The translations under genes were made by a program, and so were the position numbers. A stretch of 51,734 nt of DNA, the filler included, from Jimgerdemannia flammicorona (lineage: Eukaryota): the NCBI GenBank assembly GCA_003990765.1. It is 2 parts of 2 records of this genome, joined end to end, with 100 filler letters (N's around TTAATTAATTAA, not from the genome) between each part and the next. Parts side by side here need not be neighbours in the genome. Positions count along the whole stretch, not along the records: positions 25,918 to 51,734 come from RBNJ01000787.1; 1 more part is not named here. One strand, written 5' to 3'. Numbering within the stretch: position 1 is the first letter of the stretch; the number at the start of each line of letters is the position of its first letter. The notes beneath the pieces were generated by a model. The model was not told the DNA's origin. It did not search any database and saw only the letters and a list, made by a program, of their open reading frames with translations. Shown piece after piece: positions 1 through 51,734 of the stretch.

Positions 1-1
1 C

Positions 2-796
2 AAGATTATGATAGACAGTAGTGCCTCAGGCAACTTCATCAATGAAGAGACAGCCAACAGACTCAAGGTCTTCACCTCCCCAGTACAGCAAACTCAAGCA
101 GTTGCTACAGCTGATGGAACCTCACATGTTATTAGCAAAGAAGTCTGCAATCTACCCTTCCGAATTGGTGACTACTGAGTACATGTTACCCTCCAAATTG
201 TACCACTTCCTGATAATAAAATCATCCTTGGGACCCCATGGTTAAAACAAGAGAACCCCATGATTGATTGGGTAAACCATTCTCTGACCATCAAGAAAGA
301 ATGCCACAACTTCAAACTATAAGGCAAAAAGGACTCACTCAACTCTAGTGACTCTGGACTAAAGATCACCCACATCAACAAGCTACAACTCAAGAAATTG
401 GCCAAGAAATGCCCTCTCTTCGCCATCTCCATCTGACCATCCAAAGGAGAACCCGAGAACTCTGAGGAAGATTTTTCCAAAGTTGACAACCATGTCAGAC
501 CACTACTCCAGAAATTCTGAGACATATTCCCAAAGAAGCTCCCGAAAGGCCTACCTCCCAAACAAGCAGTAGACCATGCAATCAAGACTATTCCAGATGC
601 CAAGCCAGCCTTCAAGTCAATCTACCACATGTCTCTGAGAGAAATTGATGCACTCAAGAAGGAAATCGATGAACTCCTAGAACAAGGATTCATCAGACCC
701 TGTGTATCACCCTATGGTGCACCAGTTCTCTTTATTGTCAAAAAAGGAGGAGACCTGCGAATGTGCATTGACTACTGTGATCTCAATGAGCAAACC
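2..796 (+). pseudogene. pol: Gypsy pol fragment: aspartic protease plus RT N-terminus
   Basis: Frame 2 reads KIMIDSSASGNFI (degenerate DSGA active site), ILGTPW, then [35 protein letters not shown]. Several in-frame stops; ends at the deletion junction near 796. Confidence 0.88.
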
Positions 797-852
797 AAAC
801 CAAGAACTCAGCAGAACAAAATTAGAAGGCCCCGACGAGGACGTCGAAAGCT

Positions 853-866
853 AAGAAGGGGAGAGT
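853..866 (+). other. Polypurine tract, copy 1
   Basis: AAGAAGGGGAGAGT immediately before the TGTAAG LTR start; same sequence at 29062-29075. Confidence 0.85.
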
Positions 867-1122
867 TGTAAGTGCACAACCTCCAAGCCACCGAAATTAC
901 ACATGACCTCCAAACAAATCTGGAAATCACCTGCTTGATCATGAAGCTGAGTCAAACCAAAGTCACAGTGCACAAAGATGAGTCAATATGAAGTCACAGA
1001 ACACAAGATTTACACAAACGGAACCTTACCAATCAAGACCAAAGGCATATATACTGAGCACCGAGATGCGTCGAATCAGAAAACCAAAACAAACAACAAC
1101 CATAACTTCCAAACACACAAAC

Positions 1123-2220
1123 ATTATCACTGAGATCTACAACCGTATCTGTGCTGACATTTGGAATACCATTGTCAACCAAGCCACACCCCCTCTGCCC
1201 CTCATGAATATCCATAGCCTAGCACCCCTCTACTTCGTAGAAGTCTGATGGAATGCCCTGAACATGCTTAGCGAGGCCCACCGAATCGGACAAATCTCAA
1301 GCTACTACCAGATCGGCTGCCTCCTGGAAGACATGGTCAATCACCACCATGATACAGATATTACCCAGATGTCTCAACACCAGAAGCTCATCACCCACAA
1401 ACATCGAGAACTTTTCTACGAGTACAGTACCATTATTCCCTGCCTCTGAGTCACTACCAGCGAAATGGTTGCTACCCTGTCCTATGGCCAAATTGATGAC
1501 ATGATACAAGAACTCAACCACAAGTACCTCGAGTATGTCGAAACCACAGATAGAACCTTCCCACACCCCAATGATCAAATCCTACAAATGCCCCAAGTTG
1601 GATATGCTATGAAGGATGTCTATGATATAATCCACTTCGATGAAGATGAAGCAGAAGACAATGATCCCTCTGACACCAACATGACCTCTAGCCAAGGATC
1701 TCTGCCAACTCTGATCACTCTGCCAACCTTGCCAATGAACTTACAACAGTTCATAACAGTATACAAGACTTATTGGGACAATGACCACTGGCACAAATAC
1801 CAACCTGCATTCACCCCCAACTACTTCAACCACAATGAAGAGACCGGAGAACACAACCTATACCTCCAGACAACCCTTGAGATTGAACCAACCACTCTAC
1901 CACCTGAGTACGAGTGACATGAACTACAGCCGCCAGCTTACTACAATCCTGCAACTCATAGTGCTGTAACCTATAGAAGGTATGCAGACAGTGAATCCGA
2001 CGAAAGCAAAGACAATATACCCATCCTTCACCCACCAACACCTTATCCAGCATATGAGACAGACGATGCTATTCTGTGGGACAGAGATGAAGTTCCAATG
2101 TACTATTACCTCAGCGAACAAGGAGAAGTAATCTGTGAACCATTATTTCTAGACAACTACTTTATCAGAGATGATGCAATTGATGGTGATGTCATCGAAG
2201 ACTACACAGATAGTGCCTAA
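1123..2220 (+). pseudogene. Disrupted copy of the LTR-internal ORF
   Basis: Same 1098-nt span as 29363-30460. ATG is now ATT, with in-frame TGA stops at ~1246, ~1447 and ~1915. Confidence 0.85.
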
Positions 2221-2409
2221 ACCCATAAATAGCCTAGCAGTCATAGTATAGTTAGATTAGCTTTGTACAACGTGACTGTGAACTTACTCAGTAGTCAGAT
2301 GATCTCTTGACATGTCAGATCACACTTGTACTACGTGACTGCATTCCAACTCAGCAAGGCACTTAATGCTACATCCATATCTAGCATAGTCCAGATAGCC
2401 CCTCACTAG

Positions 2410-2417
2410 TATAAATA
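2410..2417 (+). promoter_or_regulatory. LTR TATA box, copy 1
   Basis: TATAAATA followed by a C-rich tract and a downstream AATAAA; conserved at 30650-30657. Confidence 0.65.
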
Positions 2418-2905
2418 CCCCCTCCCCCAGACCTCAGAATCTCAGACTTGAACAGACTCGAACACACAAGAACATTCCTGAATACTTCCCCACAATACCT
2501 TTTACACAAATACTCCTAGTATAGCAATATCATGAATAGCAAATAAACCTATTCCATAACCCACAAACCACTCTTAAGTAAATCTGCTCTCTGTTAGGAC
2601 CTACTCCTAACCCTGTCACGAAATTTCCTAATTGGGTATTGTCTGCAGCAATATGGCAATTCAACTAAGCTGGTCTTAGTCTCTTAAACTTCCTGAAATA
2701 TGGAAAATCCTGAACATCTAGAACTAGTCCAAAAAAGGACTTTGGTTGAGATGTCAACCCAATCTTGAAATCAATAAGCGTAGAGGACATACTCCATACG
2801 AAATTGATCTTGACCATAAGAAATCGGTCTTCCAGAACATCTAGAATATCTAGAAAACCTTTTCAGAACTACATAACGGTCACCCTAAAAAGTAACCCTC
2901 TTACA

Positions 2906-5900
2906 ACCTTGCCCAGCCACACCCTCCAGACATGGTCATAGACCTTCTCCTGGTCTAAAAAAAACAATCTTCCATCCAATCCACAAGCCTGTACTTCTTC
3001 AATAATGCCATGAACTCAGGCAGTCCTATCTCTGATAAGCCTACCTCCAATAAAGCCCTGCTGCTCCTCACCCAGCACCTGTTGGGCAACCTTTTATAGC
3101 CTTGCAACCATCACCTTGGTCACCATCTTCCTGTCCATATCCAGAAGCATAATCAGTCACCAGTTCTTTCAGTCCTCCATCCTCTCCTTATCTTTATACA
3201 ACAATGCCACCAACCCCAAGTCCTGCTCTCCAACCTACTCACCATTCAGGAGAACATGGTCACAAAGGGCTGCCATCTCTCCCAGAACTTCAGGAACCTT
3301 TGCTATCTTCTTCCAAAAGTCCCAAGGTAGCCCATTCTCCCCTGGTGCTATTCCAAGCTAGGTTGCTGCAAGGACTCTCTGGATCTTCTCCTCTTGGACT
3401 GGAAGGATCAAGTCACCAAGGCCCTCTACTTGTGGTAGTTCTCAATCCTCTGGCATATTTCCAATTGCCTCCTCATTCTCACCCCCTTCTTTCTCACTTC
3501 ACAGACCCCTCCACCTCTCCTTCAGTATCCCCAAGATCTGTTGTATACTATGCACTATTTCCCCCTCTACATCCAGGATCCCATTACACTGATGCTGCAC
3601 CCTCCTGGCCTGGAGGAGCTGCAACAAGTACTTAGTAGGCCTCTTCCCCTCCTCAAGACCCTGACACCACAGCCTAGCCACCATTCCTCTCATACACATC
3701 TCCTTCTCCTCTCTCAACATCTGTTGCAACTCCATCATCTCCTATTTTGCCCATGCCAACCTCCAATCATCCATCTCACCAGAATTTAACAAATCAGCCC
3801 ATTCTATCTGTAGTCTAATCAGCTGATTGGAAGCACACCTCACTCTTTTTCTTCACTACTTTCCTGCCTCTATACCAGCTCCTCCCCAGTAAACCCATAC
3901 AGTCTCTTTCAACTTTAACCATTGAACACCCACTGGCAACCCCTCACATGTCTAGCCAGCAATCTTTACTTGAATGTCCTCCACCCATAGGTCCAACAAA
4001 ATCTTCTCAGCCAGTAGAGAGGAGTTAAGGTACCAATGTCCAGGTCTATCTCCACTCCCCCCAAACTGCCCCTGCCCCAAGAGACCCCAATGGTCAGACC
4101 ACAAGCACCATGCTACTTCCAGAGTCTTCCAAACATCTATTCTCCAGCATTCGGCTGTCAGGATCCAGTTAATCTTTGTATCCAGTCCATTCACCCAGTG
4201 TGTGTAAATCCTCCTGTATCCCCACCCTGTCCTCCTCATATCTCCCAGAGAGCTAAGATTCTCCACCTCCTCCCACATGTCCAAGCCACCACTCCTACCA
4301 CCAGTACTCCTTTCTTCATCAGTCTTATCCAACTGAATATCCCATATCATATTAAAGTCCCCACTCAGAATATCGACCCCCTCCTCCCGTAGAGTGCTCT
4401 CTTCCAAAAGATCCTTAATCTAAGCAATCCACTCACCCCTAACTACTGGGCAGTAGTAAGATCCAATTATCACTGACACCCACCCAGGTCTATGCCACTC
4501 CCCCCATACCAAATTGTCTCCCCAGCTTCTTATTTCACCTAAGTCCTCTTTACTACTCCTCACCAAAATTGCCACTTTGCAAATCCAAGCTGCAGATCCT
4601 CCACAATCTTTAGTCCATGTCTCCTGATTCTCATCATTCTTACATCAAACATTCTATAGCAGAAAAAGATCAGCCTCCAATCTCTTAAGCCAAGTGAAAA
4701 TATTCTAATACCACCCAGAGCCCTGTAGATCATTCATATTCAGAGAAAAAATATTGGTTGTACTATTCATTGGGAATAATGTTTAGAAGTTCTGCTCCTC
4801 CTCTACAAGTCCACATTTATTCCTTCCCTTACCAAGTCCAGTTTGTGTTTGCCATCCACTTCCTCCTCTGCAGCTATCTTCACCTCTAATCCCACCAGAA
4901 GTTCAGCCATCTCCCCATCCTCCTTTTCCTCAAACTTCTCTCAATACTCCAGACATGCCTTCTGTCAGAGCTACAACTCATGATACTCTATCCAACAGAA
5001 TGCAGTCCTCTCACTGGCCACAATTGCTAGCTCAGCCTCTCTTTTCTTATCAATCTCATACCCCTTCTCCACCAGAAAAATTGCAAGCACCTCAGCCTTC
5101 AGTGCCTTGACAACCACATCACTATGCAAAATCTTTACCCAGTACTCCTCACTCATCACTCTCAAGTCCACCTCACCCAACTCTTCTGCTATAAAGTTGT
5201 TCATTATCTTGCTCATCCACAGAAGATTCTCCACCTCCTTTCCACCTGCAGATGCTGACCTTCCTGCACTCAGCATCATTGTGTCTGCTCCTGTACTTGC
5301 AGATACATCCCACTCCTTCTCCATGATGTCCACCAGCTCATCCTCACTAACTGCCACCAACTGACCCCCCTTTCTCCACATTGGGACCTTCAAAATGAAC
5401 TCACTGGGCACCATACATTGGCATATCCTCTACCCCCCAGCTTCTCACTGCAGGACCCCTTCTGATAAGAGGGAGGAGATTGTCATCCAAGTCCTGTTCC
5501 CAGACTTCAAAGGTGCCATCTGCATATGGTTTATTGGGTAGCGACTTCTCAGCTCCCTTCTGATCCTTCTCATCATCCCCCCTCCCCTTTCCAGCCCAGA
5601 TACTCACCTTGGCACCCTCAGCCTCCTCAACACCACCATCATTCTTCTTTGCCCTACCCTCCATACTTGCCAACAGCTCTCTCTCTTATACCCTTGTGCT
5701 CTCTCCCATTGCCTCCTATCAGTACAGATATGCTTTTCTTCCACAATCTCCAAATGCATTGACTCTATATACTTCTTCCATACCTTTGCTCTCCACTCAA
5801 CAACTCCACTCATCTCCTCCAGAACTTCCAAAAGATCCTTCTCCTCCTCCTCACTCCCTTTCACCCTCAACACCCAACAAATGAAAGCCCCCCATAGTAT

Positions 5901-6913
5901 CACCAATGGCCAGTCACTTGTCTTTCCAGTGGCCTCCTTCTCTGCTAGTCAAATCCTGATATCAACATCTCTAGTCTTGATGGTAGTCCCCTCTCAAATC
6001 TGGAAACCAATATCAACCACATCATCATACTCTGCCATCACCTCCTCAATCCTCCTTCTCGTCTCAACTGCCATTACCATAGTCACCTCCTTTACCATTA
6101 ACTGAACCACTCTGGGGTCCCACCTCAGACAGCACACCATAGGGACCACCACTTCCCCTACAGCCACTCTAGTCTTCAGAGCCTCTTTCAGTGGGCCTGC
6201 CTCCTCAAAGCCCACCTCAACCTCCTTCAGACTCTTCAGGAACTTCACCGAGGTAGCCCCAGCTACCTGCTTTGAGATAATCCCCAAGACTATCCTTACT
6301 GTCACTGCTAAGCCCCAGAAGCACAAGATTGCAGCAAACTCTGAAATTGACTTATTGAGTAACAGTGCCACTGCCAGCTCTATCACACCATCCATCAGGT
6401 CCCCCTTCCCCTTTGGGAACCCCTGTTTCACCCTGCCATCAGCTGTCACATCTTTTTTTTTTTCTGATTCCCCATCACACTCCTATTAACAGTCACTCCC
6501 CCAGCAACAGTACCTCTAGCATCTATGCTCACATCCCTTGCCTGAGTACCACTCTCCCTTCTGACACCAGTACTTGTCTTGCCCTTCCCCTTGGCAGCAC
6601 TAGCCCTAGTGCCTGCTGGCTATCCACTCTCCTTCACCTTGTCTGCAAAGCTAGGGGGGCCAGGCCTTCCACCATTTCCACCTGACACCAGTTCTCCTCC
6701 AGAGCCCTCTCCACCCTTTGACCCTCCAAAGACCGCCATCTCCTATCTATAACCTCTTCCCACATTCTGCCAGCCAAATACCCCAGGTCCACCTGACCCA
6801 GCATACCCATTGGAACTTTAGCTTGATGACATTTTTATAGTACCTTTTCTCCAAGTTGTGTTGAAAACTATTGCTTGAAGTTGGTGTAACATAAATTGTA
6901 CAAGAGAAAGGTG
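2906..6913 (-). mobile_element. L1/Tx1-like LINE copy A (5' end to mid-RT), decayed, interrupted by Gypsy copy 1
   Basis: ORF1 remnants (RWDPRVVQL, AEYDDVVDIGF), APE motifs (MNSTTNIFSLN, GDFN, SDH), and RT DQEKxYD next to the LTR end. Family 5' motif at ~6885-6913. Confidence 0.88.
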
Positions 6914-8841
6914 AACCACTGAGACAGCCTTGATGATATTTTTATAAATACTGGAGGGAGTGAGGTGAACTTTGAGGAGGCTAGATCATTAGAGAAGACT
7001 TTGAAGACTGGATTGACATTTGAGAAGGTAGCAGTACTAATAGTATATTGCTTAAGGTGGGACCCCAGAGTGGTCCAGCTTCTGGTGAAAGGAGTTTCTA
7101 TATTGATGACTATTGAAACTAAGCAGAGAGTAGAGGAGATGATAGTGGAGTATGTATAGTGATATAGTGGATATTGAATTCTAAGTCTGAGAGAGTATAG
7201 TATTCAGAACTAAAGATGTAGATGTCCAGCTCTAGCTTACTGGAAGAGAGGCTACTGAGAAGGTTTGAGACTGATCTTCAGCAATAATGTAGAGAGTATT
7301 TGTATGCAAGGTAATGAGTGTAAAGAGGAGTATAAAGGATCTGCCAGAGACTTTGAAGAAGCTCAGTAGAGTGGTAGAGTATTAGGCTATAGTATAGAGG
7401 GCTTATGAGATATTGATGTACTTAGAGATAGTAAATGGAAAAAGATGATAGATAAATAAGATATTGTGAGAGAAGGCTCAGGAGAGGAACTGACAGAAGA
7501 AACAATTGATAAGTTTAAAGGTTAGACCTACTGCTTGGACTAATAGGGCCTCTAGAGGATTGATAGTGAGCATTTGAGCTGAGAGTAGAGCTGGGGGATT
7601 TCTGGAAGATATGGTAGAAAGTAAGGAGGCTAGAGATAGGAGGCTTTATAATAGAGATATGTATGCTAGCAGTTAGAGAGAAGGAAGAGAGGCTAGAGAT
7701 AAGAACTACTGCTCAGAATAAGGAGAGTGAGATAGATGTAAGATGAGAGAGGTATGCAAAGAGTTTGGTTTAGAGTACTCAAAGTAGTGAAGAGAGGGCA
7801 GATAGTTGGAATTTTAGAGAAGGAGTTATAGCATATTTCAGAAAAGATATAAGATGAGTCAGTAAGTGTGGATACTGATATTATGATAAAAGGTGAAGTG
7901 AGACCATTAATCTCTGGTAGGAAGAGTATTGGAGACTTAATGTAAATGATCAAGATAATGAATAGCTTGACTGCTGAAGAGTTGGGCAAGGTGAACTTGT
8001 GGGTGGTTAGTGAGGAACAATAATAGTAAGTATTGAGAGAAGATGAACTAATAGAGAAACTGAAGACTGAAGTATTGGCTGTCTTGCTAAAGGAGGAAGA
8101 TTATAAGATTGATGAGACTAGAGAGGCTAAATTAGTGGCAATTATAGAAGAGAGGACTGTTTTCTGGTTCAAGTAATAATATAGTCTATAATACTAGTAA
8201 GAGACTTACAAGAAATATGTATATATAAGGAGAATATAATGAAGAAGGATGATGAGATAATTATAGAAATTCTGGCCAAGCTGGAGGCAAGGAAGACTGA
8301 GGTGATAGAGGTTGTAATAGAGTATAGTCTGGACTTTACTTAAGAGAAGATAAGTATAGAGCTATGAGGAGTGGGGCTCTTTCTAAAAATTATTTTCCTA
8401 TAAATAGTACAATTAATATTTTCTTACTAAAGGTTAATAACTTCAGAAGCTCCATGAGATATATAATATTTTTACTTAGCTACAGAGTTTAGACACAGAT
8501 CTCTTTCTGTTATAGGATATATACTATAAGAAGAACTTAGATGAGTAAGAGTAGATAAAGGAATAGAGTAGGGCTACAGTTTGGTACATATGATAAGATA
8601 GAGATACTGGTGTAGAGGGACAAAGGTGATCTTAGTAAGATCAGAGGTTAGAAGAAGTAACTAGTTTAGAGAGAGTGGAGGAGCCCTGGGTGAGAGCCAA
8701 GAGTTGTTAACTCTTACTACTATCTTGTAGTTTGAGAGATAGAGTAGAGTGGTTGAATAGACTTCTTGAGTGTGATATACTTACTGAGGCTTGAGTAGAT
8801 ATACTTAGTGGGAAATTTAATATAGTATAGAATATACTTTT
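6914..8841 (+). mobile_element. L1/Tx1-like LINE copy B, part 1 (ORF1 and APE start), heavily decayed
   Basis: CLRWDPRVVQLLVKGV remnant at 6965-7159. Colinear with copy C up to the GxFN region; very TpA-rich. Confidence 0.82.
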
Positions 8842-8926
8842 TTTTTTTTTTTTTTTTTTTTTTTATAGTCCCTTGGACTCCATCTTTATTACCAATCTAT
8901 GAATAAGTATACAATAACACCACCCT

Positions 8927-11900
8927 CTACCCTATCCCCATCGGGGGACCCCTCCCCATCTTATCATGTGTAAAGACCACCCTCTCACCAACAACTCCAA
9001 CTCTCCCACCACTCTGACCACAGATTTTTATCACCAAGCAGCACCTCTGACCCCCCTGCAGCCCCCAACCAAGCCACCAGCCTGTCAAGGTATCCTCCAT
9101 AAGGTACTGCCACCATGATAACTGGCTCCCCAAGCTCTGTTGCCTCCCTTCCTCAAATACAAATAGCCAGTGACTGGCCAGCCCAACTCAAATAGCCATC
9201 GCCCAGCCTAGAGTAATCCACTCTTCCCCTACCCCTCCTATCACGATCCCTCAGATTCTCCCACCTCCCCCATACATCATCATCTCTATGCCTTACCCCC
9301 AAGCGGTCCCCAATGGCCCACCAAAAGTCACCCAACACCTCACACTCCCCAAGCCAATGTTCTGGTATCTGTACAAATCCCCCTTCCTGCCCTACATTAT
9401 GGCACTCCTCGCAGTCAAAGCAGCCCCCTACCACATGGTATCCTGAGCAGAAGTTAAGCATCACATTCCTCCTCAGCACTCGCCACCAGACCACCCAGTA
9501 CTTTGGCGGCATCCAATTTTTCACCATGGCACTCCAGGTCCAAACCCCCTGCCAGTCCCACTCCTCACCAATTCTGACTTCTTGCCAACCACTAGGCTAC
9601 AGATCCTGGCCTGGTCCCCTTTGGCATTCGATTCCATCACTAATATCGAACTCCAGTAAAGGCATGCCTCCCAGAAGAATGCCATCCCATCTCCACATTG
9701 CTGGGCCCCAAGCCCTCTCCCCCTCATCCCCTTGCCAGCGAATACCAATGCGGTGTGCCCCCTTGGCTATCCCCCACCAGAAGCCTTTATATCGCAGTTG
9801 TCCAGTGTTCTGAAGCCCAACTAATGAAAGAAGATCACCAGTCAAGCCTCTTGGTGATGTCCGCCTCTCCCATACCTTCTGTAGCAGGGGAACCCAGCCC
9901 CCTCCACGCAACTCCACTGCCCTCCTAAGCCACCATGCCCTCAAGCAGTGTAGTCTTTTGGAGAAGTCCACCAGCCCAAGACCACCTCTCACCACTGGTA
10001 GGGACAGCATCTCCCAATCAATCTGACTCTGTCTGCCAGCCCAAATCCATCCCTTGGCCACCTTCACCAAACACTTCACCACCCAGGCTGGGAAGTCCTG
10101 ATGATAAGCCAAATACCACAGTTTCAGTAACCAGTATACATTCAAAATCGAGATCCTTCCTGCCAGAGAGAAGTGTCTTCCCCCCCAACCCTGCAGGTCC
10201 TCCTCCCAAATCCCAATCCTCTGCTTCCACCACAGCCTGGGCAGAACAGACCCATAGACTGACAAATATATGCCCAAGTACTGCACTGCCTCTCCAGTGG
10301 GAACAATTGTTCCAATAACCTCTCCACCCACTAGTCCATTGCCTAGCACCATCATTTCACACTTGTGCCAATTCAGCTTTGCCCCAGAGTTCTCCTCATA
10401 CTACTCCACTGTCTTCTTGAGCTCCTCAACATCCGCAGTTACTCTCAAACCAACCACCATGTCATCCACAAAGGCTCCAACTTTCCAGCCAATTCCATGG
10501 ATATGTAGAAAGCCCCACAATCCTCTGCCAAATTCGGTCCATTAGAGGCTCCAAGGAAAGTGCATACAAAATGGGGGACAGTGGGTCCCCCTGGGGCACT
10601 CCCCTACCCAGAGGAAATGCTACCCCTCTATGCCCATTACACACCAGCACAGCCCTACTCCTTTCCAGTAGGCTGACCATCGCTGCCCGAAATGGGACTA
10701 GAACCCCAATCTTATCCAACACTTTCACCAGCCAGACTCGCCACACTCGGTCATATGCCTTCTCCTGGTCCAAGAAGACAAGATGCCCATCCAGTCCACA
10801 GGCTCGAGCACCCTCAATAACTCCATGTACCCAGGCCGTGCCATCTCAAATAAGCTGACCCCCTATGAAGCCCCTCTGCTCAACACCCACAATTTGTTGG
10901 GCCACCTTCTGCAGCCTCGCGACCACCACCTTAGTCACCAACTTTCTGTCCATATCTAGCAACATTATCAGCTGCCAGTTCTTCCAATCCTCATGCCTTC
11001 CCTTGTTCTTATAAAGCAGCATCACCAGCTCAAGATCCTGCTCCCCCACCCATCTCCCTGATTGCAATATGGAGTCACACAGTGCTGTCAACTCTCCCAA
11101 TATGCCCGGGACTCCAACCATTCACTTCCAGAAGTCCCAGGGGAGGCCATCCTCCCCAGGTGCCATACCTGAGGCTGTCGTGGTAAGAACCTGGTGGATC
11201 TCGTCCACCTTTACAGGCATTACCAGGTCACCTAATCCCTCAGCTCATGGAGGGTGCCAATCTTCTAATGTTTGTTCAATGGCTGTAGCATTCGCCCCAC
11301 CCTCCTCCTCACTCCACAATCCACTCCATCGCGCCTTCAGCATTCCAAGGATATCCTGTACACCATGCAATAGTCTACCATCTGAGTCAAGTACCCCTTC
11401 CCACTGCTGCTGTACCCTTCTTGCTCAAAGTGTCCTCGTAAGAAACTTGGAAGGCCTCTCTCCTTCCTCCAGCCCCTGCCAATGAAGCTGCACCACCAGG
11501 CCTTGTACCCTTAACTCTTCCTCTTCCCACAGCACCTGTTGTAGTTCCCCAACCTCCATCTTTACCCTCGTTATTCTTCAATCCACTTCTCCCTCCACTC
11601 CTGTCAGACTTGCCCACTCCTCCAGAAGCCTAGCCAATCTAGCAGAAGCCCAATGCACTCTCTGCCTTTGCTGCCTCCCAGCCACTCTGCCAGCCTTACT
11701 CCAGTACATCCTGGCCATCTCTTTCATCCTCCTCCACCAAACCCCAATTGTGGCCCCTTCTTGCTGCCAATTCGTCACCTTCATCTGAATGTCATTTGCC
11801 CACTCCTCCCACCGGGACTTATCATCCAACAAGAAGGAATTCAGGCACCAATATCCAGGCCCATCACCACTTCCCCGAAAACACCCTGTCCCAAAAGGCC

Positions 11901-12584
11901 CCAGTGGTCTGACCACAGACACCATTCTGCCTCTAGCACTTTCCAAATGTCGCGGCCCCAACAGTCGGCCATCAGAATCCAGTCAATCCTTGTCCCCAGG
12001 CCTCCAGCCCAATGCATATATATCCTCCTGTCCCCCCAGTATTCCCTACCAGCATCCACCAGCACTCCTAGCCTTTCGACCTCCTCCTACATCACCAGCC
12101 CCCCACTCCTGCTCTCAGCACCCCATCCTCCATCAGTTCTATCCAGCCATATATCCCGAACTATATTGAAATTGCCTCCAAGTATATCCAATCCAGCTTC
12201 AGCAAGGATCCCACTCTCCAGGAGCCCTTTCACCCAATCCACATGCTCCCCTCACACAGCAGGGCAGTAACAGGAGCCAACTGTAACTGGCTCCCAACCT
12301 GCATGAATCCACTTACCCCAGACCAGTCTCTCCCCCCAGCTCCTCACATTCTGTATTGCCCCTCTGCCTTTCTGAACCAGAATCCTGACCTTGCTGTTCC
12401 AAATTGCTGTGCCACCCCATTCCCTAGTCCATTCCATTCTATCAGAATCATCCTCACACCTGACATCCTGCGAGAGGAAGAGATCGGCCTCCAATCTCTT
12501 CAACCAAATAAAAATGTTCCTGCATCTAAATGCGCCCCTTAGCCTATTCATGTTCAAAGAAAAAATGTTGGTTGTACTGTTTAT
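8927..12584 (-). pseudogene. LINE C ORF2 (APE endonuclease, RT, Cys/His-rich C-terminus)
   Basis: IFSLN..LFLSQD, RIDW, SDH; DQEKAYD, RGVPQGDPLSP, FVDD, YLG; C-terminal CxxC..HWLGEC. Multiple stops and frameshifts. Confidence 0.92.
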
Positions 12585-12614
12585 AATGAAATACGGTTTG
12601 TTTGCAATCAATCC

Positions 12615-14644
12615 CTACTGCTTCATGCCCATCTCCTCCTGTGCTGTGTCCAGATTGTATTCAGCCATCACCTCCTCCTCTTCAGCCCTCTGAACCTCTA
12701 GTCCAGCCAACAGCTCATTCATCTCCTCATCAGCCTTCTCCTCAAACTCCTCTCTGTACTCGATGCAAGCCTTCTGCCAAAGCTGCAACCCATGACACCT
12801 GTTCCAACAGTACTCAGCCTTCTCCCCAGTGACAACTGCCAACTCTGCCTCCCTCTCCTTATCTACCTCATACCCTTCCTCCTCCAGATACACCACAAGA
12901 ATTTCTGCCTTCAGTGCCATCGCCACTCCTTCCCCCTGCAAAATTCTCACTCAGTACTCGTCACCCATCCCATGCAAGTCCACCTCCCCCAGCTCTTCTG
13001 CCACCAGGTTATTCATCATCCAGCACATCCAAAGTAGGTTCCCCACCTCCTTCCCACCAGGGGTCGCCAGCCTCCCTCTGTCCAGCATCATGGTGTCAGC
13101 TCCAGCACTCGTGTCCTCATCCCACATCTCTGGGACATCCACCAGTTCCTCCTCCCTGGCCACCACTACCTGGTCCCCATCCATCACCTCTGGAATGCTG
13201 AATTTCACCTGCTGGGTCCCAGCATCATCACATTCTCCCCAGATTTGTTCCTGGAAGCCGGGCCATGCCTGATAAGAGGGGAAGGGGTGGGGGAGTTCTC
13301 CCAGACTTCCTCTCAAACCTCCAAGGTGCCATCTGCATATGGGTCACTAATCATCACCTCCTTTGCCTTCCCTGTCATTGCCCCATCATTCCCACTCCTC
13401 TCACCAGCCCAGACACTTGCTCCAGCCCCTTCTGCACCTGTCTTCATACTCGCATCCTTCTGTGGTCCACCCCCCAGTTTAGCCAGCAGATCCTTCTGCC
13501 TCTTCCACCCCTGAGCCCTTTCCCACTGCACCTTGTCTACTCGAATTCTCTTCCCATCCACTATCTCCAGATATGTCGACTCCTCAAAAGTCTTCCAGGC
13601 CTTGGCACGCCATTCCACAGCCCCATCCAGCTCCTCCAGTGCTTCCAATAAATCCTCCTCCTCTTCTTCACTTCCTTTCACCCATGTCACCTTATACAGG
13701 AATGTACCCCAAACCATCGCCGAAGACCAGTCCCTCATCTTCCCAGTAGCCTCTTTTCCGGCCAGCTGAATCCTCACATCCACGTCCCCAGTTCTGAGTG
13801 TGGTCCCTTCCCAGACCCTGAATCCAATATCCACTACCTCACCATACTCCGCCATGACATCCTCCACTCTCTTCCTTGTCTCCATCACCATCACTGTGGG
13901 GACTCCTTTCACCAGCAGTTGGACCACCCTCAGATCCCATTTCAAAAACTTCGCCATCAGAACCCACACCTCTCCAACCACCAGCCCAACCCTCAGTGCC
14001 TCCTCCAGTGGTTCGACCTCCTCAAAACCCACCTCCACTCCCTCCAGTCCATTCAGGAACTTCACTGAAGCTGCTCCAGCCACCTGCTTAGTGATAAGCC
14101 CCAATACCATTTTCGCTGTCACCGCTAAGCCCTGGAAACACAGTATGACTGCGAATGCTGAGATTGACTTCTTGAGTAACGGAGCCACTGCCAGTCCCGT
14201 TACACCATCTGCCAGGTCCCTGGGCCTCATGCCCTTCCCACCATTTGGCTCACCATCAGCAGTTCCATCTAGATTTTTTTCCAGATCACCCATCACACCC
14301 CCATCAGCAGTCCCCACCCCAGCCGCTACCCCCCCAGCTCCACCCCTATGGCCCTCCAGAGAGGTACCCCCAAGAGGTTGCTGCCTGGCAGCCTTCACTG
14401 GTACCTTCCCCCCTTGCAGCCAGCTCTCCAGTCCAGCCCCTTGCTGACCCCCCTTCACCTTCTCTGCAAAGCTCACTCTGCCAGACCCTTGCCCTCCAGC
14501 TCCACCCCCTCCTCTACCATGGCCTCCCACCAGCAGGCCCCTCATACTTCCCCCCAAGCTGGGGCCTCTCCCCACTTGCTGCCATTCAAACGCTCCAGGG
14601 CCACCCTGCCCAGTACGCACCTCCAGATGCTCATTGGTTGCTAT
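12615..14644 (-). pseudogene. LINE C ORF1 (Gly-rich N-terminus, RRM-like core, acidic C-terminus)
   Basis: 435-aa open stretch (13313-14620) plus downstream fragments to 12615; homologous to ORF1 of copy E. Start appears mutated from ATG to ATA. Confidence 0.82.
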
Positions 14645-14730
14645 AATACTAGTAGCTTTTCTCCAGAAACTGTGTCGAAAGTGTTGCCAAAGATTGTGTA
14701 ACCTGAATGTTACCAGAGAAAGGTGGTTTT

Positions 14731-17700
14731 GTATAGAATATACTTTTAAATAGGACTAATAGAGAGAAGAATGCTGGAGGCTGAAGTGGTAGTCTGAACA
14801 TATAAGAGAGGGTAGAGTATCTAAGTTCTTTAGTATATACTAACAGATTAGTGTTGGATAATAGAAGGGTTTACACTCACTGGATAAATGAACTTGATAT
14901 GTATATAGATTAATTAGATACTAACTACTGAATACTTGGAGATAAATATCTAAATAGATCTTGAGGTAGAATAGTGATAATAATTAGACTATTGAGGGGT
15001 AAGAGAGTAGGGGTTATTTGGGAGAAGCAGGGAGGAGCTTGAATATTGATGTCTTAATTCCTCTCTATTAGCTGAGAAGAGATTGTGAGAGACATAAGCA
15101 GTAGACATTGAGTTGTAGATTGGCAACTGGAATTATAAGAGATCTTTTAAAGAAGTTTGCTAGGTGAAGTTAAAGAAGACTACTAGAGTAGATTGAAATA
15201 AGATTAGTAGGGTTTGAGGGACTCAATAGTAGTGGAGGGTACAGTGAGCTTCTTGTTAGTTAGAGAGATTATATCTAGAATAGATCAGTTAGTTGAGCCA
15301 GAATACTGTAGAAGACTGAAGAGTAGAGCAGATTTGACTAGAGGTAGAGAAGTTAGAGAGATTGTTAAGAGAGGAGGAGGAGTTTCATATATAGAGAATG
15401 GCTATTAGATTGAGATAGCAGGGGCTTAAGGAGAGCAAGAGGTCTTCTAAGTATTTGTCAAGACTTCTTCAGACCTAAAGAGTGAGGTAGAGTTAGGCTA
15501 AAGTGCTAGATAAGAAGAATATCTTAGTGAATAAAATACAACAGATCTTGGATTCTCTGAAGAGAATATAGAGAGGTCTGTTGAGTGAGAAGGAAGGGGG
15601 TTCAGATGAGGAGACCATCAGGTATGCTCTGGAGGATTAATATCTTCTATAAATAGATAGTTTTGATAATCTGATACTGCCAGTTCAAGTAGAGGAGATA
15701 CTATAGATATTGGTAGCTACTAAATTGAGTATAGCTCTAGATAAGGATGGTCCATCTTGGGACTTTTGAAAAAAAGTAATTAGAGTCCCAGGGGTATTGG
15801 GGGAGATAGTGGTACTTTGTGACTTTGTTCTTATATGTAACTAGTAAGTAGATTGGAGAGCAGGACCTTAGTCTGATAGTACTGCTGTATAGAGATAAGA
15901 GTAGGAGAGAAAATTAGAAGAATTGGAGACTGATAATACTTTTAGATATAGACAGGAAGCTAGTTACAAAGGTTCTTATTATAAGGCTATAAGGAGTAGC
16001 TCAACAGATATTAGGTGAGAAGTAACAGGGCTATATCAGGAGCTAGCTTATTAGTAATGAGACAGTATAGATATATAGTGTAATTGAGAGAGTAAGGACT
16101 TATAGGCTGAATGGAAGATTGGTCTTTCTGGGTTAAAAGAAGGCCTATAATCATGTTTAGTAAGTCTGACTAGAGAGGGTATTAGATATATATGTAATTA
16201 ATATTCTACAGATTCTGGGTTTTTATAATTCATCTATTAGAGGGCAGTAGGGCAGTACTTTTATATGTAATAACCATCATAGTACTTCTTTCTCATTGGA
16301 GAGAGGGGTTTCACAGAGAGATCTATTGTTCTCTATTCTGTATAGTATTTCATTAGAACTATTAATAGATAGAATTTGCTATAAGATTGCTAGACTCTCA
16401 GTCTTTAGTATTATTTGGAAGATGGGAGTCTTTACAGATAATATGGTAGTTAGTCTGAGCTCAGTAGCAGATATGAATGCTCTGTAGAAGCTAATAGAAT
16501 AGTATGAGGAATACTCTGGGGCAAAGCTTAACCGGTATAAGTATGAGATAATGGTTTTGAGTAATAGTCTGGTGGGTAGAGATAACATTGGAATAATTGT
16601 CCCCACAGAAGAGGTGGTGAGGTATCTGAATATTCTTTTATCAGGATATAGCTCTGTCTTATCCAAAGCTTGATGGGAGAGAAAGGTTGATGTTTAGAGA
16701 GAGGCTCTTTGGAGCTAGGGGGGACATCATATCTCTCTAGTGAGTCAAGCATTAATACTTAATATTTATTAATTGTCCAAGCTATAGTATTTGATATATT
16801 ACTTGGATTTTTCAGCCTAAGTAGTAAAGAGATTATTGAAAATAGCAAAAGACTAAATCTGGGCTAGGAAATAGTGTCAGATAGACTGGAGGGTCCTGGC
16901 AATATCTGTGGATATGAGAGGTTTTGATCTGATGGATTTCTTTAAGTAGTTATATTGCTTAAGAGCATGGTAGATGAAGAGGACTATTGAGGTAGGTAGG
17001 TGTTATCGATGCAGAGAGTCTGAGAGATAAGATTCTCTTCTAGAGACTCTTTGAGTGATCTGCTATCACTGTTTAGTCTAGAGAGTAATAGATGGAGCTC
17101 ATTAGATTAGTCTATAGTAATAGAGTAATAAGAAAGAGATATATATATTGGAGCTCAGTGATATAGTAGTAGGATAGGCTACTTCTGAGTGATTTCTTAC
17201 TGATTGACTTTAATATTAGTATTGGCATAGAGTACTAGAGAGAGATAGGACAGGATTTGTAGCCAGTTGGCTGATAGATAGTTGGAATTAGCAACGAGTA
17301 AAACTGGACTGATATCTGGTCCTAGAGTTATTAGATACAGTAATAACTTTCTCTAAAGTACTGAGTGGTCTAGTGATGCTTACTAAGAAGGAATATTATG
17401 TTGAATTTTTGCTCAGGATATTTAGTTGATAGAGGGTACTTTGATTGTAAAGAGTATTATAATATAAGATAGAAGAGGGGGTTTGTACAGATCCCTAAAC
17501 ATTGGCTGAAGGATTGTGAGATTATTAGTAACTTCTGAAGACAGATTGGGGATCATCTAGAGATAGAGTGGCAGGTGGATAGAGTAGGGAGTAGATGGGC
17601 AGATCTGAAGGTAAGATTGGTAGAGTGTATTAGCAATAGGTGGCTTATGATGAAGTAGATAGTCATAGTATGACTGGAGTTGGCTGAATATTAATTATTT

Positions 17701-18001
17701 ATATTTGAGAAGAATAGGTAGATGAGCTTAGAGGAGAAGGTGGTAAGGTGAGAGTGGTTGATGAGAGATCTTCTGTCTGACTGAAAGATGGGATGAAATC
17801 TCTAGAGTAGTTAGTAAATATACCTAGTAGATAGTATTTGTAAGCAGAGTAGTAGAAGGATTGTAGTAATTGATGGTCAGATAGTCTTTTAATACAATGA
17901 AAAGAGAGGGAGACCCCCTAGGAGAATTGAATAGTGGATAGAATTGCTGTATATTTATGAGTATAGATTGGTTCCATAATAAATAATTAAGTCTAAGTAA
18001 C

Positions 18002-18032
<31 letters not shown>
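14731..18032 (+). mobile_element. L1/Tx1-like LINE copy B, part 2 (rest of ORF2, 3' UTR, poly(A))
   Basis: Continues part 1 across the TSD. Decayed RGVSQRDLLFS and FTDN motifs (16296-16487); poly(A) at 18005-18032. Confidence 0.86.
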
Positions 18033-18035
<3 letters not shown>

Positions 18036-18091
18036 ATTAGTAGTAGATATTTTATCTAGCTATTACAGAAGGTAGGGCTCATTGCTCCAAT

Positions 18092-21000
18092 ACCTTTCTC
18101 TGGTAACATTTGGATTATACAAACTTCAAGCAACTCTCAAGTCATTATTTTTGAAGAAAAGATATTAGCAATATAGCATCTGTTGAACTTTCTGAGGTAT
18201 ATGCTGAGCAGGGTGGCCCTAGTACATTCAACTGGCAGTATGTGGGAAGGAGCCATGACTTGGGGGGAAGCATGAGGAGCTTGCTGGTGGGTGGATGTAG
18301 AAAGAGAGGAGGCAGTGTTGGAGAATAGGAAATAGAGAGGATGAGCTTTATAGACAAGGTGATGAGAGGTCAACTGATGATAATAACTGGGCTGGAGGGC
18401 TGGCTGAGGAAGGGCAAGGAGACAGTGAGGGCTATAGGTTCTGAGGGAGCAGCCCATGGAGGTGAGGAGAGCAGGGCTGGGGGAGTAGTGACTGGAGAGA
18501 GTGGGACTATTGATAGTGGAGAGACTGCTAATCTGGAAAAAAAATTCAGATATTATGATTGATGGTAGATCTGGACAGAAGGTGGGCATGAGGCCCAGAG
18601 AACTGGCAGATGGTGTGATGGAACTGATAGCAGCACTATTACTCAAGAAATCAAGATCTGAATTCACCATTACATTTTACTTCTAAGGCTTAGAAGTTAT
18701 AGCAAGAATGATTCTGGGGCTACTAGCTCAGGAGGTAAAGAGGGCCACTTTAGTGAAGTTTTTAAAGAGACAGAAAGAGGTGAAGGTTAGCTTTAAGCAG
18801 GAAGAGATGCCATTGGAGGTGATGGAGGAGTGATAGTAGGAGGGGTGGTGATCTTTATAGTACAGTGCTTACACTGAGATCCTCAAGTAGTATAGTTGAC
18901 AGTACTGGATGTACCAACTATATCAAAGGAGATGACCAGGGGGTTGATTGTATAGGCTATCAAAAAGTATAGAGAGAATATAGATATTGGGTTTAGGGTC
19001 TGGAAGGGTACCAAATTCAGGACTGAAGTTGTGGATATCAGAGTGTGACTGGTGGGCAAAAAGAATGCAGGAAAGATGAGAGACTGGCTAGTAGTTCTAA
19101 AGTGGGGCCCTGTGGAATATAAGATCTCACAGGTGAAGGGAATACTGAAAAGAAGAGGACTTACTGAAGATATTAGAGGACCTAGCTAGAGCTGTAGAGA
19201 GGAGGAGATTGGCCTGGAAGGAGTATTAGGCCAAGACAGTTGTAGAGATTGTCAATGACAAGAGGGTGTGGCTGGATCAGACAGCCTGGGAGCAGGTACA
19301 GGGGAGGCAGATTCAGAAGGAGCTATTGGTGAAGTTGGGAGGGGAGCTGGTGGGGGGGACCATGGCTGAGGATACTGGTTTATAAGCAAGTGCTTGAGTA
19401 GAAGAGAAGAGGGTAACTCCAGAGGTGCTCCAGGGAGTGGGAGGTGGCTCTAGGTTGAGTTTGGTTGTGGAAGATACAGAGATGGTCAAGGGGGAGTACC
19501 CTTAGTATAGAGTACAGAGTGGAGATACTGGTGAGGAGAAACTATAGAATGTACTGAAGGAGGACTGGGATGAGTCAGTACAACAGAATACTGAGAGAGA
19601 GCAGGCAGAGGGAGTGAATGAGATAGCTGAGGGAGTTGAGAAGACTGTGGATGAAGAGAAGTGACTGTGGAAGATGCTAGAGAATATGGCAGCAGAGAAC
19701 TAAGGAGGAGGACTTTTAGGTACTAAGTGAGAGGCACTGGGGTGAAATCCTATGAGGTGAGGAGATGCCAAGGAAAATCTGTGATAAGATAATAACAGCA
19801 CTGCTAGAGGCCAAGACCTATCAAGTGGATGATAACAGGGAGGCAGTGCTTATGGCAATTGTGAATAATTGCATAGTATATATGTGGGGTCTGATGAAGA
19901 AGCTGGAAAAGTAGTGGGTGATATGCAAGGAGTACCAGTCAGAGATAGAGGTGGTGGATGAGGTGGACTGTCAGGAGATCTTGGTGATGTTAGATGCTCA
20001 GCAGGGAGAGGCAAGTGAGATTGCAGCAGAGAGAAACTTGGATCTTGCAGGAAATGGGATGAGTATGGAATTGTAGGATAGGCACTTCCTCTCAAAAAAT
20101 ATTATTCAATATGAATAGTATAACTAGAATCTTCTCTTTGAATGTCAATGGGCTGAGGGATACAATGAGATGATAGAATATCTTTAGCTGATTGAAGGGG
20201 CTGGATGTGGATCTCTTCTTATTATAGGATATGAGTTATGATGTGGACTTAGATTTACTGGACCAGATGAGGAAATGGGGCAGTTCAGTAGTGTGGCAGG
20301 GTCAGGTAGATTTTCTGGTCAGGAAGGGGGTGGGGGATATTGGAGATATTAAATATTGGGAGAGCCAATTGGTATAGAGAGTGTGGAGGAGACCAGGTTA
20401 GAGTTCTCTGACTGTGGGATCATATTATTGTCTGGCAGAATGGAGGGAGTAAGTGGATTGGGTCTGGGGTCTGCAAGAGACTGGTGTTCTGGTGGATACA
20501 GAGATTGACTGTCTGGGGGGTGACTTTAATTCGATATGAGATAGTAGGTTAGACAGGACCAATGAAGAGAGAGGTATGGCAGATAGGAGTGGAGAGATGG
20601 AGGACTGGGAGGAGATTGAGAGACTGAGTTCTTTGGTAGATGCCAGGTAACTTGGGTGGGCAGATTGTAGGATCTATACTCACTGGGTAGCAGGACTGAG
20701 ATCCTGGATAAACTGGGTGTTGACATCTGAATGCTGGGGTGCAGATGTCTGGACTGAGATTGAGATGGTCTAGTGCTCTTGGCCAGACCACTGGGGGTTG
20801 TTGGGCAGAGAGAGATTTGGGGATAGTAGTGATAGGTCAGGACATTGGCACCTGAATACTGTATTGCTAGAGGATAGTACCTTATGGAGAGAATGAGTTG
20901 TAGATATTAGTATTAAGGTTGTTGGCTGGAGGACACAGGGGTTGAAGATTGAAGATTATTGACAGCAGTTGAAATCTGATGCTCAGTGGTATTGGAGTGA

Positions 21001-23595
21001 GGCTGAGAGATAGAGAGGGGCCCAGCAGAGGCAGTATGTTAGATGGACTTCACAGAGGCTGGCAAACCTACTGGAGAGGTGGGCTGGATCATTAGAGGAC
21101 TGCAGAGAAGGAGACTGGAGAATTCAGAGGATCCAGCAGAAGGTGGAAGAACTGAAGGGACTGCTTAGACAGGAGGAGAAATTGCAAGTAAAAGGGCTAG
21201 CAGCTCAGCTATAGTGGCAGGGTTTGGAGGAGGGGGAGCAGCCTACTAAATTTCTATCAAGGCTGCTATAGGTAAGAAGGACAAGACAGCAGTGGGAAGA
21301 AGTGTTGGATGAGGCAGGGGATATGGTGACTGAGACACTGGAGATCTTGGGCCTATTGTGATCTTACTGAGAGCAGCTATGGAGTGAGGAGAAGGGGGAA
21401 GAAGATGCTCTAGGCATTGAAAGGTAGCTGGAGGAATGGCACCCAGACCTAGCTACAGGTCTGGGTGAACTGAAAGCCCCAGTGCATGGAGAGGAGATAT
21501 GTCAGGTCTTGGCAATAACAAGTATGGAGACAGCTCCTGGGGAGAATGGGTTGCCTTAGGGTTTTTGAAAGAAAATAGCTAGCATTGAGGTTATATTGGA
21601 GGAGATGGTGTAGATGTATAATGAGGTCATCAGCTCAGAGTTCTGGATTGGGGGACAGTGTCTGGGACTTGTAGCTCTGTTATACAAGGACAAGGAGAGA
21701 AGAGAGAATTGGAAGAACTAGAGGCTTATCATACTTCTGGATATAGATTACAAGTTGGTGATAAATATTTTAGTGACCAGGCTGTAAGGAGTGACTCAGC
21801 AGATACTAGGGGCTAAGCAGAGGGGCTTTGTTGAGGGTCAGTTGATTTGAGATAGAACAGCATGGGTCAATAGTATTATTGAGGATACTCATATAGCTGG
21901 GGTTGACAGTTGACTAGTCTTTTTGGATCGAGTGAAGGCATATGACAGAGTTTTATATAATATAGCTGGAGGAGATATTGAAGTAAATGGGGGTTCCCCC
22001 AGAGTTCAGGAGATTATTAATTTATCTGTTAGAGGAGAGTCAGGCAGCTATTATAGTGAACAGACATAGGGGAGAGTCCTTCTCCCTAGGCAGAGGAGTG
22101 CCACAAGGAGATCCACTATTACCAATTCTCTATACTCTCTCATTGGAGCTCTTGTAGAACAGGATACAGTACAGAGTTGGGGATTTGAATATTTTGAGAG
22201 TGAATTGGAAGGTTGGGGCCTTTACTGATGATATGGTGGTTGGGCTGGGCTCTGTGGAGGATGTGGCAGTACTGAAGAGTATAGTGGAATGATATAAGAG
22301 ATGTTCAGGTGCTAGACTTAATTGGCATAAGTGCAAGACTCTGGTCCTAGGTAGAGGGATAGTTGGAGGTGATGCAATTGGAATAGTAGTTCTAGCTAAA
22401 GAAGTAGTCTGCTACATGGAGATTTATTTTTCAGTTTATGGCTCCCTGCTGCCTCATGGCTAGTAGGAGCAGTGGCTACTTGCTTGGAAGAATATTTTCT
22501 TAGAGTGGGGAGGCAAGTATATCTCTCTGATAGAGAGAGTGATGGTACTGAATATATACTGGCTGCTGAAGCTGTGATATATTAGATATCATATAGACTT
22601 TCTAGCATAAGTGGTCAAGAGACTGTTAAAGATGGCCAGGTCATAGATTTGAGTAGAGCAGTAGAGCCAGATTAGCTGGGAGATATTGATATTGCCTATA
22701 GATAGAGATGGGCTGGGCCTGGTGGACCTCATTAAGCATCTACACTACTTGAGAGTATGATGGCTGAAGTGAGTGAGTGAATTGCAGGATCAAGAGTAGG
22801 TGCTCCTTATGTAGAGAGTATGAGAAGTTCAGTACTCTCCCTCAGACATGACTGGTGACCTGTTCTCTCTGATAGCTCTTGAAGAAAGTTGAAAGATGTG
22901 CTATAGAGAATTCTGGTAGAGAGTGGTGGATGGTGCCCACTATATTAATCTCTAGTAGAGGAGAGATGAGGGGGAGGAGAAATGGGAACCACAGATGTGG
23001 AGATAAGACTATACACTGTTAGAGAGTATACTGGTAGAGGATTTTTAGCTGAAGAAAGACATGGAATGTCTATGGGAGCATAGAAGGGATTTGTGGCCAG
23101 AGGCATAGCAGTAGGAGTCAGTGAGGAGTGGAACTGGAATGGCATCTGGTCTTAGTATAAGTAGGTATCAAGATGACTCTCTCCCAAGTTCTAGATAGTA
23201 TATATAGTAGAGGATACTGAGGTATAATATAATACTAATCTATCAGTCAGGATATTTGGTAAAAGGGGGTGCTTTAGAGTATAAGAAGTATCTGGATGTT
23301 GGACAGATAGAGGATATAGTGTAGACCCCTAAATATTGGCTTAGAGAGTATGAGGTTCTGAGAGACTTCTGGAGAGCTATCAAGAACTAGTTGAGGTTAT
23401 GACCTTTGAGGAGAGGAGAGGGTGGGAGGTAGGATGATCTCTGGCATAGGTTGGTGGGAGGAGTTGGAGATGAGTGGTTGTCTTTAGGGTGAGCTCTTGC
23501 TATTTGAGTTGAGCTTACCAGACATTGGCTCTATATATTTGAAGATAGTCAACATTTAGTAGTTGGGGTGCAGATTACATGATGAGAGTGGCTTC
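18092..23595 (+). mobile_element. L1/Tx1-like LINE copy D, near full length, decayed, 3' end cut by copy E
   Basis: Family 5' motif CTTTCTCTGGTAACATT; MRPRELADGV; MNSITRIFSLNVNG at ~20112; GRGVPQGDPLLP at ~22090; FTDD at ~22221. Confidence 0.88.
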
Positions 23596-23677
23596 CATCT
23601 TTCTCCAGTAACATTCAGGTTACACAAGACTTGGACGACACTTTCTACAACGTTTTTGGTGTTCAACGACTAACAAT

Positions 23678-25594
23678 ATGGACGGCAACGATCGATCTGG
23701 TGAGCGTACTGGCCAGGGGGGTGGCAGCGCCTTTGGCTGGCAGCAGGTGGGGAGGAGGGGAGATGGTTTGGGGATGCCAGGGGCCTCGATGGCTAGCCGG
23801 GGCCCCAGTGGCGGAGGGAGGGGAGGTCTGAGGCAGAGAGGAGGGGAGAGGACGACCTTTGCTGACAAGGTAAGGATGGGGACGATGGCTACTGGGCTGG
23901 ATAGTTGGCTGGGCCTGGGGAAGGCGTCGATGGCTACTACCCGGGGTCAAGGAGGTGCGACACAGGGTGCTTCTGGTGGTAGGGAAGAGGCCAGAGTAGG
24001 GGCTGGAGATGTGACGGTTGATGGGGCTGTGACTGGGGATCTGGCAAAAAATCCAGATGTGACAGCGGTTGGCAATTCGGGACTTGGAGTGGGCATGAGG
24101 CCCGGGGACCTGGCGGATGGGGTGACAGGCATGGTGTCGGCCCCGTTACTCAAGAAGTCGAGGTCCGAATTCGCGGTCACAATGTGCTTCCGGGGCTTGG
24201 CAGTGACGGCAAGGATGATTCTGGGGCTGGTGGCGCAGGAGGCTAAGGGAGCAGCGTCGGTGAAGTTTTTGAGGGGGAAGGAAGGGGTTGAAGTGGGGTT
24301 CGAGGAGGAAGATGCCTTGTTGGCAGCCATGGAAAAGAGGGTGATGGTGGGCGGGGTTGTGGTCCCTATGGCTCGGTGTATGCGCTGGGACCCCCGGGTG
24401 GTGCAGTTGACGGTGTTGGACCTCCCTACGGTGTCGAAGGAAAGGACCAGGGAGTTGGTGGTAGAGGCGATAAAGGAGTATGGCGAGATTGTGGACGTGG
24501 GGTTCAAGGTCTGGGAGGGTACGGAGCTTCGAACCGGTGACATCGATGTCAGGGTGCGACTGGCTGGAAAGGAGAATACGGGGAAGTCGAGGGACTGGCC
24601 AGCAGCGCTGAGGTGGGGGCCAGTGGAGTGTAAGGTCGCTAGGGTGAAGGGGACTCAGGAGGAGGAGGAGGACTTGCTGGAAGCTCTGGAGGACCTGGAA
24701 GGGGCTGTTGCAAGGAGGAGATTAGCCTGGAAGGAGTTCGAGGACAGGACGGTGGTGGGAGAGGTGGATGGGAAGAGGGTTCGGATGGAGAAAGGGGCCT
24801 GGGAGAAGATGCAGGGGAGGAGGATTCAGAAGGAGTTGTTGGCAAAGTTGGACAGGGGTAGGGCTGGTGGAAGCTCCAGGGAGGGGGCTGCAGGGTTGCA
24901 GGAGAGTACCTGGGCGGAAGGAGGAGAGATGGCCTAGGGCAGGACTCCGATTGGAGGTGGGGAGGAGAGGGAGGTTAACCTGGAGGTGGATGCCGATATG
25001 GGGGATGGTGGGTGCCCTCAGTATAGTGTGCCGAATGGGGTAGGAGGCGAGGAGGAGCTGATGGATGTGCCAGATGAGGAGTGGGATGAGTCAGTAAGGA
25101 GGAGCGCACTGGTGGACCCCGAGGTGGATGGGGGACGAATTGCTCAGGGGGCGGCGGAGGCAGTCGATGAGGAGAAGTAGATGTGGAAGACCCTGGAAGG
25201 GGTAGCGGCTGAAGAGCTGGGGGGTGAGGACTTCAGGGTGATGAAGGAGAGGCATTGGGAGGAGATTCTACGTGGGGAAGAGGTGCCGAGGAAGATGAGG
25301 AATGAGATCCTGGCGGTCCTCTTGGAGTCGGTTGAATATCAGGTTGATGATCAGCATGAGGAGGAGCTTAGACAGATTGCGAGTGAGAGGGCACTTGTCT
25401 TGTGGAACTCAAGGAAGGGACTGGAGAAGTGGTGCACAGTCTGCTTAGATAATAGGGCAGATATGGAGGAGGTGGACAGGGTGGAGTGTCAGGAGATCTT
25501 GGGGGCACTGGATGCTCAGGATATTGAGGAGGGGGAAGTGGAAGCTGAGTGGCTCTTGAACTTGGTGAGGGATGAGATGAGCATGGAATTATAA
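23678..25594 (+). pseudogene. LINE E ORF1 with two in-frame TAG stops
   Basis: The 419-aa, 64-aa and 137-aa ORFs lie in one frame and are homologous to ORF1 of copy C. Confidence 0.85.
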
Positions 25595-25625
25595 GTTGGG
25601 GACTCTTCTACAATATCTATTCAAT

Positions 25626-25817
25626 ATGAACAGTACAACTAGGATATTCTCATTGAATGTTAATGGGTTACAGGGGGTGGCTAGGAGGAAGTACATCTTT
25701 GGTTGGCTTCGGGGTCTGGATGCGGACCTCTTTTTGTTGCAGGATGTTCAGTATGATGTGGATGTGGATTTACAGGAGTGGACTACGGAATGGGGGGGTG
25801 CAGCAGTCTGGAGGGGG
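25626..25817 (+). CDS. LINE E ORF2 N-terminus (APE endonuclease), partial
   Basis: MNSTTRIFSLNVNGL..ADLFLLQD; truncated by Ns. Confidence 0.8.
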
Positions 25818-25917
25818 NNNNNNNNNNNNNNNNNNNNNNNNNNNNNNNNNNNNNNNNNNNNTTAATTAATTAANNNNNNNNNNNNNNNNNNNNNNNNNNN
25901 NNNNNNNNNNNNNNNNN
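25818..25917. other. Assembly gap with artificial six-frame stop linker
   Basis: N-run, TTAATTAATTAA (25862-25873), N-run; 100 bp in total. Confidence 0.97.
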
Positions 25918-28650
25918 GAACTCCTAGAACAAGGATTCATCAGACCCAGTGTGTCACCCTACGGTGCACCAGTCCTCTTTGTTGTCAAGAAAGGAGGAGA
26001 CCTGCGAATGTGCATTGACTACCGTGACCTCAATGAACAGACCATCAAGAACTATTGCCCACTACTGAGGATTGATGAAATATTCGATAGGCTCACCAAC
26101 CCACAATTCATGAGCTCCTTTGACCTGCGAAATGGTTACTGGCAAATTGCCATGAAAGAAGAAGACATCTACAAGACAGCTTTCCGAACTCGCTATGGAC
26201 ACTTCGAGTTCTTGGTTATGCCTTTTGGCTTAACTAATGCTCCAGCAACCTTCCAAACACTGATGAATACCATTCTGTATCCATACCTGGACAAATTCGT
26301 TGTTGTCTACATTGACGACATCCTAGTCTTCAGCAAAACCCTGGAGGAACATCTTGAACATCTTGAACTAGTACTACTGAAACTCCGAGAAAACCAACTC
26401 TTTGCAAAACTCAGCAAGTGCGAATTTCTTCTGAAAGAAATTCAATTCCTTGGACACATTGTCACTCCGAATGGAATCAAAGTGGACCCCAGCAAAATCT
26501 CTGCAATCAAGAATTGGCCCAGACCCAAGAAGCTGAAAGACCTCCAGTCATTCCTGGGATTAGCAAACTATTATCGGCAATTTGTTGCCAACTTTGCTAA
26601 GATCGCTACTGCCCTCACCCAAATGACCAAGCACAACAAGAAACAAGAACAACCCTGGACCATGAAACAAGAGAAAGACTTCAACAATCTTGTAAATTGG
26701 AGACCCGAACAAGATACCGCCTTTCAAGCACTGAAAGATGCTCTGATAACCACACCAGTACTTCAAGCGGCAAACCCTGCCCTACTATATGAAGTCACCA
26801 CTGATGCCTCTGACCTAGCTCTTGGAGCAGTGCTCATGCAAGAAGGACACCCTGTGGCCTATCACTCCCGCAAGTTCAATGATGCTGAAATCAACTATGC
26901 AACTCATGAGAAGGAAATGCTAGCCATCGTAGACACTCTGATCAAATGGCGACCATATCTAGATGGAGCACACTTCACTGTATTGACTGACCACAAGTCA
27001 TTAGTCAACATCAAGACCCAGGCTACCCTTTCTCGAAAGCAAGCCAGATGGATGAAAGTCCTCACCAACTTTAACTACGAAATTCAGTACCACCCTGGCA
27101 AGGAAAATATTGTTGCTGATACAATCTCCAGACCACCAATTGAAGAGGTTATCCAAACTCTGACCATGGTTACCAACACTATCATGGAACAAATCATCGC
27201 AGCATGTGTAGATGATAAAGAAGCTCAAGCACTCCGAGAAATCCTGAATAACGATGATGCTGACAAGCATACCCGGTACAACCAATACCAACTCAAGGAC
27301 AATGCTATCTACTACAAGGACAGACTGTATGTTCTGAACAACCGAGACCTCCGAAGGACTATCCTATTCGAATGTCATGATGCCCCTACAGCTGGACATT
27401 TAGGATTCAATAAATGTTACGAAGCTATCTCTCGAAACTTCTATTGGCCCCACATGGCAGATCAACTCAAAACCTACATCACTTCCTGTAATGCCTGCCA
27501 ATGAAACAAGTCCTCAACACTAGAAAAACCCGGCTTACTCCACCCTATTCCAGTACCATCCGCAAATTGGGAACAAATCTCCATGGACTTCATTGTACAA
27601 CTACCCCGAACCAAGAATGGAAAAGATGCAATTGTTGTCTTTGTGGACTATCTTAGCAAACAAGCCCACTTTGTACCTACCACCACTACTGCAACAGCAC
27701 CAGACATAGCCACACTCTTATTTGATAACATCTTCCGCTATCATGGTCTTCCCAAGATCATTGTTAGTGACCAAGATCCGAAATTCACCAGCCACTTTTG
27801 GAAAGCCCTCCATGCACACCTTGGAATGAAACTTGCACTATCCACAGCCTTTCACCCTGAAACTGATGGCCAAACCGAAAGAATGAACCGAACTCTGGAA
27901 CAAATGCTAAGGAACTATGTTTCCTACAGACAAGATGATTGGCATGAACATCTCACTGCAGTCGAGTTTGCCTACAACAACAGCAAGCAAGCCTCTCTTG
28001 GAATAACCCCATTCTTCGCCAATACTGGACAAAATCCAAACACCCCATTGACACTTATCCGAACCACTGAAGAATCCTCCACAGTTGAAGCTGTTGAAGA
28101 ATTCCTACTCCGAATGCGCAATCTAAGCCAAATCGCAATTGAGAATTTATCACAAGCTCAAGAACAATAGTCATGGTATGTTAACCAACACCGCCGAGAA
28201 GAAACTTTTGATATTGGAGAAAAAGTCCTACTTGACATCAGAGGATACCGAGTTGACAACCTCAAGCACAGACCATCTACAAAGCTGAACAGCAAGTTCA
28301 TTGGACCATTAGAAGTCATCGCACAAGTCTCTCCAACCTCCTACAAACTGGTGCTACCGGACACCATTAAGATTCACCCAGTCTTTAATGTTCAACGTCT
28401 CAAGCAATACAATGACAATGATGACGAGCTATTTCCAAACCGGACCACCAAACCACCCACACCTGTCATTATTAATAACCAAGAAGAACATGAAGTTGAA
28501 CAAATCCTCAACAAACATGGCAACAAGAACCATTCCGAGTACCTTGTCAAATGGAAAGGTTACCCGATCCACGATGCAACCTGGGAACCCAAGACCAATC
28601 TCCAGAATGCTACTGACCCAGTTCAGGAATATGATTCCTTGAACAACTAG
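25918..28650 (+). pseudogene. pol: Gypsy pol: RT, RNase H, integrase, chromodomain
   Basis: [31 protein letters not shown] ([12 protein letters not shown]), MDF, SDQD, ETDGQTE; IGP module; EVEQIL..YLVKWKGY..ATWEP chromodomain. One frame with only two stops (27502, 28168). Confidence 0.96.
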
Positions 28651-28885
28651 AACCAAACACTCTGCACCTATCCATACATACTATATATTATCCTCCCGAA
28701 CATTATAACTATCACGAACCAAGTCAGGAACTCAGCAAAACAAGACAAGAATACCAACTCACTGGAAAAATAGCAAAACTGAAAGCAAGCCTATTCTCCC
28801 TGTACCACTGGTGGGAAACAAGGCATAGACATTTAAGAAGATTCCTTAGAGGAAATTCTCCAGCAGTAAATGACGTCAGAATCAC

Positions 28886-28960
28886 TTCCGGCACACGGCA
28901 TTGAACACACGACCCTTTAACGTGTGAATCCAATGCGTTAGGCAACTGTACTATGAGCAT
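28886..28960 (-). other. Degenerate tRNA-like sequence (Val-CAC-like) with Pol III A/B-box resemblance
   Basis: Minus strand ATGCTCA TAGTACAGTTG..TTGGA TTCACAC GTTAA AGGGTC GTGTG TTCAATGCC has tRNA-like spacing; stems only partly pair. Confidence 0.5.
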
Positions 28961-29075
28961 GCTACTTTCTGAGAAAATGGACCTTACCAGACTTTTGACC
29001 TCCCAAATGGTGTAACAACACTAGAACAAATTAAAAGGCCCCGACGAGGACGTCAAAAGCTAAGAAGGGGAGAGT

Positions 29076-31136
29076 TGTAAGCGCACAACCTCCAAGCCAC
29101 CGAAATTACACGTCACCCTCTGAACAAGCCACTGAAATCACACGCAACCTCCAACAAATCTGGAAATCACCTGCTTGATCACGAAGCTGAGTCAAACCGA
29201 AGTCACAGCGCACAAAGTTGAGTCAATACGAAGTCACAGAACACAAGACCTACACAAACGGAACCTTACCAATCAGAACCAAATGTATATATACTGAGCA
29301 CCGAGACGCGTCGAATCAAAGAACCAAAACAAACAATAACCACAACTTCCAAACACACAAACATGACCACCGAGATCTACAACCGCATCCGCGCTGACAT
29401 TTGGAATGCCATTGTCAACCGAGCTACACCCCCTCTGCCCCTCATGAATATCCATAGCCTGGCCCCCCTCTACTTTGTGGAAGCCCGATGGAACGCCCTG
29501 AACATGCTTAGCGAGGCCTACCAAATCGGACAAATCTCAAGCTACTACCAGATCGGCCACCTCTTGGAAGACATGGTCGAATACCACCATGATACAGACA
29601 TGACCCAGATGTCTCAACACCAGAAGCTCATCGCCCGCAAACATCGAGAACTCTTCTATGAGTACAACACCTTTATCCCCCGCCTCCGAGTTACTACCAG
29701 CGAAATGGTTGCTACCCTGTCCTACAGCCAAATCGACGACATGATACAAGAAATCAACCACAAATACCTCGAGTATGTCGAAACCACAGACAGAACCTTC
29801 CCGCACCCTGATGACCACATCCTGCAAATGCCTCAAGTCGGATATGCCATAAAGGACGTCTACGATATAATCCACTTTGATGAAGATGAAGCAGAAGACA
29901 ATGATCCCTCTGATGCCGACATGACCTCTAGCCAAGGATCTCTGCCAACCCTGATCACTCCGCCAACCTTGCCGATGAACTTACAACAGTTCATAACTGC
30001 ATACGAGACTTATTGGGACAATGACCACTGGCACGAATACCAACCCGTGTTCACCCCCGATTACTTCAACTACAATGAAGAGACTGGAGAACACAACCTA
30101 TACCTTCAGACAACCCTCGAGATTGAACCAACCACTCCACCACCCGAGTATGAGCAACTTGAATCACAGCCGCCAGCTTACTACAACCCCGCGACTCATA
30201 GTGCTGTAACCTATAGAAGGTATGCAGATAGCGAATCCGATGAAAGCGAAGACAGTACACCCATCCTTCGCCCACCAACACCTTATCCAGCATATGAAAC
30301 AGACGATGCTATCCTGTGGGACGGAGATGAAGTCCCAATGTATTACTACCTCAGCCAACAAGGAGAAGTAATCCGCGAACCACTCTTCCTAGACGACTAC
30401 TTCATCAGAGATGATGCAATTGATGGTGATGTCATCGAAGACTACCCAGATAGTGCTTAAACCTATAAATAGTCTAGCAGTCATAGTATAGATAGATTAG
30501 CCTTGTACGACATGACTGTGAACTGACTCAGCAGTCAGACGATCTCTTGACATATCAGATCACACTTGTACTACGTGACTGCATTCTGACTCAGCAAGGC
30601 ACTTAGTGCTACATCCATATTCAGCATAGTCCAGATAGCCCCTCACTAGTATAAATACCCCCTCCCCTAGACCTCAGAATCTCAGACTCGAACACACAAG
30701 AACATTCCTGAACACTTCCCCACAATATCCCTTCACACAAATACTCCTAGTATAGCAATATCATGAATAGCAAATAAACCTATTCCATAACCCACAAACC
30801 ACTCTTAAGTAAATCCACTCCCTGTTAGGTCCTACTCCTAACCCTGTCACGAAATTTCCTAATTGGGTATTGTCTGCAGCGATACGCCGATTCAACTAAG
30901 CTGGTCTTAGTTTCTTGAACTTCCTGAAAAACGGAAAATCCTGAACATCCAGAACTAGTCCGGAAAAGGACTTTGGTTGAGACGTCAACCCAATCTTGAA
31001 ATCAATAAGCATAGAGGATGTACTCCATACGAAATTGATCTTGACCATAAGAAAACGGTCTTCCAGACTATCCAGAACTTCCAGAAAACCCTTCCAGAAC
31101 TACGTAACGGTTACCCTAAAAAGCAACCCTCTTACA
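29076..31136 (+). repeat. 3' LTR of copy 2 (~2.06 kb)
   Basis: TGTAAG..CTTACA after the PPT; colinear with 867-2905. TATAAATA at 30650 and AATAAA at 30773. Confidence 0.94.
29363..30460 (+). CDS. 365-aa acidic protein of unknown function encoded inside the LTR (putative U3)
   Basis: Uninterrupted ATG-TAA ORF. Length conserved in copy 1, with many synonymous differences. TATATATA ~75 bp upstream. Confidence 0.78.
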   Translation: MTTEIYNRIRADIWNAIVNRATPPLPLMNIHSLAPLYFVEARWNALNMLSEAYQIGQISSYYQIGHLLEDMVEYHHDTDMTQMSQHQKLIARKHRELFYEYNTFIPRLRVTTSEMVATLSYSQIDDMIQEINHKYLEYVETTDRTFPHPDDHILQMPQVGYAIKDVYDIIHFDEDEAEDNDPSDADMTSSQGSLPTLITPPTLPMNLQQFITAYETYWDNDHWHEYQPVFTPDYFNYNEETGEHNLYLQTTLEIEPTTPPPEYEQLESQPPAYYNPATHSAVTYRRYADSESDESEDSTPILRPPTPYPAYETDDAILWDGDEVPMYYYLSQQGEVIREPLFLDDYFIRDDAIDGDVIEDYPDSA

Positions 31137-31264
31137 GTAGCAGAGAAAGAAGCTGGAAGCTATACATATATATATTTATACATATGCTATATCAACATCA
31201 ACTTTAACAGATCAGTTATAAGTATTTTCTAATACTGGTGATACTTTAAGTTAGACTTATTTTT

Positions 31265-33230
31265 TAAATAATATTTTATGCTATACTTCTCATTCTGAAG
31301 TTTGGTAATACTGTACCAAAACTAGGAAAAATAAAGTTACTTATAAGTATTACAGGTAATTTTTATTTTATTTTATTTAAAAAATAAAACTTATAATTGC
31401 ATTGAATATATTTATAGTTTATTTGATATAAATATAAAAATTTTAAAATATAGGCAGAAATATAAAATATACAATAGTTCTATAATAAAAATGATAAAGT
31501 ATAAAAGGCCCAACATTTGGATAAAATGAAGTTAAATATAATATCAAGTAAAATTGATATTCTGGCTATAGTAAGTAGGTGATCTCTTTTTTATATTTTA
31601 GTATAAATTTGAAAATATATCTTTTATCTTAAAAAAAAAAAACTCCCAAATTTGGCTATATTCTATCTTAGAGTTTTAAAATTGACTTATTTATTGGATT
31701 ATATATAATGATCAACCATTTATAGCAATTGAGAGTACTTCTTTATAAAGTCTATTTGGTCTTCTCAAGCCTGATTTATACACTCCAAGTACTGATACTA
31801 TTCATAATGATATTATGAAGACTTATATAAAAGAATATAATAATCTCTATTAAAAACTTCAGATAAAATATTAGTAATATTAAGAATGTTATTGAATTAA
31901 TTATAGTTACTAACTATATTTTAAATTTTAATATAGAGTATTATAGATAAAATTTCATTATAATTGATGTCTGAATATCTCTAGACATCATTTCATTTCT
32001 CAGTGTTACCAAACATTTGATTGCTTCCAATTAATAGCTTCAAACTCTTACTCTCGACTTTGTAAAACTTGAGAGTCCTCACTCTGGAAAAAATATTACA
32101 GAAGTATTTATAAACTATATTCATAAGCTTGGAATTATAACTAAGATATGAGAGTTTTTTATTTTTAATTATTAACTACTTTTTATATAATTTTATATAT
32201 CAAAATTATGAAATACAGATATTGGCCATTACAATAGATAATATCTCTAATAATATCACATTTCTCTACATTTTGATAACAAAACTTCAATAAGAAAATG
32301 TAATATTTGATCTTAATAACAACTATATATAGTGTCAAGCCTATGTTCTGAATCTTGCTGCTCAAGATTATCTCATACAACTATTTAGTAACTAGAGTGA
32401 AATTAGCAAAAACTCTAATACCATTTCAAAGTTATGCAAATTGATTGTTATAATTCAATCATCACTACTACAGTGAAAAAACTTATTTTAGATATCAGTA
32501 TACATTGAAATTTAACATTTACAATAATTGAATGAACTCTAATACTTGCTATAGTATATAGGTTATTAATGATAATATTTGAGAATAGGATTTAAATTAT
32601 TAATTAATTTTAACTTATTCAAATATATATAATTTAGACACTAGATTCTATAGCTACTATTGATAAAGATATGTAAGATATGATAATTAAAGAGAATGAG
32701 AGTGCAAAATTGGGAGACATTATTATAGTTTTAGAGGTAAGTAAAAAGGTATTTATTAGTATTTTTGCAGATTTAGTTTTACTTTACTTATCATTTTTTA
32801 TACTTTTACTCTTATTTTTCCTTTAGAATTTCAATAAATATATAAAATGAAGTTGTTTGGCAAAAGTTTCCAATGATATATTTTGCAATTTCAGTATATA
32901 CTGTTTTGATTAATTAACTTGAACACCTACTAGACTTATTAGAAAATGAAGATATATCTTTCTTAAGGCTAAAGGAAGCTATTGAAGCAGCTTTGAAGAA
33001 GTTTAAAAAATATTATTCAAAAACAGATACTTCCATATTTTCTATCAGTACCAGTAAGTAAAGTGTTGTTTTTTATAAATTAAAAGAGAAATTTCGTTAT
33101 TTTGATTTTAATTCTAATTTTTGACCAGTTTTAGATCTATAACTAAAGCTGTAATATCTTAAAGATCAAGGCAGGGAAAAAGAATTTATTGAGGTGGTAG
33201 AGCAATTAATTATTAATATATATTGGAAAA
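31265..33230 (+). pseudogene. hAT-superfamily transposase remnant with introns
   Basis: BED-like SEVW..KVT(Y/C)KY(Y/C); SFLSVTKH..LQTLTLDFVKLESPHSGKNI; ILAITIDNISNN (cf. ITTDNASN); CQAYVLNLAAQ (cf. CxxH..LNL); KKYYSKTD..VLD. GT-AG introns at 32737-32826 and 33054-33128. Confidence 0.85.
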
Positions 33231-33244
33231 GAGTTAGAGTTAGG
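33231..33244 (+). repeat. Decayed telomeric-repeat junction (GAGTTAGAGTTAGG)
   Basis: G>A-mutated GGGTTAGGGTTAGG directly before the CTTCAAG terminus of T1. Confidence 0.75.
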
Positions 33245-36200
33245 CTTCAAGTAAGAATTTATTCATTGTAGAGAAGATAAGATATATCAGAGCAACAAAC
33301 AGCAAAGACTCCTAAGATGAGAAAAGCAAAAAAAGGCCAGTGAAGTAAACAATTAGCTAAGAAGTACAAACAAAGACCAGAGAGGTGACCACCCTATAGA
33401 CAGGCTGGATAAAACCATTTTATCATGGCTGTAGAGATAATAAATGCAAAAAAGCAAAGAAGAGAGAAACTAAATAAGATACACAAATGCCCAGTGCCAA
33501 CTATAGGAACATATCAACATCCAAACACCAAGTGACTAATATGAGATAAATAACTCAAAGTACTCTCAACAATGAGAGAACCAACTAAGGTGAAGGAGAA
33601 GAAAGAAAGAAATAAAAAAAATGTGCAATTACTCGATCACCCAAGTATCTTCATAATCTCAGTTAGGCAGAACCCAACTGCAAGGTGGCCACCAGAATTA
33701 TACATAGCATCAATAGCATGGTAGGCTTTCTTGTGAAGAGCATATAGAGGGTAGGCATAAAGTTCTTCCTGCTATTCATTACTGATAAACCAATTGAGTT
33801 ATTCATCATAATCAGAATTATCTTGGAAAGTGGAATAGGAACCATTGAGAAGACCGCACCTGAGGAGATGTTCACAATGAAACTTATCTCTACAGGGGCA
33901 GGGGCGGGGTTGGCCAAAGTAGCCATAATACCAGGTAAGTGCAGAGCACACAAATCAGAGGAGGAAGAAGAGGATATGATCAGTGCCCTGTGACCACAAG
34001 TGGCCTTTGGGAGTAATATACTGAATAAGCACCTGGGAGGAGAAAGTCAATTCCTGCAACAGCTGGTTTCAGAGGAATAACTGGAGGAAGGAGTAGAGCA
34101 AGTGGGTCTTGCAGACCTAGAGATGAAGGTCTTAGTACCAGTCAAGGAAGTTAAGACAAGAGGTCCAATGCCAGAACTTATCAATGATAGAACCCAGGGG
34201 ATATGTGACAAAGTGCTCAGTGAGAGAGCTGATGGGGTTGTTGCCAGACTTGCTACACTAATCCAGATGGGCTTAGAATATATAGCAGAGGTCCAACATG
34301 TGACGAAGGAAGGAGGGGAGGCCAAGAATTGAACTGCCAAGCAAGAGATGGCCAGAAAATCTGACTGCCCAAGCAACAGCATCATCAAAGACCTGCTCAG
34401 GATGCTTAAATACCTGAAGCTCCATAGTAGTAACTGGGCAGGAAGCTTGTAGAAGAAGAAGGCCATACTCTAGCTGAGGCCTAATGAATGTCCATATAAT
34501 GGCCGACTTGACCATTGGCGACCAGAGAGGACTGCAGACATGGCAGAACCCAAGAGTTTGTTCTATCTTTACTGCATTCTATAACACAAGGCTGACAAAG
34601 TCAAACCCTTTATTAATATACAACATACCTAGGTATATGTAAGAGTAGGGTTACAGGCAGAGCTTGTCTCCAATCTGCACAGTACAATTGGCTGGGTCAA
34701 TACAACTGCACTTCTTGGGATTGAGTTCCATACTGTTTGCCAAAAGCCAGTCCTCACAAAAGCCAATCATCCTTTGCCCCTTGCAGCAGTGCAGGGGGTG
34801 AGAGCAATATCATCAGCATAGAAGAGCCTGAGGGGGAAGTCATACTCCTTGAACTGCTCATCAAAGGAGATGGTGAGGAGGTCAATGAAGACATCAAAGA
34901 GCCAGAGGGAGAAGAGAGAGCCTTGGAAGAGACCACGCTCAGTGGGGACCAATGGGGTGATGAGGCCATTAACAACTACCTGATAAGAACAGTGATTGAA
35001 GAGGCTACAAATAATACTAAGGAGGGCTACATCAGCTCCTCATACCTCAAGTTGAGAAAGAATGAGCTTGAGGGGGACTCTATCATATACCTGCCAGAGG
35101 TCAAGAAAGACACGGTAGCCCCACTCCTTGGCCCATGTCTTGTGCAAAAGCAAGATATAGGAGAGGGATGAGAAGTAGGTTCAGAAGCCACCTTGGCAGT
35201 ATGATATTTCTGTCAGGCCACTTCGGCTCTTGATGTATCCTTCCAAACACTACTCAAAGAGTCTACAAAACATTTCAGTAAGAGCAATAGTGCGAAAACC
35301 ATCAATTGTACAAGATTACTCCTTCTTGGGAACTAGGGTAATAATGGCAGTATTCTAGTAGCGAGGAGTGAGCCCTCAGACCATGCACATCGGGAAGAAG
35401 AATGACAAGACTTTGGAGAGGTCACAGGGAGTATTCTTTTTGCCCGCCATCACCTAAAGGATCTGAACATACAAAGAGTCAGCCCCACAGGTCTTCGAAA
35501 GAAGGTAGCTGTAGATAGCTCTCCAAACTATAGGCTGGTCAAACCAAGCCTGTAGCCCAAGAGCATTCACACTAAAGGAGAAGACATCCTTGGAGTCATC
35601 AAGGTGGAGGGAGGCATTTGGTTGGCCAAAGATAGTGGTAAAATGTACAACCACATCATCAAACACCAAGACAGCAGGGGAGTGAGATTGAAGGGGTGCA
35701 GAGGGTGTGGAGTAGTATGCTTGCTTAAAACTATAAATGGCATCAGAGACCATAGATATACTGTGAAGAAGGTCCCACCAGGGGAGTAGCACTGCTCTGA
35801 TTTCTATTGCATCATATGAGCCAAGAATATTCTCACAAACTGACAATAGACCAGAGGTCAAAAGAGCATCGAGAGAATCCACAAACTGCTGGCAATCTTC
35901 CACAGAGTGAAAGCCAGAGATGTGGTCTCGAATAAAGTAGATAGACCTGACAACAGTATTGTAAATGATATCTGCTAATTCTCGAAGATGGGCTTGGATA
36001 ACCAGATTGGTCAGATATCTCACAGAGTAATAACAGATGTCAGTCAAGGCAGCAACTGGTAAGGGAGAGAAGGAGAAGAAGACAGTGAGGAGGGAGGGGT
36101 GGTCAGTAGTGATAAGAGGGGTGGAGCAGATAAGGGATGCGTAGAGGGATGTGGTGGTGAATGCATAATCAATGTGTATCCAGCCACCAGGGTCAGATGG

Positions 36201-37891
36201 TTCAATGACCATGTCATCAAGGAGATGTTGATGACATCAATCTGATCTCTAGGACTAGAGTTGACATCACCAAGACAGGCACCGAAGTGGGTGTTGATGT
36301 TACCGATTAGGAGGGTCTTTCCCAGGAAGAGACCAGACTCAATATCACAGAAGCTACCAATAGGAAGAGAGAGGGGGGCATAAACTCCAACCAAAGCCAA
36401 GCCCTGGAACATAAGCTGGATATAGAAGGGATCGGTGGAGGACTTGGAAATAAGGGGGGCAAAATGGTTTAACACAAAGACCATGGGACCACTATTCTGG
36501 TGACTTATGATCCTATATAATGCTGGAGGAGAGGACATGTAAATGAGCAGAGAGGGATATAGCAGAATGTGCCATATTTCACATATATAAAGAATGTCGA
36601 GGGCAGGACCAATCAACTGACTGAGCATATTGAACTTGTCCTAGGGTAGTCTGTGTGCATTCTGGAACCCAACTCTCATTGTGGGCTAGGTGTGTTAGCA
36701 CCAACAGCATGGGAAGTATCTGAGGAGGAAGCTTTGGCTTCCAGATCCATTGCCATCTCACCAGTCATGGCTACAATACCACCTGCCTTTGAAGCAGGGC
36801 CAGCCGACAGGGAGGTGAAGGAGGGGAGAGTTAGGCCAAGTTCCACAGCCCAAGCTCAGTAGAAGGTCTGCATCTCAGGCCTCTTTGCAGTGGCATCACC
36901 AGCCAACTGTCAGACCCGAGCATAGAAAGATCAGAGTACGTGTCTTCACAGCCTCTATTGTGTTCTTGTTGTGGGGGAGTGCAGGGTCTCAGATTGAGAG
37001 CATTGAGAACCTGAGCATCTTCATCTTCTTTTGGAATGCCATGATATAATCAGGGTAGAGATGGAATTCTATGGTTGACACCGAGATGTATGACATGTTG
37101 AGAACTTTTAAAAACATTATATAGATATCATACAAGTTCTTTCAGATCTGCCTGATCTTAAGATGGGCAAATCTGTCAATGTAAACATGCTATAGCTGAG
37201 CACCTCTCTCAGTCAGTGACAAATGAGAGGTTGGCTTGCAGATAATGTGAGAAAGGGCAGCAGTAGCAGCTGCCCTTTCTGTCTTGGGGTAGGCCTGGGT
37301 CCTATCCTTGATAGAGACCTTCTTTTCAGTGGTGACATATGATTTGGGGGGGGCAGGAGTTGAAGCAGGGGATGGAGATGGACTAGCAGTACTGGGTTCT
37401 ACAGGTATAGCCTGGGGTAATGGCCCAAGGGCCTTGGCCTTGCCCTTTTTAGAGAGTACAGCTTTAGTAGCTGGAGGTACTGATGTGAGAGTTGCCTCCT
37501 TTAGTGGCACACTAGACTGTGATGAGGCAGCTTTAGCAGCCTGCTTATCCACTCGCTTCTGGGCCTTCAACCATATGTTTACAGCAGGACCAGTAAGAGG
37601 GGGGGCCAAGGACTTAGTGGGGGTAGATGTGGAAGAGGCAGTGGGGGTACCTCCAGAAGGAGCACCAGATGATGAGGGGGTGGTGGGTGCAGACTGCACA
37701 GCAAGCTGTGCCATCAGCTGGGCATTGATCTTGACCAGTTTGGCCACTTGAGTTGGCAGATCCAATCTCCGCTTCCTCATCACAGCTATCTCCATGACCA
37801 GATCAGAGTTGGCTGAGGGGCCTGCATGACTGGTAGTCAGGGTCATATACATACTAGTGTTTAGGTGACCATGTTTGTTCTAATTGAGGAA
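33245..37891 (-). mobile_element. Telomere-repeat-joined APE LINE, copy T1 (5' truncated in ORF1)
   Basis: VGVYAP, GNINT, IDYAF, TDH (APE); QGSLFSLWLFDVFID, FYADD (RT); CPC..H..C C-terminus. Confidence 0.9.
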
Positions 37892-37902
37892 TTAGGGTTA
37901 GG
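37892..37902 (+). repeat. Telomeric-repeat junction TTAGGGTTAGG (T1/T2)
   Basis: Seen directly; followed by CTTCAAG. Confidence 0.88.
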
Positions 37903-40207
37903 CTTCAAGTAAGGGTTTTATTCATTATAGAGAAGATAAGATACATCAGAACAACAAATAGCAAAGACTCCTAAGATGAGAAAAGCAAAACAAGGCCAGT
38001 GAAGTAGACACCTAGCTAAGAAGTACAAAATAAAGGCCAGAGAGGTGATCACCCTATAGATGGGCTGGATAAAACCATTTTGTCAGGGCCATCAAGATAA
38101 TAAATGTGAAAAAGCAAAGAAGAGAGAAACTAAAATAAAATATACAAATACTCAGTACTAACTATAGGAAGAATATCGATACCCAAACACCAAGAAACTA
38201 ATATGAGATAAATAACTCAATACACTCTCAACAATAAGAGAACCAACTGAGGTGAATAAGAGAAAAGAAGAAAATAAAGAAAATGTATAATCACTCAATT
38301 ACCCAAGCATCTTCATAATCTCAGTCAGGTAGAACCTGACCACAAGGTGGCCACCAGAATTATACATAGCATCAATAGCATAGTAGGCTGTCTCGTAAAG
38401 AGTTTGAAGAGGGTAGGCATAAAGTTCTCCTGCCATTTGTCATTGGTAAACCAATCAAGCTGTTCAGCATGATCAGGAACATCTCAGAAAGCAGAGTATG
38501 AACTATTGAGAAGACCGCACCTGAGTAGATGACCATGATGAAACTTATCTCCATAGAGGCAAGGGCAGAGTTGGCCAAAATAGCCATAATGCTAGGTAAG
38601 CGCAGAATGTACAAGTCAGGGGGGGAAGGAAAGGATATGGTCAGTACCTCTTGACTGTATGCGGCCTTTGGGGGTAATGTACCAAATGAGAACCTGGAAG
38701 AAAGAGGCCCATTCCTGGAGCAGCTGATTCTGAAGGAATGACTGAAGGAAGAAGCAGAGTAAGTGAGTCTTGCCAACCTAGAGACAAAGGTTCCAGTACC
38801 AGTAGAGGAAGTCAAGCCAAGAGGTCCAATACAAAACTTGTCAATAATAGAACCCAGGGGATACATGACAAAGCGCTCGCTAAGGAGACTGATGGGGTTA
38901 TTGTCAACTTGCTATACTAATCCAGGTGGGCTTAAAACATGCAGCAGAGGTCCGACATACAATAATGGAAGGAAGAGAGGCTGAGAATTGAACTGCCAAG
39001 CAGGAGATAGCTAGAAAATCTAACCACTCAAGCAACAGTATCATCAAAGATCTGCTCAGGATACTTCATCACCTGAAGCCCTGTAGTGGTTGCTAGGCAG
39101 GAGACTCATCGAAGGGAGAGGCCATACTCCAGCTAAGGACTGATGAAAGTACATATAATGGCCAGCTTGACCATTGGTGATCAGAGAGGACTACAAGCAT
39201 GGTAGAACCCAAGAGTACATTCTGCTTTTGCTACATTCTGCAATACAAGATCAACAAAGTCGAACCCTTTGTTAGTGTATAGTATACCTAGGTATACAAA
39301 GGAGGAGGGTTGTGGGTAGGGCTCACCACCAATCTGCACAGTACAGTCAGTAGGGCCAATATAACTGCACTTCTTGGGGTTGAGTTCTATGTCATTTACT
39401 AAGAGCTAATCCTCACAGTAGTCAATCATCCTCTGCCCTTCTACAGTAGTATAGGGAGTGAGAGTGTTATTGTCTGTGAAGAAGAGCCTGAGGGGGAAGT
39501 CATACTCCTTAAACTGTTCATCAAAGGAGATAGCAAGGGGATTGATAAAGACATCAAAGAGCTAGGGGGAGAGAAGAGAGCCCTGAAAAAGACTGTGCTC
39601 AGTAGGGACCAAAGGAGTGATGAGGCCATTAACAACTACTTAGTAAGAACAGTAAGTCATAAAAGAATGAGCCTGAGGGGGACTCTGTCATAAGCCTGCC
39701 AGGACATGGCAGCTCTATCTCTTAGCCCAAGTCTCATGTGAAAGCAAGATATGGGAAAGAGATGAGAAGTGGGTTCAGAAGTCACCTTGGCAGTGCAACA
39801 TTTCTGTCAGGCTACTTCAGCTCTTGACGTAACCTTCCAAATACTACTCGAAGAGTCTATGAAATATTTCGGTAAGAGCAATAGGACGAAATCTATTAAT
39901 TGTTTGTGATTCCTCCTTCTTAGGAACTAGAGTAATGATGATGGAGTTCCAGTAGCAGGAAGTGAGCCCACAAACCATACATATCTAGAAGAAAAAGAAC
40001 AGGGCTTTGGATAGGCTACAGGGGGTATCCTTTTTGCCTGCTATCACCTGAAGGACCCAGACATATAAGGAGTCAGCTCTACAGGCCTTTGAGAGAAGGT
40101 AGCTATGGATAGCTCTCCAAACTGTAGGTTGATCAAACTATGACTGCAGTCCAAGAGCTCACACACTGAGGGGGAAGACAGGCCTGGGGGCCTTGGCTTT
40201 GCTCTTT
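37903..40207 (-). mobile_element. Telomere-repeat-joined APE LINE, copy T2 (internally deleted, 5' truncated)
   Basis: Colinear with T1 33245-35587, then ~30 bp matching the ORF1 KKGKAK region. Confidence 0.88.
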
Positions 40208-40226
40208 TTAGGGTTAGGGTTAGGGT
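40208..40226 (+). repeat. (TTAGGG)3 junction between T2 and the Penelope-like element
   Basis: TTAGGGTTAGGGTTAGGGT seen directly. Confidence 0.93.
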
Positions 40227-40526
40227 GAAGATTGTGAGGTTTAAGCAAAGATTTATGAAAGAAATCAACAGAGTCGAGCAATAGCTATGTTAGATCATAG
40301 AAATCTTTGAACATCTCTTGTCAGACTTGCTATTGCTTAAATACCTTTCACTTGTCCGCTTTGGACTTAGTAATTGATTATTGTTTACACAATGTAATAC
40401 GAAATTAATTATGAATGAGAGTGAATTACTTCTCAGATTTCACAATCAGGTAGCTTTGATCCACTGATCAAATCACATTTTTCTTTTAAGATTAGGGTCG
40501 GGCATGTGCTACCGATTAGAATAAAA
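40217..40526 (-). repeat. PLE 3' direct repeat (pLTR)
   Basis: Aligns by eye with 43437-43791; the latter has an extra AT-rich insert. Confidence 0.9.
40277..40337 (-). ncRNA. Hammerhead ribozyme, mutated copy
   Basis: Core reads CTGACAA..CAAA; stem I AGCAATAGC/GCTATTGCT is intact. Confidence 0.6.
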
Positions 40527-40590
40527 CACACATTGTACAGTACAGGAAAAGGAAAGATACAGTGTGACATTTTATGACCAGTCATGTTTA

Positions 40591-42340
40591 TTATAGGGGT
40601 GATTTGCCTGCTATTGATAGCATCTTCTTGTTCTGCTTCTCAATTAGCTTCTTTAAGTTGAGACCATGATAAATAACTGGGCTGTACTTTACAAGACAGT
40701 GTTGAGACAGAGTATTCATCACTCTGGCAGCCAAAGATAGTGCACAATGATGGTAATAATTACCAGAATAATTGTGCATATGGTGTAACATTTATCTTAC
40801 CGAGCTTAGGGCCAGACTCTTCATTATTCGCACGAGAATCCTCCGAAAGCATATGGGAGCAGTCTTGATAAGATTCAAAACTCAAAAGATAAGCGATCTG
40901 ATTTGGTTTGAAGGTACATTGTACCAAAAACTGACAGAATTCAGAAATTGCTACTTCATAATTGTCATACTCTGATGAGTTCTGAATAAGGCAAGTATTC
41001 TCACCTCTAAGCCATCCATCAATATATGCTTGTGGATAATACATATCTGGCATAGAGTAAATATGAAGATTTATATCTTTATCATAGTTTCGGAACTGAA
41101 TTGACCGAGTCTTATCAGCTTTGAGCTTCACATATACTTTAAGATTGCAAAATATAACTTTGTCAGCTATATGTTGTGTGAAGTACAAACTAGAGCTCAT
41201 TGTTATAACATGTTTTGCAGCTTCATCGCCCTTATCCATAATGATAATGATGTCATCGATGAATCAGAAGTAAAGTTCCGGTAGAATCCCTTGATCATCA
41301 AGCCTTAGTTCATAAAAAGCCATAAAGAGATTTGCTACATTGGGTGCCAAAGGCATGCCCATTGCAATTCCTTGAATCTGTTGATAGATATGTCTGACGT
41401 ATTGAACAAATGCAAACTTAATCACAAAGTGCAATATCTTTATTTAATATCTGTAGATATGTTCTTTAGAGTAATCAAATCACATAAGAACTACAAATAT
41501 TTTCCATAGACACTCATCGATGTTAATGTTGGTATATATTGACTCAATGTCCGCTGCTAGTAATGTTACAGATCCAGAAAAAAACTTTCCTTCAACATGA
41601 TTAATTACATATTTGGAGTCGGAAGCTACCATTCGACACATAGAGATATATGGTTTCCAATAGGCATCTACAGCTCTCAAAGCATCGCTGGTAATCCAGC
41701 AGTGGTTCAGAGAGATAGGTCTTGACTTAACAGGATTTTTATAAAGTTTCGGTAAAATATAGAATTCTGGAATCTTACATTTCACAAGGGAAGCTTGCCA
41801 TGACTTCACCTGTTTGAGGGCCGAATGCGAGACATTTTTGTCAAGCTTTTTGGCTTCATCAATCAATAACATGAGAGATGTATTCGTCTCAGTAGAATTG
41901 AAAGATTTCTCAACAAACATTGACATGTCAGTGAGGTGACCCAACACTTGTGAGTTGTACCAGTCATAATCCATAAGTGTAAGACCAAGTCCTTTATCAG
42001 TTTTACAAACAATAAGGCAATTATTTCGCATAAAGTCATGTAGATGTTTGATGGTATGCAAGTAGCAGTTATGAGGATTTATTTTATTTGCTTTGCCAAA
42101 ATGGCGTACAAAATTACTCTCCACAACATGAAGACCAAAATCAGCTCGAGTAGTTAAGCCTTTGTCCCAGCCTTATTCTTTTGCCCCCACAAGGACTTCT
42201 TGACAGACAGATCACCAGCTTTGGCAGGCCTGTTCAATATCAAGACAAGTGTGAAAATTGAAGTTAAGATCTTTGTTTAACAGATCAATAATGTCACTTG
42301 GAATTTTGGAGATATGAGAAATATTATTCACAAAAACATT
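40591..42340 (-). pseudogene. Penelope-like reverse transcriptase
   Basis: VNNIS..LLNKDLNF, KTDKGLG, FYILPKLYK..RPI, DSKYVI, ADIESIYTNI, QIQGIAMG.PLAPNVANLFM, YF*FIDD, YDKDINLHIY..GWLRGE thumb region. Confidence 0.92.
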
Positions 42341-43336
42341 CTTATTGGAAATGTTATGGAAATGTACTGTTTCCCATCTTTTGAACCAGACTTCTCTGAT
42401 CCTCCTTTGCCTTTGGTCATAGTGTTTTTTGTCTTCTTCGGCAAGCCCTTTTTCAGGATCAGCTTCTTGTATAGCACAGCTGTTGCCGATACTTTTGATT
42501 TGGCCTTCCCCTTCACAGGGCCCATTACCTTTGGCTTATTCATCAGCTTTGCATTTTCCTTTATCTAAAGACAAGGGAACATGAGTATCAAGCCAGATAG
42601 AAAGTAATTTGATTGGCTTGAAAGCCTCATCAATGGGGACATACAGTGTAGTCACTCTTACTTTTTTCTCTGGGGCCAAAACAGCCTCAACATACATGTT
42701 GTGCAATTTGTTAGCAAATTCGCTAACAGTATACTCTAGGTATACTTTGGCAAGCTGATCATGCCTATCGTCCTCATGGAATACCAATAGCTTAGGTTCT
42801 AATTCTCCCCAAAGAGAGGTGACCAGGCTATTGAGTTCAGAGTCACACTCCTTCTAAACTTGTTATTTAGATGTAATGATAGCCACCTTAACTTCTAAGG
42901 CGATAACGTCATAGATATGCTTAATGGATCCCTTGGGAAGAGAGACATTTTTAACCAAGAAGTCATAATATTTTCCAGGGTCTTTCTTCTCTGCTGCCAC
43001 TGCAAGGTGAACTGCTTTCTTACAGCAATCAATCAAGATTACTGCCCATGCTGCATAGTGTTTGACATAGTCGACCAGGGGCAGTTCTTTTATCAGAACT
43101 GTGGAGGAGCCTTGACCACCAAAGGTTGGAGGGATGGGGACCACAAATGGGGTACTCTTGGGTGGTAGTCTATGAAATTCCTCATGAACCGCAGTATGAA
43201 CCATGGCTATTTCCTCAGCATACATCTCAGCATCTTCAACAATATCGTCGAGAGAAGCAAACTGAAGTACCAATTGGGCCACACAAGATAGACCTTCTGG
43301 CATATCAGAATTGATGCTAGGAGCATAAGACCTCAT
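42341..43336 (-). pseudogene. PLE upstream coding region (ORF1-like), unknown function
   Basis: The 212-aa and 83-aa ORFs share a frame broken by point stops; probable start MRSYAPS at 43336. Confidence 0.6.
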
Positions 43337-43436
43337 TGCTTGCTGTTGAGCAAGCAGGGTGGAGGTGAGGTCAGAGTGAGAGTTATTATCATTCGATATA
43401 TCATAAAGATAAGTTTTTTTATAAAAAGGTAATGAG

Positions 43437-43791
43437 GGGTTAGGGTGAAGATTGTGAGGTTTAAGCAAAGATTTGTGCAAGAAATTGACAGAGTCGAGCA
43501 ATAGCCATGTTAGATCACAGAAATCTTTCGAACATCTCTCATCAGACTTGCTATTACTTAAATATCTTTCACTTGTCTACTTCAGACTTAGTAATTAGTT
43601 ACTGTTTACACAATGTAATACAAAATTAATCATGAATAAGAGTGAATTACTTCTTGGGTTTCACAATTGGGTAGCTTTGATCTACTAATTAAATCATATT
43701 AAAATAAAATTTTAATTAAATTATAATTATATTACTGAGCAATTTTTCTTTTAAGATTAGAGTCAGGTGCATGCTACCGATTGGAATAAAA
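43437..43791 (-). repeat. PLE 5' direct repeat (pLTR)
   Basis: Direct repeat of 40217-40526 beginning GGGTTAGGGTGAAGATTGTGAGG. Confidence 0.9.
43497..43558 (-). ncRNA. Type I hammerhead ribozyme
   Basis: Minus strand: AATAGCAAGT CTGATGA GAGATGTTC GAAA GAT TTCTGTG ATC TA ACATGGCTATT. Intact core, short stem II, stem III, CUA cleavage triplet, stem I. Confidence 0.8.
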
Positions 43792-43830
43792 TTGTAATTG
43801 TATTACTGAGCAAATTTTCTTTTAAGATGA

Positions 43831-43850
43831 GGGTTAGGGTTAGGGTTAGG
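43831..43850 (+). repeat. Telomeric-repeat junction GGG(TTAGGG)2TTAGG (PLE/T3)
   Basis: Seen directly; followed by CTTCAAG. Confidence 0.93.
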
Positions 43851-44243
43851 CTTCAAGTAAGAATTTATTCATTGTAGAGAAGATAAGATACATCAGAGCA
43901 ACAAATGGCAAAGACTCCTAAGATAAGAAAAGCAAAACAAGGCCAGTGAAATAAATAACTAGCTAAGAAGTACAAAACAAAGGTCAGAGAGGTGACCACC
44001 CTGTGGACAGGCTGGATAAATCATTTTGTCATAGCCATAAAGATAATAAATGCGGAAAGCAAAGAAAAGAAATACTGAGATAAAATATGCATTCACCTGG
44101 TGCTAACTACAGAAACCATATTGATACCTGAACTCTAAATGACTAACGTGAGATGAATAACTCAATGCACTCTCAACAACAGGGGAATCAACCAAGGCGA
44201 ATGAGGGGAAGGAAAGATATAAAGAAAATGTGTGATCACTCAA

Positions 44244-47200
44244 TCACCCAAGCATCTTCGTAATCTCGGTCAGGCAAAACCTGACCACAAGGTGGCTACC
44301 AGAATTATACATAGCATCAATAGCATAGTAGGCTGTCTCGTAAAGAGTGTGAAGAGGGTAGGCACAAAGCTCTTTCTACCATTCATCACTAGTAAACCAA
44401 TCAAGTTATGCATCACAAACAGAAGTACCTCAGAATGCAGAATATGAACCGTCGAGAAGACCACATCTGAGAAGATGGCCACAATGAAACTTATCTCCAC
44501 AGGGATAGGAGTGGGGTTGACTAAAGTAGCCATAGTGCCAGGCAAGTGCAGAGTGCACAAGCTGGGGGAGAAAGGAGAGGACACGATTGGTACTCTGTGA
44601 CTACAAGTGGCCTTTGGGGGTAATGTACCAAATGAGAGCCTGAGAGGAGGAGGCCTATTTCTGCAATAGCGGATCCCAGAGAAATGACTGAAGGAAGGAG
44701 CAGAGTGGGTGAGTCATGCATTCTTGGGGACAAAGGTCCCAGTACAAGTCAAGGAAGTCAAGCCAAGAGGTCCAACACTGGAACTTGTCAATGATAGAAC
44801 CCAGGAGACACATAACAAAGTGCTCGCTAAGGGGGCTGATGGGGTTGTTGCCAGACTTGCTACACTAATCTAGATGGGCTTGTAACATGCAGCAGAGGTC
44901 CAACATATAGTGGAGAAAGGAGGAGAGGCCAAGAATCAAACTGCCAAGCAAGGGTTGGCTGGAAAATCCAACTGCTCAGGCGACAGTGTCATCAAAGACC
45001 TGCTTGGGACACTTCAACACCTGAAGCCCTATAGTAGTAGCTGGGCAGGAGGCTCATAGAAGGGGAAGACCATATTCCAGCTGTGGCCTAATAAATGTCC
45101 ATACAATACCCAGCTTGACCATTGGTGACCAGAGGGGTCCATGTGCATGGCAGAACCCAAGAGTTCATTCTGCCTTTGCCACATTCTGCAATGTGAGGCT
45201 GACAAAGTCAAACCCTTTATTGGTGTATGGCACTCCCAGGTATACATAAGAGGGGGCTCGCAGGCAGGGCTCACCCCCAATTTGTACAGTACAGTCAGCT
45301 GGGCCGATATAACCCTTCTTGGGGTTGAGTTCCATACCATTTACCAGAAGTCAGTCCTCGCAGAAGTCAATTATCCTCTGCCCCTCCGTGGTAGTGTGGG
45401 GGGTGAGGGTGATATTATCAGCAAAGAAGTGCCTGAGGGGGAAGTTATACTCCTTGAATTGTTCATCAAAGAAGGTAGCAAGGGGATCAATAAAGACATT
45501 AAAGTGCCAGGGGGAGAGAAGGGAGCCTTGGAAGAGGCCACACTCAGTGGGGACCGAAGGGATAACAAGAGCATTAACAATCACCTAATAGGAATAGTGA
45601 TTGAACAGGCTTCAAATAATGCTAAGGAGGGCTGCATCAGCTCCTCATGCCTCAAGTCGAGAAAGAATGAGCTTGAGGGGGACTTGGTCATATGCCTGCC
45701 AGAGGCCAAGAAAGACACAGTGGCCCTACCCCTTGGCTCATACATATCTCATGCAAGAGCAAGACATAGGAGAGAGATGAGAAGCAAGTTCGGAAGCCAT
45801 CTTGGTAGTGAGATATTTTAGTCAAGCTACTTTAGCTCTTGACATAACCTTCCAAACAACATTTGAAGAGTCTATGAAACATTTCGGTGAGAGTGATAGG
45901 GCAAAAACCATTGATGGTCTGGGATTCCTCCTTCTTAGGAACTGGGGTAATGATAGCAGAGTTCAGCAGCATGGGGTGAGCCCCCAAACCATGCATATCT
46001 GGAAGAAGAATGACAAGGCCTTCGAAAGGCTGCAAGGGGCATCCTTCTCACCTGCCATCACCTGAAGGATCCTGATGTACAAGGAGTCAACTTCACAGGT
46101 CTTAGAGAGGGGATAGATGTGGATGACCCTCCTAACTACAGGTTGGTCAAACCAACACTATAGCCCAAGAGCCCCCATGCTGAGAGAGAAGACATCCTCA
46201 GAGTCATCAAGGCGGAGGGAGGTATCAGGCTGGCCGAAGATAGTGGTGAAATGATCAACCACATTGTCAAACACCAAAACAGCAGGGGAGTGAGACTGGA
46301 GAGGAGCAGGAGGGGTGGAGTGGTATGCACACTTGAAACCACAGATAGCATCAGAGACCAAGGATACACTGCGAAGAAGGCCCTGCCATGGGAGCAGCAC
46401 TGCCCTGATCTCTTGTGTGTCATACAAGCCAAGAATATCCTCACAAACTGACTATAGACCAGAGGTCAAAAGAGCATTGAGAGAATCCACAAACTGCTGG
46501 CGATCCTCCACAGAGTGGAAGCCAGAGATGTGATTTTGAATAGAATAGATAGACCTGACAATGGTATCGCAAATGATATCTGCTGATTTCCAAAGGTGGG
46601 CTTGAATGACCAGATCGGTCAGGTATTTTGCAGAGTAATGGCGGATACTAGCCAGGGCAGCAACTGGCAAGGAGGAGAAGGGGAAGGAGATGGTGAGGAG
46701 GGAGGTGTGGTCAGTTGTGACAGGGGGAGTGGTACATGTGAGGGATGTATGGAGGGATGGAGTGGCAAATACATGATCAACATACATAGAACCAGCCACC
46801 GGGGTGAGGTGGTTCAATGATCATATCATCAGGGAGTTGTCGACGACATCTATCTGATCCTGAGGACCAGAGTTGATATCACCTAAGTGGTCACTGAAGT
46901 GAGTATTGATATCACTGATCAAAAGAACCTTACCTGGGAAAAGGCCAGATACAAGATCACGGAAACCACCAATGGGAAGAGAGGGAGAGGCATAAACCCC
47001 AATCAAAGCCAGGCCCTGGAACATGAGCTGGATATAGAAGGGGTCAGCGGAGGACCCAGAAATGAGGGGCGCGAAACAGTTTGACACAAGGACCATGAGA
47101 CCACCATTCTGGTGACCCATGATCCTGTGCAATACTGGAGGAGAGGACATGTGAATGAGCAGAGAGGGATGCAGTAGTATGTGCTACATTTCACATATGA

Positions 47201-47291
47201 AAAGAATGTCGAGGGTAGGACCAATCAACTGACTGAGTATATCAAACTTGTCCTGGAGTAGTCTGTGTGCATTGAGGAACCTGACTCTCAT
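44244..47291 (-). pseudogene. T3 ORF2: APE endonuclease, RT, C-terminal Cys/His motif (~1016 codons)
   Basis: MRVxFLNAHxL..DILFICE, GVYA, DIN, VDH, TDH; PVPKK..PITL, QGSLLSP, FFADN (FYADD in T1), YLG. Stop position conserved in all four copies. Confidence 0.9.
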
Positions 47292-48787
47292 TAGGGGCTG
47301 GGCATGTTAGTACCAATAGTGTGGGAAGCACCTGAGGAGGAAGCTTCGGCTTCCAAATCCATTACCATCTCACCAGTCATGGCCACAGTACCACCTGCCT
47401 TTGAAGCAGGGCCGGCCGATGGAGAGATGGAGGAGGGGAGAGTGAGGCCAAGTTCTGCGGCCCATGTCCTGTAGAAGGTCTATACCTCAGGCCTTCTTGC
47501 AGTAGCATCACCAGCCAACTGCTGGACCTGAGCATGGAATGATTGGAGTACTCATGTCTTCACGGCCTCTGTAGCATTCTTGTTGCATGGGAGAGTAGGG
47601 TCCCAGGCCAACAGCACTGAGAACCCAAGCACCTTCATCTTCTTTTGGAATGCTGTAACATAATCAGAGCAGAGAAGGAATTCGATGATTGATGCCGAGA
47701 CATACAACATTTTGAGAATCTTTGACAATATTACATGGATATCATAGAGGTTCTTCCGGATCTGCTTGATCTTAAGATGAGCAAATCCATCGATATAAAC
47801 ATACTGCAGCTGAGCGCCCTTCTCAGTCAGCAACAAATGAGAGGTCGGCTTGTGGGTCATGTGTGAAAGGGTGGCAGTGGCGGCTGCCCTTTCTGTCTCG
47901 GGGTAGACCTGAGTCCTATCCTTGATAGAAACCTTCTTGGTGGCAGTGGCATATGATTTGGGGGGGGTGGGGGTCAAAGCAGGGGATGAAGACAGACTGG
48001 CGGCACTGGGTCCCACAGGTGTAACCTGGGGCACTGGCTTGGAAACCTTGGCCTTACCCTTTTTAGGTGGCATGGCTTTGGTGGCCAGAGACATGGCCAT
48101 GGGAGTTACCACCTTTGGTAGTGCACCAGACTGTGATGCAGCAGCTTTAGCAGCCTGCTTGTCTGCTCGCTTCTGCACCTTCGACCACGTATTCATAGCA
48201 GGGCCAGTAGGAGGGGTGGCCGAGGACTTGAGAGGAGCAGATATAGAAGGGGTGGTGGGGGTACTTCCTGTAGGAGCACCAGATGATGAGGGGGAGGTGG
48301 GCACAGATTGTGCAGCAAGCTGTACCATCAGCTGGGTATTGATTTTGGCCAGATCAGCCACTTGAGTCAGCAGATCTGAGATCTGCTTCCTCATCACAGC
48401 CATCTCTGAGACCAAATCGGGGTCAGCTGAGGGGCCCACATGACCAGCTGTTGGGGTCATTCCCAAACTAGTGTTCGGACAACCACACTTGTTTCGGTTG
48501 AGGGGCAGAGGTATGGGAGAGAAGGACAGGCATTGGGCATCATAGTTTGAATCAGAAGAGATCATGATCTCTTTGTCATCTTCTGTATCGCGCAAGGAAG
48601 ATAAATATACCAATATCAGTCATGCATCCCTGCACAACCTGCACATTGCCATAAGACTACCCTCACTGAAGCTGAGGGAGAAGAGACTGATGCTGCAACA
48701 TTCAGCGCAGTGGAGTGATGCACCAAAGTGCGTGAAGAGATAGGTGGCATTGCCGTCATCACCAATGACAGTGGAGGTGGCTGACAT
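47288..48787 (-). pseudogene. T3 ORF1 (~500 codons): CxxC-x19-CxxC, coiled coil, P/S/T/A/K-rich linker, conserved C-terminal domain
   Basis: The 81-aa and 353-aa ORFs and their continuation lie in one frame broken by point stops; homologous to T1 37190-37852. Confidence 0.75.
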
Positions 48788-48889
48788 TGCTGAAATAGGT
48801 GAAGGTGTATTTGTTTGTATTTGTGAAATTGTGAAATGTGGCTCACATGACCTTTGTTTGTGCAATGAAAAAATAATGGAGAAGGGGGG

Positions 48890-48897
48890 TATTTATA
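48890..48897 (-). promoter_or_regulatory. TATA box upstream of T3 ORF1
   Basis: Minus strand GGTATAAATACCCCCC ~100 bp before the ORF1 ATG. Confidence 0.5.
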
Positions 48898-49000
48898 CCT
48901 GATGAGAGGCTTAGCTAATCAAAGTGACTGCTTTCTTGATTTGGAATAGCTTCAGGCCATAAAGCCAAGTCTAGCCAAATGGAAAAATCATATGAGTGGC

Positions 49001-49010
49001 TTGGGTTAGG
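49001..49010 (+). repeat. Telomeric-like junction TTGGGTTAGG (T3/T4)
   Basis: Directly before the CTTCAAG terminus of T4. Confidence 0.8.
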
Positions 49011-50597
49011 CTTCAAGAAAGAATTTATTCATTGTAGAGAAGATAAGATTCATTGGAGCAGGGAATGGCAAAGACTTCTAAGATGAGAAAAGCAAAACAA
49101 GACCAGCAAAGTAAACAACTAGCTAAGAAGAACAAAACAAAGGCCAGAGAGGTAACCACCCTATGGATGGGCTGGATATAACCATTTAATCATGGCCATA
49201 AAGATAATGATGCAAAAGCAAAGAAAGAAGAGCTAAATAAAAATACATGTTCACTCGGTGCCAACGACATGAACTGTATCATCAACTAAACACCAAATGG
49301 CTGACATGAGATGAATAACTCAATATGCTCTCAACAACAAGGGAACCAACTAAGGCGAATGAGGGAAAAGAAGGAAGTAAAGAAAATGTGTGATTACTCG
49401 ATCACCCAAGTATCTTCATAATCTTGGTCAGGCAGAACCCGACCACGAGGTGGCCACCAGAATTACACATGGTGTCGATAACATGATAGGCTATCTCGTA
49501 AAGAGCGTGAAGAGGATAGGCATAAAGTTCCTCCTGCCATTCGTTACTGGTAAACTAATTAAGTTATTCATCTTGATTGGAAGTACCTTAGAATATAGAA
49601 TATGAACCATCGAGAAGACCACACCTGAGGAGATGGCCATAATGAAACTTATCTCCACAGAGGCAGGGGTAGGGTTGGCCAAAGTAGCTATAATGTCAGG
49701 TGAGGGCAGAATGCACAAGCTGGGGGGGGGAAGGAGAGGACGCAGTCGGCTCCCTGCAACCGCAAGCGGCCTTTGGGGGTGATATACCAAATAAGAGCCT
49801 GGGAAGAGGAGGCCCATTCCTGCAGCAGCTGATCTCGAAGGAAGGACTGAAGGAAGGAGTGGAGCAGGTGAGTCTTGCAGACCTGGGGATGAAGGTCCCA
49901 GTACTAGTCAAGAAAGTCAAGCCAGGAGGTCCAATGCCAGAACTTGTCAATAATAGAACCTAGAGGACATGTGACAAAGCGCTTGCTAAGGGAGCTAATG
50001 GGGTTGTTGCCGGACTTACTACACCAATCCAGATTGGCTTGGAATATGCAGCAGAGGTCAGATATACAACAGAGGAAGGAAGGGAGGCTGAGAATCGCAC
50101 TACCAAGTAAGGGATGGCTGGAAAATCTGAGCACCCAAGCAACAGCATCATCAAAGACCTGCTTGGAGTGCTTTAATACCTGAAGCCCCATGGTGCTCAC
50201 TGGGCAGGATGATCATAGAAGGGGAAGGCCATACTGCAGCTGAGGTCTGATGAATGTTCCTACAATGGCCAACTTGACCATTGGCAACCAGAGGGGACTA
50301 CAGGCACAGCAGAATTCAAGAGTATGGTCTGCCTTTGCCGCATTCTGCAATACAAGGCTGACAAAGTCAAACCCTTTGTTGGTATATGGCACACCCAGGT
50401 ATACATAGAAGGGGGGTCGCAAGCAAAGTTCACCCCCAATCTGCACAGTATAGTCAGCAGGGCCAACATAACTGCACTTCTTGGAGTTGAGCTCTATACC
50501 ATTCGCCAGAAGCCAATCTTCACAAAAGTCAATCATCCTCTACCCTTCTACTGCAGTGCGGGGGGTGAGGGTGATATTGTCAGTGAAGAAGAGCCTG
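49011..50597 (-). mobile_element. Telomere-repeat-joined APE LINE, copy T4 (ends within RT)
   Basis: Colinear with T3 43851-45435; similarity stops just before the FxDD region. Confidence 0.9.
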
Positions 50598-51734
50598 CAG
50601 CTCCTTTCTCCACTATCTTATCAGTCACAAGGTTTGGTAGGTGATCTTCCAAGTCCCCTTTCCCCTAATATTACCCTCTCTACCTCAGGTTAGTTTGCTG
50701 TGCCTGCAGGAGCATGGTGGGAGGAGGGCAATGGTGATGAGTTGCCCCTTTATCAGTGTCAGATCGGTACTTCCTCCATTTTTTCACGGATTCTATTGCC
50801 TTCGGCTGCATCTGAGGTATACCCGTTTTGGTGTGGTGCCTTCTTCCTTTTGCCATCGCCAACAAGGAGTTTTCTCGGTGTGTCTCGGGCTATGTAGGGA
50901 GTCGGCCAACCTTGGGCATTAAGTGCTCAGTGTAGGTTATCTGCAGGTCCTCGGTATCTGTTGTTGGGCCCTCTGGCTTTGGCGAGCTTCCTGGCGAGCA
51001 TGGTTCTGGTATAGGTAACTGCTTTTCAGGTGTTGTCAAGATGGGAGGGGAGATGGCCATCACAGATAGGTGGAAGGGCGATTACGGTGAACCAGTAGGG
51101 TGCCAGGCTGGGGGCGGTCATCGGGGCTGGGGCAGGCGCTGCTTCGGTGGGGCCTTTTGATTGGTGCAGCATGGTTAGATGGTAGGTGTCACTATCGGCT
51201 TCTTTTGGTGGTCAGCAGGGTTGGGCCCCAGTCATCAGGTGGGGTCAGGAGGCCTGAGGCTACCCATTTCAGGCGTCTTGGCTGCACTAAACTGGAACTG
51301 AGAGCTGACATGGCAACGTGATCGAGGCCCACAGGCTAGAGTAGTGGGGTATTGGGGGTTTCCTCCCACCTCATGTGTAAGTCCTTTACTCACCTCAACT
51401 GGGAGAACTAGGCCCTACCCACCATGTTGTACTTTGATGAGCATTTTTTATTTGCCTGTCATTCTCTTTGGTGTGACAGGGGCTATTCTATTTGGCTTGG
51501 GTGTGGCCTTGTACATAGGTTGGGTTCTCAGGCATGTGCTTTCGGTCGTTGGTGTATGGTTGGGTTTCCCCTGGTGGTAGGGAGAGCATGGTGCACAGAA
51601 TGAGGTGCAGGCTTATCAGCCCTGCTGCATCTAGCATGGTTGAGCTGCTGGACAATAGCTAGCCTAGGTTAATGGGGGGGCAGTGCTTGGTGGGTGGTGG
51701 GGGAGGGTTTTGGCCTATATAGTCTAGGTTCCCT
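50598..51734. other. Unclassified GC-richer segment, possibly another mobile element
   Basis: Abrupt junction with T4. Decayed minus-strand frame MLARKLAKARGPNNRYRG.. with stops explicable as CGA/CAA>TGA/TAA; no recognised domain. Confidence 0.35.

Follow-up and report, generated by a model that had tools for sequence, protein, structure and literature searches.

The window, a stretch of 51,734 nucleotides from the Jimgerdemannia flammicorona genome, consists of two contigs joined by an artificial spacer, and the two copies of a long terminal repeat (LTR) found in it sit on different contigs (Table 1). The 28-kb distance between copy 1 and copy 2 is therefore artificial. Copy 2 follows the pol gene of element 2, whose 5' end is truncated by the contig start. 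This element is of the chromovirus type, that is, Ty3/gypsy with a chromodomain integrase. The Pfam matches RVT_1 (1.5e-34), RT_RNaseH (2.8e-33), Integrase_H2C2 (5.5e-19) and rve (8.2e-10) occur in chromovirus order in a single frame between 25918 and 28170, and within 28171-28650 the Chromo domain (PF00385, 1.2e-15) comes after SH3_Tf2-1 (2e-16), at the integrase C-terminus. Translation reveals two in-frame stops in this pol, at 27502-27504 and 28168-28170. Its closest relatives are just 33-64% identical and come mostly from plants and metagenomes. Element 1, before LTR copy 1, is internally deleted: the protease and the start of the reverse transcriptase are followed by a jump to the region preceding the polypurine tract. 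Neither tRNA genes nor Rfam families were found in the window.

The two LTR copies are 90.5% identical by alignment and BLAST. The limits of copy 2 coincide with positions 29076 and 31136, at which contigs from public sequencing runs break, and the TGTAAG at 29076 and the terminal CTTACA are exact inverted complements of each other. Three purine runs of at least 9 nt occur in 28900-31136, and AAGAAGGGGAGAG is the only one that adjoins a TG terminus. Related copies in runs X1, X2 and X8 continue past 31136 into ACTTGGTAGCAGCAG-like sequence. Of the hallmarks of a chromovirus LTR, the TG...CA termini and the polypurine tract are present, and the primer-binding site is seen only as a putative 9-nt remnant after copy 2 and in the loose ends of related contigs. 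The window contains no paired 5' LTR. From these limits and signals we infer the following layout for copy 2: U3 from about 29076 to 30680, R from about 30680 to 30795, and U5 up to 31136.

Candidate regulatory sequences are found on both sides of the open reading frame (ORF) described below. The direct-repeat pairs of 29093-29241 stand upstream of the first TATA-like motif, and one 31-nt unit of these repeats is missing in copy 1. The initial annotation had given the ORF a TATA element of its own at 29286. A TATATA is indeed present there in copy 2, whereas copy 1 and nearly all related copies from four public runs have a C at position 29286 and read CATATATA. The stretch between this motif and position 29363 is free of ATG. 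Beyond the ORF, a further TATAAA lies at 30464, and the 30494-30596 repeat is upstream of the main TATA.

Table 1. Features of the window, with the observation on which each one is based.
Feature	Position	Strand	Basis
LTR copy 1, on the other contig	867-2905	+	alignment and BLAST; preceded by the same polypurine tract as copy 2
Decayed ORF copy, length unchanged, 87% amino-acid identity	1123-2220	+	alignment to copy 2
Artificial contig-joining spacer, N44-TTAATTAATTAA-N44	25818-25917	.	read directly
Element 2 pol (RT, RNase H, integrase, SH3-like, chromodomain)	25918-28650	+	Pfam and translation
Polypurine tract AAGAAGGGGAGAG, one base ahead of the LTR TG	29062-29074	+	purine-run scan; conserved in copy 1
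LTR copy 2, 2,061 bp, TGTAAG...CTTACA	29076-31136	+	alignment with copy 1/BLAST, termini read directly, breaks of run contigs
Two direct-repeat pairs (29093-29149, 29180-29241), candidate promoter module for the ORF	29093-29241	+	repeat search, families D3 and D4
TATA-like motif (TATATA), 70 nt upstream of the ORF ATG	29286-29293	+	motif scan
365-codon ORF, ATG to TAA	29363-30460	+	only long frame there
40-nt direct repeat, two copies, 63-nt spacing, candidate enhancer of the genomic promoter	30494-30596	+	repeat search, family D1
TATAAA, presumed genomic RNA promoter	30650-30655	+	motif scan; conserved in copy 1
AATAAA, presumed poly(A) signal in R	30773-30778	+	motif scan; conserved in copy 1
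GTAGCAGAG right after the LTR, read as primer-binding site remnant	31137-31145	+	direct reading

The open reading frame and its product

The ORF begins inside the TG...CA-bounded repeat, 289 nt past the only polypurine tract, and belongs to a stop-to-stop frame of 412 codons (29222-30460). Because it lies downstream of that tract and upstream of the LTR TATA and poly(A) signals, it is located in U3. Polypurine tract, termini and signals agree with its earlier placement wholly between the LTR start at 29076 and the TATA at 30650. This is the arrangement of the sag gene of mouse mammary tumour virus (MMTV), which has its complete ORF in U3, and not that of the plant-type additional ORFs (aORFs), which sit in the internal region, ahead of the polypurine tract and the 3' LTR.

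The frame is far longer than the composition of the LTR allows, and its codon pattern is that of the element's own pol. None of 2000 dinucleotide-preserving shuffles of the LTR produced an open frame of at least 365 codons (maximum 250 and mean 108.5, versus the 412 seen), and the other five frames over the same open stretch contain 5 to 28 stops each. The codon log-likelihood against pol usage is +95.6 bits in the ORF frame, versus -218 and -160 in the other two, and base composition by codon position mirrors that of pol. The + strand of the LTR is A/C-rich and poor in T and G. With only 2 stops in about 910 codons of the pol accompanying copy 2, about 0.8 stops would be expected in the ORF, so that the open frame of copy 2 is by itself unremarkable.

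The product would be a protein of 365 amino acids, 42.8 kDa and pI 4.2. Its C-terminal half holds 42 D+E, 18 Y and 22 P in 190 residues, and the peak Kyte-Doolittle hydropathy in a 19-residue window is 0.86, indicating that there is no membrane segment; the D/E/Y/P-rich character and the lack of an obvious transmembrane segment had both been noticed in the initial annotation. Signal peptide and transmembrane segments, the features of an env-like ORF3, are therefore not found in this protein. The profile and structure searches that had been suggested, notably for the N-terminal part, yielded no family, solved-structure or fold match. Pfam gave nothing for the ORF protein at E<=0.01, and nothing for any of the three family members even at E<=10. 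A PDB sequence profile search gave no match below E 0.15, the best one spanning a 27-residue stretch, and the ESM Atlas search gave no usable match. The AlphaFold2 models were of low confidence, with a pLDDT of 33 for the whole protein and 50.6 for the N-terminal 175 residues. With the latter model Foldseek found 0 matches in the PDB at E<=0.001 (best E 1.9, TM about 0.2), an outcome that is meaningless at a pLDDT of about 51. Homology to Sag, Nef or Bet was not seen in the Pfam (E<=10), PDB sequence or Foldseek searches. The product is predicted to be a soluble orphan protein of acidic character, whose N-terminal part of about 140-170 residues would be helical and whose acidic C-terminal half is rich in Tyr, Pro and aromatic residues. 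Two PPxY motifs occur at residues 260 and 270; we rejected them as a conserved functional site, since the homologue P0001 lacks PPxY. The phmmer matches P0003 and P0004 were also discarded: both are bacterial repeat proteins in which 6-9 repeated weak stretches inflate the score.

Divergence between copies and within the family

In copy 1 the ORF has decayed by substitution. The ATG has become ATT, and there are three stops, two of them CGA to TGA changes as initially reported (codons 42 and 109) and the third a CAA to TGA change (codon 265). The equal length of the two ORF copies was borne out by an alignment with 0 gap columns in 1098, and the LTR flanks of the ORF differ between the copies by indels of 31, 10 and 1 nt. 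Over the ORF there are 110 differences in 1098 nt, distributed as 30/17/63 over codon positions 1/2/3, and the third-position excess appears in both halves (15/7/35 and 15/10/28). The frequent synonymous differences pointed out in the initial annotation also held: 59 changes are synonymous, against 42.9±4.0 expected, and 0 of 5000 permutations preserving trinucleotide context reach 59. The excess persists in the two-copy comparison when the mutable sites are set aside, as had been recommended. Without CpG contexts there remain 67 differences (15/12/40), 36 of them synonymous against 24.5±3.6 expected (P = 0.0012), and without both CpG and CpA/TpG there remain 31 (6/5/20). Codon-model maximum likelihood over 362 codons gave an omega of 0.276 and a kappa of 13.2, with a likelihood-ratio statistic of 34.2 (p = 5e-9).

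Over its whole length the ORF is no better conserved than its surroundings, with a divergence of 10.0% compared with 8.6% and about 7.5% in the non-coding LTR flanks. The negative control of the phase test, the non-coding 3' flank, was itself biased (28/15/7, p = 0.001), a bias that was traced to CCAGAA/CTAGAA changes that recur in motifs with a 9-nt period. Because this control deviates too, we place the weight on the context-preserving, codon-model and amino-acid tests, and the raw codon-phase chi-square does not stand alone. Both compared copies are collinear LTRs, so their divergence postdates any capture of the ORF. Taken together, these comparisons show the ORF to be a real coding sequence that has been under purifying selection since it joined the LTR.

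Only two homologues were found among 5.8 billion proteins, both of them detected because they are open frames. P0001 (247 aa) is 65% identical to ORF residues 115-364, with the C-terminus in common and two in-frame 2-aa gaps. P0002 (128 aa) is 91% identical and has the same start codon as the ORF. Among the 83 residues replaced in P0001, 44 (53%) are BLOSUM62-positive, whereas neutral simulations kept open gave 29-31%±5, with 0 of 300 reaching 53% at each of three kappa values. In simulation, neutral drift to the identity level of P0001 meets 5-6 stops on average. The comparison of the two sequences shows that P0001 differs from the ORF mainly by conservative replacements. No relative was confirmed in metagenome contigs searched with the ORF and P0001 alignment and with P0002, and no DNA relative in genome contigs or viral contigs.

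Family copies were collected from four public runs belonging to three studies, as Logan contigs of at least 80% likeness; these contigs measure 150-450 nt, too short for a paired 5' LTR to be followed as far as the ORF. They provided 5,109 pieces on the LTR stretch. Although the ORF makes up 45% of the covered stretch, it contains 0 of the 12 indels listed of 15, and 0 of the 4 skips listed. Among the 32 pieces listed of 5,109, gaps were seen in 1 of 17 in the ORF versus 8 of 15 outside. The 26 best-supported family variants in the ORF divide into 13 synonymous and 13 non-synonymous, a split that leans the expected way without reaching significance. Contig depth in these runs climbs twice, near 29064 and near 30430; such depth cannot rank the parts of the stretch.

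A probable accessory gene carried by the repeat

Our main reading, to which we give a probability of roughly 0.75, is that the ORF encodes a genuine accessory protein of a chromovirus (Ty3/gypsy) family and is located in the U3 of its LTR. It shares with MMTV sag the location of a complete ORF inside U3, and would hence be found in both LTRs as well as at the 3' end of the genomic RNA. Unlike Sag, which is a membrane glycoprotein, the ORF protein has no hydrophobic segment and, with no Pfam match even at E<=10, no sequence relation to Sag. Moreover, its carrier is not a retrovirus but a Ty3/gypsy chromovirus of a non-vertebrate host. The nef gene of HIV/SIV and the bel/bet genes of foamy viruses are accessory genes that lie at the 3' end, beyond pol/env, and run into U3. 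They only overlap U3, however, starting upstream of the polypurine tract, whereas the whole ORF lies downstream of it with a TATA-like motif of its own, and they show no homology to it. As far as it was covered here, the literature on ORFs in LTRs concerns almost only MMTV.

The aORFs of plant elements (Vicient and Casacuberta 2020, PMC7264820) are similar in being conserved extra sense ORFs 3' of pol, present in many copies and of function not known. That review places additional ORFs between pol and the 3' LTR, and the phrases 'in the LTR', 'within the LTR' and 'inside the LTR' are absent from it; in contrast, the present ORF is inside the LTR and has no env-like features. In a survey of Tcn1-like elements (PMC2864245), a figure legend assigns an 'add. 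ORF', its function unknown, to chromoviruses of fungi and plants. These are likewise chromodomain Gypsy elements with an unexplained extra ORF; the legend does not state the position of that ORF.

One could imagine that the ORF is real but internal. The true LTR would then be short and start after 30460, and the ORF would be a sense aORF of the ordinary kind that many plant Ty3/gypsy elements carry between pol and the 3' LTR. The two copies of the window are both junctions of the 3' type, where about 45 nt of internal sequence common to both, together with the polypurine tract, come first, so that the window alone cannot fix the 5' end of the LTR. In addition, some public-run contigs begin to match only near 30406-30458, with unrelated sequence before, so that the family may include members whose U3 is different or shorter. 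We nevertheless regard an internal ORF as decidedly improbable. The interval 30461-30650 has no purine tract, the TG that adjoins the only polypurine tract is the one at 29076, and the hexamer at this position is the exact inverted complement of the other LTR end. Furthermore, one X3 contig has 72 unrelated letters directly before 29076, and in one X2 contig position 30766 of another LTR copy is joined directly to TGTAAG and 29085 onward; these contigs show that the LTR terminus at 29076 occurs without the element's internal region in front.

A different proposal is that the ORF is a passenger, a host gene or a fragment of another element that was captured into U3, is useless to the element and retains a coding signature from its earlier life. 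Gene capture by LTR retrotransposons is well known (PMC7264820), and an orphan protein with no link to retroelement proteins would suit such an origin. It is nonetheless unlikely, as the divergence of the collinear LTRs, although posterior to capture, still shows an omega of 0.28 and a synonymous excess, the lineage at 65% identity retains frame, C-terminus and conservative replacements, and codon usage equals that of pol. According to the same review, transduced ORFs occur in one or few copies, versus the thousands of contig pieces from four runs here. Finally, the frame could have opened by chance in an A/C-rich, T-poor LTR, or be kept open only through cis-regulatory constraint on U3. The scarcity of T and G on the + strand does lower the number of stops, and the ORF is matched in conservation by the non-coding LTR around it. 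This explanation is strongly disfavoured and very remote: 0 of 2000 composition-preserving shuffles exceed 250 codons, and constraint in cis yields neither a synonymous excess, nor a pol-like codon pattern in a single frame, nor conservative replacements.

With the ORF in U3, reverse transcription would copy it, with all that lies between the polypurine tract and R, to both ends of the element; by this mechanism each new insertion should carry the gene twice and a solo LTR should keep it. Expression would most likely involve a short mRNA of about 1.5 kb contained wholly within one LTR. Its start would lie shortly after the TATA-like motif at 29286, which has the two direct-repeat pairs upstream; its first AUG would be the ORF ATG, and it would end at the LTR's own AATAAA (30773). 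Alternatively, the ORF could be the 3' cistron of a subgenomic RNA, like retroviral 3' accessory genes. As to its role, our best guess, and a doubtful one, is a trans-acting factor that might aid transcription of the family or counter silencing, as an acidic adaptor or activator. The PPxY motifs, absent from P0001, would permit contact with WW-domain ubiquitin ligases. We tentatively suggest that the LTR may be a self-contained gene cassette with a promoter module, a first-AUG ORF and its own poly(A) signal, in which case each 5', 3' and solo LTR would independently express a trans-acting protein specific to the family, such as one that activates the LTR promoter or suppresses host silencing. 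If so, this would be a sag-like U3 gene outside retroviruses, and the factor would still be supplied by solo LTRs and by elements with internal deletions, like element 1.

A complete and selectively maintained gene within an LTR has known parallels mainly in a few retroviruses. LTRs are treated as purely regulatory DNA, and the pipelines that find and annotate them do not seek genes there. A selected gene in U3 would be duplicated with every insertion and would outlast recombination to solo LTRs. The dose of its protein would then scale with the number of LTRs and not with that of intact elements, which would be a different logic of self-maintenance and regulation for the family. The ORF product also offers a tractable orphan protein for the study of the interplay between transposon and host in a soil- or root-associated eukaryote.

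An ORF in the U3 region of a chromovirus LTR

The 365-codon ORF lies entirely inside LTR copy 2, on the right-hand contig, between the LTR start (29076) and the TATAAA box (30650), as the initial annotation had described. It was also said there that the equivalent frame in copy 1, on the left-hand contig, had kept its length and that two of its three stops were CGA>TGA changes; the alignment of the two copies, which contains no gap, confirms both points, and copy 1 has lost the ATG as well. No ATG is found between the TATA-like motif at 29286 and the ORF start. The carrier element is a chromovirus. Element 2, which bears copy 2, is no longer intact: its contig starts in the middle of the reverse transcriptase, and its pol frame has two in-frame stops. 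Element 1, on the other contig, is a non-autonomous derivative with an internal deletion; it has retained the ORF-bearing LTR, and a short AACCAAGAAC-like stretch is common to both sides of its junction. Since the window consists of two contigs joined artificially, distances and synteny across the linker are meaningless.

Coordinates of the ORF, its carrier elements and other features of the window
Feature	Position	Strand	Remarks
Element 1 remnant	1-866		keeps protease (DSSAS motif region) and beginning of RT; rest of pol lost, sequence resumes in pre-PPT region
LTR copy 1	867-2905		left-hand contig; 90.5% identity to copy 2
Second retroelement, unrelated	10465-10845	-	RVT_1 fragment (1.5e-10)
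480-aa open frame near RVT_1 fragment	13313-14755	-	no Pfam match
Contig-joining linker	25818-25917		N44-TTAATTAATTAA-N44; six-frame-stop type
Element 2 pol	25918-28650	+	one frame; RT, RNase H, integrase zinc finger and core, SH3-like, chromodomain
Polypurine tract (PPT)	29062-29074	+	13 nt; ~410 nt past pol stop
LTR copy 2	29076-31136	+	TGTAAG start, one base after PPT; CTTACA end
Direct repeats, two pairs	29093-29149, 29180-29241		upstream of TATA-like motif
TATA-like motif	29286		upstream of ORF
ORF	29363-30460	+	365 codons; 412 codons stop to stop
Repeat pair	30494-30596		upstream of TATAAA
TATAAA	30650		downstream of ORF
AATAAA	30773		3' of TATAAA
CCAGAA/CTAGAA differences between LTR copies	30900-31100		non-coding U5; spurious 3-base phase signal
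Tandem units, four copies	33232-50313		unit about 4.7-5.9 kb; 62-86% mutual identity
Tandem-unit open frames	47552-48619 (longest)	-	up to 355 aa; no Pfam match

Copy 1 is preceded by the same PPT and by about 45 nt of internal sequence common to both copies; neither a further LTR copy nor a 5' LTR was found within the window. The boundaries could be examined in contigs from public sequencing runs. One contig of run X3 carries 72 unrelated letters directly before 29076, and in one contig of run X2 position 30766 of one copy is joined straight to TGTAAG and 29085 onward, which looks like the insertion of one LTR end into a different LTR. Nine contigs (five from X1, two from X2, two from X8) continue after 31136 with a ACTTGGTAGCAGCAG-like sequence, which we take to resemble the complement of the 3' end of the initiator tRNA; the window has GTAGCAGAG directly after this position. 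The single PPT and these boundaries place the ORF in U3; its presence in a 5' LTR, for which the contigs are too short, would follow from the mechanism of reverse transcription.

A segment of ~220-280 nt between pol and the PPT (28750-29028) is absent from copy 1, and 28810-29028 is skipped by at least one public-run contig, a pattern resembling a subfamily indel of the 3' untranslated region. Elsewhere, GC skew over positions 1-26000 is very strong and changes in blocks (about -0.5 at 4-6 kb and 10-14 kb, +0.4 to +0.5 at 16-26 kb), which suggests stacked strand-biased repeats, and the block 23612-24937 (54% GC) has long open frames on either strand.

Purifying selection on the ORF inside the LTR

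When the LTR was shuffled 2000 times with its dinucleotides preserved, the longest open frame, both strands considered, had a mean of 108.5 codons and a maximum of 250. Over the ORF, the remaining five frames contain 5 to 28 stops. With the codon usage of the element's pol as reference, the ORF frame scored +95.6 bits and the two shifted frames -218 and -160 bits, and base composition by codon position parallels that of pol.

Of 1098 sites, 110 are different between the two ORF copies (30/17/63 by codon position). CpGs number 20 in copy 1 and 47 in copy 2, and at 35 of the 110 differences a CpG of copy 2 stands opposite TpG or CpA in copy 1. Since CpG loss is the main form of decay in copy 1, the permutation null reshuffled each change among sites with the same trinucleotide context. 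Under this null 42.9±4.0 synonymous changes are expected; 59 are observed, a number reached in 0 of 5000 shuffles. The synonymous excess stays when CpG and CpA sites are excluded, as the initial annotation had advised for dN/dS across all LTR copies: 67 differences are left after removal of CpG contexts (15/12/40), 36 of them synonymous versus 24.5±3.6 expected (P = 0.0012), and 31 when CpA/TpG contexts are removed too (6/5/20). Moreover, a pairwise codon model (F3x4, 362 codons) gave an omega of 0.276 with a kappa of 13.2 and rejected omega = 1 (likelihood-ratio statistic 34.2, p = 5e-9), and the third-position excess is seen in each half of the ORF.

The 3' non-coding portion of the LTR, taken as negative control, also had uneven phase counts (28/15/7, p = 0.001) because of recurrent CCAGAA/CTAGAA changes at motifs that lie 9 nt, or a multiple of 9 nt, apart; the raw phase test is therefore not trustworthy alone. 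Whole-ORF divergence (10.0%) is not below that of the LTR flanks (8.6% and about 7.5%). As both sequences are collinear LTR copies, their divergence is later than the arrival of the ORF in the LTR. The ORF is shown to be a coding gene under purifying selection inside the LTR.

LTR words also turn up in metagenomes from soil and roots and in 'organism A' runs. About 5,100 short contig pieces from four runs of three studies aligned to the stretch at 80% or more likeness, with C>T and G>A changes predominating. None of the 12 indels listed (of 15) and none of the four skips listed falls inside the ORF; among 32 pieces listed of the ~5,100, gaps occur in 1/17 in the ORF versus 8/15 outside. The 26 best-supported ORF variants comprise 13 synonymous and 13 non-synonymous changes, a split in the expected direction that is not significant.

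Relatives and properties of the ORF protein

Only two true relatives were found among 5.8 billion proteins (near and shorter lengths) and, with phmmer, 1.84 billion cluster representatives, both on metagenome contigs of about 1 kb. P0002 (128 aa, 91% identity) has the same start codon as the ORF. P0001 (247 aa) matches residues 115-364 at 65% identity, with the same C-terminus and two in-frame 2-residue gaps. Neutral drift to its divergence typically meets 5-6 stop codons; P0001 entered the database as an open frame, a bias from which its conservative replacement pattern is free. Of its 83 replacements, 44 (53%) are BLOSUM62-positive, versus 29-31%±5 in neutral simulations forced open, where 0/300 reach 53% at each of three kappa values. 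P0003 and P0004, two other phmmer matches, were dropped as bacterial repeat proteins with repeat-inflated scores.

The acidic, Tyr- and Pro-rich protein without a transmembrane segment foreseen from the sequence is borne out: the product (42.8 kDa) has a pI of 4.2, and a hydropathy scan found no hydrophobic segment. Helices are predicted up to about residue 170, both structure models being of low confidence. In the acidic C-terminal half, Tyr, Pro and aromatic residues abound, and well-conserved blocks are shared with P0001. PPEY (260) and PPAY (270) occur in both window copies and are absent from P0001. No match was found in Pfam, PDB sequences, the ESM Atlas or a fold search with the low-confidence model.

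A putative role, and comparison with known systems

Additional ORFs (aORFs) of LTR retrotransposons are well described, and the review consulted sites them between pol and the 3' LTR (PMC7264820); the present ORF, inside the LTR, falls outside this positional definition of the plant-type aORF. An 'add. ORF' without known function also figures in a survey covering chromoviruses of fungi and plants, with no position in the passage concerned (PMC2864245). For ORFs within LTRs, full-text searches of papers outside subscription journals yielded essentially MMTV sag papers alone, and an earlier description is possible. The likeness to sag is one of gene arrangement in U3; homology of the ORF protein to Sag, Nef and Bet was tested and not found.

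The ORF would most likely be transcribed either from the upstream TATA-like module, its ATG being the first AUG and the LTR supplying its own poly(A) signal, or from a subgenomic RNA. An activator or an anti-silencing factor is our best guess for the protein, and a doubtful one. The U3-resident ORF itself is a real, unusual feature, which by the mechanism of reverse transcription would be duplicated at each insertion and whose product may act in trans for the element family.

Follow-up and report, generated by a model that had tools for sequence, protein, structure and literature searches.

A decayed one-way chain of LINE and PLE retroelements joined through short TTAGGG tracts in Jimgerdemannia flammicorona, and the LINE clade to which it leads

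Positions 33231-50597 of the window (the whole stretch of 51,734 nucleotides of Jimgerdemannia flammicorona DNA that was analyzed, filler included) are occupied by a one-way chain of six minus-strand retroelements of two unrelated kinds, as revealed by self-BLAST and direct reading. The chain holds four copies of a LINE that combines APE and RT domains (hereafter T), one Penelope-like element (PLE), and a 385-bp 3' fragment of a PLE. We consider it likely that this chain represents a fossil block of telomere-repeat-targeted retroelements, in which four LINEs of a poorly sampled clade stand together with a copy and a fragment of an endonuclease-lacking PLE. The chain is a dead relic: its ORFs are all broken, its decay is mainly by transitions, and CpG is nearly erased. 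Its value lies in the lead that it provides to the T clade, and not in being an active telomere.

Retroelements known to target telomeres are of two types: LINEs whose endonuclease cuts telomeric repeats and which carry poly(A), and PLEs that have no endonuclease and pair with the G-overhang. Such elements are central to ideas about the kinship of telomerase and retrotransposons, and about the repair of chromosome ends when capping fails. If our reading is true, a LINE clade that possesses an endonuclease but ends like an endonuclease-lacking (EN-minus) PLE, and that occurs in the same chains, would represent convergent evolution of a pairing device. The T clade would then offer a system for asking what sets the landing site, the endonuclease or 3'-end pairing, a question that the intact relatives described below make open to bench testing.

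The sequence-only reading of this DNA had described five head-to-tail elements, joined through five TTAGGG tracts of 10-20 bp with no spacer DNA. The minus-strand orientation and the polarity are borne out, and the tracts are real and non-random; however, the elements number six, as the PLE fragment had been missed, and there are six tracts of 8-20 nt, the one at 43436 having escaped notice (Table 1). Nor is the chain devoid of spacer DNA, given the 27 nt of non-T filler beside T2. A + strand TTAGGG tract adjoins the 3' end in six of the six elements and in constant phase, with the G-strand pointing right as had been claimed; one form of junction is common to the four T ends and another to the two PLE ends. 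The variable 5' truncation was likewise seen correctly: T1 to T4 measure approximately 4.6, 2.3, 5.2, and 1.6 kb, and their truncation points differ. The PLE fragment is 88.6% identical to positions 40217-40479, and further pieces of it match 40477-40526. The right flank (50598-51734) resembles no other part of the window by BLASTN or TBLASTN, and six-frame Pfam searches of both flanks (31137-33230 and 50598-51734) gave no match.

Table 1. Features of the retroelement chain and its flanks (positions along the window)
Feature	Position	Strand	Basis
Left flank, AT-rich (29-34% GC)	31137-33230	.	starts after LTR-like repeat ending at 31136 (self-BLAST)
Degenerate G-strand tract, 14 nt, two positions off perfect, at T1 3' end	33231-33244	+	direct reading
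T1, LINE, 5'-truncated within ORF1, many stops	33245-37891	-	self-BLAST; 5' end reaches next tract
G-strand tract, 11 nt, between T1 5' end and T2 3' end	37892-37902	+	motif search, reading
T2, LINE, 3' 2.3 kb only	37903-40180	-	self-BLAST; homology to T1/T3 stops at 40180
Filler, 27 nt, non-T, from T2 5' end to next tract	40181-40207	.	reading beside T1 and T3
G-strand tract, 18 nt, three perfect units	40208-40225	+	motif search, reading
PLE copy of 3.2 kb with few stops; PLE-type RT, no GIY-YIG found	40226-43435	-	Pfam, homologs
G-strand tract, 10 nt, missed in the sequence-only reading	43436-43445	+	motif search, reading
PLE 3' fragment, 385 bp, small internal duplication	43446-43830	-	self-BLAST
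G-strand tract, 20 nt	43831-43850	+	motif search, reading
T3, longest LINE copy (5.15 kb), ORF1 remnant, APE+RT ORF2 in one frame, many stops	43851-49002	-	
G-strand tract, 8 nt	49003-49010	+	motif search, reading
T4, LINE, 3' 1.6 kb only	49011-50597	-	~80% identical to T1/T2/T3; all alignments end at 50597
G-rich unrelated DNA right of the chain, no junction tract, no telomere array	50598-51734	.	

Motif counts agree with the direct reading of the junctions. There are five matches to TTAGGGTTAG, all on the + strand (37892, 40208/40214, 43834/43840), against 0.11 expected, and none of 100 shuffles reached five. For CCTAACCC, 10 matches were found against 1.85 expected, and eight of these lie on the minus strand within 37895-49010. 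The two + strand matches to CCTAACCC (2606 and 30837) sit in the LTR-like repeat of another element. Read along the sense strand of T, the telomeric complement appears 13-14 nt past AATAAA without poly(A), and in both kinds of element one to three reverse-complement telomeric units terminate the sense strand.

The assignment of the chain to two retroelement classes has held. When whole elements were searched against Pfam with stops read as X, RVT_1 was detected in T3 (2.9e-12) and T1 (4.3e-7); no Pfam match was obtained with 14 ORF pieces of the chain that are free of stops, and the APE domain has no Pfam match in the window's own T copies. We assigned the APE domain of T by alignment to its relatives: T3 ORF2 aligns with the proteins P0004-P0010, T3 and all seven of these relatives agree without exception in the APE-type columns (N, E, D-N, D-H), and Exo_endo_phos scored above the Pfam cut-off in two of the four relatives scanned. 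T1 and T3 share 79.6% identity over 4.6 kb (self-BLAST). The age gradient along the chain that the sequence-only reading had led one to look for is absent, all six T pairs being 79-81% identical, with 108, 97, 98, and 97 singleton changes. Among the T copies the transition:transversion ratio is approximately 5.5, no CpG is invariant, and CpG observed/expected amounts to 0.08-0.27. The equal divergence of the T copies is explained by recurrent transitions hitting the same hot sites. Classical CpA-type RIP was considered as the cause of the 80% plateau and was rejected, since the (CpA+TpG)/(ApC+GpT) index amounts to 1.3-1.6 and CpG is where the decay concentrates.

The RVT_1 match of the window PLE (1.4e-5; 25.3 bits) is below the Pfam cut-off, and its RT motifs resemble those of PLEs as judged by eye. 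A HMMER search returned 6197 homologs at E<=0.001, the best of them at 7e-79 with 34% identity. No GIY-YIG domain was found in the three sense frames of the PLE at E<=1, nor at E<=0.01 in any of 30 homologs, which were taken from the best 36 after six shorter ones (498-619 aa) had been left out; P0011, the sole word-based match to the PLE, carries RVT_1 and a weak GIY-YIG. The Atlas clusters nearest to another homolog, P0014, carry PLE-linked Pfam families and come from Rotifera and Basidiomycota, which we regard as a lead only. Both PLE 3' ends, at 40226 and 43446, adjoin tracts (18 and 10 nt). Positions 31000-51734 gave no Rfam match at E<=1 to a hammerhead ribozyme or to any other RNA family; a hammerhead ribozyme is usual for PLEs (PMC8557442), and the decayed copy in the chain may have lost one.

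The proteins nearest to T are metagenome sequences with 23-30% identity. A profile search with the T-family alignment A1 recovered 10 proteins, and a metagenome scan with the smaller alignment A2 yielded 79 loci. The closest relatives of T among them are five intact LINEs on metagenome contigs (L001-L005), whose ORF2 is 24-30% identical to that of T. These five are the relatives represented by DNA, and in each of them both ORF1 and ORF2 are intact (ORF2 of L004 comprises 1156 codons). In the tree, 14 rows group together as one clade with an SH-aLRT support of 98, namely two T copies of the window, L001-L005, and P0004-P0010; the tract-bearing members span the deepest splits of this clade. In PDB, T-clade sequences match only by generic RT, to R2 and L1. 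A tract of at least two units was found in four of the 79 loci (L001, L003, L004, and L005), all within the five closest relatives, where it lies on the sense strand 105-148 bp past the ORF2 match; a tract of this length is absent from all 74 of the more distant LINE loci. Of the eight T-clade 3' ends that can be read in L001-L005, seven run straight into C-strand repeat (9-21 nt) that begins 1-16 nt past AATAAA, and the 3' end of the L002 element itself shows only 4-5 nt of repeat. An A-run is absent from all 12 T-clade 3' ends read, four in the window and eight in L001-L005. Because seven of the eight 3' ends in the relatives carry the tract and none of the 74 distant loci does, the TTAGGG tract is, as judged from these sequences, a trait of the well-supported T clade.

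Head-to-tail stacking recurs in the metagenome relatives as well. Both L001 and L002 open with the 3' end of an upstream element followed by a 9-nt tract, and L001 also contains a 31-bp 3' fragment flanked by two tracts, after which the 5' region of the next element begins. Starting at the tract, L003 and L004 have a common flank (96.8% over 3.4 kb), whereas their LINEs are only ~65% alike, in short RT stretches; both LINEs join a 29-bp satellite at its first unit, and this satellite includes a telomere-like motif. This shared flank is subtelomere-like in appearance. The telomere link that had been drawn from the window is real, with the C-strand 3' terminus and the stacking both recurring in T relatives from other sources, while the growth of a chromosome end through cycles of truncation, capping, and priming, which had been proposed along with it, is not established.

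Each half of the chain has counterparts among described elements. Like the window PLE, the EN-minus PLEs Athena and Coprina have an RT without GIY-YIG and reverse-complement telomeric repeats at the 3' end, and they too form 5'-truncated copies with the 3' end proximal and short telomeric tracts in between (PMC8557442; PMC13159263). Our likening of the window PLE, in which no hammerhead ribozyme was found, to these elements is by domain content and 3' end. T resembles TRAS1 and SART1 of Bombyx (R1 clade) in its two ORFs with an N-terminal APE and an RT (PMC4700185; PMC7265360). TRAS1 and SART1 have a fixed orientation in telomeric repeats, and their 3' UTR has been proposed to anneal to the target (PMC4700185; PMC7265360); T likewise has a telomeric repeat flank in one orientation, in four of the four window copies and seven of the eight 3' ends in L001-L005. 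T differs from them in lacking poly(A), in having C-strand units directly after the 3' UTR, in the many 5'-truncated copies, and in its repeat unit (TTAGGG versus TTAGG in TRAS1/SART1).

A head-to-tail chain of EN-minus PLEs and an APE-type LINE, like that of the window, was described at telomere O.4 of Adineta vaga, where Athena occurs together with Hebe (PMC2861651), and therefore the mixture as such is not new. However, Hebe is a jockey-clade element with a poly(A) tail which is described as subtelomeric and not as joined via telomeric repeats (PMC2861651), whereas in the window chain the telomeric complement forms the end of the LINE itself, and LINE copies are more numerous than those of the PLE. 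The fungal elements MoTeR, FoTeR, and Cnl1 (CRE clade) are also arrayed head to tail at telomeres; their 3' junctions bear short C-strand repeats of three to seven units, as compared with a single unit at the 5' junction (PMC12857005). They have a single ORF with an RT followed by a restriction-enzyme-like endonuclease, while T has two ORFs and an N-terminal APE. HeT-A, TART, and TAHRE of Drosophila, Tx1-1_ACar, and Zepp belong to the LINEs that form polar arrays at chromosome ends, which they build or invade (PMC10088271). The Drosophila arrays are free of telomerase repeats and have poly(A) joins, in contrast to the chain, where the junctions carry TTAGGG units and there are no A-runs. In the literature searched, which lacked most subscription journals and Repbase Reports, we came across no APE-type LINE that has reverse-complement telomeric repeats at its end and is devoid of poly(A).

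How might such a chain arise? Most likely, the C-strand 3' end of the element's RNA would pair with a TTAGGG 3'-OH and be extended by the element's own RT, so that the copy would come to lie with its 3' end proximal and in antisense direction on the G-strand. In the case of the PLE, this 3'-OH would be an exposed G-overhang, as has been proposed for Athena and Coprina, the published model being that EN-minus PLEs attach to G-overhangs via their reverse-complement telomeric repeats (PMC8557442; PMC13159263). For T, the more likely source is a telomeric tract nicked by the element's own endonuclease, in the manner of TRAS/SART, and the overhang would be the alternative. Because each insertion would leave a short tract on either side, later copies would share the orientation, and a polar chain would accumulate at or beside the chromosome end. 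Against this account, the 3' end of the L002 element and the left flank of T1 adjoin non-telomeric DNA, so that some insertions must fall outside long telomere arrays unless the flanks were rearranged later. In addition, three repeat units are needed in the assay of SART1Bm, although this is a different element (PMC7265360); the chain's tracts of 8-20 nt are shorter. The missing Pfam match for APE in the window's T copies, the RVT_1 score of the PLE below the cut-off, and the lack of a hammerhead ribozyme match likewise count against it. More tentatively, and with somewhat less than even confidence, we suggest that T may represent an undescribed, deep APE-LINE clade whose C-strand RNA end evolved independently of the EN-minus PLEs, that, in several eukaryotes not yet sampled, it may occupy the same chromosome ends as Coprina/Athena-like PLEs, and that intact members such as L004 may still be adding to or healing ends, which would make the clade a natural bridge between nick-primed and end-primed retrotransposition.

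The chain could instead have grown only at a free chromosome end, through erosion, the addition of telomeric units, and priming of the RNA on the G-overhang, with the T endonuclease idle. The polarity fits such pure end-healing (3' end proximal, G-strand outward), and so do the absence of poly(A) in both kinds of element and the presence in the same chain of an endonuclease-lacking PLE, which needs a free 3'-OH (PMC8557442). That the two different T-clade LINEs of L003 and L004 meet the same first satellite unit, as if this were the base of a telomere, also speaks for it. Nevertheless, we regard this explanation as unlikely: the conservation of APE-type residues throughout the T clade, together with the intact ORF2s of its relatives, argues that the endonuclease is used, and no age gradient is seen among the copies. 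The abutment of the chain's right end (50597) on unrelated DNA without a tract and the lack of a terminal telomere array within the window count against end-healing, and they count against our preferred explanation too. The anatomy itself cannot separate the two routes, as an APE nick inside a telomeric tract would yield an identical arrangement. Given that the endonuclease residues of T are retained, a TRAS/SART-like insertion primed at nicks within telomeric tracts would be at least as likely as end-healing.

Many LINEs carry an element-encoded simple-repeat tail, and the tract might be merely that, on ordinary dispersed repeats nested by chance. The junction phase is indeed constant, so the RNA carries at least part of the tract, and the non-telomeric DNA bordering the L002 end and the T1 left flank also speaks for this. 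We find this very improbable, however, for six elements of two unrelated classes that share one orientation and exact joins of 3' end to tract, with the same stacking in L001 and L002. Moreover, the tail is the commonest eukaryotic telomere unit and is common to an EN-minus PLE as well, the flank of L003 and L004 is a satellite built on the same motif, and no such junctions occur at the other TEs in the window. Still harder to credit is an origin of the chain from one or two insertions multiplied by segmental duplication or unequal recombination, or from an assembly artefact of collapsed repeats. One early burst of duplication would leave all T pairs similarly diverged, as they are (79-81%); yet this equality is accounted for by the recurrent transitions at hot sites, with no CpG left invariant and a transition:transversion ratio near 5.5. 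With 20% divergence between them, copies are unlikely to be collapsed during assembly. The 5' truncation point, the tract length, and the junction are unique to each copy, and the copies are for this reason best taken as separate insertions.

The boundaries of the chain of minus-strand retroelements at 33231-50597 were set by self-BLAST, after which the junctions were read directly (see table). Short G-strand telomeric tracts are present on the plus strand of this interval exactly where the minus-strand repeats end. TTAGGGTTAG has five matches in the window, all on the plus strand (0.11 expected; five or more in none of 100 shuffles), and CCTAACCC has 10 (1.85 expected), eight of them on the minus strand within the chain and the two plus-strand ones inside the LTR-like repeat of a chromovirus to its left. 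Self-BLAST delimited four copies of one LINE (T1-T4; mutual identity 78-81%) and a Penelope-like element (PLE) represented by a copy of 3.2 kb and a further match of 264 bp (88.6%). The sequence-only reading had counted five elements, but the chain comprises six elements and six tracts of 8-20 nt, with filler at one junction. The 5' end of T4 borders unrelated G-rich DNA without any tract; this right flank resembles nothing else in the window and gave no Pfam match, and no telomere array occurs before the window ends, 1.1 kb past the T4 5' end. About 40 bp are locally duplicated in the PLE fragment immediately ahead of its 5' junction (window 43701-43830); the long PLE copy has no such duplication.

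Layout of the chain of T and PLE copies and telomeric tracts, in window positions
Feature	Position	Strand	Basis
Degenerate tract	33231-33244	+	junction reading
T1	33245-37891	-	self-BLAST and junction reading
Tract	37892-37902	+	junction reading
T2	37903-40180	-	self-BLAST and junction reading
Filler, 27 nt	between T2 and the next tract		junction reading
Tract	40208-40225	+	junction reading
PLE copy	40226-43435	-	self-BLAST and junction reading
Tract	43436-43445	+	junction reading
PLE 3' fragment	43446-43830	-	self-BLAST and junction reading
Tract	43831-43850	+	junction reading
T3	43851-49002	-	self-BLAST and junction reading
Tract	49003-49010	+	junction reading
T4	49011-50597	-	self-BLAST and junction reading

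None of 14 stop-free ORF pieces gave a Pfam match; the matches came from translating each element over its full length and reading stops as X, with RVT_1 at 2.9e-12 in T3 and 4.3e-7 in T1. Only seven word-based homologs of T3 ORF2 were found among 5.8 billion proteins, all of them metagenome proteins with 23-30% identity. In the four of these seven that were scanned with Pfam, RVT_1 was always present, while Exo_endo_phos was above the cut-off in two and weak in the other two. All eight alignment rows, the decayed T3 included, have invariant APE-type columns (N, E, D-N, D-H). With the domains of the homologs, this makes T a LINE with two ORFs and an N-terminal APE.

The second element, likewise translated with stops as X, yielded RVT_1 at 1.4e-5, below Pfam's cut-off, and no GIY-YIG domain was detected by Pfam in any frame of the whole elements. 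A full HMMER search with its RT region recovered 6197 relatives (best 7e-79, 34% identity). Among 30 of the best 36 of these, six shorter ones being left out, RVT_1 was found in 27 and GIY-YIG in none; a weak GIY-YIG was seen in the single word-based match to the PLE. The nearest Atlas clusters of one homolog are PLE-type and come from Rotifera and Basidiomycota, which serves solely as a lead. An Rfam search of 31000-51734 detected no hammerhead ribozyme. We read this element as an endonuclease-lacking PLE, putatively of the Athena/Coprina kind.

A scan of metagenomes with the T-family alignment returned 79 loci. A telomeric tract of at least two units was present in only four (L001, L003, L004, L005), all among the five closest relatives of T (L001-L005), and in none of the remaining 74; in all four it lies on the sense strand, 105-148 bp beyond the ORF2 match. 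The 3' ends of the relatives match the layout in the window: AATAAA is followed after 1-16 nt by C-strand units, and A-runs are absent. Taking every T-clade 3' end in L001-L005, seven of eight carry a tract of 9-21 nt, the element of L002 having only 4-5 nt at its own 3' end. Stacking recurs as well: the 3' terminus of a preceding element and a 9-nt tract stand at the start of both L001 and L002, and L001 additionally has a 31-bp piece of 3' end with a tract on either side, after which the 5' region of another copy follows. L003 and L004 have a common flank that begins at the tract (96.8% over 3.4 kb), yet the similarity between their LINEs is only about 65% over short RT stretches; in both loci the LINE meets the flank at the first unit of a 29-bp satellite with a telomere-like motif. 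ORF1 and ORF2 are intact in all five loci. A tree of 42 ORF2 rows, from a quick search run without bootstraps and with many rows flagged by the composition test, places two window copies, L001-L005 and the protein homologs P0004-P0010 together in a single clade of 14 rows (SH-aLRT 98). Members with tracts stand on both sides of its deepest splits, and its sister group and the other LINEs of the tree have other 3' ends.

These loci also held features of their own. In L001 (4845-5515), a tandem repeat of about 215 bp separates a tract from the motif at the 5' start of the LINE copy that follows; it may be a variable repeat of the 5' UTR, a feature reported in other telomeric LINEs. The flank shared by L003 (4469-7846) and L004 (8630-11934) begins with 7-8 copies of the 29-bp satellite, after which comes a long (TATATG)n array; farther along, a MutS domain V fragment occurs at 14783-15319 of L004. 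In L004, the interval 1676-3245 immediately 5' of the intact LINE includes a 5.8S rRNA (1676-1826) and an LSU rRNA match (2747-3189, the first ~640 model positions), both on the strand of the LINE. The ORF1 frame of the LINE begins at 3218 and the called ORF at 3245, 29-56 bp past the end of the rRNA match. A piece of rDNA is fused to the 5' end of this LINE, which could reflect a template switch to pre-rRNA or the joining of an end to rDNA.

A head-to-tail chain that mixes Athena PLEs with the APE LINE Hebe is in print for Adineta vaga (PMC2861651). Hebe and the APE-type LINEs TRAS/SART have poly(A), whereas T-clade 3' ends have C-strand units and no A-run. Known telomere-linked LINEs also include Tx1-1_ACar (listed as APE-type) and HeT-A/TART/TAHRE of Drosophila, and, with a restriction-like endonuclease, MoTeR, FoTeR, Cnl1 and GilM/GilT of the CRE clade (PMC10088271; PMC12857005). 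An APE LINE ending in reverse-complement telomeric repeats without poly(A) was not found in the literature searched, the coverage of which was incomplete. The main value of the chain is that it leads to what is apparently an undescribed, still intact LINE clade.

The phase of the junctions is constant within each family, so either at least the first unit is RNA-borne or priming occurs at a set point within the repeat. That AATAAA lies only a short way upstream suggests that transcripts end within or just past the tract. On the simplest reading, the C-strand 3' end of the RNA would pair with a TTAGGG 3'-OH that the RT then extends, which would fix both orientation and polarity. For endonuclease-lacking PLEs, a published model uses the G-overhang (PMC8557442; PMC13159263). 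For T, the conservation of the APE argues for a 3'-OH supplied by a nick in a telomeric tract. TRAS/SART take this route: their endonuclease cuts the repeat, and their 3' UTR has been proposed to anneal to the target (PMC4700185); at least three repeat units were required in the assay of SART1Bm (PMC7265360). The overhang and nick routes yield identical anatomy and are inseparable on the present data. Therefore, the proposal from the sequence-only reading that a chromosome end was healed purely by repeated capping and reverse transcription stands as one option but not as the established one.

Across the 1.59 kb of 3' sequence that the T copies have in common, identity is 79-81% for each of the six pairs, with a ts:tv of ~5.5 and gaps in only 9-10 columns; the four copies have 108, 97, 98, and 97 singleton changes, and hence there is no age gradient. 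No CpG is invariant among the four copies (33245-50597; CpG observed/expected 0.08-0.27), many sites changed independently in several copies, and transitions at shared hot sites dominate, with almost no indels. The equal divergence thus largely reflects recurrent deamination-type decay, which suggests a host that methylates its repeats at CpG. The chain in the window is a dead relic. The indices of the T copies are not those expected of classical CpA-type RIP.

Elsewhere in the window, repeat copies of no assigned family at 2913-25815 (about 65% mutually identical, in both orientations) contain long ORFs of up to 480 aa without a Pfam match and show extreme GC skew, with 2-kb windows ranging from -0.50 to +0.49. 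The interval 25870-28650 (plus strand) encodes the RT, RNase H, integrase, and chromodomain of a Ty3-type chromovirus, and two 44-base N runs (25818-25861 and 25874-25917) lie just upstream. A 2.1-kb repeat, 89% identical between 813-2905 and 29023-31136, is probably the LTR/3' region of this chromovirus.

Follow-up and report, generated by a model that had tools for sequence, protein, structure and literature searches.

TRAS1 and SART1 (R1 clade; Bombyx, Tribolium, aphid) are APE-type LINEs that occupy a single, constant position within the telomeric repeat and keep one polarity to its G and C strands. The LINE described here resembles them in these respects, and its polarity is that of TRAS. 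However, the insect elements target TTAGG, carry poly(A) tails and lie inside long repeat arrays, whereas the present LINE is without poly(A), adjoins tracts of just 8-22 nt and has named relatives that are fungal. For TRAS/SART, a portion of PMC7265360 describes that a telomere-like 3' sequence of the RNA pairs with the nicked target and thereby sets the start of reverse transcription. An earlier reading of this DNA from the sequence alone (the sequence-only reading) had assigned the known telomere-specific APE LINEs to insects. This holds for TRAS/SART, but an excerpt of PMC10088271 also lists Tx1-1_ACar (Tx1 clade, green anole), an APE-type LINE, as specific for a telomeric repeat, in this case of the vertebrate type. 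Tx1-1_ACar, compared here by description alone, differs in being a vertebrate element of a Tx1/L1-like group.

In Drosophila, chromosome ends carry the APE-lineage LINEs HeT-A, TART and TAHRE, arrayed head to tail and with the 3' ends toward the centromere; TART and TAHRE retain an EN domain. These elements belong to the Jockey clade, have poly(A) junctions and inhabit a host without telomerase repeats, unlike the present chain, in which telomerase-type repeats lie between the elements. MoTeR1/2, Cnl1 and FoTeR carry telomere-like variant repeats at their 5' end and differ from the present LINE in clustering with CRE/SLACS. Their fungal hosts, their integration at TTAGGG telomeres and their chains at chromosome ends are points of likeness, but according to sections of PMC12857005 they consist of a single ORF in which the RT is followed by a C-terminal restriction-like PD-(D/E)xK endonuclease, the type that the sequence-only reading had rightly stated for MoTeR and Cnl1.

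Athena/Coprina elements, as portrayed in parts of PMC8557442, PMC4522978 and PMC13159263, resemble the present case in the short reverse-complement telomeric repeats (one to three units) at their 3' end, in a 3' end that faces away from the chromosome end and in their head-to-tail chains. Passages of PMC8557442 have endonuclease-less Penelope-like elements attach to G-rich telomeric overhangs via these reverse-complement repeats, and in Zymoseptoria, according to an excerpt of PMC4522978, the 3' end of Penelope-like elements bears 1-3 TTAGGG and is directed away from the telomere. The present chain itself holds a probable member. Athena/Coprina elements nevertheless differ in their telomerase-related RT class, the lack of an endonuclease, their hammerhead ribozymes and their terminal direct repeats, whereas the present LINE has a conserved APE, two ORFs and an L1-like layout of EN and RT; only the 3' telomeric tract is common to both.

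LINE copies and their 3' junctions

We analysed one stretch of DNA of 51,734 nucleotides (the window), which consists of two contigs with an N/TTAATTAATTAA linker at 25818-25917. All LINE copies, delimited by blastn and tblastn, come from one locus of it:

33231-33244, plus strand: degenerate G-strand tract GAGTTAGAGTTAGG at the copy A 3' junction
33245-37888, minus strand: LINE copy A, 5'-truncated, ~4.64 kb
37892-37902, plus strand: tract TTAGGGTTAGG between the copy A 5' end and the copy B 3' end
37903-40180, minus strand: LINE copy B, 5'-truncated inside ORF2, ~2.3 kb (2.28 kb)
43829-43850, plus strand: 22-nt G-strand tract GAGGGTTAGGGTTAGGGTTAGG at the copy C 3' junction
43851-49002, minus strand: LINE copy C, 5152 nt, the longest copy
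43851-44246, minus strand: copy C 3' UTR, with the sense AATAAA at 43869-43864, 13 nt before the junction
49003-49010, plus strand: tract GGGTTAGG between the copy C 5' end and the copy D 3' end
49011-50597, minus strand: LINE copy D, 5'-truncated, ~1.6 kb (1.59 kb)

The sequence-only reading had placed the element at 43831-49010. Copy C is found there, but its body spans 43851-49002, while 43829-43850 is its own tract and 49003-49010 is that of copy D. With 43831-49010 as blastn query against the window, three copies besides copy C were recovered, all in identical orientation: copy A (33230-37861, 79.6% over 4646 nt), copy B (37892-40180, 77.7% over 2363 nt) and copy D (49003-50597, 80.8% over 1600 nt). 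The 3' end is common to all four copies, their 5' truncation points differ, LTRs are absent, and copy C is the sole full-length copy in the window. The copies are ~20% divergent with a transition to transversion ratio of ~6, CpG decay and many stops; as judged from their sequence, all four are dead.

Every copy ends in AATAAA-N13/14-CTTGAAG, followed directly by 8-22 nt of CCCTAA-type repeat, and the phase GTTAGG/CTTCAAG (the slash marks the junction) is constant in 4/4 copies. Accordingly, the 13-mer GTTAGGCTTCAAG occurs exactly four times in the window (33239, 37897, 43845 and 49005), once per copy 3' end. The sense 3' ends read AATAAATTCTTACTTGAAG/CCTAACTCTAACTC in copy A, AATAAAACCCTTACTTGAAG/CCTAACCCTAA in copy B, AATAAATTCTTACTTGAAG/CCTAACCCTAACCCTAACCCTC in copy C and AATAAATTCTTTCTTGAAG/CCTAACCC in copy D; in each of them the true boundary is G/CC, one base off the written split. 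No poly(A) or A-run follows the telomeric tract at any of the four junctions. The signal, the ~13 nt up to CTTGAAG, the CCTAAC-type repeat in an unchanging phase and its place in lieu of poly(A) had all been reported by the sequence-only reading and were seen again in each copy. Within the scope of these searches, we found no supported RNA structure in the copy C 3' UTR and no ribozyme match in Rfam for the LINE. Copy C has TTAGGG-type repeat on both flanks, where two Gs could be a 2-nt target-site duplication but might equally reflect the repeat phase or an additional G at the 5' end.

With at most one mismatch, TTAGGGTTAGGG has six matches compared with 0.28 expected, a number reached in 0/100 shuffles. 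On the plus strand, base composition predicts 2.7 occurrences of GGTTAGG; there are eight, every one at an element junction, and CCTAACC in the opposite orientation is at chance level (2 vs 2.6 expected). Still, the tracts are very short, in contrast to the long arrays that flank TRAS/SART, which weighs against a telomere-targeting reading.

Beyond the tract of copy A lies an AT-rich block, beyond that of copy B the 5'-truncated end of copy A, beyond that of copy C the 5' region of a Penelope-like element and beyond that of copy D the 5' end of copy C. The differing flanks together with the differing 5' truncation points therefore indicate four separate LINE integrations and rule out one duplicated block as the source of the four copies. 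An artefact, i.e. repeat misassembly or tandem duplication of one element with its flank, is highly improbable. The assembly is admittedly fragmented, with short contigs joined by the linker, but collapsed or duplicated assemblies yield near-identical units, whereas these copies show ~20% difference, four lengths, four tract lengths and differences in both flanks, and similar junctions exist in unrelated contigs (L001 and L002, see below).

Coding regions and protein family

The coding parts of the two longest copies are as follows:

36899-37888, minus strand: copy A ORF1 remnant
33640-36694, minus strand: copy A ORF2 remnant
47555-48619, minus strand: copy C ORF1, 355 codons open, with a predicted coiled-coil-like stretch, a low-complexity stretch and a C-terminal domain
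44247-47306, minus strand: copy C ORF2 remnant in several frames (tblastn), C-terminal Cys/His motif included
~46622-47306, minus strand: copy C APE region
44247-46796, minus strand: copy C linker and RT

No Pfam family matched the copy C ORF1. ORF2 was followed by reading through stops (copy A: 8 in the 495 codons of P0001 and 4 in the 226 of P0003; copy C: 12 in the 466 of P0002). RVT_1 was matched in read-through copies with E-values of 7e-8 and ~2e-7 (P0002: 2.4e-7), compared with 1e-24 to 1e-31 in intact relatives. One of these relatives, P0004, aligned to copy A with a BLASTP E-value of 1e-75 and to P0002 with 2e-37. The APE residues, which the sequence-only reading had held to be recoverable, could be traced in the alignment of copy A (stops read through) with P0004: QNAHRL/FNARGL, ICEIW/ISETW, GVYAPLS/ACYFPPS, IGNINTH/LGDINTR, HIDYAF/RVDHAF and TTDHPS/STDHPL. 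The aspartate of GDxN is mutated to N in copy A and kept in copy C (ISDINTH). The APE piece of copy A matched the family profile with an hhalign probability of 98.9% (E 3e-17), and the RT lies downstream of this N-terminal endonuclease. The family profile in turn aligned with EN and RT of human L1 ORF2p (positions 3-726, E 3e-52) and with L1 EN chains alone (positions 3-208, E ~1e-8); among its PDB matches at E<=1, L1 EN is present and TRAS1/R1 EN structures are not. On these protein comparisons the element is an APE-type LINE, as had been claimed, and not one of the restriction-like-endonuclease type. Membership in the MoTeR/Cnl1/FoTeR group was rejected: the N-terminal APE aligned to L1 ORF2p from residue 3, and the C-terminus holds just CxxC...H...C.

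The decayed copies align to a large family of intact ORF2 proteins of ~1000 amino acids, which comprises at least 797 clusters and was covered at the DNA level for 3 lineages. In its members an N-terminal APE, with conserved catalytic residues (N, E, Y, D-x-N, D and D-H), precedes the RT, and a Cys/His motif (CxxC...H...C) lies at the C-terminus. Among 33 intact members there is no variation at E36, Y106, D131, N133 and H207; at least 90% keep N10 and D206, and in RxDH the D prevails but falls short of 90%. This pattern marks the family endonuclease as a domain under constraint. All named relatives are fungal (Tilletia, Sporobolomyces, Calcarisporiella), which agrees with the fungal nature put forward before. 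Tad1, the commonest fungal LINE clade, has an RNase H domain after the RT. In nine family members scanned, no RNase H Pfam match was obtained; PF00075 is present in more distant matches.

Among 79 metagenome loci kept, only two are close relatives, the metagenome contigs L001 and L002 (E 1e-132 and 8e-151; next 2e-34), with 32-35% identity. The window element, L001 and L002 fall into three different subclades of the family clade (SH-aLRT 99 for that clade; 63-row tree). Both contigs show an AATAAA-type signal, N10-13 and a short CCCTAA-like tract, so that the telomere-like 3' end recurs in 2/2 relatives with readable 3' DNA. Past the L001 tract, a second family member is arranged head to tail with the first and is represented by its 5' UTR, ORF1 and APE. 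However, the tracts (CCTAAATAACCCTAAAGG in L001, CCCCCCTAACCCTAA in L002) are imperfect, which weighs against a telomere-targeting reading. In L080, a more distant relative, TTAGGGTTAGGG has the opposite orientation (G-strand) and A9 comes after it.

A head-to-tail chain with Penelope-like neighbours

Two Penelope-like 3' ends, with TTAGGG junctions like those of the LINE, lie between copies B and C:

40208-40225, plus strand: (TTAGGG)3, 18 nt, at the Penelope-like 3' junction
40226-43436, minus strand: Penelope-like retroelement, frame 40643-43576 with 9 stops (read-through P0093)
43437-43446, plus strand: tract GGGGTTAGGG, 10 nt, at the second Penelope-like 3' end
43447-43828, minus strand: second, short Penelope-like 3' fragment

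Neither the Penelope-like element nor the chain figured in the sequence-only reading. The two ends share a 264-bp direct repeat (43437-43700 corresponds to 40217-40479 at 88.6%). P0093 matched RVT_1 at E 1.2e-5, and ADKG, FYILPKxHK..RPI, DIxSxYTNI, GTAMG..AP..AN and FIDDI are common to it and four relatives. These include Penelope-type RT motifs (DKG/DKN, KxHK..RPI, DxxSxYTNI), named in part after passages of PMC13159263. No GIY-YIG-like segment was seen by eye in the read-through, and in this decayed copy Rfam gave no hammerhead ribozyme match at E<=1. The element is probably of the endonuclease-less Coprina type.

The locus as a whole is a six-element head-to-tail chain in the order A-B-PLE-PLE-C-D (PLE, Penelope-like element), and all six elements share one polarity relative to the G strand. 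At copies B, C and D, the tract runs exactly up to the 5' end of the element before it (copy A, the Penelope-like fragment and copy C, respectively). Copy B is not a nested insertion into copy A, as the missing 5' part of A is absent beyond B. The ~27 nt of unexplained sequence that separate the copy B 5' end from the next tract weigh against a telomere-targeting reading. The Penelope-like element and the chain are the strongest evidence here for telomere targeting as opposed to a merely telomere-like tail.

Such a tail could belong to an ordinary dispersed LINE without telomere preference, whose RT made a CCCTAA-like microsatellite from its own RNA end, the local chain being TE-rich DNA with nested insertions. 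LINEs in which (TAA)n or similar short simple repeats replace poly(A) are known in several lineages, the tracts are short and variable in length, dispersed LINEs likewise have a conserved endonuclease, and L080 demonstrates that the wider group includes telomere-like 3' motifs of both polarities. Random nesting, however, does not predict the exact abutment of 3/4 tracts on a retroelement 5' terminus of the same polarity with no 'host' remainder on the far side. Moreover, the chain holds a Penelope-like element with TTAGGG junctions of its own, a head-to-tail join of this kind is present in L001, an unrelated sample, and the tail matches the repeat that the Penelope-like element carries, which in published cases, as far as a section of PMC4522978 reports, is the telomere repeat of the host. 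We regard a dispersed LINE as improbable.

Proposed integration at TTAGGG tracts

The reading that we favour, with moderate confidence, takes the four copies as fossils: a fungal non-LTR retrotransposon of the APE type would have integrated at TTAGGG tracts by the mechanism proposed below. These targets would have been chromosome-end repeats and the short tracts that earlier arrivals had left at their 3' ends. The findings suggest a previously undescribed fungal LINE lineage that lands on chromosome-end repeats, for which the sequence-only reading had proposed a possible independent origin of telomere targeting. Its transcript may be cut slightly downstream of AAUAAA, retaining one to few CCCUAA units from its own tract. 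These units would anneal to a G strand whose 3' end is ...TTAGG. The paired end would prime reverse transcription, and with G-strand priming the GTTAGG/CTTCAAG phase would therefore stay constant and poly(A) would not be copied. The 3'-OH most likely stems from nicking of the G strand by the LINE's own APE endonuclease; a natural or eroded end would be an alternative source. cDNA synthesis may often stop early, which would give the 5' truncations. A new TTAGGG tract, either the remaining target tract or telomerase-added repeats, would then bound the 5' end and receive the next element. In this way elements would line up head to tail, each with its 3' end directed away from what would once have been the chromosome end.

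A member of the same LINE family could also have integrated without an endonuclease. As has been proposed for Athena/Coprina, and as in the Drosophila HeT-A/TART end additions, the CCCUAA end of its RNA would pair with a single-stranded G overhang at a chromosome end that had eroded or had just been healed. Every new 5' end would receive a few telomerase-made repeats ahead of the next arrival, and the array would be the fossil of a chromosome end that grew stepwise from A, its oldest element, to D. In favour of this unlikely but plausible course, the LINE tracts (8-22 nt) are as short as the 10 and 18 nt of their Penelope-like neighbours in the chain, and all six elements have one polarity to the G strand. 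The Penelope-like neighbour shows no endonuclease, and the published model, in the portions of PMC8557442, PMC13159263 and PMC4522978 that set it out, needs a free end. The tract registers at the preceding 5' ends differ (GAGGAA/TTAGGG, AAGAT/GAGGG, GGCTT/GGG), as expected for de novo addition. On the other hand, the 5' end of copy D adjoins non-telomeric sequence without TTAGGG, which speaks against this course and also weighs against a telomere-targeting reading in general. In a family that numbers hundreds of clusters, the 33 intact members show (nearly) invariant APE catalytic residues; the endonuclease is therefore used at some point of the life cycle.

LINE copies and their telomeric 3' junctions

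The sequence-only reading had described 43831-49010 as an APE-endonuclease LINE in which telomeric repeat replaces poly(A) at the 3' end. A blastn search with this interval found three further copies in the window in the same orientation, the sense strand of the element being the minus strand, and an all-against-all comparison agreed. The interval therefore holds one copy of a repeat (C), the body of which is shorter than had been proposed, at 43851-49002.

Elements of the array; LINE percentages are from blastn with 43831-49010
33230-37861, minus strand: LINE copy A, 79.6% over 4646 nt
37892-40180, minus strand: LINE copy B, 77.7% over 2363 nt
40226-43436, minus strand: Penelope-like 1, decayed, TTAGGG repeats ahead on the plus strand
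43447-43828, minus strand: Penelope-like 2, short 3' fragment, TTAGGG-type repeat ahead on the plus strand
43851-49002, minus strand: LINE copy C (body)
49003-50597, minus strand: LINE copy D, 80.8% over 1600 nt

Copies A to D share a common 3' end and stop at a different point at the 5' end, as LINE retrotransposition typically leaves them. On the sense strand each finishes with AATAAA, 13 nt (14 in B) ending in CTTGAAG, and a CCTAAC-type tract of 14 nt in A, 11 in B, 22 in C and 8 in D, and no A-run follows the tract at any of the four 3' ends. The exact 13-mer GTTAGGCTTCAAG occurs four times, once at each copy. These observations bear out the proposed four-copy telomeric junction as real and above chance; telomere-type words in the window are far more numerous than chance would give, and strand-specific. 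Beyond the tracts lie an AT-rich block (A), the truncated 5' end of A (B), the 5' region of another element (C) and the 5' end of C (D). Since these sequences are unrelated to one another, the four copies represent separate events. The 5' end of D itself joins ordinary sequence, which we count against a telomeric reading. A stretch of about 27 nt (40181-40207), GC-rich and then T-rich, separates the truncated 5' end of B from the (TTAGGG)3 that follows. It matches neither the LINE nor the repeat, may represent untemplated nucleotides or sequence captured at the 5' junction, and likewise counts against that reading.

No conserved 3' RNA structure was supported by RNAalifold, which gave a weak fold (-14.8 kcal/mol) for the last ~160 nt of the four copies, with compensatory change in 0 of 35 pairs. 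Rfam returned no match over 32500-51734 at E≤1, so that neither a hammerhead, including at the Penelope-like element, nor another ribozyme was found at any element end.

All LINE copies are dead. Stop codons number 8 in 495 codons of copy A and 12 in 466 of copy C, in addition to several frame changes. Pairwise divergence is about 20% with a transition to transversion ratio of about 6:1; A and C differ at 950 of 4651 sites, 814 of these being transitions. At CpG sites 356 of 712 C (50%) and 291 of 710 G (41%) are changed, compared with 11-23% in other contexts, and CpG observed/expected is 0.21 over the whole window. RIP was considered as the cause of decay and rejected, because the excess of changes sits at CpG and is better fitted by deamination of methylated CpG. 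In a consensus with CpG-type transitions undone, built for mapping only, ORF1 was restored over 369 codons and ORF2 was recovered in four long pieces (227, 286, 111 and 467 codons). From it we read the layout: a 5' UTR is followed by ORF1, then by ORF2 with endonuclease, linker, RT and Cys/His motif, and a 3' UTR some 400 nt long closes the element. When stop-free pieces were compared with Pfam one by one, only a single weak RVT_1 match came back, and domain detection needed translations reading across stops.

Endonuclease type and relatives of the LINE

The read-through of copy A is 37% identical to P0004, an intact ORF2-protein relative of 1022 aa, over 96% of the query. By segment, P0004 matches the N-terminal piece of A at E 1e-8, linker and RT of A at 1e-75, and RT and beyond of C at 2e-37; against the family profile, the N-terminal piece of A reaches an hhalign probability of 98.9% (E 3e-17). 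For the P0004 family a word-indexed search found 84 proteins and an exhaustive search 797 clusters at E≤1e-30, the best 150 of which all score ≤1e-87 and are mostly collinear across ~1000 residues; the family has at least 797 clusters at 50% identity. Those of its members that carry a name come from fungi only, namely several Tilletia species, Sporobolomyces ruberrimus and Calcarisporiella thermophila, and fall in Ustilaginomycotina, Pucciniomycotina and Mucoromycota.

In 33 aligned intact members there is no variation at E36, Y106, D131, N133 or H207, and N10 and D206 are kept in 90% or more; RT motifs are conserved as well, and a CxxC...H...C motif lies at the C terminus. The claim that APE residues are recoverable held: the window copies show the family endonuclease motifs, one aspartate being lost in A and retained in C. 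The match of the family profile to human L1 ORF2p starts at the first residues and extends across the RT (E 3e-52), and the L1 endonuclease domain taken alone is matched at E ~1e-8; the solved TRAS1 and R1 endonucleases gave no match at E≤1, and no RNase H domain was present in the 9 family members scanned. Judged by these protein comparisons, the element is an APE-type LINE of a fungal family and not of the restriction-like-endonuclease type.

With the family alignment, viral contigs yielded no relative, and prokaryotic genome contigs yielded no close family member either, only four contigs that bear distant LINEs. Metagenome contigs contained 387 LINE-like stretches, of which the best 80, representing 79 loci, were kept. 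Among these best 80, close membership of the family is limited to L001 (E 1e-132) and L002 (E 8e-151), and the score drops to 2e-34 at the third locus. Both include the 3' end, which reads ...AAATAAACACTCTTAA, then CCCCCCTAACCCTAA, then unrelated sequence in L002, and ...AAATAAGACCTTAAAG, then CCTAAATAACCCTAAAGG in L001. About 250 nt past its tract, L001 carries a new ORF1 and an ORF2, the first 254 residues of which match the family endonuclease (probability 100%, E 3e-51), so that L001, too, shows a head-to-tail pair. Of the 79 loci, two contain the exact 12-mer CCCTAACCCTAA: L002 in sense and L052, unrelated, in antisense. ORF1 of the window element, L001 and L002 gave nothing credible in Pfam.

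A tree of 63 rows and 683 columns (HMM-guided alignment, quick IQ-TREE search, SH-aLRT support only) was built from 47 hand-picked family proteins, 4 named proteins, 7 distant outgroup hits, two window read-throughs, L001, L002 and the more distant locus L080. The family clade has a support of 99. The two window copies pair with each other (99) and weakly with Calcarisporiella (85), L001 pairs with P0022 (100), and L002 stands beside P0025 inside another clade (99). In 3 of the 3 family lineages for which DNA could be read, an AATAAA-type signal is thus followed after 10-13 nt by a short telomere-like tract; three is few for a family of at least 797 clusters. L080, at 27% identity, is sister to the family at 98 on a long branch. 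It holds two head-to-tail LINE copies joined by AATAAA-N13-TTAGGGTTAGGG-A9 (regions of note 1-620 and 7050-7585); at this joint the telomere-like motif has the reverse polarity compared to the window family and is accompanied by poly(A). It is filed under a bacterial MAG, yet carries a eukaryote-type LINE (ORF1 552 aa, ORF2 1636 aa), with TAGGGTTAGG near the contig end; in the genome behind it, only this contig's element was found.

A head-to-tail chain with Penelope-like elements

In order, A, B, Penelope-like 1, Penelope-like 2, C and D form a six-element chain with a single polarity, each joined via a short G-strand tract to the 5' end of its left-hand neighbour, and GGTTAGG on the plus strand is found at chain joins in 8 of 8 cases in the window. 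B is not nested in A, since blastn and the all-against-all comparison of the window found no remainder of A to the right of B.

The second retroelement, between B and C on the same strand as the LINEs, has a single frame (40643-43576) with 9 stops and a weak RT match. Aligned with its four detectable relatives it shows ADKG, FYILPKxHK..RPI, DIxSxYTNI, GTAMG..AP..AN and FIDDI, a set which we take to be Penelope-like. The DKN and RT motif set of such elements is also named in PMC13159263. No GIY-YIG segment was seen by eye in this frame. On the plus strand, (TTAGGG)3 stands before the 3' end of Penelope-like 1 at 40226, and Penelope-like 2 presents the same 3' end again from 43447, after GGGGTTAGGG (plus strand); a direct repeat of 264 bp with 88.6% identity links 40217-40479 and 43437-43700. 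The element at 40226-43436 is probably of the endonuclease-less Coprina/Athena type. Athena and Coprina are relatives of telomerase. According to published work, Coprina/Athena-type elements reside at the very chromosome ends amid telomeric repeats (PMC13159263), reverse-complement telomeric repeats at the 3' end of endonuclease-less Penelope-like elements serve attachment to G-rich overhangs (PMC8557442), and the 3' end of such elements faces away from the telomere and bears one to three TTAGGG units (PMC4522978). Penelope-like 1 and 2 show the 3' arrangement published for this type. The read-through of the Penelope-like element had only a marginal match in the PDB, to a group-II-intron-like RT (phmmer, E 0.03), and a stop-free piece led, as a lead only, to DUF8422 clusters in the protein atlas; PF28514 and PF26215 are mentioned in no paper searched.

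Each tract in the chain abuts the exact 5' end of the preceding element, and the chain includes an element type reported to need free ends. Both observations argue for targeting of TTAGGG tracts at chromosome ends, and against a dispersed element that has a telomere-like tail. We lean, by a little, towards targeted integration at these tracts in which the endonuclease participates. The primer for cDNA synthesis would be a G-strand 3' end that closes with ...TTAGG, the template an RNA with ...CUUGAAG as the last templated bases of its body; the fixed junction phase would follow from this, and C-strand units on the RNA would pair with the G strand and so set the start of reverse transcription. 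The AATAAA 13 nt upstream would put the predicted cleavage within the first repeat units or directly behind them, and a transcript read into the adjacent tract would therefore carry such units; if poly(A) were added later, it would sit past the paired primer and escape copying. Alternatively, the LINE could be added by end priming alone, through attachment to eroded or newly healed ends. The LINE tracts are very short and equal in length to that of the Penelope-like neighbour, as such attachment would predict, but the invariant endonuclease residues suggest that the enzyme is used, and we regard this route as unlikely. If the endonuclease takes part in targeted integration, its invariant residues favour a nick in the G strand.

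Comparison with known elements and genomic surroundings

Telomere-targeted retroelements such as Drosophila HeT-A/TART and insect TRAS/SART tie transposons to chromosome-end maintenance. The window LINE resembles TRAS/SART and, by report, Tx1-1_ACar, which are APE LINEs specific for telomeric repeats, and TRAS1 nicks the same G strand as proposed here. The window LINE lacks the poly(A) of TRAS/SART, and its 3' end is like that of Athena/Coprina. It is not a member of the MoTeR/Cnl1/FoTeR group, the endonuclease type having been tested and found to differ. In a 2023 survey the telomeric LINEs listed belong to four clades, and MoTeR1 is the only entry from a fungus (PMC10088271); FoTeR was added in 2025 as a second restriction-like family (PMC12857005), and the subtelomeric 'non-LTR' elements of Zymoseptoria are putatively Penelope-like according to their authors (PMC4522978). 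Hebe of Adineta is subtelomeric, but poly(A) is present (PMC2861651). In the full-text papers searched, no fungal LINE of the APE type is described as having a telomeric 3' tract, and their fungal telomere cases are only restriction-like MoTeR/Cnl1/FoTeR and endonuclease-less Penelope-like elements; Repbase Reports, supplements and subscription journals lay outside this search, and a prior database entry is possible.

The original interpretation thus stands in part, as an APE-type LINE with a telomeric 3' end, and is strengthened by the chain and the relatives. A fungal APE lineage of this kind would be a further convergent case, combining a conserved endonuclease with the 3'-repeat device of endonuclease-less elements, and it would let one ask whether the common trick is G-strand pairing rather than endonuclease specificity. 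More tentatively, and with doubts prevailing, the whole of this large, old fungal clade may be specialised for chromosome ends, its RNAs ending in C-strand repeats that pair with the G strand, much like a telomerase template, and building composite chromosome ends together with Coprina and telomerase. This would represent a telomerase-positive counterpart of Drosophila HeT-A/TART. It would also be the third route by which telomere targeting arose independently in fungi, the first two being those of the MoTeR group, with a restriction-like endonuclease, and of the Penelope-like elements that have none. In practical terms, such elements would flag present or former chromosome ends in fragmented fungal assemblies.

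The window consists of two contigs artificially joined, as seen from the six-frame stop linker TTAATTAATTAA between two runs of 44 N at 25818-25917, and the LINE array sits on the second contig (25918-51734). Directly proximal to the first chain element lies a 2-kb block with 23% G+C (31150-33230). A Ty3/gypsy chromovirus pol at 25918-28650 (plus strand), cut by the contig start, has RT, RNase H, integrase zinc finger and core, SH3_Tf2-1 and chromodomain; related sequence is found at 29023-31136 and at 813-2905, the latter a 2.1-kb repeat of its downstream part with 89% identity. Three to four diverged (~65%) copies of another retroelement-like repeat occupy 2913-6505, 9150-14755 and 15363-25815. 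The pieces of it that were tried had no Pfam match. This repeat has a very strong GC skew of about 0.4-0.5, G-rich on the long-ORF strand, and one piece shows GDFN...SDHW-like endonuclease motifs by eye.
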